NCBI RefSeq assembly: GCF_006345805.1 | Contig: NC_043000.1 | Span: 140,864,001 to 140,928,000, forward strand | Length of the DNA stretch: 64,000 nt | DNA from: Octopus sinensis | Lineage: Eukaryota | Direction: 5' to 3' | Part shown: piece after piece, positions 1 to 64,000 of the stretch | Numbering within the stretch: position 1 is the stretch's first letter | How the letters are laid out: each line of letters starts with the position of its first letter | Translations under genes and position numbers: made by a program | Notes under the pieces: model-generated | Seen by the model: the letters and a program-made list of their open reading frames with translations, nothing else | Database searches by the model: none | What the model was told of the DNA's origin: nothing

Positions 1-6
1 ATATTA

Positions 7-43
<37 letters not shown>

Positions 44-104
44 CACATATGTATATATATATACATATATATATACATATATATATATATATACATATAT
101 ATAC

Positions 105-137
<33 letters not shown>

Positions 138-144
138 CTTACAC

Positions 145-213
<69 letters not shown>

Positions 214-376
214 CACATATATACACATACATATATATATATATATACACATATATACACATATATATATACATATATATATACACATATATAATACATA
301 TATATATATACACATATATACACATATATATATATATATACATATATATATAATACATATATACACATATATATAC

Positions 377-409
<33 letters not shown>
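7..409. repeat. Compound (TA)n/(TACA)n microsatellite
   Basis: Almost pure tatatata/tacacata; produces the spurious I/Y/H ORFs 7..294 and 139..378. Confidence 0.97.
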
Positions 410-1095
410 CTAGCAGTAATACCCGTCGTTCATCGGATAATTACTTTTACTCTTTCTCAGGAGTCACATTCAAAGTATTATTATATATAAATAGATTTCT
501 CAACGGGATTTCAGGGGAGAGTTTCAGGTAGTCGCTGGCGATGTATCGTGATGATCAAAATCCAGCCTGCTAAAATTTGGTTAAAGTGATTCAACTGCAG
601 ACTCATGCAAAATGGTCACATTTAATTCAAAGCATTAAAAATGTTATGAAAACAATTGGTATGTGTTCACAAAGTCCAAACAATTAATACAAAAAAACCC
701 CTCCATGCTACGTCCTGAAAATTCATTTCTTTGCCGAATTTCTACAATGTTTACGGCGATTCGTTTTTATATCTTGATTTTTTATTTTCATGCAATTTAC
801 GTATGCTTGCATGCGTGGTGAACACAGTTCACGTCAAACAGCTGACTGAGTAAAGTTCACTATTCAATGCATGGGATAAGACCTAAACAAACACATTATC
901 GATTTTTTCACGTGCGAGATGAATTTCGGAAAAGAAATAGCGCAGTTCAATTTTCATTTGCCAAAACTTCAAGTGACCCATTTTTGGTGGTTTTTACGAT
1001 TTGTTGGCTAGAAGGAGATGTGCCGGGAAGTTAAACACACAGGCACACACACAGATACACACACAGACACACAAGTTGAGTTTTATATATATAGA
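410..1095 (-). mobile_element. Non-autonomous Helitron-like element
   Basis: Minus strand begins TCTATATATATAAAACTCAACTTGTGTGTCTG (5' TC) and ends ...GACGGGTATTACTGCTAG (3' CTAG), inserted between A and T in (TA)n. No ORF. Confidence 0.7.
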
Positions 1096-1179
1096 TATAT
1101 ATATATGTAGATAGATAGATATAGAGATATATAGATAGATAGATACAGATGAATATAGTACTTAAGTTGAGGCACCAAA

Positions 1180-1372
1180 ATTTAGTACGCTATTATCTAT
1201 ACAATTTCAAAGTAAGGTGATTAAGATCAAAATAAGCAACAAGGATATCCAGAGGTAATGCAGTGCGATCGCTTCATGTAACTCCATTTAATTGAACAAT
1301 GAAATCATTACATCAATTTAAAATGCAGAGCAATCTTTAGCTGCACAAAGACATAGAATTTAATTAAATTAT
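1180..1372 (-). mobile_element. PLE pseudo-LTR-like repeat with a decayed hammerhead (1259-1345)
   Basis: Closely similar to 47235-47420 and its inverted partner 47450-47595. Minus strand reads TGCAG CTAAAGA ... GAAG CGATCG CA CTGCA, i.e. three core substitutions against the 47.5 kb copy. Confidence 0.65.
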
Positions 1373-1579
1373 AACAGATGGACACATTAGTATAATTATA
1401 CCTAAAATCTCCAAGAAGTTAAGGAGATAGATAAAGAACATGTAGTCTTTACTTCAGCATAGAATTTAACTCAAACAGCCACACAGAAGCATTAACTTCA
1501 TGAAACATTTGGAACTGAGAGCAGCAAGCCACAACATGTTTCATTGGTGAGATGCTCTCCAGAATGAAGTAGTTTGATA

Positions 1580-1639
1580 AAACATTATCACGTGATTTCG
1601 AAATTCGATCAACAGGAATTTGTTCCTCATCAGACGTTT
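1580..1639 (-). ncRNA. Type-I hammerhead ribozyme, intact core
   Basis: Minus strand: AAACGT CTGATGA GGAA-(19 nt)-TTTC GAAA TCACGTGA T A ATGTTT. Stem I 6 bp, stem II 4 bp, palindromic stem III, AUA cleavage triplet. Confidence 0.7.
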
Positions 1640-2019
1640 CTACAATTACTCCAGGTTAAAAGAGATAGCCTGTCTCCTATTTGTTCACGAGAAAAAAGAA
1701 CATTGAAAAGCAAGCACTAAAATTCAAAATGGTTAAAGTGTATAGTAACATACAATAAGATTTAGCAATATTTTAAAATATTAAGACATATTAGATACAT
1801 TATAATATACCAATTAAAAACAAAAAAGGAAAATTAATAAATGAGGGTGCAAAATAACACCGACAATTGCTAGAAATGATAGCTAAATTTTAACTTGAAT
1901 AGCCACACAAAAGCACTAACCTCGTGAAATATTTTGGGTTGTAAGCTGCAAGCCACAGGTTTACATTTTTTATTAATCGATATTTTTATGTTTCAGGTTC
2001 TAAATATGACTGTTTTATC

Positions 2020-2225
2020 GTGCCACATACAAAAGAAACCTTGGAACTGTTCAAATCTCAAAGAGGCTGTATTGTGGGTCAATCTGATGGTGGACTTTGA
2101 GTAAAATTACAGAAAATCTTGAGATCCCACCTTCTACAATTAACAGAATAGTTGTGCAATTCACCAGAGATGGGTAAGAGTCCAGGTCAACCAGAGCCCT
2201 CTGACAGGACTCTTCACTTCGTTAA
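2020..2225 (+). pseudogene. Tc1-family transposase N-terminal (HTH) remnant
   Basis: Hand translation with one frameshift/stop: VPHTKETLELFKSQRGCIVGQSDGGL / KITENLEIPPSTINRIVVQFTRDG, the typical Tc1 paired-type HTH start. Confidence 0.65.
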
Positions 2226-2259
2226 CAGGATAATCTTAATAGAAGGTACTGGGTGTGTT

Positions 2260-2830
2260 TTTATATGCCACCATCACTGGTAGGGCCACTCCATAACACA
2301 GACAAAGATCCCATAACTAGGGAGAGGAGGTTGTTGTATTGAAGAAAGTGGCTTTGTGTTAGTTGATGAGAGGTTGATGTATAATAGAGGAAAAGAGATA
2401 GGTGTCTTGCTGCAGAAGAGATACATGGTTACTCCATTTGAAAAAGAAAAGAAAGAAAGTGGGAAAGTTATAGAGGATAACAGAAGAGAGACAGATTGTA
2501 GTGATAGAAGATCAGAGAGATGTTAAGGATGGAGTTTAGCTGAAGGCACAAAAAGGTGGTGATTGGTTAAAATAGTGGGCAGAGAAGATAATGAGAAATG
2601 GATTGCTTCTGGAAGGGAGAGGAAGGCAAGGAAAAGGTAGAGGATGTAGTATTTCCTTTTCTACTCTCAGCGAACAATAGCAGCAGAGTAGTGCCATAGA
2701 TAGAGAAGCAATGAAAGTTAGGTGATGAAAACTGGGTGAAATGACTGGCAAGGTTAAGAGCACGGTGGTGGGACAGGGCCTGTTTGTGTAAGCATTAGCA
2801 AAAAAGGTTTTGAAATATCCTCTTTGTTGT
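2260..2830 (-). pseudogene. Degenerate Penelope-like element ORF remnant
   Basis: ORF 2536..2853 contains QQRGYFKTFFANAY...PFLII, resembling the RGYP....A region that follows the RT in PLEs; heavily decayed. Confidence 0.35.
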
Positions 2831-2831
2831 G

Positions 2832-3360
2832 TTAGCTGAGTCTTCACAAGCATAACAAATCATCTCAATCCTTTGCATTTTTCCCTTAAGTTTCAACACC
2901 TTGAGATCAACCTTCACTTCTTCATCACATGAATAATGATTATGTTGATTGCTGATGTAGTTTAAATTCAGGGACTCCCCCGCCGCCCACTTCCTTCAGA
3001 TGTATGTTTATAATATGTGGTGATTCATTGGTGTAAAGGGACATTGAGACACCATGGTATTATTTGCTGCTTTGCTTAAAATCAATAGAAACTTAGATAC
3101 TTTACATTACAACAATTAATTACTTATTTAATCATTATACTAAACCTTTTATAAAGAATTAGCTGAGTCTTCACAAGCATAACGAATCATCTCAATCCTT
3201 TGCATTTTTCCCCCTAAGTTTCAACACCTTGAGATCAACCTTCACTTCTTCATCACATGAATAATGAATATGTTGATTGCTGATGTATGTTCATAATATG
3301 TGGTGATTCATTGCTGTAAAGGGACATTGAGACACCGTGGTACTATTTGCTGCTTTGCTT
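2832..3360 (+). repeat. Local direct duplication (~200 bp unit, copies 2832-3077 and 3159-3360)
   Basis: Both copies run ttagctgagtcttcacaagcataac...tatttgctgctttgctt; copy 1 has an extra 45 bp at 2960-3004. Confidence 0.9.
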
Positions 3361-3786
3361 GCATTTCATGAATTATTCGAAGCAAATATCCACTTGTAAT
3401 TTCTTTGCTGATTGTAATCTTGTTAGATTCATTGATTCAGAGAAAGCTTTGACTGAGAAATGACACATTATCTAAAGAGAGCTGAACTCCAATGGGGAAA
3501 TACATCAGTGATCAATATATTCACGTTTGAATCTGTCAGATCACGTTGGTAATACTTAAATACATTATTGCTTGTATTCTCACTGTTTTGTGTACATCTC
3601 ATGAACTTTATACATGCATATGCAAGCACACATATATTTATGTATATATAACAAAGAATATGCACAGAGAGATTTGTTTCTTTGTTAAAGATCTCACATT
3701 ATAATGCCAACATTTGTTTCAATTGCATTAACATATACATATGAATATATACACATGAATGTACACACACACACATATATATATAT

Positions 3787-3857
3787 AGGCGAGCTGGCGG
3801 AAACGTTAGCACACCGGGCGAAATGTCTAGCGGTATTTCGTCTGCTGTTACATTTAA
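3787..3857 (+). mobile_element. SINE family B, 5' fragment
   Basis: ggcgagctggcggaaacgttagcacaccgggcgaaatg head, cut off by a family C copy. Confidence 0.8.
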
Positions 3858-3860
3858 AGG

Positions 3861-4148
3861 TGGAGGCGTAATGGCCCAGTGGTTAGGGCAGCGGACTCGT
3901 AGTCGTAGGATCGCGGTTTCGATTCCCAGACTGGGCGTTGTGAGTGTTTATTGAGCGAAAGCACCTAAAAAGCTCCACGATGCTCCTGCAGGGGGTAGTG
4001 ATCCCTGCTGTACTCTTTCACCACACTTTCTCCCACTCTTTCTCCTGTTGGCCTGCTCGCTTAGCCAGCAGGGTGGTGTCATTTAGAGGCTAAAACAATG
4101 TGAATGCATTGTGACCAGCGATGTGTAACAACATCTGATGGTCTGGTG
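3861..4148 (+). mobile_element. tRNA-derived SINE family C
   Basis: Head ggaggcgtaatggcccagtggttagggcagcggactcg...gtttcgattcccag with A/B-box-like motifs; matches 11580 and 31892 copies. Confidence 0.85.
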
Positions 4149-4165
4149 GGAAAAAGAAAAAGAAA

Positions 4166-4212
<47 letters not shown>

Positions 4213-4789
4213 ATATTATTGAAATTAATATTAATATCCTCAAAAATATATGTTAATGTAACATCACCAAGGCTATCCAAAATTAATGCAATTCAAACTG
4301 AACATCTGAAATATTACTAGCTTATAAATGTTAACAAAAATAAGAATGCCTAAATCGAATTAATCCTATGACATTCTTTCATTCAACTAATGGTGACATC
4401 ATTGGATAACGAAAATTTGTGTGTCTTTCCTTACTAACGGTCAGCCATTAGTAAGGAGAGACACACAAATAAGAAAGAAGAAAGCAAAGGACCACTGATG
4501 AGGTCACAGGAGTGTGACAAAAGAACTCTGGCCGAAATAAGATTAAGATTAATGTAAAAAATGAATAACGCTGAAGCAAAGTAACACCAAATATATAGTG
4601 CGTATGTTTTTATTGGCTAAACTGGCAAAATGACCATTCCTAAATACAACAACATCTGTTTCAACACACGATTTCACATCAAAAATCTTGCAAAACAAAT
4701 ATATAAACATATGAATAATTATTATAATTAAAAAGTGAAAATGTTTTATTGAATGCAGAGTTTTGAGGTCCAAACATTTGTTTTTAAAT

Positions 4790-5030
4790 CAGCAGTAATT
4801 CTCTTTAATGACACGTGTTTTGTTACAAGTGCCATTGTAAGATATGTTTTCATCCACTCCTAGATACCTGTAACATTCCTCATCAGCTATAGAGGATACA
4901 GTCAAATTATTGATGGAGATGTTGCTAGTCTGGTTTATAGTTTTCCCCATTTTCACAACCATATAACAACATTTGTCCTGACCAAACTCCAACTCCACAT
5001 TCTCTAAATCGTTATTCTAAGTTTTTCATT
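4790..5030 (-). pseudogene. Non-LTR retrotransposon RT fragment (R4/Dong-like)
   Basis: ORF 4789..4998 MELEFGQDKCCY...CYRYLGVDE resembles the GMEFGLDKC...YKYLG RT C-terminal motifs. Confidence 0.55.
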
Positions 5031-5813
5031 TCCAATGGTCAGCTGATTAAAAAAAACAGACCTTAAGACATCCCATGAATGTGTTGGAATGACTACACAA
5101 GGTTTATTTGATAAGGTGAAAACAATTGAATTGTTTTGGCTAATATTACAATTGTTTTCAACAAATTTAGAGAAAAGATAGGAAAGGCAAAATGAGAAGA
5201 ATAAGAAAAATGTGTTGCCTATCTATAGGGAAAACATACATTACATAAATGAATGCGTAACAAAAAGTTATAAAGAATAGAATGCTTAGTAACTGTAAAT
5301 AAAGAGGAAAAAATATAGCTTTAAGCATGTGGATTTTAACATGCATGAAAAATAATTCAAGATACAAAGATATAAGGAAAGGCAATCTCTAAAATATGTA
5401 GCAAGTGTGTGATCAAAGACAGCAGGGTTGAATCCAATTGCTCTAACTCATGAAAGGGATGTACTATTAAAAGGTAAATATTTAAAAGAAAACATTTAGT
5501 GAAATACCAACAGGATGTTAATATTTCTGATTTTTCATTCCATTCATGAGAAGTTTGAAATAAAATTAAAATATCTCCCGTTAGCGCAGTTTACAATGCA
5601 GCTTCAAGTGGAAGGTTTCATTTTAATAACCAATAAATAGATAGATAAAAACATTTTATTTTAAATGCAATTATGCTAGATCTTTTCAAAGAACCAAATA
5701 TACTTGAACAAACTTGAATTTTTTTCTGGATGCTTGATAGTATGAATATTCCAGTAAAAGTGCATCGTAAATATATTTTCATAAATTTATGAAATTTTCA
5801 TCAAATTATTTTC

Positions 5814-6218
5814 AGGCGCAGGAGTGGCTGTGTGGTAAGTAGCTTGTTTACCAACCACATGGTTCCGGGTTCAGTCCCACTGCATGGCACCTTGGGCAAG
5901 TGTCTTCTACTATAGCCTCGGGCCGACCAAAGCCTTGTGAGTGGATTTGGAAGATGGAAACTGAAAGAAGCCCATCGTATATATATATATATATATATGT
6001 ATGTGCATGTATGTTTGTGTGTCTGTGTTTGTCCCCCTAGCATTGCTTTACAACCGATGCTGGTGTGTTTATGTCCCCGTCACTTAGCGGTTCGGCAAAA
6101 GAGACCAATAGAATAAGTGCTGAGCTTACAAAAAATATGTCCCGGGGTCGAGTTGCTCGATTAAAGGCGGTGCACCAGCATGGCCGCAGTCAAAATGACT
6201 GAAACAAGTAAAAAGAGT
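5814..6218 (+). mobile_element. tRNA-derived SINE family A, full length, with internal (TA)n/(TG)n
   Basis: aggcgcaggagtggctgtgtggtaag...ggttcagtccc head and ...gactgaaacaagtaaaaagagt tail; near-identical to 28642, 30889, 39782 and 49457 copies. Confidence 0.9.
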
Positions 6219-6367
6219 TAAAAAAAAATTTTTGAAAGAGATATAATTACTTTTTTTTTTTCAAATGCCTTCCACTTAAAATAACTAATAATGAAGATGA
6301 GACACAGTAAGCAGTAGCGATAAAAATACAGGTATGTACTGTGACCTTCTTTGTAGATATTGATGCG

Positions 6368-6690
6368 TGAGGGCGCGTGGCTTAGTGGTTAGGGCATTCG
6401 GCTCATGATCGTAAGGTTGTGAGTTCGATTCCCGGCGACGCGTTGTGTCCTTGAGCAAGACACTTTATTTCACGTTGCTCCAGTCCACTCAGCTGGCAAA
6501 AATGAGTTGTACTTGTATTTCAAAGGGTCAGCCTTGTCACTCTCTGTGTCACGCTGATTATCCCCGAGAACTACGTTAAGGGTACACGTGTCTGTGGAAT
6601 GCTCAGCCATTTGCACGTTAATTTCACGAGCAAGCTGTTCCGTTGATCGTATCAGCTGGGACCCTCGTCGTCGTAACCGGCGGAGTCTTT
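6368..6690 (+). mobile_element. tRNA-derived SINE family D (3' half shared with family C)
   Basis: gagggcgcgtggcttagtggttaggg...gagttcgattcccggc head; tail ...gaccctcgtcgtcgtaaccggcggagtc matches 11930-11960. Confidence 0.85.
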
Positions 6691-7446
6691 AAGATATTGA
6701 TGCAGGAGAGATCTTCTTTAGACAATATGTATTTACAAACATCATGGGGCTATGAAAGATGTCAACAGACTATCAAACATGTTTTTATTTTGTTTTTATT
6801 TTATTTTGTTTAACATTTATTTCACTATGTTGTGTAATGTTGTGTAATATATTTCTTTTATTTCTCTTATTTTTGAATGGTTTTCGGTCATGCAGTTGTG
6901 GTCATGCTGCGGCACCACTGTGACTTTCTACTCTTTCCACAGACCTCGATTTCTTCTTCATGGTGGGAGTCATATCGCCACTCTTTATATAACAGGACAC
7001 TGGTAAATGTACTCCATCAGCATCAGACATGGATTTGTTGTTCATAGTCCAATAAGGAATGTGGTTTTCAAATTAGCGTGCCCCTATTTAATTAAATCTT
7101 GATTGATAAAGCATTGCACATATCAGTAAATTTATTACTTGTTGAAATAGAGAAATGACTGTTGTTAGTGAAATCGGTGTCCACTGATGAAACATGAAAA
7201 TGCATAAAAACAAATCCTACAATCTAACAACATTATTCATAACCCAGTGGTTTATACAGATATTAGTATTAAAGAGAATTTCTCTCCCATAACAGTTTCC
7301 ACAGTAAAGGTCACTTTACATTTGAGTGTTCATGGACGTGTGAAATATAATTGTACACACCAATATTTTAAGCATCTCAAGTTAGTGTGCCTCTAAATAA
7401 GTGATTCCAGCAAAACAAAATTTTTCACACAGGAAAAATTTATTAT

Positions 7447-7662
7447 GTTGTGTCTGGGGAGAGTCATTTTCTTTTAGTGCCTTATTATGTAACACACTCA
7501 CCGGTAAAATTTCCACTTATTTCTTATTTTCATTTTCCTAAAATTTTCGTTGCATCTTGCAACCTTTTCAAGACTATTAAAAATAAGAAATAAGTGGAAA
7601 TTTTACCGGTGAGTGTGTTACATTATAAAGCACAAAAAAAAATGACTCTCCCCAGACACAAC
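7447..7662. mobile_element. Short fold-back element with ~85 bp inverted arms
   Basis: gttgtgtctggggagagtcatttt...ttatttcttatttt (7447-7530) is the reverse complement of aaaataagaaataag...ccccagacacaac (7580-7662). Confidence 0.85.
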
Positions 7663-8161
7663 AGAATATGCTTCAACACACGAACTCATATAAAGAATCT
7701 TGCAAACCAAATCCCAAAACGAAAAAATATATTATTTATTGTTCAAATATTTTAAACAAGACGGTTCTTAGAGAGCTATGGATGATGGATTCAGTGTCTG
7801 TAGTTGATGATGTGTATCACTGATGTATATTCCTATGGTCAGAGGATATCATTCATAGTCAGTGGTTTGTTACCATGAACATTATCAATAAGAAGAATTC
7901 CTCTTCTAAGACAACATCCGTATTGAAAGTCTATATATGTTTGAGTGTACATGAACTTGTTAAATATAACTGTATTCAGCTAAAAATAATTTGTTTGAAA
8001 GGCAAATTGTTGAGATTATATTTCTAACTGTAACATAAGAAATATAATACACCATGTAAGATGTTGTGAAGGATTTTGCTATCCTAAAACTTACATAGGA
8101 GAGAAAGAACGAATATTTAAGTCAGCATTGGAACAACTCAATTCAAAAGGAACCAATAACC

Positions 8162-8760
8162 ATATCATCATCATCATTTAACGTCCGTTTTCTATCCTGG
8201 CATGAGTTGAATGGTTTGACTTAAAACTGGTAAGCTAGGGAGCTGCACCAGGTTCCAATCTGATCTGACAAAATTTCTACAGCTAGATGCCCTTCCTAAT
8301 ACCAACCAGTCCAAGTTTGTAGTGAGTGCTTTTATCATGCCACCAGCGTGGATGCCAGTTACAAAACACCAGCATTGGCCATCACTGTGATCTCACTTGG
8401 CTTGGCAGGTTTTCTCAGGCATGTTTTATTGCCAAAGGTCTCTGTCACTTGTCACTGCCTCTATGAGGTTCAAACCTCAAAGGGTGTTTTTTTATGTGTC
8501 ACTGGCATGGGTCCCAGTTATGCAACACTGGCATCAATCATGACTACAATTTCACTTGGTTTGATGAGTCTTCTCAAGCACACCATATCATCCAATGTCC
8601 TAAGGGTCCTTTTTATGTGCCACTAGCACTGGCATCAGCCACGACTTCAATTTCACTTGGCTTGATAGGTTTTGTCATGCATGATGTATCACCAAAGGTC
8701 TCGGTCACTTGTCATTGCCTCTGAAACCCAACATTTAACAATCATCCTTCATCACCTCAT
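8162..8760 (-). mobile_element. Repeat family E (GAT-tailed non-autonomous retroelement) with internal repeated units
   Basis: catcatcatcatttaacgtccg...gatgcccttcctaataccaacc, the reverse complement of the 20250-20402 tail. Confidence 0.75.
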
Positions 8761-8764
8761 CACA

Positions 8765-8930
8765 TGTGTTCCTGGGTTTACCTCTTCCACAAGTTCCCTC
8801 TACTGTGCTTCTTCACACAGTTGTCCTCATCCATATGCATCACATGACCATACCAGTGCAGTCGTCTCTCTTGCATACCACATCTGATGCCACTTATGCC
8901 CACCTTTTCTCTCAAGATGCTTACACTCTG
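8765..8930 (-). pseudogene. RTE-clade LINE 3' ORF remnant
   Basis: LREKVGISGIRCGMQERRLHWYGHVMHMDEDNCVKK matches the RRLRWYGHV.R motif of RTE elements. Confidence 0.75.
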
Positions 8931-9124
8931 TGATGCATGCATACTGAAGCATACTAGCTTCATTTCTTTATGTATAAATGTGAGTGTGTATGTGTGTGTA
9001 TATAGGTATATGTGTGCATCTAGTCAGAGTTTATTTTTGCATCACTTAAAACTGATGTTGTTCTGGAGTCAATATAGTAACCGTGCTCTGAAAGCAGTTG
9101 TAAATACCAGACCATGATTAGAAA

Positions 9125-9320
9125 GTATTTATTTCTTTATTACACATAGGGGGCTAAACAGAGGGGACAAACAAGGACAAACAAAGGGTTTTAGTCGACT
9201 ACATCGACCCCAGTGCATAACTGGTACTTATTTAAAGGATGAAAGGCAAAGTCGACCTCAGTGGAATTTGAACTCAGACTGTAACTGCAGACGAAATACC
9301 GCTACGCATTTCGCCGCCTT
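9125..9320 (-). mobile_element. SINE family B
   Basis: Reverse complement of ...ctgagttcaaattccactgaggtcgactttgcctttcatcc... Confidence 0.85.
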
Positions 9321-10334
9321 GATTAGAAAGTATTAATGACAACAAACAAATGCACTACTTGCATTTTATGAAATTTAAGGGCACTAAGCATCCTGCCTCT
9401 CAGATCTCAACTACGTCAACAATTGCAACAAAAATATCTTGTAAGCTGAACAATTGTGATGAGGAGTGTGTCCCTTATGTTTCCCCCATGCAAACTGAAA
9501 AAGTGCTTCATCCATTGCTTGTAATTTTCTGCATACAACTAATGAAATGGGTGTCAGGATATATAAAGGAACTGGTAAAAAGTTACAAACTATCATCAGC
9601 TATGATGCAAATTAAATGTACTCCATGTACTTGAGCAAATTCTGGAGCAGAGAGGGAAGGAGAAGACAGGTAAACTCCTTGCAATATGTGATGTTCATCA
9701 ATGTTACACCCAGACGTGAAATAGCCATGAATTTAGCAAAGTGCTACATGAAAGATTAAAATCAATGAAGCAGTAAAAACAGGTCTATCCACCATTTTAC
9801 TACTCTATAAGTCATGCTCATTTGTGAAAACAGCTTACTCTAAGAGCAAGTGCTGACTGTTCTCAACTAATTGACAGATAAACTGCAAAACTAATGGGAT
9901 GCATGAAAGAAGGGCAATTTATTAACACCACCATGACTAATATAGGAGAAATAGTCTATAATTTAAGTGAAAGAGTTGCAGAACACTGGCTAGAATACGA
10001 TGAGAAGAAGCAAATATCTTTCCTCTGTCAGCATACTGTATGTAACATAGCGTTTGAATAATAAATGCTGAAGTAAAACTTCTATCCAGACATTGAAAAT
10101 GCTTAATCTATTTTGCTTTGTTAATGTTATAGACTACGTTCGCAAATGTTACAATATACTTAGCTAGGCATTCGTTTATGTGGACTTAGAAATTTAATGC
10201 AGCAAATTATGAGCTCTAATATAATTGGTTATTTGTCATGCCTGTGAAGTGTAGCATGATGTACACATTTCATAACACACACACACATGCATGCTCACAC
10301 ACACACACATATATATGTATTCATTTATATAAAT

Positions 10335-10580
10335 AGGCACAGGCATTGCTGTGCGGTAAGAAGTTTGTTTTCCAAACATATGGTTCTGGGTTCAGTCCCA
10401 CTGTATGGCAGAATGGGTAAATGTCTTCTACTATAGCCTCAGACAGACCAGAGGCTTGTGAGTAGATTTGGTTGATGGAAACTGAAAGAAGCCTGTCATG
10501 TGTTTGTGTGTGTAACTTTGTATCTTTGTTTGTCTCCCCATCATAGCCATAGTCTAAAGACTGAAACAGGTAAAAGAGAA
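10335..10580 (+). mobile_element. SINE family A, degenerate
   Basis: ggcacaggcattgctgtgcggtaag...ggttcagtcccactg. Confidence 0.8.
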
Positions 10581-10849
10581 AAGATATACGTATAGATGTA
10601 AGTATATATATATATATCAAAAAGGATCAAAAGTCCTACCAGATTCTGTGGTGTATATACTCTCACTCTGGGCAGAACACTGACCCACTGCAGGATTACC
10701 CATTTCTTCAAGTAGAGTGGACTGGAGCAATATGAAATGGAGTGATTTACACAGAAAACACAATGCATCATCTGATCTCGGAATCAAAATTTTTATCTTA
10801 CAATCATAAGTGCAACACCCTTGCCATTAAGCCATACAGCTCCACACAG

Positions 10850-11070
10850 ATGGTGAACTGGCAGAATCGTTAGCACGCCGGGCGAAATGCGTAGCCGTAT
10901 TACGTCTGCCATTATGGTCAGAGTTCAAATTCCGCTGAGGTCGACTTTGCCTTTCATCCTTTTGCGGTCGATCAAATAAGTACTAGTTACGCACTGGGGT
11001 CGATATAATCGACTTAATCCATTTGTCTGTCCTTGTGTGTCCCCTCTGTATTTAGCCCATTGTGGGTAAT
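10850..11070 (+). mobile_element. SINE family B
   Basis: ggtgaactggcagaatcgttagcacgccgggcgaaatg...ggtaataaaga. Confidence 0.88.
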
Positions 11071-11169
11071 AAAGATATATATATTTCTTTTATGTTTGAA
11101 TGTATTTCAGCCATGCAGTTGTGGTCATGCTACGGGCACCACTCTGACTTTCTACTCTTTCCATGAGAG

Positions 11170-11420
11170 CTCAAAATCTCTCATGGAAGCCTCATCCAAC
11201 CAAAGTACAAATATATGGGAAATTACCACCTGTATCATCTCTTGTGAAAGGTAGAAGAGTTCAGTTTGTTGGACATCGTTGTAGAGCTGAAAACGAGGTA
11301 ATTTCTAGCCATCTGTTCACGATACCAGAGGGTGCACACTCTCCTACCCTGATGTAATCTCCAGGGATACAGGCATCCAGCAACAGGACCTCCGTAATGC
11401 TATGATGGACCATGAGGTCT
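11170..11420 (+). pseudogene. RTE-like LINE 3' remnant
   Basis: KLPPVSSLVKGRRVQFVGHRCRAENEVIS resembles the RRL.FAGH..R motif. Confidence 0.55.
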
Positions 11421-11579
11421 GGCGTAACATAGTAAATTCCATTGTCTCGACCACGGTCGAACAATGATGATGATGACTCTTTCCACAGACCTCCATTTCT
11501 TCTTCATGGTGGGATTCATATCTCCACTCTTTTATGTGTTTTTTCATTAGTTTTAGCTCACTGGGTGTACAAGGAAATC

Positions 11580-11960
11580 AGGAGGCGCAATGGCCCAGTG
11601 GTTAGGGCAGCGGATTCGTGGTCATAGGATCGCGGTTTCGATTCCCAGACCGGGCGTTGTGAGTGTTTATTGAGCGGAAACACCTAAAGCTCCACGATGC
11701 TCCGGCAGGGGATGGTGGTGATCCCTGCTGTACTCTTTCACCACAACTTTCTCTCACTCTTACTTCCTGTTTCTGTTGTACCTGTATTTCAATGGGCCGG
11801 CCTTGTCACTGTCTGTGTCACACTGAATATCCCCGAGAACTACGTTAAGGGTGCACGTGTCTTTGGAGTGCTCAGCCACTTACACGCTAATTTCACGAGC
11901 AGGCTGTTCCGTTGATTCGGATCAACCAGAACCCTCGTTGTCGTAACCGATGGAGTGCTT
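11580..11960 (+). mobile_element. SINE family C, full length
   Basis: ggaggcgcaatggcccagtggttagggcagcgg...gtcgtaaccgatggagtgcttcca; reverse complement of 31506-31892. Confidence 0.9.
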
Positions 11961-11964
11961 CCAT

Positions 11965-12850
11965 CAACCACAAGGAAATTTGGTCAACACTGACCTCATT
12001 TGTACTTCATGCCACAATATTGGTCCATCTGATATCATGAATAGTAGAGTAACCAATTCTTTTTTAAAGATATCCAGTGTGGAGTTTTCTTTATTGTTTT
12101 GGCAGAACATTGAAGAATTGTGGGTCTTTGAACCTCAAGCTATTTCAGTACCTGATCCTGAGTTTTTAGATGGAATGGACAGTACCTTTCGTACTATGCA
12201 AGGACATTCAGTATGAGCAGTGGTACATCATTGCATAGTACATTATCAGTTTCCTTTTGATGATTTGTCTCATGACTCTGCTGATTAGCGTGTGTTGACA
12301 AGAGACAATAATCTCGAAACTGCAGTCCATGCGTATCACTTAGGTTTTCGAGAGGGGATGACCTCCCTTTGCAAATATCATAAGGGCACAGATATTGTGT
12401 CTAAAGCCAGCTGGAGACGATGATCTCCTGCGGCTAAAAAAGCTACAGTAATACCCACCCCTAGTGGCTAGCGATATTGAGATAGGCTAGTATACATTAT
12501 GTTGTCGAGTGCTTACTGTTTACATCTCACTCAGAGATTTATTATTGCTCTGCTAATATGTTAAATCAGAAAGATGGGCATGCTCTGCTCCTACCTTTAT
12601 GGAGACAATATATGATGCCTTCTTTTAGATGATTTGAAGTTTACCACTGGCAAGGAAACCTTGGAAATGTATCTGAAGTGATTTCAATAAAGTCTGCTCA
12701 TATGACTTCAAGAGAACTACTGGGAAAACATTGGGACCAGTTACTGAGTTCAAATTAATTTCATCTTTGGCAACTGTTACATCAGCTTTCTTAGTGTTGA
12801 TATAATCAATCATGACTGCTTTTCACTGCAGAGCTGTAATGTCAAACATC
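11965..12850 (-). pseudogene. CR1/L2-type LINE remnant (RT and 3' end)
   Basis: Minus frames give SVTGPNVFPVVLLKSYEQTLLKSLQIHFQGFLASGKL (decayed ..GPDG.P..LK motif) and IRY*NSLRFKDPQFFNVLPK, homologous to the better-preserved CR1 tail at 54425-54690. Confidence 0.6.
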
Positions 12851-14440
12851 TCAGCTGGGTTACTTATTTGCATGTGTCACAGAGATGTGAAGATACTTTT
12901 GAATTGTTCACTGAGCACTTTACTTATCCTTTTGTAGTTCACAATCAGTGAGCCATTCCTTTGGAACGTGTGCAGTACTGTGGCTGTTTGTTTTGCAAAT
13001 TTATAGAAATTTTTAGGGTTTGTTTTATCTTTTTCCCAACTCTGTTTGTTTTTTCTCTATCTCTCTTTCTCCCTACTCTTTCTTTTCAACAGAAATTTTG
13101 ATTCTGCTTTCAATTTCCAGGTGTGTTCATCTTAAGTTAGACTTTTTACCATCATCTTGTTGCCTGCTGAGTAATTTTTGAGAATTATGTTCTGTGTCTC
13201 ATAAGGATTTTTCTGTCTCTGGGGATTATATTTTTGGATATTCTGGCCTTTTTGTGAGGGGAACATATTTTTTTTCTTTTTCTTTTTTTATTTTCTTAAG
13301 CTCATCCACAAAGAAATATTTTACTTAGCCATTCGACTGAAGTTTGCTTGCTGCCATTTTTATCAATTTTATTTTTCTAAATTCTTATTTCACCTACAAG
13401 AATATCTTCATAGGTAGATTTGCAAGTGTTATCGCAGCTCCATTTCAAAATCATTTAGCATATCTGAGAAATTCCTGCTTAAAGTCTGAAATATCAATAC
13501 TTCCTATTGTTGCAGTTGTTATGAATGATAGTTTTGCAGGATTAAAATCAATTTATGATAACAAGTATATAACATTGTTAATCTGAGGTTCTATGAATAT
13601 TGTTGGGAGTTGCGTGTTGCTTCAACATAAACTACAGAATTAATTTAATGAAACACATCATATGTTCCACAGTATATTAACAATATCAGTTAAATCGAAA
13701 GCTTCATGCTATTGAAATTACTTGTAATTAGTAAGGAATGAAGTTATGATTTGTAAAGGGAATCATTTAGTAAGCAATGAAATTATTATTTGTTAGAGAA
13801 TTTTGAATAAATTGTCATATAACTTGTTTGAGCGAAGCATCTTTCAATAAAATTTTATTGAAAAATATGTGGCACACAAAATATAAATGAGAATAGCTTT
13901 CTGTCTCCCTTAATAATATATGCATATTTAATTTGGGGAGAAATATATTTAATTTCATACTTGACAGAAGGTGAAAGACTTAATCTGTATACATTAAAAA
14001 TTAGCACAGTTGTTAAAGTAGTGACAGAATGCTTTGTGGTAATTAATCTAAGTATTTATACTCTGAGTTCAAATTCTATTGTAATCAAATTTGCCTTTCA
14101 TATTTTAGAGTCTAAAAGAGTGAATGTGGAACTGTAAGAAGCTATCAAATACTTTGTAATATTTGTTCCAGCTCTTTACATTCTTAGTTCAAATCCCACT
14201 GGCTCTTTTAATCCATTGTCTGATTCAATGTTACCACATGGTAACCATAGATGTCTTTTAGGCAGTCCATCTGTTGTTAGAATTCTGCCGAGTTTCAAGT
14301 TTGAAGATAACTTCTTTCTTCCTCTCTGTTAATCTCAAAGAACCTCAAACAAGCCTTCTCTTTTCACTAAAACAGAACATTAAAAATGAAAGCACCTGTA
14401 AATAAGCTGAAATGTATCTGGAAAAATCAATGTTTTTCGG

Positions 14441-14600
14441 TGCAGATGTGGCTGTGTGGTTGAGAAGCATGGTTTCCAAACATTTAGTCTTAGGTTAGGT
14501 TCCAAAGTATGTCTTCTAGAATTCCATGCTGCCAAAGATTTTTGAATGTATTTGGTAGATAGAAACTGAATGAAGCCTGTCGTGTGTATGTATATATATA
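14441..14600 (+). mobile_element. SINE family A 5' part; 3' part resumes about 15040-15290
   Basis: gtgcagatgtggctgtgtggttgagaagc...gaaactgaatgaagcctgtcgtgtgta; other repeats lie in its TA tract. Confidence 0.65.
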
Positions 14601-14604
14601 TAGT

Positions 14605-14815
14605 TAATCCAAACATGAAAACACAAAGAAAAAACACAACATCGCAAGGACGTGGAACAAATATAGTATTATTGGACGATCAGGAAGGAAGGGAAGAAAG
14701 AGGATTTTACGTTTCAAGCGGAGCTCTTTGTCAGAAACATAGGAAAAGGAAAGATCCAGAGAAGGGAAGACAGAGGAAAAGAAAATCGCCAACGGTACAC
14801 ATGCAGTCACATTTT
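14605..14815 (-). mobile_element. PLE pLTR-like repeat with a minimal hammerhead-like motif (14705-14737)
   Basis: Minus: TTT CTGACAA A GAGC TCC GCTT GAAA CG T A AAA; core has G8A relative to CUGACGA. Confidence 0.55.
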
Positions 14816-16479
14816 GAATATATATATATATATTTTGAATATATATATATATATATATATATACATACATATGTATATAAATTTATATAAATAAGGATAA
14901 GATTGATATTTAAATACCGATCTTATCAGGGGGCCAGCATGTATGAACATTTAATGTGATTTTAGAGTCAAGTTTCGACTGCTATTTCCAGCGCAGTGGT
15001 ATGTCTTAGATACCCTAAATTATAATTTTATATATATATATATATATGTATGTATATATCTGTGAGTATGTGTGTGGGTGTCTTTGTGTGTGTGTTTGTC
15101 CCCCTATCAGTGCTTGATAAGTGATGTTGGTGTGTTTACATCCCTGTGACTTAGTGGTTCGGTAAAAGAGACTGATAGTAAAAGTACTAGGCTTTAAAAA
15201 GTAAGTCATGGGGTTGATTATTTAGACTGAATCTTTCAATGTAGTGTCTCGGCATATTGACAGTGCAATCACTGAAACAAGTTATAAATAAGATTCATGA
15301 ATTATTGTTTTCAATAATGGTAACATATTTTAGTTTTGAATGTGCATTCTAACAAAAACAACTGTTTGAATAAAGGTAAATTCTTTTCTTTAGCTCAAGA
15401 AAATAAGTAAAGCAGTAATGTATATAGGTCATGAAATCATGCTGCATAGTGTGTAAGACTTATATCTATTACAAACGAAGAAGCAGTTTAGCTTATCTAT
15501 TGACTTATATACACAAAAGATGAGTAATTGTTCTATTATAGAATATCATTTGTGAACACAAATTTTCTTTGTTATTTAGATTCTGAAAATTCCTTTGTTC
15601 TGTTGTTAATATGTATATACACAAGTGCATGAACGTGCATATATACACAAATCCTTGCGTTTGTGAATGTGTTTCAGACATATTTTTCTCTCTATATGCT
15701 TGCTATCATTCAATGTACTTAAAGTTTATGTTTCTTAAAAGTCACCATCTTTTAACTCACAAACATATTCAGTCTTTTACTAAATTAACAGGCTAGACTG
15801 TGAGTCGCCTTTTCATTAAGCATGGCTACTATATAGTTGCAGCACTGATATTCCCAGAGGAAAATCCGTCAGTTCTCGTACCTAATATCTTTAAAGGAAA
15901 CTGACCACAAAACTTCTAGATTGCTTCACCTTAAAAGAACTGTTAATTGAAAATGCTGAGATCTAATAGACTTGTAAGATTGCCAATTTCTGTATATTAT
16001 CATCTTTTATCTTGTCTGTTTGTGGTTGTATGTGTATGTCACATATCTTTATATGTTTTTGGTGAAATGACCACTACACCATTTCATTGAATATCAGGTT
16101 TATGAAGTGGTCTTTTTTTACAAAAATGTGTAACACTTAATCTATTTTAAAGTTTAGTTTCATTGTCTGAACATATATTTCCATGTCTCACTCCGAAGAA
16201 AGAGAAGTATTCATGGTAAGGTGGAGAGATAAAAGAATGAAGTGATATCTTGTCATTTTTGATTATTTTAGTTTATCATTTCTGGAAACTATAGTGAGCA
16301 ACATGTGAAGATCATTGGCACAGACAAAGACAAGTAGATTGCGAGAATAAAGTTATCTATACTCTACTACTGTATGGGTAAAGTTTTAAGCAAAATTATA
16401 CTGTTAGTGCATTATATAGAACTTTCAGTTTATAGCTTCTATACAAATGCAACTGATGTTTAATGTTAATAATATCTAA

Positions 16480-16695
16480 GCTGGTGAGCTGACAGAATCG
16501 TTAGCATGCTAGGCAAAACGTTGCTAAGCATTTTGTCTGTCTCTATCTTCAGAGTTTGAACTCTGCCAAGGTTGACTTTACTTTTCATCCTTTTATGGTC
16601 AATAAAATAAGTATCAGTTGATCACTAAAGTCGATGTAATTACCCACCTCACCCAAAACTGCTGGCCTTGTGCCAAAATTAGAAATTGATATTAA
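16480..16695 (+). mobile_element. SINE family B, degenerate
   Basis: ggtgagctgacagaatcgttagcatgctaggcaaaacg. Confidence 0.75.
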
Positions 16696-16799
16696 TAATA
16701 TCTGCTATTATCAGAAAAGGTTAATCTGCAATAATATGAAAGGATTGTTGTTTCATTTTTGTTATTGATTCAAACAATGGGTGCATGGTTGGATTTCAT

Positions 16800-17050
16800 C
16801 ATCACCATCATTATCATCATCATCGTTTAATGTCCGTTTACCATGCTAGCATGGGTTGGACGGTTTGACCAGAGTCTGGGAAGCCAGAAGGCTGCACCAG
16901 GCTCCAGTCTGGTCTGGCAGTGTTTCTACAGCTGGATGCCCTTTCTAATGCCAACCACCCCATGAATGTAGTGGCTGCTTTTTACATGCCACCGGCACAG
17001 GTGCCAGGGGAGGCTGGCAATGGCCACAATTGGTTGGTGCTTTTTATGTG
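16800..17050 (-). mobile_element. Repeat family E
   Basis: catcatcatcgtttaatgtccgtttaccatgctagcatgggttggacgg. Confidence 0.85.
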
Positions 17051-19246
17051 CATGGTTTAGTGATGTTCTTCACTACTACATGATTTCATATTCAAACCTA
17101 CTGCATAGTTCCATGGTCTAATGTCGCTTATCATATTCTTAAGTTGAACAAATATCTTGTGACTGGAATTCAGTGAAGAGCAACCGTGGCTTATTATATA
17201 TATCTGGTAGCTTGTTCAGTCACAGCCCTACTTCTGAGACTAGATTGATTCTGCACCAATATATTGCAAGTACCAGTTATATAATCAACAGAAAGGAAAG
17301 ACAGAGTTGAGTCACACAGAATCTGAATTCAATAACCAAGTGCCATAAAACCAAATACTAACATAGGTTTAACCAGTTCACTATTGTTTCAGCAAGTTTT
17401 ATCCCTCCAGGATAAGGCTAATGTTTTTGTTTTTAAAGTACAATTTCACTACAAATTCATTCTTTAAATGCAAAGTTTATGTAACTATTGTTTGATTAAT
17501 TAGTTTTGAAAATACAATTTGCTATTCTTGACATACTTTTTAGCTGTAACCATTTCTAATTGAGAAATTTCTTGTGTAGCTATTAGCAGTAACAGTTCTT
17601 AATTGAAGACTGATGTAGTAATATCTATTTTAATTAAGATAACTTTAATATTCTTTTTTATCAATTGCGTAAAATAGGAAGGAATCCATAAAGATTAAAC
17701 TGAATGATGTATTTTAAACCCTCAGATGATTTATTTCGTCAAATTTGAATTTGTGAAGTATGAATGCTTTAGGTTATTTTTAACCTAGAATAATAACAAT
17801 TGCAAAATAGAAACCTGAACGATAGCAGAGAAGATTGGAATTCATAGAATTGTATTAATGTTATTTCTCAATGTATATAGCCTTTTGAAAATGAAAGCAA
17901 GGTAGGAAACAAGAAAACAATACAAGACAAAAACAAATTCTACTAAACATTTTCTATACATATTTCGTTGGGAATATTTATTTTTGATTTCAGCAAACTA
18001 CCTTTCCCATAGAACTACTATCCTTTTTGTTATCATTGCTGGTGCTGTCAAGATTCTACTGCATAAGAAATATCTCTGTACATTTACCATCAATTATTTC
18101 TTGGAGCTGACGTAGGTCAGACAGATAGGCCTTATAGTCCAACTCCATTTTACCTTCTCGATTCTTGACTGCTTTTTATGTCATTCTAAGGAGGAAAAAA
18201 ATATTATCTGACACATAGATATTACACTGAATCAATAATGCCTTCAACACTTTAACACTGATGTTATATATGACAGCAATATCAAGAAGAACAATAAGAC
18301 AGTTTCCTTCTAAGACAAATAAGTAATTGTTTTCTCATTTTATACTTAGTAGTTATATACCATTTGCTATTGACAGCTGCTATATAGCAAATGGATTCTA
18401 AAATGAAAAAGAAAAATTCTATTCAGTCCAGTGCAAGAATCATTATATCCCTTCCTTCCTTTCCTATATACATGGTGTATTCATTTTTATGTTGTCTTTA
18501 CATTTTTGAGGCCAAATTTACATTTGTGGAGATAACCTAGTGGCATAAAAATGACTTTGTGTATCCTGTTAAAAATTTACATTAAAAAAAAAAAACATTG
18601 CTTTCTTGTTACTTATCTTGAATAATAACTGCCATTCCATTTTCCATTCTTTTCTACCCTTATCTGTAAATATTCTATAGAGCACTTAATGGCTTTGCAA
18701 TGAACAAAGATTGCTATCTATTTAGAAGTAAGAATAAAGGGGAAATAATCGCAAATTTATGTTTTAAATGATTAGAAAAATATTTTTTTTAACAATAAAA
18801 ATACATTTCTTAATAGAAATATTTGATATTTTTCAATTTTTAAAAATATTAGCACATTTACATCCCACGGTGATATTGATGAGTAAAACTGAAATATCAT
18901 GTAAATAGTAGAGAATATTTTCAATGATACATTTAATTTTTACTTTATATTATTATTTTGAACTGAGATAAGTTTTAGTTCCTTTAACTGAGATGATTAA
19001 TGTTCGTTGCAAACTGCTTAAAATTCTATATCAGATCACCCTGTTGCACTAAATATAAACCTGCAAAGGGTTCATAAGTGAAGGGGTAAAGCCAATGTAA
19101 ATGCTATCCAATATATTACTAGAAGTTTGTCTGTGTATGAGGGGATGTAACTAAAAATATTGCAGAAAAATACATAATCATTGTTTTGCACCTGTTTTCT
19201 CTGCTGACAGGGGTTGGACAAGTTGCCACAAACTAATTCAGTTTAT

Positions 19247-19360
19247 ATCTATACATATAAAGCTGAAGTTGTCTGTGTGTGTGTGTGGCAGGTTTGGTAG
19301 CCTTCACCTAACACTATCTCCTCCGAGACCCTGTGGCGCAAGTTAACCAAAATTGAGAGT
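19247..19360 (+). mobile_element. Helitron-like 5' end fragment
   Basis: tctatacatataaagctgaagttgtctgtgtgtgtg, same style as 5' ends at 1095 (-) and 57822 (+); truncated at (TA)n. Confidence 0.5.
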
Positions 19361-19387
19361 ATATATATGTATATATATATATATATA

Positions 19388-19795
19388 TAATAAATATTAG
19401 GGAATAAATCCAAACTTACAGGGAAAAATCAGATTTAGGATTGAATCCAATTTTATAGTAAAATATTATATTATATTAAATTAAAGATAAAACCACTATT
19501 ATGCAAATCAAACAAAGAAAGACTTAATCCAATACATAAATTAATTTATATTATTTAGAAATTTAACAATTATTAATATCCACTACGATCGTTTAAACTC
19601 GCCCAAGAATATTTGAAACCACCTGAAGAATGTCTACTACTCAAAGATGTGATGAAAAGAAGACATGAAACGATCGTAGTGGATATTAATAATTGTTAAA
19701 TTTCTAAATAATATAAATTAATTTATGTATTGGATTAAGTCTTTCTTTGTTTGATTTGCATAATAGTGGTTTTGTCTCTAATTTAATATATTATA
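19388..19795. mobile_element. Fold-back PLE pLTR element in (TA)n; inverted arms 19477-19594 / 19668-19795
   Basis: aattaaagataaaaccactattatgcaaatcaaacaaagaaagacttaatcc...ccactacgatcgttt is the reverse complement of aaacgatcgtagtgg...tagtggttttgtctctaatt with very few mismatches. Confidence 0.85.
19619..19682 (+). ncRNA. Type-I hammerhead ribozyme, intact
   Basis: CCAC CTGAAGA ATGTCT-(25 nt)-AGACAT GAAA CGATCG T A GTGG. Stem I CCAC/GTGG, stem II 6 Watson-Crick pairs, palindromic mini-stem III, GUA triplet; predicted cut 3' of 19678. Confidence 0.85.
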
Positions 19796-19919
19796 TATAT
19801 ATATGATTGTTGTTGAAATAAGAAGAGCTCAGAAAGAAATAGAAAGTTAAAGATTCATTTTTCATAGAGAGAATCAAATCAAATCAAATCGAATCAAATC
19901 AAATCAAATCGAACCAAAT

Positions 19920-20402
19920 CAAAATAGATGAACATCAATGGAATTTATATCCTTGTGGTACCAGTGCGGTGGCACATAAGAAAACCATCCGAACGTGACC
20001 GTAGCCAGTACCGCAACGACTGGCTCCGTGCTGAGGGTACGTAACAAACACCATCCGAGCATGGCCATCCGCCAGCCTCGTCTGGCACCTGTGTCAGTGA
20101 CACATAAGAAAACACCATCCGAGCGTGGCCGTCAGCCAGCCTCGTCTGGCACCTGTGCGGTGGCACATAAAAAAACACCATCCGAGCGTGGCCATCTGCC
20201 AGCCTCGTCTGGCACCTGTGTCGGGTGGCACATAAAATCACCCACTACACTCTCGGAGTGGTTGGCGTTAGGAAGGGCATCCAGCTGTAGAAACACTGCC
20301 AGATCTGACTGGCCTGGTGCAGCCTTCGGGCTTGCCAGACCCCAGTTGAACCGTCCAACCCATGCTAGCATGGAAGGCGGACGTTAAACGATGATGATGA
20401 TG
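19920..20402 (+). mobile_element. Repeat family E with three ~62 bp internal tandem units, preceded by (AATCA)n
   Basis: Unit ccatccgagcgtggcc..gccagcctcgtctggcacctgtg..gtggcacataaaaaaca repeated at about 20051, 20114 and 20177; tail gttaaacgatgatgatgatga. Confidence 0.88.
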
Positions 20403-20774
20403 AAATAAAATCTATTTTATGCAAACTTGTAGTAGGTGGGCATCAGAAACTGTTTTTTTCCAAAGAAACTGTAAAGAACTCACAACGAGTGTGAAAATTG
20501 AAATAATAACTAAAATGTTAAAACCTGGATGCTATATGACTAAATTGTTAAGCTCATTTTGCAATTAAAACTCTCTAAATATGATCCTCCTACATGGCAT
20601 CTGATGCAACTGCCATCTAACATAGTTTCAGGTTAACATGAGTCCCGTGAATAAAATTGTCTTGTGAGAAATCGTTTGGAACTCAGATGGACTAAGTTCA
20701 TAAATGTTTATGTAAATGAAGGAATATTTTTGATGTGTGTTATCATACTTATTATTTGTTCTCATTTTCTCATT

Positions 20775-21170
20775 TTCTCGGCTGGCCCCAGTGCCGGTGG
20801 CACGTAAAAAGCACCATCCGTTCGTGGCCGTTTGCCAGACCCATCTGGCACCACCATCCATTCGTGGCCATTGCCAGCACCATCCGTTCATGGCTGTTGC
20901 CAGCCTCGCCTGGCCCCCGTGCCGGTGGCAAGTAAAAAACACCATCCATCCATGGCCGTTTGCCAGCTCCATCTGGCACCTGTGCGGGTGGCATGTAAAA
21001 AGCACCCACTACACTCACGGAATGGTTGGTGTTAGGAAGGGCATCTAGCCGTAGAAACACTGCCAGATCAGACTGGGCCTGATGCAGCCTTCTGGCTTTA
21101 CAGACCCCAGTTGAATCGTCCAACCCATGCTAGCATGGAAAGCGGGCGCTAAATGATGATGATGATGATT
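20775..21170 (+). mobile_element. Repeat family E
   Basis: Same internal units and tail ...gctaaatgatgatgatgatgat. Confidence 0.88.
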
Positions 21171-21444
21171 TTGCTAATTTGTAATTGTTTTTGTAAATGA
21201 AGTATGAGGAACTACAAATCATGAGTTTTTAGCAACTGGTACTTTAATCTTTGCTAGTAACTCAGCGGAACATCAGTGCCTACTGATATGTAACACAAAA
21301 TCCCATGCTAGCTTGGATCCTTCATCTCTAATAATCTTTGAAAGCATATCTCATCATGGGAAAATATTACCTTATTTGCAAGCAGGTAATTGAAAGGCAT
21401 CTAACCATAGAAAACCCACCTCAACAAATTCTGTCTAACCTACA

Positions 21445-21925
21445 CATCATCATCATCGTTTACAGTCTGCTTTCCATGCTAGCATGGGTTGGACTATTTG
21501 ACTGAGGACTGGTGAATCAGATGGCTGCACCAGGCTCCAATCTTGATCTGGCAGAGTTTCTACAGCTGGATGCCCTTCCTAACACCAATCACTGAGAGTG
21601 TAGTGGGCGCTTTTACATGCCACTGGCATGAGGGCCAGTCACGCGGTACTGGCAACGGCCACGAAAAAGTCGTGTTTTTTTATATGCCACCTGCTTACCG
21701 GCACAAGTGCCAGTAAGGCGATGCTGGTAACGATCACGCTCGACTGGTGTTTTTACATGCCACCAGCACAAACGCCAGTTAGCCGCTCTGGCAATGATGA
21801 ACGCTTGGATGGTGCTCTTAGTGCTCCACTTGCACGGATGACCGCTCTGGCAATGATCACACTCGGATGGTGCTCTTAGTGCTCCACTTGGAAAAGTGGA
21901 CATTAAAATAATGATGATGATGCTG
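21445..21925 (-). mobile_element. Repeat family E
   Basis: catcatcatcatcgtttacagtctgctttccatgctagcatggg followed by internal units. Confidence 0.8.
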
Positions 21926-24384
21926 ATCAAATATTGAAAATATTGGTGTCTCAAAGTAAAGTGAAAAGGAAAACACAGTACAAGTTAACACATAACATAA
22001 TGACATAAACCAATGGCGTTTCTTTTTCCCTTTCAAGATGATGATGAAGATGGTAGATTGTGATTTGGAGGAGATTCATCTTGCTATTTATTGCAGATCA
22101 AGTAACTATATGGACTCCTCTTCATACACTTGTATTTATGTTGTTTTTAGTGCTAGTATGTTCCTTGAGAAATAAAGATACAAATGGTTTTAGATGATCT
22201 GATAGAATTATTGATATTAATTAGCAAAACATTTTATAAAGAGCAGAATAAAATCAATCATAGCTTTTGGTTGGCTTGTTATAGAAAAATGAATTTTAGA
22301 TGTGAGTTAAATAGAATATGTATGATGATAATGATTTCAGAGATTATAGTTATTAATATATATTTTCTAAGTGGTTAAGGAGCTTAACTATTTGTCTAAA
22401 ATTATTAATTCCAATTTGCATTTTCTTTTGCACCTAGATACCGCATACTGACTACTTCTACTTCATACTTTAATTATTATTGCTAGCAAGCACTTATCTT
22501 TAAAACTTCTGTTCGTTTTGTTTATTCTTAATATCCTAATTTGAAAAACATTCTTATTTATGCCAGGAAGAATAAAATACATGTGATAACATGAGAAAAA
22601 ATATGGTGTCATTAATATTCAAAAAAAAAAATTGTTGGTTTTATTTTTAAATGATTTTTCCCTCATAAAGCTGTAAAAAACTATAGAAAAATAGCATGAA
22701 ATTGATGGATGAAATTTGTTGTCAAATATTCAATATGTTTTGATGAATATAAATAGTTTAAAGATAATATTTTAATTATCTCTTGGCAGGCAGTAGAAGA
22801 AATTGAACAGTACATTGACATTTAGATTATGAATCATATCAAAAATATTATCAGCATTAAATTTTGGAATATTTCAAGACAGTTTCAGTAGTTTCAATCG
22901 AAATAATTTTATGAGCTCTTCAAATATAAGAGTTTAGGAAGATACATCATATGTTCATTACCCATCAATCAATATATTCTCGCAAATTTAGTTTTGTGTT
23001 ATTAATTAGTCGGAAAAGGAGAGACGGTCCCATTGTTATTCACTTCACAGCATCATTTTTCATAGATTATCTTTTGCCCATTAATTAGGCAGAGAAGGGG
23101 AGACTGCATCAATGCCTTTGTTGTTTCTCAAAAAAAAATGGTTCTGAGATCGATGTGGTTAGTCTGAGTGTCTGTAGGTTAAAATTTCAAGGAAAAATGT
23201 AGGCAAGGGTAGAATTTCAAAATATTAAGAAGAAATAATTGAATAACGTATTTAGCAAAGGGCCAGGTAAGACATTGTAAGATAGTGGGATTACGTCAGC
23301 AGCTGGGGAGCTGACTGGAAGAGAAAAGGGCAGGAGTGATGCGCATGCAGGCAGGGGAGCATTGGGCCTTTTTCGATCGGGGTAGCCGACAGAGCTGGAC
23401 GTGTGAGTGCTTTGTCAAGGTAGGGGAAAAGCATCTGCTATTTTTAGCATTCGGGTCGAGTCATGTAGAAGGGTGCGTTATCACCAGAGAAGTCTGCATC
23501 GATGAAGAGAAGGTAGGTGTCTCTATTTCAAATCTCCCACATACACCACAATGACATAAAGGGAACAGACTAATACACTGTGCATGAAGAGGTTAAGGTA
23601 GTATCCAGCTTTAACCTTTTCAATACCAACCTGGTTGAAACCACCTCTGGCTCTGACTACAAATGTCTTATTTTCATAAGTTTTGAACTAAAATCTTCCA
23701 CCAAACCTTTGTCACAATTTATGTTCCTAACACTAGCTTAATCATAACTAAGTTATTTTACTAAATTCTTAGTTATATTTAAAATTAATTGAAAGAAGCA
23801 CAGAGCATCGCAAAATAAATACAGTAGCAAAAGGGTTAAAGTTGTATTAATGATTGCATAAATATAAACAAAAGGACATGAGTGACTTTGTATAATGAGG
23901 TTTAACATCAGGTTATTAGCATCTTTATCTCTAAGTAGAATATTTAGATTATGTGAATAGTAAAGGAGATAGTAGTAGTAGTAGAAGAATGGAAGTTGCG
24001 TCATCTACATACATATGTAAGTGTATTACATGTGTGTGCACGTGCATGCTCTGTTAGATGTAGCAGTGAGAAAGTCATATACAAAAACAAAGGAGTGTGA
24101 TAAATAGGCCCAGAATGTATGATATGCCAGAGTCAGTAGAATGTTGATGAAAGAAACCCAGTTTGCATCTGCTGAAACAGCAACAAAATCTGACAAGCTA
24201 TTTCCAATGAAGAAGATGATGGATGATGGAGAGAGAGAGGGCCACTACCCTTTTCATCATCATCTTACATTCATTTAGTATAGCTAAATCTATGTACACT
24301 GCTTACACAGGTTAGATGTGCTATCACCATTCAAATCAGATCTTACTTGATGCTATTCTTCCTTTTGAGTGGTCACATAACTTT

Positions 24385-24612
24385 CTGCGAGCTGGCAGAA
24401 ATATTAGGGCGCTGGACGAAATGCTTAGCGGTATTTCGTCTGTCGTTATGTTCCGAGTTCAAATTCTGCCGAGGTCAACTTTGCCTTTCATCCTTTCGAG
24501 GTCGATAAATAAAGTACCAGTTTCGCACTGGGGTTGATGTAATCGACTTAATCCCTTTGTCTGTCCTTGTTTGTCCCCTCTATGTTTAGCCACTTGTGGG
24601 TAGTAAAGAAAT
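24385..24612 (+). mobile_element. SINE family B
   Basis: gcgagctggcagaaatattagggcgctggacgaaatgcttagcgg...gggtagtaaagaaata. Confidence 0.88.
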
Positions 24613-24979
24613 ATATGTCCCACCTGTCCATTCACTTTTAGTATGGTTTTTATGATTGATGCCCTTTATAAAAAGAAAAACTTTACAAAGCGAACTAGGT
24701 GTAATTCATTATGGCACAAGCACTAGAGAGGTTGCTTTCTTCCCTGAAAATCTAAACAAACTGTCCATTCAATGTTGTCTCCATTCACTTAAGGTAATTG
24801 TGACGGAAAATTTGAACAAAAGAGAGTGATGACCAAGAGTATAAAGAAACGGTATGGGTGTGAGTGTGTTGGGAAAAGAGTGATGGAAGTAAGAGTAATA
24901 GAATGGATGCATCAATGTCTATATTTTGCTGGTTGGTAAGGAGATGAAGAGAAAAGTATTATGGGTGGCATGAAACGTT

Positions 24980-25200
24980 AGTAAGCTAGCAGAAACGTTA
25001 GCATTCTGGGCAAAATGCTTAGCGGTATTTTGTCTGTCTTAGCGGCATTCTGAGTTCAAATTCCGCCCAGGTTGACTTTACCTTTCATCCTTTTGGGGTT
25101 GATAAATTAAGTACCAGTTGCACACTGGGGTCTATCTAATCGACTAGCCACCCCCCACCTCCCCAAAACTTTCGGGCCTTGTGCCTAGAGTAGAAAAGAT
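24980..25200 (+). mobile_element. SINE family B
   Basis: agtaagctagcagaaacgttagcattctgggcaaaatgcttagcgg. Confidence 0.8.
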
Positions 25201-25334
25201 TATGAGTGGCATGATGACATTGCAATAACAATGCTGACGTGATTGGATAACAACAGAAACTGATGATGGTTAGAGTGACTAATACCAATGGAGAGTATTA
25301 TGGAGAGAGCAATATATATAGGGAGAGTTTATGA

Positions 25335-25510
25335 AAAAAATCAAAAGACGAAGACAGGTAGTATACAAAACAAACAGATGTATTAGTATAACATTCAGGA
25401 ATTGAAAGTGTTTTACGTTTCGAGCCTACGCTCTTCTACAGAAAGGGACACAGAAAAAAAACAAGGAGAGAAAAAAAAATTGTGTAGTGGCTACCGATCT
25501 ATCATGACGA
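25335..25510 (-). mobile_element. PLE pLTR-like repeat with a minimal hammerhead-like motif (25411-25444)
   Basis: Same family as 38280-38490. Minus: TTT CTGTAGA A GAGC GTAG GCTC GAAA CG T A AAA. Confidence 0.6.
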
Positions 25511-26994
25511 CTTATATATATATATATCTATATATATATATGTATAGAGAGAGAGAGAGAGAGAGAGAAATAGTGATAGAGAGAGAGAGAGAGTAATGGC
25601 TACAAATAAGTAAAGATAAAGGATTGGGATACTTAATAGGACAGATCTATTGTCATTTTTTGTAGACTGTGGACAACGAATTTAACAACATTCATGCTAG
25701 ACATGATTGAAGGGTTTATTAGTTTCAAAGCAATAATACTGTTTTCAACAAACTTAGGTGAGTGACAAATACCAGTGTCTGTTCTAGAAACTGTAGTAGT
25801 GTTCAATGAAAGTTAGAGAGAGAGACTAATGTTTATAACAGATGTGGTTGTTTATAGTTGTTTCCCTCTTCTTTAAGATGTTAGAAATGAGAGTGATAAG
25901 CTTATAGTTTGCCGAATTTTAGAGGTTACCATACTCAGTTGTCGTGGACACAGTATTGTATATTCTTAGGTTCAGATTGACACCTATTGAACGCAAAAGA
26001 ATGTAGTGTTGGCTGTGGATAGATCTTAGCTCTGGAGTGCATTGTGAGGAGCTAATGGAAAGAACAATATCAATACTGTAGATGCATTGATGAACCAAAA
26101 TGAGCCGAGAAGTTATTATGTGCATGATAATGAGACAGGTTGAATAGAAAACAAAGAATTTTGTTGCATGCATTCGGTTAGATTTGGAGGCAAGGAAATA
26201 AGATCACTTTTACGACAGAAATATGACTTACAGTGTTGTCTGAAGGAAGGTTATTATTTCTCTAATTTCTTCTACATGCTTATAGCAAAATTGTCATGGT
26301 TATATTGCAATTTCAAATTAATTATATTTTTTGTTACTTGCGAAAACATTCCATGTTGAAATTACCTAAATCTTATGAAAAATATATTAAAAGAAAGTGA
26401 GTGAAGAACATTCACTGATGTTCAAGTATTTTCAATAATGGTAAATATTCAGAAATGAGGGGGAAATTCACCAGCAATCTTATAAGATTCTATTGTACTT
26501 TTCACTCTCAACCTAATGTTTTATTTTTTCCAATTTATTATGTGATTATTTTACTTTTCTATAAGGATTTAACCACTCCTTTTCCTTGTCTAAATTAGAA
26601 AAAAATTTAATTCCTTGTTATACACCCATCTATAGATCTACCATGAAAAATATAAACTAATAGTTAGTACTCAATATTGTTGAACAACCTGCAACAAACA
26701 GCAGTCATAATTCCTTCAAATTACAAACTGTCCTCTAATAAAGGGAACGACATATTGACCAGTGGTGTCCTAGATATCGTCATCATTGTCATTTAATGTC
26801 CACTTTCCATGCTATCATGGGTTGTATGGTTTGACTGAGGACTGGAAAACCAGAAGGCTGTACCAGGCTCCAATCTGATATGACATTCCTAAAATCAAGA
26901 AATGATAGTCACAACTGTAAAGCCTTTGATCCATTAAAATAAGACATATTCCTTTTTGGAAGACAGACAAGCAGAAATGGAGAAACATTTCCAA

Positions 26995-27238
26995 TTACAT
27001 TAAAAATAAATGCACCCTTTTAAAGCCTAGCCAGGCTATTGAGCCTGGTTTCCCAGTTCCAATGGTATATGTGTTCCCCAGCTGGACGGGGTGCCAGTCC
27101 ATTGCAGCGTTACTCATTTTTGCCAGCTGAGTGGACTGGAGCACATGAAGTGAAGTGTTTTGCTCAGGAACACAACGCGTTGCCTGGTCCAGGAATCGAA
27201 ACCACAATCTTGCAATCATGGTGCTGACACCCTAACCA
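26995..27238 (-). mobile_element. SINE family D
   Basis: Reverse complement gives ggttagggtgtcagcaccatgattgcaagattgtggtttcgattcctggacc. Confidence 0.75.
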
Positions 27239-27634
27239 CAATTACATTAAGAGATGAGACTAATTTGAAGATTAAGAATATTTGAGATAGCTATCTCATT
27301 GTTTGGTGAAAACAAGATAATAAAAGAACACATTTTATTGTATTAAGTGATAGTTTTAAAATATTGCTCAACACATTCCCTATAGATTTATAATTACTTG
27401 TTGATTCCCCTGTTCTAAAAAGATTGTGCTTTTATACAAATGTTAGGTGTTATGTGAATTGGCTTGAAATGTTTCCAGTCAGTATATTATGCATATTGGA
27501 CATATTCTTTGGCCAGTATTTTATCTTCATTTCCAGTATAAAACTTCTTATAAAGCGTATAAAATATAAATATATACAAGAGTAGCCATCATAGAGCAAG
27601 AAGAGAGAACTGAAAGGCGGCGAGCTGGCAGAAA

Positions 27635-28032
27635 CGTTAGCACGCCGGGCGAAATGCTTAGCAGTATTTCATCTGCTGCTACATTCTGAGTTCAAATTCC
27701 ACCGAGGTTGACTTTGCCTTTCATCCTTTCAGGATCGATAAATTAAGTACCAGTTATGCACTGGGGTCGATATAATTGACATAATCCGTTTATCTGTCCT
27801 TGTTTGTCCTTTCTGTGTTTAGCCCCTTGTGGGTAGTAAAGAAATAGGCATTTCGTCTTCCATTACGTTCTGAGTTCAAATTCCGCTGAGGTCGACTTTG
27901 CCTTTCATCCTTTCGGGATCGATAAATTAAGTACCAGTTACGCACTGGGGTCGATGTAATTGACTTAATTCATTTGTCTGTCTTTGTTTGTCCCCTCTGT
28001 GTTTAGCCCCTTGTGGGCAATAAAGAAATAAG
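27635..28032 (+). mobile_element. SINE family B with tandem duplication of its body
   Basis: Full copy 27635-27850 followed directly by a second headless body 27850-28030. Confidence 0.88.
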
Positions 28033-28479
28033 AAGAGAGAACTGAAACATGCAGTTATAGCTTTAATCCTTGCTCCAGAGTTTGATACTTTGATGGACTT
28101 TTTGAGAAGTCACTATAACATGTGAAGGTGTTACTTGTTAACCGCTATAAATAAGAATTTGCTTACACTAATAAAATCTTCTAAGAAATTAATACTCCTA
28201 CATGTTGGACATCCAAAGATTAGCTTATTATTATGGTTTCTTTACTGAGCTGAAGTTTGGTTTTCCATACAGTGCAGTTCCAAATTGAATTAACACATTG
28301 ATGGAATTTCTGATGTTAGTTTTGAAGCTCAAGAACAGAAAAATTCTATGATCATTGGAACCTAAGTAAAATACATATAAAACTTCTGTTCCTTAGGTGA
28401 TGTAGTTGAAACTTATAGGGACAGTGAAAAATTTAGAGACCATCTGTTTTCTTTAATCCTTTACATCTCCACAACTCAG

Positions 28480-28807
28480 CAGTTTGGCAAAAGAGACTGA
28501 TAGAATAAGTACCAGATTTAAAACAAAATAAGTACTGGAATTGGTTTGTTTAACTAAAACCTTTCAAGGCAATGCCCCAGCATGGCCACAGTCAAATGAC
28601 TGAAACAACTAAAAAGAAAACAAACAAACAAACAAACAAACAGGTGCAGGAGTGGCTGTGTGGTAAGTAGCTTGCTAACCAACCACATGGTTCCGGGTTC
28701 AGTCCCACTGCATGGCATCTTGGGCAAGTGTCTTCTACTATAGCCCTGGGCCGACCAATGCCTTGTGAGTGGATTTGGTAGACGGAAACTGAAAGAAGCC
28801 TGTCGTA

Positions 28808-28854
<47 letters not shown>

Positions 28855-29055
28855 TCTGTTTGTCCCCCTAGCGTTGCTTGACAACCGATGCTGGTGTGTT
28901 TACGTCCCCGTCACTTAGCGGTTCGGCAAAAGAGACTGATAGAATAAGTACTGGGCTTACAAAGAATAAGTCCTGGGGTCGATTTGCTCGACTAAAGGTG
29001 GTGCTCCAGCATGGCCGCAGTCAAATGACTGAAACAAGTAAAAGAGTAAAGAGTA
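28480..29055 (+). mobile_element. SINE family A 3' fragment, (AAAC)n, then a full-length family A copy (28642-29055)
   Basis: Recognisable head aggtgcaggagtggctgtgtgg and tail gaaacaagtaaaagagtaaagagtaa. Confidence 0.9.
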
Positions 29056-30486
29056 AACATATTTTCATAAAATGTAAATAGTGGAAAGATGTAAAGGAAT
29101 TATCTGACATGACCAAAATAAAGTGTTCTATACAGGAATTAAGGACAGAATGATTAACCAAGTCAGAAAGTCAGTCAAAGATTAAGGAACATTGTCATTA
29201 TCAAAAAAAAAAAAAAAAAAAAATTGGTTGCAAACAGAATTATTTCAGAAAATATAAAAAGAGGCAAATTTTAGTTTACTGTATGTTGGATTTTTAGAAG
29301 CTAGAAATTTTTTTCAAAACCTCAAAAGTAGATTCATAATCATTTTAACCCTTTTGTGTTCACATTATTCTGCCAAAATTAATGCTTCTTCATCTACATT
29401 GTTTTGAACTAATCATGCATTATCTTGTAGCTATGAGATTTTGATGAGGTAGCTGTTAATTTTTAAAACGATATTGTAGGGTTGGTGTGAGAGACCAGAT
29501 CTGGCCAGTTTGACCATAAAACAGGCAGAATACTCTTGGCCGGATATGGCCAGTTTAAATGCTAAAGGGTTAAGAGAACATTTTTGATTTAGTGATGTTT
29601 TGAATTGCTGCAAGTATTTATCTTTGTATAGTTTCCTTCATAATTTAAACTTTCTTCTTATCTTATTCAGAATTTTCCCTGAAAATAGACTATTGCACAA
29701 CCACAGATTTCAACACTATTGATTTTCATTAACATTATCTCAAGAGGAAAAGTAAAACGCAACTAAAATAAGTGAATAAATAAGACAAATATCTTCTATT
29801 TCATTACCCACTTTGTGAATCTTGGGGTAAATTCCCCTTTTCGTCAGAATACATCGCTAAAATTTTGTGCAATTGTCTCTGATATTATATATTTTATTTG
29901 ATATTGATATTTGATATTTCCAATTTCAGACTTCCTGGTGTTTTAGATAAATCTGACTAAGGCCTGAAATATTTGAATTTCTATTGCTACTGAAATAAAT
30001 AGAAAATGTAACTATAGAAGAAGCATCTAAGAGAGAGAGGCAAAGAATGTTAACCTGCAATACTTAGAAACGCATCAATAATAGCACAGATATGATCTAA
30101 AAGATTGCTGAGAAAGAGTAGCAAATAATGTTAATTGAATCAGTGGTTGATTAAGGGAAGATGTAATGATATTCAATTGGTATGACTCACAAAGAAAAAA
30201 GTTGTGAACAAAATGAGCAATTGATACTTTACTTGCATTAAATAAGTTATTATCAAAAGCAATGGTCTCATTTTTAACACTTCAATAATTTATATCTTTA
30301 ACATGTAGTAATTTTGATGATGGATATGAGTCTGATGTTGTATGAGAAAGAAAAAAAATGTCTTTTATATTCACTAGACTTTCTTCTTTTATATTAAGAA
30401 CATTAAGTGTGAAACAGGTTATGTTTATCATTGAGATGTATCTTACAGAATTCATGAACATAAATTCTGGTAATAGACTAAGTTAA

Positions 30487-30889
30487 TACTCTTTACTCTT
30501 TTACTTGTTTCAGTCATTTGACTGTGGCCATGCTGGAGCACCGCCTTTAATCGAGCAACTCGACCCCGGGACTTATTCTTTTGTAAGCCCAGTACTTATT
30601 TTATCGGTCTCTTTTGCCGAACCGCTAAGTAACGGGGACATAAACACACCAGCATCGGTTGTCAAGCAATGCTAGGGGGACAAACACAGACACACAAACA
30701 CACACACGCATATATATACATATATACGACGGGCTTCTTTCAGTTTCCGTCTACCAAATCCACTCACAAGGCTTTGGTCGACCCGAGGCTATAGCAGAAG
30801 ACACTTGCCCAAGGTGCCACGCAGTGGGACTGAACCCGGAACCATGTGGTTGGTAAACAAGCTACTTACCACACAACCACTCCTGCGCC
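30487..30889 (-). mobile_element. SINE family A, full length
   Basis: ttactctttactcttttacttgtttcagtc...cacaaccactcctgcgcct. Confidence 0.9.
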
Positions 30890-31505
30890 TTTTCTTGTGG
30901 AAGTTAGTCTTGGGATGTCCTGATGGTTGAGTATATAAACTACAATTCCATGGATAAAAAAAATTTGAAGAGATTGTCTTCTGCTATTTTTGTGGTGAAA
31001 TATGCCCGGAGAAAATATTAGCATTTCAAATTTTTCAGTCCATAAAGTATCTACATGTTACTGAATATGTAAACTTAGAACTTTATTATTGCTAGTTTTA
31101 TAGTGTGGGTATAAATAACTTTCAAAAATATGCAAGTCACATATAAACTACTTTAAAGTATTAATTTAGAAGTCATCATCGATGTGGTTTAAAAGAAGAT
31201 ACAATTTGTACTGAGAATGAGAATGATAAAATGACATTGTGCGACTGATTAGAAAAAAAATGTGTAGAGCAACAAAAATAAAATTTAGATATTTGTAAAG
31301 AAAATTGTGAAATAAAATGAAAATATGTTTTTACAGAAGCAAGAACCTCAATGCTATTACTCAAGTTACTATAAACAGCAGTTAAATCCCTCTGAAATTA
31401 CATCCTAATGTCTCATAAAAGGTAAAAAGAGGAATAACATACTACAGGGTGGGTGGAAAGTAACTAAGTATTAGAAATTGCTTATAGAATTTCTAGTATC
31501 ACTAG

Positions 31506-31892
31506 TGGAAGCACTCCGTCGGTTACGACGATGAGGGTTCCGGTTAATCCGAATCAACGGAACAGCCTGCTCGTGAAATTAACGTGTAAGTGGCTGAGCA
31601 CTCCACAGACACGTGCACCCTTAACGTAGTTCTCAGGGATATTCAGCGTGACACAGAGAGTGACAAGGCTGGCCCCTTGAAATACAGGTACAAGAGAAAC
31701 AGCAAGTAAGAGTGAGAGAAAGTTGTGGTGAAAGAGTAGAGCAGGGATCACCACCATCCCCTGCCGGAGTCTCGTGGAGCTTTTAGGTGTTTTCGCTCAA
31801 TAAACACTCACAACGCCCGGTCTGGGAATCGAAACCGCGATCCTATGACCGCGAGTCCGCTGCCCTAACCACAGGGCCATTGCGCCTCCACT
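31506..31892 (-). mobile_element. SINE family C, full length, between short ctagtatcact / ctagtatcact flanks
   Basis: Reverse complement of the 11580-11960 copy; tctagtatcact occurs on both sides (31492 and 31894), consistent with a target-site duplication. Confidence 0.88.
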
Positions 31893-32099
31893 GTCTAGTA
31901 TCACTGAAGTCATGATGAAAATATTTTTTAAACAAACAACACTAATGGGGATTTCTTATTTTCTTATTTCTTATTTTCCAGTTGGCTTGTTGCTTGACTG
32001 TTCAGGAGTGAGCTAAGATAGCAGCATGCTATGAAGTGTGGAATTCCATTGCTTTGGTTCAGAGATGGTGATGTGCATGGAAAGGTAAGAATACACTAC

Positions 32100-32735
32100 A
32101 TCTAGAGACAATAAAAAAGCTTTAATGCAAAACTGATGACCATGAGCTCTGTGAACGATGCAAGAAGAAGTGACCATCCAACAACATCCCAATCAGTGGA
32201 GAACGTGGCAACAGTGCTGGAGATGTTTAATTGCAGCCTGAAAAAATCAACATGTCAAGCAGCTGGACAAAGTGGACTAACAAGACACACCATTTGTATA
32301 GTATTACATAAAGAATTGAATTTCCATCCATGGAAACCCCATTACATGCAGGAGCTAAAACTTGAAGAGTGTGACTGCAGAAGTCCAGAACTCCAAGAAA
32401 TCCAGATCTCACTCCATGTGATTTTTACCTGTGGCATTACACAAAAGAGGTGTACAAGACAAAACCTTGCACACTGGAAGACTTGGAGACACAGATTCAG
32501 GAGGTTTTCAATGATATCTCAGACGTTGTCCTTCAGAAGGTTGTTCATTCCATCCTTGGCCATTTGAAGAAACTGGTTGACCCCACCGGTGCTTATGTTG
32601 AAATATGAAGATTTACTTTCATTTTCTCATGTAATAAAGAACATGTATCATTTGTCTCAATAAATTAGTAAAAATAATATGGAATTTATTGCCAATTTTT
32701 AAAGCCCATTTACTTTTCAATCACCTTGTATATAA
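32100..32735 (+). pseudogene. Tc1/mariner-superfamily (rosa/maT-like) transposase remnant, internally deleted
   Basis: ORF 32136: SVNDARRSDHPTTSQSVENVATV...KKSTCQAA...LHKELNFHPWKPHYMQEL; 3' end caatcaccttgtata resembles a TIR. Confidence 0.7.
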
Positions 32736-32749
32736 TGTAATCCTACTAA

Positions 32750-33035
32750 ATCATCATCATCATCATCGTTCAACGTCCGTTTTCCGTGCTAGCATGGGTT
32801 GGACGGTTCAACCGGGGTCTGGGAAACCAGGAGGCTGCACCAGGCTCCAGTCTGATCTGGCAGTGTTTTTACAGCTGGATGCCCTTCCTAATGCCAACCA
32901 CTCCGTGAGTGTAATGGGTGCTTTTTACATGCCACCGAAAGGATGAAAGGCAAAGTCGACCTTGGCGGAATTTGAAACCAGAACGTAACGACAGACGAAA
33001 TACCGCTAAGCTTTTCGCCCGGCATGCTAACGTTT
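32750..33035 (-). mobile_element. Family E fragment joined to a SINE family B fragment
   Basis: catcatcgttcaacgtccg...tttttacatgccacc|gaaaggatgaaaggcaaagtcgacc. Confidence 0.8.
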
Positions 33036-33194
33036 GTGTTTTACTTCTTACACCTCAGTTTGAAAATGCTTCAGATACATTGGCCTTTAGATTTCTTTTA
33101 AAGTTTTCATGATGAAGGATTTTAGTACATGTGCACACACACACACACACACACCAAGAAAAATCTTTTACCAAATCTATCTGTGTGTTTGTGT

Positions 33195-33270
33195 CTGTCT
33201 GTCTGACTGACAATCTGTCTGTCTGACTGACAATCTGTCTGTCTGACTGACAATCTGTCTGTCTGTCTGC
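33195..33270. repeat. 20-bp minisatellite (tctgtctgtctgactgacaa) x3
   Basis: Read directly. Confidence 0.9.
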
Positions 33271-33848
33271 ACAGAGAGGGAGAAGGAGAGGAAAAAGAGA
33301 GATGATGACAAAAGACATTAAAATATATGCAAATACCCAAACAGATATGTTGGATGCATACATACTTATAGATAATTTTTATAATGTAAATCAAAATCAT
33401 TTTACTTTTGGGAATATTATTTCAAGCATTACAAGTTATCAGGTGTTAATGGGTTAAACAAATTCCTCATCATCACCAGCAGCAGCAACAAGAACACAAT
33501 TCTTTCCTTCATCTATATAAACATCAATGAATTATTTACAGCTGTAAGAGTTCTATTTACTCCTTGCAAATTATTAATCATATCTGATTAATCATTATAA
33601 CTAATCATCATGAACTGATGATGTATTCAGTATATTTTGTTCCTGTGTAAGGAAGATATGGCTTTATGGTTAAGAGGTTCACTATACAGCCATGAAGTTT
33701 CAGCCTCGGTTCCACAGTACAATAAGTTGGGTAAGTGTCTTTAACTATAACACTGGGTTGACAAAAGCACTGTGAGTGAATTTGACAAATGGAAACTCAA
33801 TGAAACTTGTCATATAAGGGCATGTGTGTATTTATGCACATGTCTATG

Positions 33849-33879
<31 letters not shown>

Positions 33880-34182
33880 AAATACAAAATGGGACAAGAA
33901 TGCAAAATATCTGGACAGCTAGGTGATACAAAAATGGGACAGCAAAACATCCAGATAGACGATAAAAAGAAAACAAGGACGGGTCATTCGAAGTTTTCTT
34001 TCCTCAGTCAAGACCCAGATTTTGGCTGATTATACTTGAGATTGCTCCAATCTGGCCAGCCCCAAGGAAGAACTAAGTTAAGAGCATTAGATTCCTTGGA
34101 AGAAAGCAGCGAATTTATACAAAAACAAGAACGGAAAAAAACGGACAATGTTACACAAATACAAATACATTAAAAATAATAA

Positions 34183-34348
34183 CAGGTGCAGGAGTGGCTG
34201 TGTGGTAAGTAGCTTGCTTAACAACCACATGTTCCGGGTTCATTCCCACTGTGTGGCGCCTTGGGCAAGTGTCTTCTGCTATAGCCTCGGGCTGACTACA
34301 GCCTTGTGAGTGGATTTGGTAGACAGAAACTGAAAGAAGCCCGTCGTA

Positions 34349-34379
<31 letters not shown>

Positions 34380-34480
34380 TATATAAACTTTGGAATAATC
34401 AGTAAATGACCACATCCCATATTTCATACTGATAACTATATATATTATATATGTATGTGTGTCTTTGTTTGTCCCCAAGA
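34183..34480 (+). mobile_element. SINE family A with an unrelated ~60 bp insert in its TA tract
   Basis: Head caggtgcaggagtggctgtgtgg; body resumes gtatgtgtgtctttgtttgtcccc at about 34450. Confidence 0.8.
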
Positions 34481-34489
34481 ATGCTTGTT

Positions 34490-34930
34490 GTTGGGGATTG
34501 GACCTACGATGCAATTGGAAGAGAAGAGGTGAGGGAATCTCAGCAGAAGATGGCAAACTGGAAGGCACCAGGTATTGATGGGTGTACAGTGGAATGCTTA
34601 AAGAAAGGAGGAGTGACAGTAATTGAATGGTTAGTGAGATTTATGAATGTTTGTTATATGACTGGAAGAGTACCAAAGGACAGGTGTAGTGCCAGTATAA
34701 TGTGACTGTACAAGGGGAAAGAGGATGAATGTGTCTGTGAAAATTTTAGGGGTAAAAGTCTGTTGTGTGTGGTTGGTAAACTGTATGGGAGAAATTAGAT
34801 TGTAAAGGTGAGGAACGAGAGAGTGTACTAGGGGAGGAGCCGTGTGATTTTAGGAGTGGAATGAGGTGTGCAGATCAAATATATGTAGTAAGGCAAATGT
34901 GTGAGAAGTTTTTGGTAAAAGGTAGGGAGG
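34490..34930 (+). pseudogene. RTE-clade LINE reverse-transcriptase fragment
   Basis: EEVRESQQKMANWKAPGIDGCTVECLKKGG...LYKGK.D...CENFRG.SLL.VVGKLY; then FRSGMRCADQIY.VRQMCEKF. Confidence 0.85.
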
Positions 34931-34931
34931 T

Positions 34932-36765
34932 CTAATGAACACTGTGTCACCTTTACCCCAACCAGTGAGAATATTTGCCTCAATGCAGTTCCTTATGAAT
35001 TTGTGCACAATTAATCTTGTACCATTGCATGATTTTGGTTGAGGCAAATTATGCAATAGCATGATAGGAGTCCCTTTTTTTTCAGCTGAAGACACAATGA
35101 GGAGCTGTACCTGGTAGTTTTAGTGAGTTCGAAAATCCGCTGAGGTAGTTAAAACTATCCTGATCATCAACAACACTGTCAATTGAGTTATAAGTGAATA
35201 TTTATCCTGGAAGCTTATTCAATAGCATATTATTAATGCTATTTACAGCAAAATGTTTCGGGAGCCAGGATAGCTCACTCACGGATCTAATCTGTATTGT
35301 AATTATGAAGAAGATTAGGAAAGATGTCATTCACCAAATCATCAGTGGAGAGTGTAAGAAACTGATTTTCATCAATTGGAAGTCTCCCTTCACCTAGTTT
35401 CAACAGCTGCTCAGCAAATAGTTCTGCTGATTGAAGTCTTGAAAGCCTTGATCCCATATTTGTTGAAAGTTGAAGTGTTTTCACATGATGCCATAATACA
35501 GAAGCATTGAGCTCATCCACTTTTGTTCCTCTTGAAACAACTAGCAGTGTTTGTTGGAAGTCTCCTGACTATTATACAATGACATTTCCCATCATGGAAT
35601 AGCAATTTCTAATGTCTCATACTGTTCTGTCAACAATTTCAAAACCATTTTTGTGAGCCATGGTACACACGTTCCAGACAATTAAGTGACATCTTTCTAT
35701 TAGTTCACCCATGGCAGAATTTTTAGATGTATTACAAACTGAATCTTGTTTGTTAGATAAATCACGCTCAGAGTTGCTGAAGCATGGAATAAACTGCCTG
35801 CGTCAGTTGTTGACTGCCATGACACTGCATCCTTTAAGGCCCTCATGCTTTCCGAAATCCGCCGAAACTACACCTGATTATATATACACTTTAGATGAGT
35901 TGTAGTGCACCTGAGCACTGTACACAATTATTATTATTATTTATTATTATTAAAGGTAACTTGAATGTTGAATGGGGAGTCTGACCTCTGGGTACTAATG
36001 TTGCTGCAATACCAGAAGTAGCATTAGCTAAAGCTATTTTATTTTCTTGACGAACTTTAACCAGAAGGAGTTTAATTACAAATGATTTCCCAGTACCTCC
36101 TGGAGCCTCTAAGAAATAAAGTCCTCCTGTGTTATTGTTAATACTTTCTATGACAGTGGAATATGCATGACGTTGATCAGATAGAAGCTTGGGAAGATTA
36201 TCAGTTATGTACATGGTCAGTTCATCCTTATCAAAGGAAATTTTTCTCATTATTTCAGTGGACAGATTGTTAAGATCCCCTCAATAAGTTAATGGGAAAC
36301 CTAAATTTTATATAGGTTCATCTCGCTTGGAAATAATTTGATCTTCTATTTCAATCAAAGCCTCATTATATATAGCATCAGTGAAACCAATATCTTGCTC
36401 AGGATTATTGAACTAAAGTTGGTGCTTGGAATCTTCAGCAAGATCATTTCTGAACATATTCCACAGTTGAGCAGGATTACTTACTTCACAATTTTTGAAA
36501 ATAATAGCAAAAAGACATCTTAAAGTCTTAGATGTTTTTGATATTGAAGCTTCTTCTAATGTTGCTTCCCATTTCTGGTTATTTGCAAGCAAACCTAACT
36601 TGAAACACACTTCTTGATATGTTCTGTAAATCTCACCATCAACTCGTTTCAAACTTTCCCATGAAGTTGATCCCCTTTTTACATGAAGAAGCATTCTGAG
36701 ATGAAAGCATTCATTTTGATTAGGGTGTACAGAATGTAATCTACCAATTGTTGTTCCAAAATTAA
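34932..36765 (-). pseudogene. Helitron RepHel remnant (PIF1-like helicase domain)
   Basis: Colinear broken frames: TIGRLHSVHPNQNECFHLRMLLHVKRG; LYFLEAPGGTGKS (Walker A); ATSGIAATL; LIVWNVCTMAHK (decayed motif II); GTPIMLLHNL...CNGTRL. Confidence 0.9.
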
Positions 36766-36779
36766 TACTAGAATAACCC

Positions 36780-37350
36780 GTGGCCTATGCCAGGGGTGTA
36801 ACCAGCCCACTTATTCGTACCTTTCCTTCATTGGACACTAAGCTCTGATTGCAAAGACCTGTTGAGGCAAGTGAAATCGAAATCAAATTTGATGACTGGT
36901 ATCCATGCTAGTGGAGCAGTTAGAGAACCATCTGAGTATGATCGTTGCCAGAGCAGCTGACAGGCTTCCATGCCAGTGGCAAATAAAAAGCACCATTCAA
37001 GCATGATTGTTACCAGCGTCACCTTACTGGCACTTGTGCCGGTAGCATGTGAAAAAACATTCAAGCAAGGTCGTTGCCAGTGCCACTGGACTGGCTCCTG
37101 TGCAAGTGGCATGTAAAAAACACCATTTAAGTGTGGCTGTTGCCAGTACCGCCTGACTGGCCCTCGTGTTGGTGGCATGTAAAAGCACCCACTATACTCT
37201 CGGGGTGGTTGGCATTAGGAAGGGCATTCAGCTGTTGAAACTCTGCCAGATCAGATTGGAGCCTGGTGCAGACATCTGGTTCGCCAGTCCTCAGTCAAAG
37301 CATCCAATCCATGCTAGCATGGAAAGCGGACGTTAAATGATGATGATGAT
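36780..37350 (+). mobile_element. Repeat family E, long form
   Basis: Internal gccagt../gtggcatgtaaaa units and tail gttaaatgatgatgatgatg. Confidence 0.85.
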
Positions 37351-37626
37351 GGCCTTGAAACTTTGTACCTATTTTGAGTCTGTTCCATTTATTATTACTC
37401 CTTGTGTATAGAAGAATATGATTTGACTGTGTGATGGCATTAGACAAAAAGAGAGATAGACAGACAGAAAGATAGAGAGGCAGCAACAGTGAGACAGAAA
37501 GAGACAGTGACAGAAGGAAACAGTGACAGAGAGAGAGAGAGAGAGAGAGAAGGAAAGAGAGAAAGGAGGAGAGAGAAAGAAAAAGAGAGGGAAAATAGAC
37601 AGATAGAGAAGAAAGAAAACCATAAA

Positions 37627-37955
37627 GATGGTGTCTGGTTTTAGTTTCACTTTGTGGGACAAAGAAAGGCAAAGAGAGGCAGAATCTCTTTGAGGTAGCA
37701 TGGCAGAGACAGACAGGCAGAGAATATAGATGGGGAGAAAGAATAGAGGAGACATAGAAAGAAAATCATGGAGATGGTGTCTGGTTTTAGTTTCACTTTG
37801 TGGGACAAAGAAAGGCAAAGAGAGGCAGAATCTCTTTGAGGTAGCATGGCAGAGACAGACAGGCAGAGAATATAGATGGGGAGAAAGAATAGAGGAGACA
37901 TAGAAAGAAAATCATGGAGATGGTGTCTGGTTTTAGTTTCATTTTGTGGGACAAA
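37627..37955 (+). repeat. 146-bp tandem repeat (2 essentially identical units plus a partial third)
   Basis: gatggtgtctggttttagtttcac starts at 37627, 37773 and 37919. Confidence 0.92.
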
Positions 37956-37957
37956 CA

Positions 37958-38140
37958 AGCGGCGAGCTGGCAGAAATGTTAGCGTGCCAGGTAAAATGCT
38001 TAGCAGTATTTCGTCTGTCTTTACGTTCCGAGTTCAAATTCTGCCCAGGTCGATAAATTAAGTACCAGTTGCATACTGATATCGATCTTATCGACTGGTC
38101 CCCTCCCCCAAAATTTTGTGCCTATGGTAGAAAAGAATAT
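37958..38140 (+). mobile_element. SINE family B
   Basis: agcggcgagctggcagaaatgttagcgtgccagg. Confidence 0.85.
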
Positions 38141-38227
38141 CTATAGTGGTTTCTCTTTGCAAAACCTTAACTTAAGAAAGAAAACACTATAGTAGAATCT
38201 TAACATTTGTTAAAATCATATATCCAA

Positions 38228-38267
<40 letters not shown>

Positions 38268-38269
38268 GA

Positions 38270-38495
38270 AATATTAAAATTACTAAGTCTCTATAACGGG
38301 AAGGTTTACGAAAATAAACAAAAGACGAAGGCAGGTGGAGTACAAACAAATAATGTATTAGTATGGCGCTCAGGAATAGAAATAAAACAAGTCTTTTACG
38401 TTTCGAGCCTACGCTCTTCGACAGAAAGATACACAGAAAAGAAACAAGGAGAGAAATAAGGAGAGAAAAAAAATTGCTTGTAGGGGCTAACGATA
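38270..38495 (-). mobile_element. PLE pLTR-like repeat with a minimal hammerhead-like motif (38392-38429)
   Basis: Minus: TCTTT CTGTCGA A GAGC GTAG GCTC GAAA CG T A AAAGA; abuts (TA)n at 38231-38265. Confidence 0.65.
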
Positions 38496-39781
38496 CACAT
38501 AGTCAGGTTTATATGAATATTCTTCTAAACATGTGTAATTAAACAGTTCTACATCTTTAATTTATTTGCAATTAAATGTTTTCTATTTTCTAATGGCTCG
38601 CTAATGTGTTTTTCTGGTTTCCACTGCTTCAAAATATTAATTTTCCTGCATTGAAGGTGATATGAATGGTTCTAAGTGCACCATACCTTACTTTCTTCAT
38701 GATGTTCAAGAATCACAATGATATTTGAAATTAATGTACGGACCATACAAAATTGCTTCAGTGTATTGCATATCACATTTCTGAATGGCTGGGCATTTCA
38801 AATTCTTATCTATTAATTCCAGAATTTACCTCTATTGCTGAAACGAACTCTCTTGGAATTAACTTTTGCTTTATATTTTCAAAATTTAGATTGATTTCAC
38901 ATGGAGGATAATATAAACACAACCACATACATGTACATGCAAGTATGAATTTTATGCTTTACGTATACTTTCTATATTTGTAGCAATGGTGAGATAGGCT
39001 TCTGAATATACTCGTATCATTTTTTTTTCTCTGTGATCATATATTGTTAGTTAGAACAGAATATTTGGAAAAAGCATGTGTTTTTATGAAAATAACAATG
39101 AAACATAGTAGGAATGTGTGAGGAAGAGAGGGACAATAACTAATACACAAGAGGAAACTGAAGAGGATGAATAAGATGAAGAGAGAGAAAGAGGTGAGGA
39201 AATGAAACAGGAGACATTCAATGATGGCTAATCATATGCTATACAAAGAGGTGTGGAATTGCAGAGCAATGACACACACACACACATACATACATACATA
39301 CATACACACACAAATATTGACAGAAATACACACTGTAGTTTATGCTGTTAGTATCCCATGTTGAATATTTATTTTGTAAATATTCAGATATTTTCAAGAG
39401 ATAAACAAGCAAATGAATTTATTATAAGAATTGCATCTAAAATTCTATTTAAATTAAAATGAACAGTATTTTACAAACAAGGAAACAGAAACAAAAAAAT
39501 TCTTTGAAATTCTATACAAATTCTTGCCATCTTTCTCAATGTACTTTACCACAGCTATCCATGAAAGTCCCCAAACCAACCTTTTCTGCCAAGCTATATA
39601 TTATATATTGCTTTAAATGTGTAGACACAGACATGGATATATTAGAACTTTGCTTTGTGCCCAGGTTCACCCATACTATATTGCATGCATCTTGAGCAAG
39701 TGTCACCTACAAGAGACTTTGGTTAAGCAAAACCTTATATGAAGAATTGGATGATGGAATTTGTGAGAAAGTTTATTAAAT

Positions 39782-40188
39782 AGGCGCAGGAGTGGCTGTG
39801 TGGTAAGTAGCTTGCTAACCAACCACATGGTTCCGGGTTCAGTCCCACTGTGTGGCACCTTGGGCAAGTGTCTTCTGCTATAGCCCCGGGCCGACCAATG
39901 TCTTGTGAGTGGATTTGGTAGATGGAAACTGAAAGAAGCCTGTCGTATATATATATGTATATATATATATGTATGTGTGTTTGTTTGTGTGTCTGTGTTT
40001 GTCCCCCTAGCATTGCTTGACAACCGATACTGGTGTGTTTATATCCCCATTACTTAGTGGTTCAGCATAAGAGAACGATAGAATAAATACTGGGCTTACA
40101 AAAAGAATAAGTCCCGGGGTTGAGTTGCTTGATTAAAGGCGGTGCTCCAGCATGGCCGCAGTCAAATGACTGAAACGAGTAAAAGAGT
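39782..40188 (+). mobile_element. SINE family A, full length
   Basis: aggcgcaggagtggctgtgtggtaag...gaaacgagtaaaagagt. Confidence 0.9.
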
Positions 40189-40599
40189 ATATACAAGAAT
40201 GAGTCATATATTAGCTGCATTAGCAAGCTAAAGGCATATCAGGGGTTGAAATTTATCAAAGAGAGATTGTAAAGGAAAGGTATTATGATACCAGGGAGCA
40301 AGCCGGGAAGTGACAAAACATTCATAGTTTAACTTGTGAAATGATCCACAACAGACTTGGATTTTGTAAAGTTTATACAACTGGAATCTCAATACAACTC
40401 ACAGAATTGGACAAATTAAAATGAAGTGAAATCTGCTAACATTTGGCTTGCTGTGATAAGGAAGAGAAACCAGCTCGGAAAAACTTTTCAGTGGTGAAGA
40501 AGCATGAATATACCACTGCAAGGGGGAGAAGAACTACAAGAATATGGAATGGAAATACCTGCAATTATCATTTAGGTAAAAGTTTAAATCTTAAACATC

Positions 40600-41530
40600 A
40601 GAAAGAGAGTTAGACTCATAGTTTTTAGTTTCATGCAAGACCAGTACTGGTGTTTTATCAGGATAAGAGCAGAGCAGCACATAATGCTCATTATAATAAG
40701 ATGCTGAGTATGAAAGTAACGTCTACAATTCAAAATAAATGGAGAGGGTTACTATTGAAAGATGTTATGTGGTTGAATGACAATATTTATCATCTTACTG
40801 CGTGCCATTGGAAAAGTCAGCAAATTGGGTCAATGTGTTCCTCACAAACTTTCTGAGTCTAATCGCATGCAGAGAGTGAATGTGTGCTCTTCCTTGCTGT
40901 TACATCTCGTGAATGAGCCATTTTTGGACCAAATAGTAACTGGTGATGAAAAATGTGTTCTCTATAAAAATATCAAGAGCTGAAGGCAGTGGTTAGGGAA
41001 CAAAGAAACACCAGCACTCCAGGCTAAAGAAGGTTTTCACCCATGTAAGGTGTTGTTGTCTGTTTGGTGGGATATGTAAGGTTTAGTCTGCTTCGAACTT
41101 TTAAATCCAAACCAAATGATAACATAGGAGATTTACTGCCAGCAGTTTTAGCTGCTTATGTCAGCACTAGAAGGAAAACTACCATCTCTGATTTTAAGAT
41201 GATAGGTGTTTTTCCATCAGGATAATGCTTGACTATATACAGTGAGGATGACATTCCAAAGACTGGAGCAGTTTCAATGGGAAACGACACCCCACCCATC
41301 ATATTCGCTGGACATTGCCTTATCTGGTTATCATTTATTCTGCAGTCTTCAAAATCATTTGGATTGAAAAAATATGAATTATGTAGATGAGGTCAGAACA
41401 ATACTGGAGGAATATTTTTCTTGACAGACAAGTAAAGTTTGCAAAAGGGGCCTTACAAGTTTCCCAGATAGATGGAAGAGCATTGTAGAAAATAAGGGAG
41501 AGTATATTTTACATTAAAAAAGAACTTCAC
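40600..41530 (+). pseudogene. mariner transposase pseudogene
   Basis: VPHKLSESNRMQRVNVCSSLL...FLDQIVTGDEKCVLY; KVLLSVWWD; FFHQDNA; HPSYSLDIALSGYHLF: decayed mariner DD34D motifs with stops and frameshifts. Confidence 0.88.
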
Positions 41531-41989
41531 ACAGAAGAAATTGTTTTTTCTAACGGTGTTAACTATTTCTGGTTTAATTTTGGATTTAGAATGTTTTAAA
41601 AACTATTCTTTTTTTTGTCTTCCATAGTTGATCATTTTCAAAAGGATAATGTTTGAAATTATTGAATATATCTGGCTTAGTTTCATATTTAATATTCATA
41701 TAAAGTATTTTTTCATTTGTCTTTCATAGTTGATCATTTCCATCTTTTATTTGTAAAAGGGTAATATTTTAAACTTTCCTTTTGTCCAAATGTCTCATTG
41801 CTTACTAGAGGCAATGCTTCTGAGAGATAGATTTGTAATTTATTGTTTATGCATATTTACATGGCTCGTTAGTTTTGTCCCTGTTTTGCCAATGTAATTC
41901 TCATTTGTATTGTAGGCATATAATGCAGCAGATGAGATTTTTTTGTTTTGAAATTTATGTTTGCATTCACTTTCAATTATTTCACCTTT

Positions 41990-43380
41990 TGCTTGTTTCT
42001 TGCTCAATTATTTCACATCCTGCAACAAAGGTCTCCATAGCTTGTTAATTGTATTATTTCTGTCTCCATTGTGAATCTTGCTTTTGTTAGAAGACTCTTG
42101 AGATTCAGTGGTTGTCTTTGTTGACGGTTTGCAATTTTTCAATTCTTTGTTGAAGATTTGATGATTGATGTAGAATTGGGAGTGTCTATTGGCTGAATGT
42201 AAGATGTTGTGGTTCTTAGGATTATGGTTGTCTACAAATGGAATGTTTATATTTGGATTTTCGTTTTCACTCTTAGCATGAGTATTTCCTTCTAAGGTAT
42301 AGATTGTTATTTCTTTTGCTTTGGTTATGGCATGATTGACTTTTGCAAGTATTTCTATTTTTGTGGGAACACATTTAGTCCTACCAGTTGTTTCTCTTGA
42401 CAATTAGTAGCTGTAACTATTCAGCATATGTGTCTTGCTATATTGACTGGTACATTCCTTTTTGGTATGGAAAGGGTGGAAAGATGGAAAATCTAAATTC
42501 TGGTGTGTGTTTGTCTGTGTCATTGTAGTAAAGATGAGTAGCAACTGTTTTATTTTCTTTAATTATTAAAATTTCCAGGAAAGAGGGTTCTAAATCAGTC
42601 ATTTCTATGGGGAATTGGATCGATTCTTGAATTCTGTTTAATTTAATGAACCTCGTAAGATTTTTACTACTTTTGTTTCCAAATATGAAACAGTCATCCA
42701 AGAATCTTTTCCAGTACCCTCTCAAATAGTTTTAGAAATAATGGTAGAAAATAATTTTTGCCAGGGCATAGAGTTTTTTTTTACAGGTACCCAGTAACTA
42801 GTGAAGCAGGGCTTGGTGCGACTTTTGTTGCCATTGTTGTGACTTGTATTTATAGAAAATGGTTGTCAAGGAAGAGGTATTTAAATGTAGAGAATATTTT
42901 ACTGAACTCTTTGTCTAATATGCCTATGTAGTAAATTCCTATCAGTGGAGGGCCTTTTATTACTAAGGTGGTGAGAAGTACCCAACTTGTTCAAAAAGAC
43001 TCCACTTCTTCAATGATATTTTGAATTCTTGGAATGACAGATTGTTGCAGAAAGTAAAAAAAAAGGACCAATCACAACGCCATTAAAAAATTGATTCAGT
43101 CAATTCCTTTGATGATAAGCCATTCTTTATCTTAACTCCTAGCAAATTAACATATTGTTCCTCCATAATATGTGGGTTTTCAGGTCTCCAGTAGGTTAAC
43201 TGAGGAGGTTTTTGAGGCATTTAAATCAGCATTGAGAACATGGACTATTCTTAGAATTTCAATTTTCCAATGACAGTGCTACAAAATGCGATGGAGGCTT
43301 GATTTTGAAATGTCTAGGTTACAAATCGCTTGCTTTACTGTCATACTTGAACTCTGACAATATATTTCTAGCATCCTTTC
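41990..43380 (-). pseudogene. Penelope-like element reverse-transcriptase pseudogene
   Basis: Broken frames: DNHFL.YK..T.MATKVAPS.ASLVTGYL (GTAMGTKVAP motif), YWKRFLDDCFIF (catalytic DD), SFLEILIIKENKTVATHLYY..TD. Confidence 0.75.
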
Positions 43381-43381
43381 T

Positions 43382-43440
43382 TGCTTTGTGGGGTTTGTCA
43401 ATGCTTTGTGGGGTTTGTCAATGCTTTGTGGGGTTTGTCT
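43382..43440. repeat. 20-bp minisatellite (tgctttgtggggtttgtcaa) x3
   Basis: Read directly. Confidence 0.9.
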
Positions 43441-43444
43441 GTCC

Positions 43445-45142
43445 TTTATTTGCACACAAGGATGATTTAGCTGATTAATTTTTAGGTAATTAGATTCTAA
43501 TATCTGAAATGATAAATGGTAAATGTAACTCTGTTGATTTGATTTAGGTAAAAAAACAAATAAGCTGCAAGATTAGATAGTTAATATAAATGAAACACAA
43601 ACTGTATCTCAATGTTCAGGCTTTCTATAATTGCCCTGCTTAGCTTTACTTGTTTCAGTCATGTGACTGTAGCCATACTGGAACACCACCTTAACAGGAA
43701 CCTAGTTTAACCATTATCCAATTCACAATACTTATTTTCAATTCCTTTATCAATACTTAAAAAAATATTTTCCTATATATTTTTGAATAATTGTAGTACA
43801 AGAATTTACATCCCGACTTAATTTTCTATAAATACAAGTCACAACAATGGCAACAAAAGTCTCCTGGAATAGTTCTTGAAAATATTCTGAATGGTTACCT
43901 CTGCTTCAAGCTTATCTATAATTCAAGTGAAAGCAAGATCTGAAGATCTGCTTGAAACTGCCCCTTAAAATGTCTTTGCACTACGTTTTCAAAATTCCAG
44001 TAACACTTTAGAAAAAATATCTTTTGTTTAATGCTTTATGTGAATCCCTTCAAAACTGAAATGATGAGCACTATATTTGAGGACATAAAAATGCAGGGAC
44101 ACATTAAATGTTCCCTTATTTCAGCAAAGCATATTTTGAAAAAGTGAGCACGAAGAAAAATATTAGAATTATAGGCAGTTCAACTCCACACACTGAAACT
44201 AGGTGATATTTTTAGACATTATTTGTTTAAAATGTACATTTTATATTTATATTCCATACAGAGTTATCTGCTGTTAAAGCATGTATGCAATTTTGATACA
44301 TGCTGTATAAACATGTGTGTGCATGTGCATGTTGGTGTGTGTGTGTGTGTGTGTGTGTAAATAGGTATTTCACTTAGAAAACAGATGGTAGTTGACAGAC
44401 AACAAATATGTAGACAGAATACTAGAAAAATTTGACTCAACATTTCTATAGACGTGCAAGGACTCAGAAATCAAACTTTAACCCTTTCCACATTATACGA
44501 ATGGGCAGAAAACATGAAAGAACAACAAAAAATTCTTTTATTCTTTTACTTGTTTCAGTCATGTGACTGTAGCCATGCTGGGACACCACCTTAACAGGAA
44601 CCTAGTTTAACCCTTATCCAATTTACAACACATTTTCAATTCCTTTATCAATATTTAAAAATATATTTTCCTATATATTTTTGAATAATTGTAGTACAAG
44701 AATTTACATCCCTGTTTAATTTCCTGTTGATGCTGTTACTGTGGCCAGTGAATAATCAATTCAACACTGATGCTATAGTTTATGAAGCAGAGATGGTCTC
44801 CAACAGCAACAATAGCAACAACGAAAAGACACACATGGAAATATATTGAAGCAATGGATGGCCTTTTAAAGATCAGGCTCAATAACCTCAACACCTTTTT
44901 TTTTTATTATCCTGGAGAGGTACAATGTTACAGCATTAGACAGCTATACAGGGCAATTATAGAAAGCTTCAACATTGAGATGCAGTTTGTGTTTCATTTA
45001 TATTAACTATCTAATCCTGCAGCTTATTTGTTTTTTTACCTAAATCAAATCAACAGAGTTACATTTACCATTTATCATTTCAGATATTAGAATCTAATTA
45101 CCTGAAAATTAATCAGCTAAATCATCCTTGTGTGCAAATAAA
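43445..45142. repeat. Nested inverted (~195 bp; 43445-43638 / 44949-45142) and direct (~170 bp; 43644-43814 / 44543-44712) repeats
   Basis: Aligned by eye with few mismatches in each pair. Confidence 0.85.
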
Positions 45143-45527
45143 TGACAGAGACGGCAGAAAGTTAGATAGGAAAAGAGAAAGAAAATACATAATTTGTGAC
45201 TCGGTCGCAGCATCAACATTTACCTTCAGGTCCTATAAGGCAGCGCAAAGTAGCATGACAATTATTAGTTTGCAGAAAACAAGTATTTGTAAAATCGAAT
45301 ACATAAATTTTGCAATTGTTTTCTTTTGGATAAGACTTAAGCAAACATTTTCAACTATTGCAAATAAATACCTTGTTTCTCAAAAAAAGACTGAAACATT
45401 CTTGCCTCATTAGTGTAAATTATAGATTAAAGAAATTCATAAATATTTTATGTACAAATTAAAGTGTACATGTGTGTGTGTTTATGCTTACAAATGAAAG
45501 AAAGGAACACTCTATACCTAGTGTTTA

Positions 45528-45564
<37 letters not shown>

Positions 45565-45600
45565 TATAAATACATATATATATGTATGTATGTATGCATG

Positions 45601-45632
<32 letters not shown>

Positions 45633-45714
45633 AATACATATGTATGCATGTGTGTATGTATATATATATATATATATATATATCAAAATAAGCAACAAGA
45701 ATGACTCCGGTAAT

Positions 45715-45797
45715 TTGGTACGATCGTTTCGTACTACATCATTTTATTAAATGTAAATATTACAACAGTTTTAAAATGCCGAGCACTCATCAGCCAA
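45715..45797 (-). ncRNA. Type-I hammerhead ribozyme, intact core, long loop II
   Basis: Minus: TTGG CTGATGA GTGCT-(46 nt)-AGTAC GAAA CGATCG T A CCAA. Stem I 4 bp (extendable), stem II 5 bp with one G.U, GUA triplet. Confidence 0.75.
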
Positions 45798-46309
45798 TTA
45801 TAGAGGTTTTCCATTAATACAAAAATTTTCATATCAAGTGGCAACATTATAGAGGAGGTAGATACATAGACAAAGATGTGGATTTAAATTTTAAGAACAT
45901 TTGAAGTAGTGGAGCCCAGCAACTGACTAACTAAGATTCAGTTGTTCCAGACTACTGTAAGGGTCTGAGAGGGAAGAACAAATGAAAGGAGACAATAAAG
46001 ATTTTCTAATTATAGAAATGGGGTAAAGGGGATGTCATAGCTCCATATAAGGAATTTATGTAGAAGACAGCATCGTCACAACTAAATGCCAATTACTACT
46101 ATTTGATGAACAGATTCCGCATTAGGAGAACTAGGTCAATGTCAAATGGTCACAATAACATTCACAGAGAATGCAGAGACCTTACAAACCCTATGCATAT
46201 CATCACAACAGTTGGTCTATAAGTTCCAAGTACTTTGACACGTTAAAATAAAGGAAAAAATATAAATCTAAAATTTATTCAAATTTGAAGAAAGAGAATA
46301 TATATATAT

Positions 46310-46423
46310 ATATCACCGTGACCGACCAGCCTATCAGATGTAGTTACACATCCCTGGTCACAATGCATTCGCATTGTTTTAGCCTTCAAATGACGCCACC
46401 CCGCTGGCTAAGCGAGCAGGCCA
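46310..46423 (-). mobile_element. SINE family C 3' fragment in (TA)n
   Basis: Reverse complement of 4050-4148. Confidence 0.8.
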
Positions 46424-46524
46424 ATATATATATATTTAATGTAGGATAAAATTTTTGCTTTCGAAAAAAATTTTATCAATGGCCAGCATATTAAAAATTA
46501 CCTTTAACGGTTAAAATTATAAAG

Positions 46525-46620
46525 AACTTATAAATATGAGCAAACGAAAAAATTTCTAATACCAAATATGCCGGCATATTTGGCATTAGAAATTTTTTCG
46601 TTTGCCCTTATTTATAAGTT
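46525..46620. repeat. 96-bp spacerless palindrome centred on GCC|GGC (46572/46573)
   Basis: About 3 mismatches over 48 bp arms. Confidence 0.9.
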
Positions 46621-46749
46621 GTATATATATATATATATAATCCCATCTACTCCTCATTTCGAGCATTGAATGACAATATAAGTCTTCAAAGGCAGTTGCT
46701 ACCACAAAAGCCAAAATAAAATTTGGCATTTCTGGAGGGTCAAAGTTGG

Positions 46750-47175
46750 TAACAAAAGGAGAACATTATTTACATTTGACAGATATTTGTCCACTGCACC
46801 ATGCCAGACAAGCTGTCAGACAATTTCTGTGACCACACCGCTCCTAACATCTGGCCACCTAACTCGCCAGACTGCAAGCTCCTTGATGAATATGTGTGGG
46901 CTGCAGTTGAGTGAGAGACCAACAAAACTACTTGTAACACCAAAGATGAACTGAAGCAAGGATTACGGCAGCATTCACCAACTTAAACAAGGAGACCATC
47001 CAGAAGAGTTGCAGGAAACTTAGAAGTCGCCTGGAGGCTGTGGTTGAAGCCAATGACGATTTTATTGGATAAATTTACTCTTTAGTATTACAAGATACTT
47101 TAAAGTAATTTTAGTAAATATATCTGTTGAAATGAGATGTCAGCTTTATATTCATTTGAGCATAATTTAGGTGAC
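46750..47175 (+). pseudogene. Tc1/mariner-superfamily (maT-like) transposase C-terminal remnant
   Basis: WPPNSPDCKLLDEYVWAAVE...CNTKDELK..ITAAFTNLNKETIQKSC...RSRLEAVVEAN. Confidence 0.8.
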
Positions 47176-47234
47176 AATTTATTCACCACACCCTCTGTGT
47201 GTGTGTGTATATATATATATATATTCAGATGGTA

Positions 47235-47597
47235 CGATATTATCCATACAATTTGAAAATAAGGTGATTAAAATGAAAATAAGCAACAAGGATATCCAGA
47301 GGTAATGCAGTACAATCGTTTCATGCAACTCCATTTAATTGAACAATGCAATCATTACATCAATTTATAATGTAGAGAAAACTTCAGCTGCACAAAGACA
47401 TAGAATTTAATTAAATCAGTATGCTGAAGTAGAGACAACATTTCATTTCTAATTTAATTAAATTTTATGTCTTTGTGCAGCTGAAGATTGTTCTACATTT
47501 TAAATTGATGTAATCATTGCATCGTTCAATTAAATGGAGTTGCAGGAAACGATTGTACTGCATTACCTCTGGATATCCTTGTTGCTTATTTTGATTA
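47235..47597. mobile_element. Fold-back PLE pLTR pair carrying two divergent hammerheads (47306-47392 minus, 47476-47562 plus)
   Basis: Arms 47275-47415 / 47450-47595 are reverse complements. Plus copy: TGCAG CTGAAGA TTGT...GCAG GAAA CGATTG T A CTGCA. Confidence 0.75.
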
Positions 47598-49054
47598 TAT
47601 GCATATATTAATGTATGAGGGTGTATTGTCTATAAATAAATATATTTGCTTATCTTAGAAGTCTCAGTTGATATATATTTGTTCGTATGAATGACTAACA
47701 TTTCCAGTGTATAACAATTAGAATCCAAAGGACTAGAGAGCAGTATTATTCAGTTCAGAGTTCATTATGCCTCAATAAATAGTGTTTGATAATGATTGTC
47801 AGAGTAGGGGAGCAACAAGTGCACTGTGCTGTATTGCACAGTTTAATGAGATAGAAAAAAATGAAGAACAAATGGGAATTCTAAGGTCATGGTGCACAAA
47901 GAGCCTCTTGACCTTATATAAAATTCAAACGAATATATATGATATATATATCTAGAACTACATTCCAGAATTATAATGATTAGCCCTAATATTAAAAAAG
48001 CTATCTTCAATTTTTTGTTTCCATCATCTTCATCATCATCATCACCAATGCCCCCAGCAAAATTACCATTGTCATCTTCATCATCAGTGGTGGGGGCAGC
48101 AGTGGTTGCAGTGGCAGCAGCATAGGCGTCAGAATTGCCATTGCCATCATTGTTATAATCATCATCGTCATCATCATTTAACAAATATCTTCCATGATGG
48201 AGGTTACTCTCTGTTATGCCATAAACCATGCTGTCTGTTATATTGTAAACCTTGCTATTGATAAAGTAAATCTTGTTAGTGATAAAGTCAACCTTGTTAT
48301 GGTTAATTTTATCAATCCAGCCTTCTTGGACATTCATAATAAATATCAAGATGTTCCATTGTTCCTTTCCTTCCCATTTCTCAAAAGTCTACAGGGCTGA
48401 TTGTTGCTTATGCTTATCACTTGTTTGTAGATACTTCTGATAACTGAGAGGTTAAGCAATTGATTCTACTCATCTACCCTAATGCATTAATAAGATTTAA
48501 AAACAAAAGATAATAGATGGTCGGTATTTAAGTCAGAGAATCAGAGACTAGATGATCTATCAGAGATGGGAATGGTAACAGCTTAAAGATGATATCATAC
48601 AGCATCATCAAACATTTATTTTACAGTAAAGTAATCGATTTTTCCTCCACATCATCACCATTATTCATACACATTTCCTGTCTAGTCTGAATGTGTCTCT
48701 CAGTATTTAAACGCCTGTCATAGTAATAATTCCTCTGATACACACAGCAGAGAAATTCATCAATCATTGTGTGCCATATCCTTTTGTGGGATGAGTAGAA
48801 CTAGCATGGTTTTTATGAAAGGATGTCCTTTCCATCCCCAGCCACTTTCCAGTAAGTATTCATTGTACTTTATCATACCACTAGAACTAGAGATGTCATT
48901 TGCATCAGGACTAAAGTAGCTTCTCCACTCTCTATATATTCTACTATTATAGAATTCCTCTTTGAAATCAAAACATTTCAATTTTTTCTTCACATATTAT
49001 GTTGAAGATCTATGCAGTGGGCTGTTTTTCTTATTGATATTTGTTATTAATATA

Positions 49055-49457
49055 CTCTTTACTCTTTTACTCTTTTTCTTGTTTCAGTCATTTGACTGCA
49101 GCCATGCTGGAGCACTGCCTTTAGTCGAGCAACTCGACCCCAGGACTTATTCTTTTTGTAAGTCCAGTACTTATTCTATCGGTCTCTTTTTGCCGAACCG
49201 CTAAGTGATGGGGACGTAAACACACCAGCATTGGTTGTCAAGCAATGCTAGGGGAACAAACACAGACACACAAACATACATATATATATATATATATACA
49301 TATATACGACAGGCTTCTTTCAGTTTCCGTCTACCAAATCCACTCACAAGGCATTGGTTGGCCCGGGGCTATAGCAGAAGACACTTGCCCAAGATGCCAC
49401 ACAGTGGGACTGAACCCGAAACCATGTGGCTGATTAGCAAGCTACTTACCACACAGC
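49055..49457 (-). mobile_element. SINE family A
   Basis: tactcttttactcttttac...gtttcagtcatttgactgc...cttaccacacagc. Confidence 0.88.
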
Positions 49458-49519
49458 TTTATTTACCTAACTATATTGTTTTCAAATTTTGGTGCAAGAT
49501 CAACAATTTCAGAGTAGGA

Positions 49520-49680
49520 CCTAAGTCAATTAAATCAACCCTACTGGTACTTATTTTATTGACCCCAAAAAGATGAAAGGCTAAGTCAACCTCAGCAGAA
49601 TTTGAACTCAGAATGTAAAGAGAGACAAAGTGCTGCTAAACATTTTGTCTGGTGTGCTAATGATTCTGCCTGTTTACTGT
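49520..49680 (-). mobile_element. SINE family B, degenerate
   Basis: gatgaaaggctaagtcaacctcagcagaatttgaactcag. Confidence 0.75.
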
Positions 49681-51394
49681 CTTATGTACTGAACTATGTT
49701 ACTTCAAAAAAATATTAACCCAAACACAATACAAAAGATGACATGTATAAAGGTTTACTGCTGTCTGAAATGAGTGGTTAAAAATTAAAAATTCAGTCAT
49801 TGTGCTGTAAGCTTAAGCAGAGCACATAACATAGAATATTGTCTGTCGCCGTAACTGAAAATAAGCTACTCCATAATGACAATTATAAGTGGCCAGTGAT
49901 AAGAGAATTGTCTGGCTTCATCAAAAGCATCCCCTTTAGTTAGCAATAGAAATGGATGCAAAACTATCCCATAAAGAGGGAGGGAGAGAGAGAGAGAGAG
50001 ACTGACAGACAGATAGACAGACAAAGAAGGAGAGAGAAAGAGAGAGAGAGACTAACAGACAGATAGACAGACAAAGAGGGAGAGAGAAAGAATAATCTGA
50101 AACTTTGACATGTTACACAATTACTGTAATTGTAAGCTTTGATATGTTACTGCAGCCAATGTTTATTATGAGGAGGTACCAAATGTTTTTTTTCGCTTTT
50201 GAAGTAGTTATATGATTTCAGAAGTTGCATTGTGTTCATACCCAAAATATCGAGGAAGTCAGTGAACTTATTGCAATTAGAATAACAGGTTTGGAATTGT
50301 AGGTTTACATTTGCAAAACCATGTCATTTAAGAGTTACTGATTAAGCACTATCACTCATTCAAACTACAGCTGCCTTTCCCCCCATCCTTAATTCTTTAA
50401 TTAGGAAGCCATAAAGTTCATTCATGTATTCTGTTATTAATTGCCAATATAGTTTGAAAAGAATCATGGGCGTAAATAATCTAATAGCTGAGGGAAGAGT
50501 GAATGGTAAGGTCAACAGAGCATTATTTGATGGTTCTCTCAACTTGCATGGATGCACCAAATATGCTGTGTGATAAAGACATATGTAATGATAAATGGCT
50601 CTCCAAAATAATAGAACTTGAAAAGTGGCCAGGAAGCAATTTCTCCTTCATAAAAGATCACTGTATATTACTGGATAAAAGCCAGATATATATACCTGAT
50701 CAGCCAAATTCGCATGGCCCAATCAAAACTAATATATAGTCATAAAATATATTTTCCAAGTATTTCTTATCATTGAACACAGGCTTTGGTGGTGGGGGCA
50801 TGTTTAAACATTTTTCTTGCTAACACTATTCCTCCACTGAACATGGAAAGATAAATTTATTACAAATGTTAATTCTCAAAATTAACTTATGATGTCTGTC
50901 TGTCTGTCTATGCCCATGTACTGATGCACATGCTTGCATCAATACACACATGCATGCAAAACCATATGACCACGTCTGTACACCTGCATATAGATCTATA
51001 TACTTGTACATGCTGTCCCTTCCTACTCCCCCCATCAACAACCTGACCAGTTTCCTAATCACTGTGTTGTCTATTTCCTGTCCTCCACGTGGTCAGTTTC
51101 CAATTCACAATGTGGTATTTTCCAACTAGCTGTTACTCATATACCGACATGAAACCACAACACTATGTGACTTTCCTTGACCAATCGCAGCCCACCTTAT
51201 GATAATAACAATCAACTTCTGTCATTCAAATTCAGAATGGCTGACGACTAGCATCACAATCTCTCCAATCTTGCTTGCCCTACCTTTCAATGTGCCTACA
51301 TTTACAGTGTCAACTCTGAAAACTGGGAAAGAGATATGGGAGGTAATATAGGAAGGAGAGCTGATATTCGGCACCTGTAAAGTAGGTTCCCATG

Positions 51395-51645
51395 ATCTAT
51401 TTCTTTATTACCCACAAGGGGCTAAACATAGAGGGGACAAACAAGGACAGACAAACGGATTAAGTCGATTACATCGACCCCAGTACGTAACAGGTACTTA
51501 ATTTATCGACCCCAAAAGGATGAAAGGCAAAGTCGACCTCAGCAGAATTTGAACTCAGAACGTAATGGCAGACGAAATGCTGTTAAGCATTTCGCCCAGC
51601 GTGCTAACGTTTCTGCCAGCCTGCCGCCTTTTTGCCAGCTCGCCG
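51395..51645 (-). mobile_element. SINE family B
   Basis: ctatttctttattacccacaaggggctaaac...gtttctgccagc. Confidence 0.88.
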
Positions 51646-52059
51646 TAGGTTCCCATGATCGTTTGGTAACAGGCATCATAATAGTCGTTCTTGCTTTTAA
51701 CCTGCTGTCATTCAAACATGTTATAATTGTTATGCTCGTTGTCTTTACTGGGAGGTGGGTGAGAGTAAGGAAGCATTGTATATGAAAGTGTTTGAGATGT
51801 TGTAAATATAAGTGTTATGAGCATTTTTGGTTTAAGCATCACTGATGCTGCAATGTAAAAAAAAGAAAAGTGAGAGAAAGGTAGTGAGGGTAAGAGGGCT
51901 GCTATCTGGTTTAGTTAGCCCATAGATGGTGGGGGAGAAAGGAAAGGGTGGTGGGATTAACAATATAAGAGGAGGAGGGGAAGGGCAACTGGATATCCGG
52001 TAAGAGAAACGAGATTTCTGGTATTGGTGGTGGGGGTGGTAAAGCGTACCCCCACATGA

Positions 52060-52594
52060 AAAATATCCAGGCTAGTCAAGTCTGGTGAACCTGAAGGCAA
52101 TTCAAAGTAGACCTCACACATGGTTCCAGCAAGATGGGGAAACTGCTCATACCACAAGAGAAACAATGCAGTTGTTATGGCAGTGCTTTGGAGAGAGAAT
52201 AATCTTCAAGTACGGCAATGCCAACTGGCTTTCACATTTCCCAGACTTAAATAGCCCAGATATTTTCTTGTGGGGATACCATCAACAAACCAAAGACCAT
52301 GAGGAAACTGAAGGAGAACATCAATAGAGAAATCAAAGAAGTAAAGTCTGAAAGTCTTGAGGGTGTTATGGTGCAAGTTTTGGAAAAAGCAAGGACATGC
52401 AAAGCCAAAAATGGCTGCAACTTACATGATGTCATTTTTCATATTTGATGTAGTGGTGTTGCAAGATTTGATTTATGTATATTAATTTCCGCTATGTCCT
52501 TATTATTTTATCAAAATTTCATGAATTTATTTGTGAACTTAAGGAAGTTATTAAAAACTAAAACCCATCAGGGGCTTTTGGGACACCCTGAATA
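52060..52594 (+). pseudogene. Tc1/mariner-superfamily (rosa-like) transposase C-terminal remnant with 3' TIR
   Basis: WFQQDGETAHTTRETM...W.SHFPDLNSPDIFLWGY; end ttttgggacaccctgaata. Confidence 0.82.
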
Positions 52595-52599
52595 CATGC

Positions 52600-52709
52600 A
52601 TGCATAAATATACACACAAATGCATACATAAATATATATACACACACACACACACACACATGTATAAATATACACACACACACACATGTATAAATAAACA
52701 CACACACAC

Positions 52710-52792
<83 letters not shown>

Positions 52793-52795
52793 CGT
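52600..52795. repeat. Compound (CA)n/(TA)n microsatellite
   Basis: Source of four overlapping spurious ORFs. Confidence 0.95.
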
Positions 52796-53699
52796 GCATG
52801 CACATATTTTCTGAGTGGGGACTAGTGAAAATGCAAAATGCATTGTGCACTGCTCAATCTTGCCAATGGTGAGTACTCACAGCCAGTCACAGACCTACAT
52901 AAGATTTATCACCATTGATATATAGGAAAACAGTGAATAAACATTCAGTGGTATGGCAAATAGTCATCTGGCTGAATAAAAATGTTATATGCTGGAGAAA
53001 CTGTGTTTGATTAAAATTGCCATCCATGTATCCTACTTAATGTAAATACATCAGTGAAAGGCAAATTAACAGTGATATTTGTCCAGAAACAACATATCTT
53101 ATTGAAATTCTGCTCTCTCTAATTAAGCTTACTTCTAAGCAATATAGAAAGACCTGAATGTTAAGTGATTTTTGAGTTGTTTTTTTTTTGTGGTGTTTAG
53201 AATTTGTATAAAAATTAATATATATTTCTAAATAGAATAATAATAATTTCCAGATGCGTTTTTTTTTTAATATTCTGTAAAACGATTCTTTGATACAATC
53301 ATTTTAATTAGCGCTTTTTTGGTATCTTGTGCCAATGTATTGAATAAATATACTAATTGATAGCTTTCAGTTTTACAAATACTCTCCATTCAACCATACA
53401 TCATTTAGATGTGTGTGGCTCCTCCTGGAAGTTTGGGGAATATATATATATTTTGTTATTTGGTTCTTTCTCTCGTGATTTGAACATTCCAATGCTAGTA
53501 TAGAAAAAGTCAAACTGGTCAATATAAATCAATGTTTATTTAACTTCTTTGTTGATTTCCATAACAAATTACGTATTTGGAATAGAATGTGATTAAGGAT
53601 CCAGCTGACAGTTTGATGTAAATATATGTTTTGTATTAGTTGGAAATAATACATTTTAAATAGGCCTTGTAATATTGTTTGCATGTATTTTTGTCAGTG

Positions 53700-53972
53700 C
53701 TACCTCAATGACATTCATGCCAGTGGCATGTAAAAAACACTATCCAAGCATGCCAGTGCCACCTGACAGCTTCCCATGCCAGTGGCATGTAAAAAGCATT
53801 ACACTCTTGGAGTGGTTGGCATTAGGAAGGTCATTCAGCAGTAGAAACCTTGCCAAATCAGATTGGAGCCTGGTGCAGCCTTCTGATTTGCCAGTTCTCC
53901 ATCAAACCATCCAACCCATGACATCATGGAAAGCAGACGTTAAACAGCGATGACGACAATGATGATGATGAT
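53700..53972 (+). mobile_element. Repeat family E
   Basis: gccagtggcatgtaaaa units; tail gttaaacagcgatgacgacaatgatgatgatga. Confidence 0.8.
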
Positions 53973-54334
53973 TATCTGTATATATCAGATCCTGCTTTCT
54001 TCAGAAAGGCAATGCATATTGTAGTCATGGATACAATATATGTGACAAAATATGGTTATGTCACAAATGAAATGCTATTTGTCATTAGTTGATTAGATTC
54101 AATTGAGACATACCTATGGCTAATTAGCAACAGCTCAAGAAAGATAGTAACATTAAGGTCTTTAATAAGGAGGCAAACTATTTCTACATTCTGAGTTCAA
54201 ATTCTGTCATGGTTTGACTTTGTCTTTCATCCTTTCATAGTTGATTAGGGTAATATTTAAAAAGCTTGTTAACTTGAAATGTTCTTTTGTTCAAACTATA
54301 TGCATTTCAAAATTATTTAACTGTCAACACCTTT

Positions 54335-54693
54335 TTTATTTATTTATTTATTTATCTAGTTTCAGCTCACAAGCTGTGGCCATGCTGGGGCACTGCCATT
54401 TGGTGTTGCTACATGATTTTACTTCATGAATGCCTTTTAGAAATTGCCATTTGGTGCATGAGAGAGTTCGATGCAGCTGTCCTCATCTGCACCTCCTGCC
54501 GTGAAGTTGGTTCATCTGGGAATCCTGACAAGAAGAGATCCAGTTTCATTTTAAAGACATCTGCATCCACCCCATGCAGGTCTCTTAGGTTCTTCGGGAG
54601 GATATTGAAGAGCTATAGGCCTCAGAAGCCCAGGCTATCACAGTATCTTGTCCTACATCTTGATGGCAAATTTGGAGTCCTTGGCACTATGCA
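54335..54693 (-). mobile_element. 5'-truncated CR1-type LINE insertion, left arm only
   Basis: Minus frame RTRYCDSLGF..LFNILPKNLRDLHGVDADVFKMKLDLFLSGFPDEPT, (TAAA)n tail; right arm reads gtcaataccttttgataatt with no insert. Confidence 0.8.
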
Positions 54694-55429
54694 CTTTTGA
54701 TAATTTTTGGTAAATATTTTTTGTTTATTACTTATCTACTTTGGCTGAATATTCCTTTTGCACATATGCACACATGCATGCATGCACGTGCACACACACA
54801 CACATTGTTTCTCTTTCTCCCTACTAAGACTATTCCCATCTAACTTTAGTGCTTTCTAAATTTGCTAATTATAAAACAATTTTCATTCTGTTATTATCCA
54901 ATGGTAAATTTTCTGTTTATTTACGTAGGTAGTGTTGGTCTACTATTAGTATCTTACTATTTTCTAACAATTCCTCTCTCTCTCTATCTCTTTCTCACTC
55001 TCCCCCTTCCTCTCCCTCTCTCTACACACATATCCATGCACACACACACACACAAAACAGGTTCCATCTATCAAATTCCATTCAACAGTTATTAATCAAA
55101 CTGAGTTTATACTAGAAGACACTTCTCCCATATAACTTGCAGTTGTTTTGAAGATTGGACAGCAATTCCACTAAGCTATCACAAAACACCTTGGAGTATT
55201 TAGCAAGAACCAAACTCTAAAACAAGAGTATTATGTACCAGCAAGTCAGTGTCAATCAACAAGAAATACCAACCAAATCCGCTTCACAAGTCATTTGCTA
55301 CCATTTAAAAAAATTACCGTTGAGTAAAAACATATGTAAAAGAGCATAGCCTCACTCAAAAACTAGGGAGCTCCATCCAATTAAGCCACTCCCTTTTTTT
55401 GAGTAGAACAGACCAGAATTACTTGAGGG

Positions 55430-55667
55430 CTGGTGGCGAGCTGGCAGAATCGTTAGCACACCAGGCAAAATGCTTAGCGGTATTTCATCTGCCGTTACGT
55501 TCTGAGTTCAAGTTATGCCGGGGTCGACTTTGCCTTTCATCCTTTCAGGGTCGATAAATTAAGTACCAGTTATGCACCGGGGTCAATGTAATCGACTTAA
55601 TCCCTTTGTCTGGTCCTTGTTTGTCCCCTCTAAGTTTAGCCCCTTGTGGGCAATAAAGAAATAAGAA
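55430..55667 (+). mobile_element. SINE family B present in both arms (partner 62050-62468 minus, which has an extra tandem body)
   Basis: Shared diagnostic variants such as tatgccggggtcgac and gtctggtccttg in both arms. Confidence 0.88.
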
Positions 55668-56986
55668 TTACTTGACAGCATCAACAACTTAAAGAAATTT
55701 TGAATGATAAAATCGCTCAGAATTATACCAGTTAACTGTCACTCCAATTCTGGATTTTACCAAACATGTCCATGGTCAACATAACAAGCATCACAATGTT
55801 AGTAACACAGATCACAAAATTTTAGAGTCTTGCCTTGTTTGATATCTTGATAGAAAGTTAAACATTTCTATTTTGGTAGAAATTTCTAGTTTGTATTTGC
55901 AATCAGTTTGCAAAATATGAAACAAGATTTTTGATTGGCTGACAGATAACCAGGAATTTTAGGTGTGATGGATATATAAGAATAGCCATCAATAGGAACC
56001 TTTATGAAAGACCATGAAATATTCAAATAGTTCGCTTTGCTGCAGGTAGTTGTCTCTATTGGGAACAAATGATTTATTCTTTCAAGTGAAAGTCTACATA
56101 AGAAATGTGACACAATATGGTGATGTGATATACATACTAAATGGGTGAAATAGCTTTGAAAAAAGCTTTCAACATCTGTAGAATACATGATGCTAACAAG
56201 CATAAAATTTAGAACACAACTCATCTGAGTGAGACAGTGACATTAATAGCATTTGCAGAAATGTGCATGAGGTGAAAAAATTGATATGATCATAGATGCT
56301 GAGAATGGTAAGTGCATCAAATGTGTCATGTGGTTCGACAGAGAGTACTTAGAGAAAAGTATCAGTGGGTGAAACACAAGGATAACTGCTGCCTGTTGGA
56401 TATATGGGTGTTGGGCTCGTAGACAGGATGACAAAATACTGCAATATTTGTCAATGTACTCTAAGTCAGACATATCCAGTCCATACTTGTCAATTGATTA
56501 TGAGGATGGGCATACATCATGTTCACAAGATAAACTGATAGTGCCTCAGATGGCACCTTTTCTTCCCTCCCCAGTGATGAACAGAGTCTGTTTCCTTCTG
56601 AGATGAGACATGGGAAACCTCGGTAAAGAATTATTACACAAATAGCCACACATACTTCACACACTCATGAACATTTGTATACATGTTTGTGCATGCATAT
56701 AAATGTGGAAATGTTATAAACTTCTTAATATGTGTATTTGGGTAATTGAATTTATCCACATGAGCACGCACACAAACACACATGCATTCACACACACGTA
56801 CCCACACCCACATACACAGTCATATATATATAACTTTAAAAAATTATTTATATATACACATGCTGATATATGACCTACGTTGGAGTCCTTATTTGCATAA
56901 TCACCGAACCTGGAGCTTAACTCTGGTTTGTCCATAGCACTTACTCAGCATAACCTGACACCTTTGGGTCTTATTGACATCATTAC

Positions 56987-57019
<33 letters not shown>

Positions 57020-60000
57020 AATTAGAGATAAAACCACTATTAGTCAAATCAAACAATGAAAAACATAAAAATAAACATAATATAATATACAAAATATATA
57101 AAATTTAAAATATAAATTATATTTAAAATTTTTAATTTATATTAATAATTTTATATTTTTTAAATATTTTAAAAATTAATAAATTAATAAATTAATATAT
57201 TTTTATATTTTCAAAATTATTTTTTTAATAAATATATATAACTATCAAAAAGTTTAATATAAGATAATAAGTAAAACCACTATGTACATTTCATGGCCAT
57301 AACCTAATTGGACCTACAATAATTTAAATTCAATTAGAAATTCGAATTATAGTTAAAGTCAATCTTCAGGTTAATGATAATAGTTAAATAAATAAGCAAA
57401 TATATTTAAACAATATTTTTTAAGAAATAAATAAAATTATATATATATTTTTTTAAAAACTCTATTATCAAACTAGAAACTTTAACGAATAGGATTATGT
57501 CATACAATCCAATTATAATATTAAATATTAATTTTCAAGGTAAAAATAGATAGAAAATGTATTTATCTATTCAGATATAATATGGCTTTAAAAAACATAA
57601 TAAACTCACAAATAACCTAATCTCAATTATAGTCAATATGTAATTACCTAATTTTTTAACAAAAAAATTATCAAAAAAATAATCACTATTCATATTATTA
57701 AATTTAGATTCAAATCTAATAATTATAAAATATTTGAATAATAACTAAATTATTATCAGTAAATATATATACGTATTATAAAAAACTAAATAAATTAACT
57801 ATTCCATTATTACTTACGAAATCTTTATATATATAAAACTGAGAATGTGTATCTGTCTGTCTGTTTCCCTAAGACTTGAGAACTACACAACCAATTCCAT
57901 TCAAATTTAACACATGCCTTACTTGGGGTCCATGTAGTTTCATGGGCAAAAAATGTTCAACTTTTTGCCTAGAGCCAGCCCATAGCAATATCATATCTTC
58001 TCCACTATTTCAGTATAACGTGTTAAAAGTGAAACAAAAAGGTTTCTCTATTTTATGTAAGATACTTTCACTTTAACAATAAAAATAATAATAACAATTG
58101 AATTATATGTAGTAAGTAATAATTAAAATCAAACTAAAGTATAATATAATCGTAACATAACAAAAGTAAAATTAGCAATTGGTATAAAATTGCATCAATG
58201 ACTTGAACTTGAATAAAAAAAATTAGCAGTGCAGAAATGGAATAGTTCAGATGGATAATAAAAAATTAAATTAAAGAAAAGACTATTGTCTATAAAGTAT
58301 ACAATGTAGAGAAAAAAGATTTGAACACCTGGAGGAAAGCACCTTCGAAAAGTGTCTTGGTGCGACTATGAAAGGTATCTAATCAGAGGCGGTAAATTCG
58401 CCACAATAGAAGCAAGGCTCGAGTCAACGGAGCGTGCAAGGGAGTACTCGACTCGAACTTGCAAAGTGGAAATATTTTATCTTTACCATTATATCTGGGA
58501 CGTAGGACGTCCCGGAAAAAAATTTTTAATGCCCCCCCCCCCCGAAGTAGAGGTAGGCTGGATTGTAGACACACTTCTATACAAGAGGAGGACAAGATAC
58601 AATTGATCGAAATTACAAGAGACGGGCTAACAATTCCAGGCTGTTATATATTTTGAGTATTGTTATCACTAGCGATATCAAGATAAAACTTTGTATTTTG
58701 TATTTTATGTGTAGATGTATATATATAGACGTACATGTAATATGTACACATATATATACACATATATACATGCACTAGCACTATGACTCGGCAACAAGGG
58801 GTCTTTAATGCTAGAATATTAAAAGATGAAAAAGCAAATTGTAAACGTATTACCTATCTTAAAAGAACCCTATAACTATTTAACGATCAATATATCTCGT
58901 TGGCTAATTAATAACTTACAAAAACCGTATAGTTATGATCTAATAATTAAATAATGAAATACATATCTTCAACAAGTAAATACTTATACAATCAAATTAT
59001 CAATCCGTAGTTATATTGTATCCAATAAATACCATATAACATAAACTATTAAAATATTAAAAAAGGTTTACTTATTTTTCAAAAATCGTGTCTTTAACTA
59101 AACTAATAATAAAACGAATGGAAAATACTTTAACTTTGAAAACTACGAATATGTTTTATCAATGAAAAATACTACTACAAATTATCAATTGAAAATAGCT
59201 ATATTTAAGCTATAAAACTTTAACAACTAAATCATTACGTGACAATCAGCATTTATATAGTATACAAAATAATAATACAATAAGACTTATAAAAGTATTT
59301 TTAAAATACAATAAGACTTATTAAAATATATTAAAAATCTTAATTAGAAATGTGAATAACGATTATTTAGTTATATTATTTGGTAATTAAATTTTTGGAC
59401 TATAACTGAGTAAAGGATATTTGTAAGATTATCATGTTTTTTAAGCCATATTATATATTCATAAATATCTCTACTAGTTGACTTTGGTCTTTTATAGCTT
59501 AAATATAGCTATTTTCAATTGATAATTTGTAGTAGTATTTTTCGTTGATAAAATATATTCGTAGTTTTCATAGTTAAATAATTTTCCATTTGTTTATTAT
59601 TAGTTTAGTTAATGAAACGATTTTTGAAAAATAAATAAACCTTTTTAATATTTTTATAGTTTATGTTTTATGGTATTTATTGAATACAATATAACTACGG
59701 ATTGATAATTTGATTGTATAAGTAATTACTTGTTGAAGATATGTACTTTATTATTTCATTATCAGATCATAGCTATACGGTTTTTGTAAGTTATTAATTA
59801 GGCAACGAGGTATATTGACCATTAAATAGTTATAGGGCTTTTTTAAGATAGGTTCTACGTTTACAATTTGCTTTTTCATCATTAATTTTTTAATATATTT
59901 CGTAAGTAATAATGGAATAATTAATTTATTTAGTTTTTTATAAAACATATATATTTATTGATAGAGATAATTTTAGAACTTAATATTATATTTATATATA

Positions 60001-60722
60001 TTTATTGATAATAATTTAGTAATTATTCAAATATTTTATAATTATTAGATTTGAACTTAAATTTAATAATATGAATAGTGATTATTTTTTGTTAAATAAT
60101 TAGGTAATTAGATATTGACTATAATTGAGATTAGGTTATTCGTGAGTTTATTATGTTTTTAAAGCCATATTTTATCTGAATAGATAAATACAATTTCTAT
60201 CTATTTTTACCTTAAAAATTAATATCTAACATTATATTTGGATTGTGTGACATAATCCTAATCGTTAAAGTTTGATAATAGAGTTTTTTATAAGAAAAAT
60301 TATTATTTTATTTATTTCTTAAAAAATATTGTTTAAATATATTTGCTTATTTATTTAACTATTATCATTAACCTGAAGATTGACTATAACTATAATTCGA
60401 ATTTTTAATTGAATTTAAATTATTGTAATTCGAATTAGGTTATGGCCATGAAACGTACGTAGTGGTTTTACTTATTATCTTATATTAAACATTTTGATAC
60501 ATTTTGATAGTTATATTTATTAAAAAAAATAATTTTAAAAATTTAAAATTATAAACATATATTAATTTATTAATTTAAAAAATATTTTAAAAATATAAAA
60601 ATTTATTAATATAAATTAAAAATTTTAAATTGAAATAATTTGAATTTTATATATTATATTAATTATGATTATCTTCATGCTTTTCATTATTTGATTAGAT
60701 TAATAGTGGTTTTATCTCTAAT
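57020..60722. mobile_element. Very AT-rich PLE-like element forming the palindrome core, bounded by (TA)n, with decayed outward-facing hammerheads (57277-57373 minus; 60369-60465 plus)
   Basis: Terminus aattagagataaaaccactattagtcaaatcaaacaa matches the 19485 element terminus. Right arm reads TAAC CTGAAGA TTGACTATAAC...GTTATGGCCAT GAAA CGTACG T A GTGG. Confidence 0.65.
57822..58814 (+). mobile_element. Non-autonomous Helitron-like insertion, left arm only
   Basis: 5' TCTTTATATATATAAAACTGAGAATGTGTATCTGTCTG, 3' ...TAATGCTAG; removing it restores tacttacgaaa|aatattaaaa, colinear with the right arm at 59885-59910. Confidence 0.8.
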
Positions 60723-62049
60723 TTATATATATATATAGACAGAGAGAGAGAGAGAGAGTAATGATGTCAATAAGACCCAAAGGTGTCAGGTTATGCTGAG
60801 TAAATGCTATGGACAGACCAGAGTTAAGCTCCAGGTTCGGTGATTATGCAAATAAGGACTCCAACATAAGTCATATATGAGCATGTGTATATATAAATAC
60901 TTTTTTAAAGTTATATATATATATGACTGTGTATGTGGGTGTGGGTACGTGTGTGTGAATGCATGTGTGTTTGTGTGTGTGCTCATGTGGATAAATTCAA
61001 TTACCCAAATACTCATATTAACAAGTTTATAACATTTTCACATTTATATGCATGCACAAACATGTATACAAATGTTCATGAGTGTGTGAAGTATGTGTTT
61101 CCCATGTCTCATCTCAGAAGGAAACAGACTCTGTTCATCAGTGGGGAGGGAAGAAAAGGTGTATCTGAGGCCCTATCAGTTTATCATGTGAACATGATGT
61201 ATGCCGATCTTCATAATCAGTTGACATGTATGGACTGGATATGTCTGACTTAGAGCACATTGACAAATATTGCTGTATTTTGTCATCCTGTCTACGAGCC
61301 CAACACTCATATATCCGACAGGCAGCAGTTCTGCTTGTGTTTCACTCACTGATACTTTTCTCTAAGTACTCTCTGTCGAACCACATGACACATTTGATGC
61401 ACTTACCATTCTCAGCATCTATGATCATATCAATTTTTTCACCTCATGCACATTTCTGCAAATGCTATTAATGTCACTGTCTCACTCAGATGAGTTGTGT
61501 TCTAAATTTTATGCTTGTTAGCATCATGTATTCTACAGATGTTGAAAGCTTTTTTCAAAACTATTTCACCCATTCAGTATGTATATCACATCACCATATT
61601 GTGTCACATTTCTTGTGTAGAATTTCACTTGAAAAGAAATTAACCATTTGTTCCCAATAGAGACAACCACCTGCAGCAAAGCGAACTATTTAAATATTTC
61701 ATGGTCTTTCATAAAGGTTCCTATTGTTGGCTATTCTTATATATCCATCACACCTAAAATTCCTGGATATCTTTCAGCCAATCAAAAATCTTGTTTCATA
61801 TTTTGCAAACTGACTGCAAATAGAAACTAAAAATTTCTACCAAAATAGAAATTTTTAACTTTCTATTAAGATATCAAACAAGGCAAGACTCTAAAATTTT
61901 GTGATCTGTGTTACTAAGATTGTGATGCTTGCTATGTTGACATTGGACATGTTTGGTAAATTCCACAATTGGAGTGTCAGTTAACTGGTAAAATTCTGAG
62001 CAATTTTATCACTCAAAATTTCTTTTAGTTGTTGATGATCTCAAGTAAT

Positions 62050-62468
62050 TCTTATTTCTTTATTGCCCACAAGGGGCTAAAGATAGAGGGGACAAACAAG
62101 GACCAGACAAAGGGATTAAGTCGATTACATCGACCCTAGTGTATAACTGGTACTTAATTTATCATTCTGAAAGGATGAAAGGCAAAGTCGACCCCGGCAT
62201 AATTTGAACTCAGAACGTAACGGCAGATGAAATTACCTATTTCTTTACTATCCACAAGGGGCTAAACACAGAGAGGACAATCAATGACAGACAAACTGAT
62301 TAAGTTGATTATATTGATCCCAGTGCGTAACTGATACTTATTTAATCGACCCCGAAAGGATGAAAGGCAAAGTTGACCTTGGCGGAATTTGAACTCAGAA
62401 CATAGCGGCAGACGAAATACTGCTAAGCCTTTCGCCCAGCATGCTAATGATTCTGCCAGCTCGCCACC
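62050..62468 (-). mobile_element. SINE family B with tandemly duplicated body, right arm
   Basis: Two successive ...cacaaggggctaaa...gaactcagaac bodies. Confidence 0.88.
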
Positions 62469-63152
62469 AACTCTCAAGTAATTCTGGTCGGCTCTGCTCA
62501 AAAACGGAATGGCTTAATTGGATGGAGCTCCCTAGGTTTTGAGTGAGGCTATGCTCTTTTACATAAATATGTTTTTATTCAACGGTAATTTTTTTTAAAT
62601 GGTAGCAAATGACTTGTGAAGCGGATTTGGTTGGTATTCTTGTAGGTCGGCACTGACCTGATGGTACATAATACTCTTGTTTTAGAGTTTGGTTCTTGTT
62701 AAATACTCCAAGGTGTTTTGTGATAGCTTAGTGGAATTGTTGCCCAATCTACTAAACTACTGCGAGGTACGTGGGAGAAATGTCTTCTACTATATACTCA
62801 GTTTGATTAATAACTACTGAATTGAATTTGATAGATGGAACCTGTTTTGTGTGTGTGTGCGTGGATATGTGTGTGGAGAGAGAGAGAGAAGGAAAGGGGA
62901 GATTGAGAAAGAAATAGAGAAAGGAATTGTGAGAAAATAGTAAGATGCTGAAAGTAGACAAAGATTACCTACATTAGTAAACAGAAAATTTACCATTGAA
63001 TAATAATAGAATGAAAATTGTTTTATAATTAGCAAATTTAGAAAGCACTACACTTAGATGGGAATAGTGTCAGTAGGGAGAAAGTGTGTGTGTGTGTGTG
63101 CACGCATATGTGTTCATGTGCATGTGTGTGAAAGGAATATTCGGCCAAAGTA

Positions 63153-63691
63153 TTGGGTTGTCTGGAAAGTTCATGCCAATTTATAGTAGCTTACCTTTCG
63201 ACTTATTTTAGAACATGGTTGAGTCCATAAAATAGGATTTGACTACACCTCCATTTAGAGCCCAGTATAAGCTATCTTTTCATGGAAGAAGGTTTATGTT
63301 CCTATAACCTGTGTTAATTCTGTAACCCTTTAAAATGGAAGATGCTTTGGGAACCAGACAAAAAATGATGCAACTCGACCGGGATGTGTTACCCCACCCT
63401 CCATATTCACCAGATATTGCTCTTCGGATTTTCACTTAGTCAGGTCTCTGTAGAATAGTCTTAATGGTAAAAATTTCAATTCCTTGGATGATGTAAAAAG
63501 ATACCATGATGAATTCTTTGCCATGAAACCACCTCAATTCTGGGAAGAGGGTATTTTCAAGTTAAAGGAAAGATGGAGACGCATTGTGCAACAAAATGGT
63601 TCATATTTGGTTGATTAAAACTGAAATGGCAAGTATTTATTGACTTTTTCTTTCCTTTAAAAATCAGCAGGAACTTTCCGGACAACCCAAT
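63153..63691 (+). mobile_element. Internally deleted mariner element with TIRs and TA target-site duplication, right arm only
   Basis: TA(63151-52) ttgggttgtctggaaagttc ... gaactttccggacaacccaa TA(63692-93); encodes LPHPPYSPDIA...FWEEGIFKLKERWRRIVQQNGSY; left arm has the empty site ccaaagTAgataag. Confidence 0.92.
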
Positions 63692-64000
63692 AGATAAGTA
63701 ATAAACAAAAAATATTTACCAAAAATTATCAAAAGGTATTGACAGTTAAATAATTTTTAAATGCATATGGTTTGAGCAAAAAAACATTTCAAGTTAACAA
63801 GCTTATAAATATTACCCTATTAAGCAGCAGTCAATAACGTTTCTGAAATTCATAATATATATATATCAGGTCTTAACAATGTTACTTTCACAAAAGGTTT
63901 TAATATTGATTTCAAATTTTGACACAAGGCGTTCAAGGTTAGGTGGAGTGGGGTAGTTGATTATATCAACCCCAGTACTCAACTGGTATTTTATCAACTA

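What the first reader, a model, noticed from the sequence alone, without database searches (positions are those of the whole stretch)
54245..63820. ~9.6 kb palindrome that has persisted long enough to collect arm-specific transposons
After removing arm-specific inserts both arms are ~3.6 kb and colinear, around a ~270-bp spacer. The arms contain ordinary flanking DNA (a shared SINE B, (CA)n/(GA)n tracts, ~1 kb of unclassified sequence), so this is an inverted segmental duplication, not a TIR pair. Arm divergence and independent inserts rule out a simple assembly mirror artefact. Long palindromes with short spacers are normally unstable, so its survival, possibly helped by the ~1 kb Helitron inserted near the centre, is notable.
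Basis: seen in the sequence. Interest (0 to 1): 0.75.

Follow-up and report, generated by a model that had tools for sequence, protein, structure and literature searches.

The report
Old decayed 9.6-kb inverted duplication
Two mirror-image copies of about 3.6 kb of ordinary, non-coding, transposon-littered octopus-type DNA sit 272 bases apart; the structure is real in this sequence but old (about 7% diverged), and it is a common kind of genome scar rather than a puzzle of stability.

Summary
Arms 54246-59217 and 59490-63819 are inverted and colinear around a 272-bp spacer. After removing three arm-specific inserts they are 3616 and 3790 nt, and 92.9% identical over 3535 aligned columns (K2P 0.075).

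The differences look evolutionary: 251 substitutions against 27 indel events, CpG decay, and clean empty sites for every insert. A mirror-read artefact is therefore excluded. A mis-join of two paralogous copies cannot be excluded from one window.

Both arms carry the same SINE insertion with the same 12-bp target duplication, so ordinary genomic DNA was duplicated. This is not a TIR pair.

- The extra 184 bp in the right arm is a deletion in the left arm, inside a dimeric SINE.
- The "Helitron" label (993 bp) is unproven.
- The right-arm insert is a mariner-derived MITE, and the outer left insert is a LINE 3' fragment.
- Mirrored old SINE fragments in both flanks suggest the palindrome runs past the window end.
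- A 1.2-kb block is half as diverged as the rest, which is compatible with arm-to-arm gene conversion.

Survival is not remarkable. A 272-bp spacer and 7% divergence lie outside the fragile range described in yeast. No coding, RNA-family or transposon-end signal was found. Interest is low.

The parts
54246..59217 (+). Left arm, 4972 bp including two arm-specific inserts. It is 3616 nt after their removal.
   Evidence: colinear inverted match to 59490-63819.
59218..59489 (.). Asymmetric 272-bp spacer. It holds a 31-bp unit x2.2 (59270-59338). It also holds an older (about 79%) third copy (59362-59467) of a ~105-bp unit present in each arm (57564-57668 and 60085-60190).
59490..63819 (-). Right arm, 4330 bp including one arm-specific insert. 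It is 3790 nt after its removal.
54336..54698 (-). Left-arm-only 363-bp insert, a 5'-truncated retroposon (LINE-type 3' end). In reverse orientation it carries a (TAAA)n tail. It is flanked by a ~5-bp duplication CTTTT, and the empty site is intact in the right arm.
   Evidence: TTTA x5.2; junctions. The C-terminal LINE-like peptide was recognised by eye only; Pfam found nothing.
63153..63690 (-). Right-arm-only 538-bp mariner-derived MITE. It has 20-nt terminal inverted repeats TTGGGTTGTCCGGAAAGTTC (1 mismatch) and a TA target duplication. Internally it keeps a remnant of the last 49 residues of a Mos1-type transposase.
   Evidence: one search gives Mos1 transposase E = 8e-8.
57823..58815 (+). 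GC is about 30% against about 18% around it. It has no target duplication, and the empty site in the right arm is exact.
   Evidence: no 3' hairpin; no Pfam; no other copy in the window.
55427..55663 (+). SINE in the left arm, 237 bp. It is a collapsed form of a dimeric SINE, flanked by AGAATTACTTGA at 55415-55426 and 55664-55675.
62053..62473 (-). Intact 421-bp dimeric SINE in the right arm: a full unit plus a unit lacking about its first 57 nt. It is flanked by the same AGAATTACTTGA (62474-62485 and 62041-62052).
   Evidence: 185-bp period x2; colinear 421-bp match at 87% to another dimer at 27616-28034.
55801..56983 (+). Low-divergence block of the arms, 3.7% against 8.8% elsewhere. Its right-arm counterpart is about 60761-61915. 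It contains a 213-bp identical run (56155-56367).
56991..60750 (.). AT-rich core straddling the centre, GC 13-20% outside the 993-bp insert. It is the lowest-GC stretch of the whole window.
54184..54245 (+). Old, degenerate SINE fragment abutting the left arm. It ends ...CATAGTTGAT at the arm boundary.
   Evidence: (34% from consensus).
63905..64000 (-). Old, degenerate SINE 3' half in mirrored orientation, cut by the window end. It begins TAGTTGAT and is followed by 85 bp of unique DNA (63820-63904) before the right arm.
   Evidence: (37% from consensus).

Best explanation
This is a genuine, old, non-functional inverted segmental duplication (a quasi-palindrome) of ordinary non-coding, transposon-rich DNA in an octopus-type genome.

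A stretch of at least 3.6 kb already carried a dimeric SINE, CA/CT microsatellites and an unusually AT-rich tract. It was copied in inverted orientation next to itself, leaving 272 bp of unduplicated sequence at the centre. The most likely route is a replication template switch or fold-back priming event within the AT-rich tract. That step is inferred, not shown.

Since then the two copies have decayed neutrally to about 93% identity. Each has acquired its own changes:
- Left arm: a LINE 3' fragment, a 993-bp unclassified segment, a 184-bp collapse of the SINE dimer, and probably a 173-bp deletion at its outer end.
- Right arm: a mariner MITE.
- Several 5-45-bp indels across both arms.

A 1.2-kb interior block is only about 4% diverged, most simply because of a later arm-to-arm gene conversion. 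The structure persists because a 272-bp spacer, and later the mismatches and asymmetric inserts, keep it out of the hairpin or cruciform-prone range.
For: Colinear inverted chain with E = 0.

Cleaned arms are 3616 and 3790 nt, 92.9% identical, with 251 substitutions against 27 indel events, ts/tv 1.22 and K2P 0.075. CpG observed/expected is 0.45, and 34 of 54 CpG positions differ between arms. The substitution spectrum is strand-symmetric.

The same SINE insertion with the same 12-bp target duplication is in both arms, so the SINE predates the duplication. The dimer architecture recurs at 27616-28034. The left SINE matches the second unit of the right dimer at 6% divergence, but the first unit at 16.6%. 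The left arm therefore lost 184 bp.

Every arm-specific insert has an intact empty site in the other arm, and two have target duplications.

Arm ORFs show no homologue in 5.8 billion proteins, no Pfam family and no Rfam family above threshold. They are frameshifted or changed non-synonymously between arms, with 7 nt differences giving 6 amino-acid changes.

Divergence is heterogeneous: chi-square p = 4e-6, and the 213-bp identical run exceeds all 2000 shuffles.

On the published Octopus vulgaris TE clock (JC 0.065 is about 18 My; PMC13282606), 0.0375-0.055 substitutions per arm corresponds to roughly 10-15 My. The window shares its SINE (about 90%), a 410-bp repeat family and a Helitron with an O. 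vulgaris chromosome.

Literature on spacer and divergence effects: PMC10164571 and PMC7999016.
Against: - Adjacency of the two arms rests on one assembly. No reads or second assembly could be consulted.
- Copy number of the arm sequence in the whole genome is unknown; only 64 kb could be searched.
- The formation mechanism is not recoverable from the junctions. The inner ends are clean with no informative microhomology, and the outer ends are probably not the original ones.
- The low-divergence block could instead reflect a locally lower mutation rate or constraint on a non-coding element.
- The 993-bp difference could be a deletion in the right arm rather than an insertion in the left.
Confidence: 0.8

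Rival explanations
1. Assembly mis-join. Two real but diverged paralogous copies, or highly diverged haplotypes, were joined head-to-head by the assembler, so no palindrome exists in the chromosome.
For: Nothing in the window proves adjacency. The right arm lies 181 bp from the window end, and the position of the window in its contig is unknown. Inverted joins are a known long-read assembly error (own knowledge).
Against: There are no Ns or abrupt quality-like features. The spacer is unique sequence that itself carries an older copy of an arm unit, so it belongs to the same AT-rich tract on both sides. A divergence of 7% with three arm-specific transposon-size differences is far above allelic variation, so at minimum two paralogous copies exist. 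A read-through (missed adapter) artefact is excluded by the substitution-dominated, CpG-biased differences.
Confidence: 0.1
2. A foldback-type or long-TIR DNA transposon. The two arms are terminal inverted repeats of a mobile element with a tiny loop.
For: The arms begin with the same sequence TAGGGTAAT, and a 3-bp ATT can be read on both outer sides.
Against: - A 3-bp match in AT-rich DNA is at chance level.
- The arms contain a SINE dimer with its own target duplication, microsatellites and about 1.3 kb that encodes nothing.
- There is no transposase remnant and no other copy in the window or in the 20-kb O. vulgaris locus.
- The flanks carry mirrored old SINE fragments sharing the variant TAGTTGAT, which argues that homology continues beyond the supposed termini.
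Confidence: 0.03
3. A functional hairpin locus. The inverted repeat is transcribed into long double-stranded RNA, as a small-RNA source or ADAR substrate, and the 1.2-kb low-divergence block is kept paired by selection.
For: The block 55801-56983 is 3.7% diverged against 8.8% elsewhere, with a 213-bp identical run. Cephalopod transcriptomes are rich in edited dsRNA (PMC5625713, listed; abstract only read).
Against: There is no Rfam match near any gathering score. Promoter or transcript evidence is not available. The paired blocks are separated by about 3.8 kb that includes an asymmetric 993-bp insert. Gene conversion explains the same pattern without function. The differences show no A-to-G strand bias.
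Confidence: 0.05

Closest known systems
Large diverged inverted repeats / inverted segmental duplications of animal genomes (quasi-palindromes as defined in PMC7999016)
   Same: Two kb-scale arms in inverted orientation with a short unique spacer. They are made of ordinary DNA including older transposons, and are then eroded by substitutions, indels and new insertions.
   Different: Nothing essential. The only particulars are the very AT-rich centre and the evidence that the arms run beyond the sampled window.
Palindromic AT-rich repeats (PATRR11, PATRR22 and others) of the human genome
   Same: The centre of symmetry lies in the most AT-rich DNA of the region. The central 1077 nt can fold as one long hairpin when single-stranded (-350 kcal/mol).
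   Different: PATRRs are a few hundred bp, more than 90% AT, nearly perfect and practically spacer-less, and that is why they break. Here AT is 80-87%, the arms are 92-94% identical near the centre, and there is a 272-bp spacer plus a 993-bp asymmetry. Fragility is therefore not expected.
Ampliconic palindromes of primate X and Y chromosomes (own knowledge)
   Same: They are inverted duplications with a unique spacer. There are signs that part of the arms has been homogenised by arm-to-arm gene conversion.
   Different: Those arms are 9 kb to 1.45 Mb and more than 99.9% identical along their whole length, and they carry testis-expressed genes. Here the arms are 93% identical, have no genes, and only a 1.2-kb block is less diverged.
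Foldback transposons (FB, Galileo-like)
   Same: Long inverted arms around a short middle.
   Different: There are no target-site duplication, no repeated family, no internal tandem-repeat arm structure and no transposase. The arms contain an unrelated SINE with its own target duplication.

Membership tests
Inverted segmental duplication (quasi-palindrome) | Two arms in inverted orientation, colinear over their length, with a spacer | tested here: met
   six colinear blocks, 3535 aligned columns, 92.9% identity, 272-bp spacer.
Inverted segmental duplication (quasi-palindrome) | Arms consist of pre-existing host DNA: older insertions are shared at the same site with the same target duplication | tested here: met
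   The SINE dimer is flanked by AGAATTACTTGA in both arms. CA/CT tracts are shared.
Inverted segmental duplication (quasi-palindrome) | Only two copies in the genome, adjacent on one molecule | not testable with these tools
   No other copy in the window or in the one O. vulgaris locus fetched.
Foldback / long-TIR DNA transposon | Target-site duplication flanking the whole element | tested here: not met
   the flanks are ...GTTGAT | TAGGG...CCCTA | TTAAGC.... At best a 3-bp ATT in one phase, which is chance level.
Foldback / long-TIR DNA transposon | Multiple dispersed copies or a transposase relative | tested here: inconclusive
   None in 64 kb. No protein homologue for arm ORFs and no Pfam family. 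The whole genome was not searchable.
Helitron (for the 993-bp left-arm segment) | 5'-TC and 3'-CTRR termini, no target-site duplication | tested here: met
   in one phase the segment reads TCTTTATA...AATGCTAG, with no duplication.
Helitron (for the 993-bp left-arm segment) | Insertion between host A and T | tested here: not met
   A precedes the TC, but CTAG is followed by A. The phase that restores the right-arm empty site exactly is CTTTA...GCTAGA, between T and A.
Helitron (for the 993-bp left-arm segment) | Subterminal GC-rich hairpin about 10-20 nt before the 3' end | tested here: not met
   the last 80 nt fold at -7.9 kcal/mol, z = -1.2, and the only stem uses the terminal CTAG itself.
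Helitron (for the 993-bp left-arm segment) | Other family copies or similarity to an autonomous Rep/Hel element | tested here: not met
   No match to the Helitron remnant at 35.3-37.9 kb or anywhere else in the window. No Pfam hit.
Tc1/mariner MITE (for the 538-bp right-arm insert) | Terminal inverted repeats, TA target duplication, relation to a mariner transposase | tested here: met
   20-nt TIR, 1 mismatch, unique in the window; TA on both sides, empty site in the left arm; Mos1 C-terminus, E = 8e-8.
PATRR-type fragile palindrome | Near-perfect, essentially spacer-less, more than 90% AT, a few hundred bp | tested here: not met
   Central arms are 93.5% identical, the spacer is 272 bp, and GC is 13-20%.
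Sex-chromosome-type ampliconic palindrome | Arm identity above 99% maintained along the arms; genes in the arms | tested here: not met
   92.9% identity overall. No coding signal.

The most novel reading that the evidence does not exclude
The inverted repeat is a transcribed long-hairpin locus, a dsRNA source for small RNAs or ADAR hyper-editing in a cephalopod. On this reading its 1.2-kb low-divergence block (55801-56983 / about 60761-61915) is held together by selection or by recurrent arm-to-arm conversion, and the palindrome is considerably larger than the window shows.
Probability: 0.05. Interest if true: 0.5.

Novelty: new member of a known kind. Interest (0 to 1): 0.18.

Why it matters
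Little beyond local genome history.

It is a clean, datable example of an inverted duplication in a cephalopod-type genome. The order of events can be read directly: an old SINE, then the SINE dimer, then the duplication, then LINE, mariner and unknown insertions, a dimer collapse and a possible conversion tract. That could serve as a small calibration point for transposon activity and for indel and CpG-decay rates.

It is also a reminder for annotation pipelines. Long inverted repeats with 100-300-bp spacers are not in themselves evidence of unusual stability or of a transposon.

Tried and rejected
1. Coding content of the arms. The 112-aa ORF and a 626-aa concatenate of eight arm and flank ORFs gave no hit in 5.8 billion proteins. 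Pfam gave nothing. The ORFs are not conserved between arms. The coding or exon idea is rejected, and with it the only route to fetch orthologous loci by protein look-up.

2. RNA genes. Rfam at E <= 1 gave only microsatellite-type miRNA false positives far below gathering scores. ARAGORN found no tRNA-like gene, not even in the SINE heads.

3. Global MAFFT of the raw arms forced the unrelated inserts onto each other. I discarded it and redid the alignment after excising inserts at BLAST-defined junctions.

4. Right-arm 'tandem duplication' of 185 bp (TRF). I reinterpreted this as the intact state of a dimeric SINE, because the same dimer occurs at 27616-28034.

5. RNA-mediated or edited origin of one arm. 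The substitution matrix is symmetric, with A>G 36 against G>A 33. Rejected.

6. Identifying the SINE in the literature by sequence strings gave no paper.

7. The O. vulgaris locus fetched through the PIF1 hit is a paralogous Helitron copy, not the orthologue of this window. It only shows that the transposon families are shared.

8. A second mariner-like ORF (52076-52324) had no PDB match, and short LINE/RT-like ORFs had no Pfam match. These labels remain by-eye only.
Full report
OBSERVATION. The inverted-repeat scan and gapped self-BLAST of the region against its reverse complement confirm a colinear inverted match. It runs between 54246-59217 (left arm) and 59490-63819 (right arm), around a 272-bp spacer (59218-59489).

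The chain is broken by three arm-specific blocks:
- Left 54336-54698 (363 bp).
- Left 57823-58815 (993 bp).
- Right 63153-63690 (538 bp).

Each of these has a clean empty site in the other arm. After excising them the arms are 3616 and 3790 nt. They align over 3535 columns at 92.9% identity. Apart from the SINEs and low-complexity tracts, nothing in the arms recurs in the other 54 kb of the window. No other large inverted repeat exists in the window.

ARE THE DIFFERENCES BIOLOGICAL? Yes.
- The arms differ by 251 substitutions but only 27 indel events. Transitions slightly exceed transversions (1.22) and K2P is 0.075.
- CpG is depleted (observed/expected 0.45), and 34 of the 54 CpG-containing positions differ between arms.
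- The substitution matrix is strand-symmetric.

This is the signature of neutral decay of methylated animal DNA, not of read errors. A read-through or mirror artefact is therefore excluded. What cannot be excluded from one window is that an assembler joined two truly diverged paralogous copies head-to-head.

WHAT THE ARMS ARE MADE OF. Both arms contain the same SINE insertion, bounded by the same 12-bp target duplication AGAATTACTTGA. The SINE family has at least 12 copies in the window.

In the right arm the element is a 421-bp dimer: a full unit followed by a unit lacking about its first 57 nt (TRF period 185). An independent copy of exactly this dimer lies at 27616-28034 (87% over 421 bp). 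The left-arm element is 237 bp. Its body matches the second unit of the right dimer (6% divergence), not the first (16.6%). Its head differs from the head of the first unit mostly at decayed CpGs. The 184-bp difference is therefore a collapse of the dimer in the left arm, not a duplication in the right arm.

The rest of the arms breaks down as follows:
- CA/CT microsatellite tracts.
- About 1.3 kb of unique sequence with no protein homologue, no Pfam family and no Rfam family. Its ORFs are frameshifted or changed non-synonymously between arms.
- An inner 1.2 kb of extremely AT-rich DNA, GC 13-20%, the lowest in the whole window.

Because a SINE with its own target duplication is shared, the arms are duplicated host DNA, not terminal repeats of a mobile element.

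THE ARM-SPECIFIC BLOCKS.
1. Right 63153-63690 is a mariner-derived MITE. It has 20-nt terminal inverted repeats found nowhere else in the window and a TA target duplication. It also keeps an internal remnant of the last 49 residues of a Mos1-type transposase (E = 8e-8).
2. Left 54336-54698 is a 5'-truncated retroposon in reverse orientation. It has a (TAAA)n tail and a CTTTT duplication. A LINE-like C-terminal peptide is recognisable by eye only.
3. In one phase it reads TC...CTAG and it has no target duplication. However, the 3' neighbour is A rather than T, and there is no subterminal hairpin (z = -1.2). It has no Pfam hit and no similarity to the Helitron remnant at 35.3-37.9 kb or to anything else in the window. 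Its higher GC than the surroundings favours insertion over a right-arm deletion, but this is not proven. It lies 402 bp from the spacer, so a 402-bp inner inverted repeat with the 272-bp loop remains intact.

THE OUTER ENDS ARE PROBABLY NOT THE TRUE ENDS. The left arm is abutted by a degenerate SINE fragment (54184-54245, + strand, SINE positions about 60-128) ending ...CATAGTTGAT. The right flank, read on the minus strand from the window edge, begins TAGTTGAT and continues through the 3' half of a SINE (64000-63905). Then come 85 unique bp and the arm.

Both fragments are 34-37% diverged from the family consensus, against 6-12% for the other copies. They are in mirrored orientation. In their 8-nt overlap they share TAGTTGAT, where the consensus reads GGGTCGAT and none of the nine other aligned copies reads TAGTTGAT.

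I estimated the weight of this overlap. For two independent copies at that divergence, 8/8 identity has probability about 0.002. For copies identical by descent at about 10% divergence it is about 0.43. The simplest reading is that the duplicated segment extended further out and that the left arm later lost 173 bp. The palindrome would then run past the end of the window. This rests on 8 nt and was noticed after the fact, so it is a lead, not a result.

HETEROGENEOUS DIVERGENCE. K2P by segment:
- Outer 0.8 kb: 0.11.
- Unique middle (55665-56990): 0.044.
- AT-rich part: 0.084.
- Inner 402 bp: 0.068.

Non-overlapping 200-column bins are heterogeneous (chi-square 54.7, 16 df, p = 4e-6). The best two-breakpoint block is 55801-56983 (3.7% against 8.8%). 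The longest identical run (213 bp, 56155-56367) exceeds all 2000 shuffles, whose maximum was 159. Excluding CpG sites does not remove the contrast.

Protein-coding constraint is excluded. Arm-to-arm gene conversion is the simplest explanation. A locally lower mutation rate or a constrained non-coding element cannot be excluded with two sequences only.

THE SPACER. The spacer is not symmetric. It contains a 31-bp unit x2.2. It also contains a third, older copy (about 79%) of a ~105-bp unit that is present once in each arm at about 95% identity. The AT-rich tract therefore already contained internal repeats before the large duplication. The inner arm ends are sharp...AGCTATAAAA on both sides, and give no microhomology information.

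MECHANISM (inferred). The centre of symmetry lies in the most AT-rich DNA of the region. This fits a break or stalled fork there. Either of two routes would follow: fold-back priming from a short pre-existing inverted repeat (PMC7999016), or a template switch to the complementary strand and back. For a small interstitial inverted duplication the template switch is the more natural route (own knowledge). The junctions do not allow a choice.

AGE. With the O. vulgaris transposon clock used in PMC13282606 (JC 0.065 is about 18 My and 0.09 about 25 My), 0.0375-0.055 substitutions per arm gives about 10-15 My. This estimate depends on that calibration, on the species, and on how much conversion has occurred.

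IS ITS SURVIVAL REMARKABLE? No. In yeast, widening the spacer of an Alu inverted repeat from 12 to 20 bp lowers recombination about 40-fold, and from 12 to 100 bp 300-fold. Divergence lowers it exponentially, and even one mismatch near the centre matters (PMC10164571). In eukaryotic cells replication stalling was seen with a 12-bp spacer but not a 52-bp spacer (PMC7999016).

A 272-bp spacer was present from the start, and mismatches and asymmetric indels accumulated afterwards. The central 1077 nt can still fold into one long hairpin if single-stranded (-350 kcal/mol). That requires long single-stranded exposure. The 993-bp block roughly doubles the distance between the outer 3.2-kb arm parts, from about 1.1 to 2.1 kb, but it is not needed to explain persistence.

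COMPARISON AND VERDICT. The structure is a member of the well-known class of diverged inverted segmental duplications.
- It fails the defining features of PATRR-type fragile palindromes, which are near-perfect, spacer-less and more than 90% AT.
- It fails those of sex-chromosome ampliconic palindromes, which are more than 99% identical and carry genes.
- It fails those of foldback transposons, which have a target duplication and form a repeated family.

No function is indicated. The finding is real and neatly dissectable but ordinary. The points worth keeping are the corrected annotation of its parts, the possible conversion tract, and the likelihood that it extends beyond the window.

Noticed in passing
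window 27616-28034 (and 62053-62473): The abundant ~235-bp SINE also exists as a fixed ~420-bp dimer: a full unit plus a unit lacking about its first 57 nt, with junction AAAGAAATAGG(C/T)(A)ATTTC. Two independent loci in the window carry it at 87% identity, so it looks like a transposing composite family rather than a local tandem duplication.
   Followed up: partly
window 5813-6221, 28638-29055, 30487-30893, 39778-40189, 49058-49457; L001 6443-6884 and 15042-15418: A ~410-bp dispersed repeat family has five copies in the window at about 90% identity in both orientations. It is also present in the fetched Octopus vulgaris locus. It was not classified.
   Followed up: no
window 35290-37957 (minus strand): A decayed Helitron-type helicase region with PIF1 domain fragments (Pfam E = 2e-22 and 4e-8). 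It is colinear at 82-85% nt identity with a copy annotated 'ATP-dependent DNA helicase' on O. vulgaris chromosome OX597821.1 (L001 9207-10686).
   Followed up: partly
window 20017-21888 and 36910-37375: A GC-rich (44-48%) repeat family occurs in direct and inverted copies at 76-80% identity and carries unusually long ORFs (113-130 aa). A related ORF is at 53660-53950, just left of the palindrome. Its nature is unknown.
   Followed up: no
window 1-400 and 58699-58775: A (TATATACA/TGTATATA)-like microsatellite array opens the window. A short tract of the same kind sits inside the 993-bp left-arm insert. It produces spurious mir-297/mir-466 Rfam hits far below threshold.
   Followed up: yes
window 57564-57668, 59362-59467, 60085-60190: A ~105-bp AT-rich unit is present once per arm (about 95% identical between arms). 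A third, older copy (about 79%) lies in the spacer, direct with respect to the right-arm copy. No further copy occurs in the window.
   Followed up: partly
window 32115-32605 (+) and 52076-52324 (+): ORFs that look by eye like fragments of mariner/Tc1-type transposases (N-terminal HTH region and DDE region). Neither Pfam nor PDB sequence search confirmed them.
   Followed up: partly
window 56617-56647 and 59955-59999: Two mid-size arm-specific indels: 31 bp present only in the left arm and 45 bp present only in the right arm. The latter lies in a 43-bp-period AT-rich tandem tract, so it is likely replication slippage.
   Followed up: no
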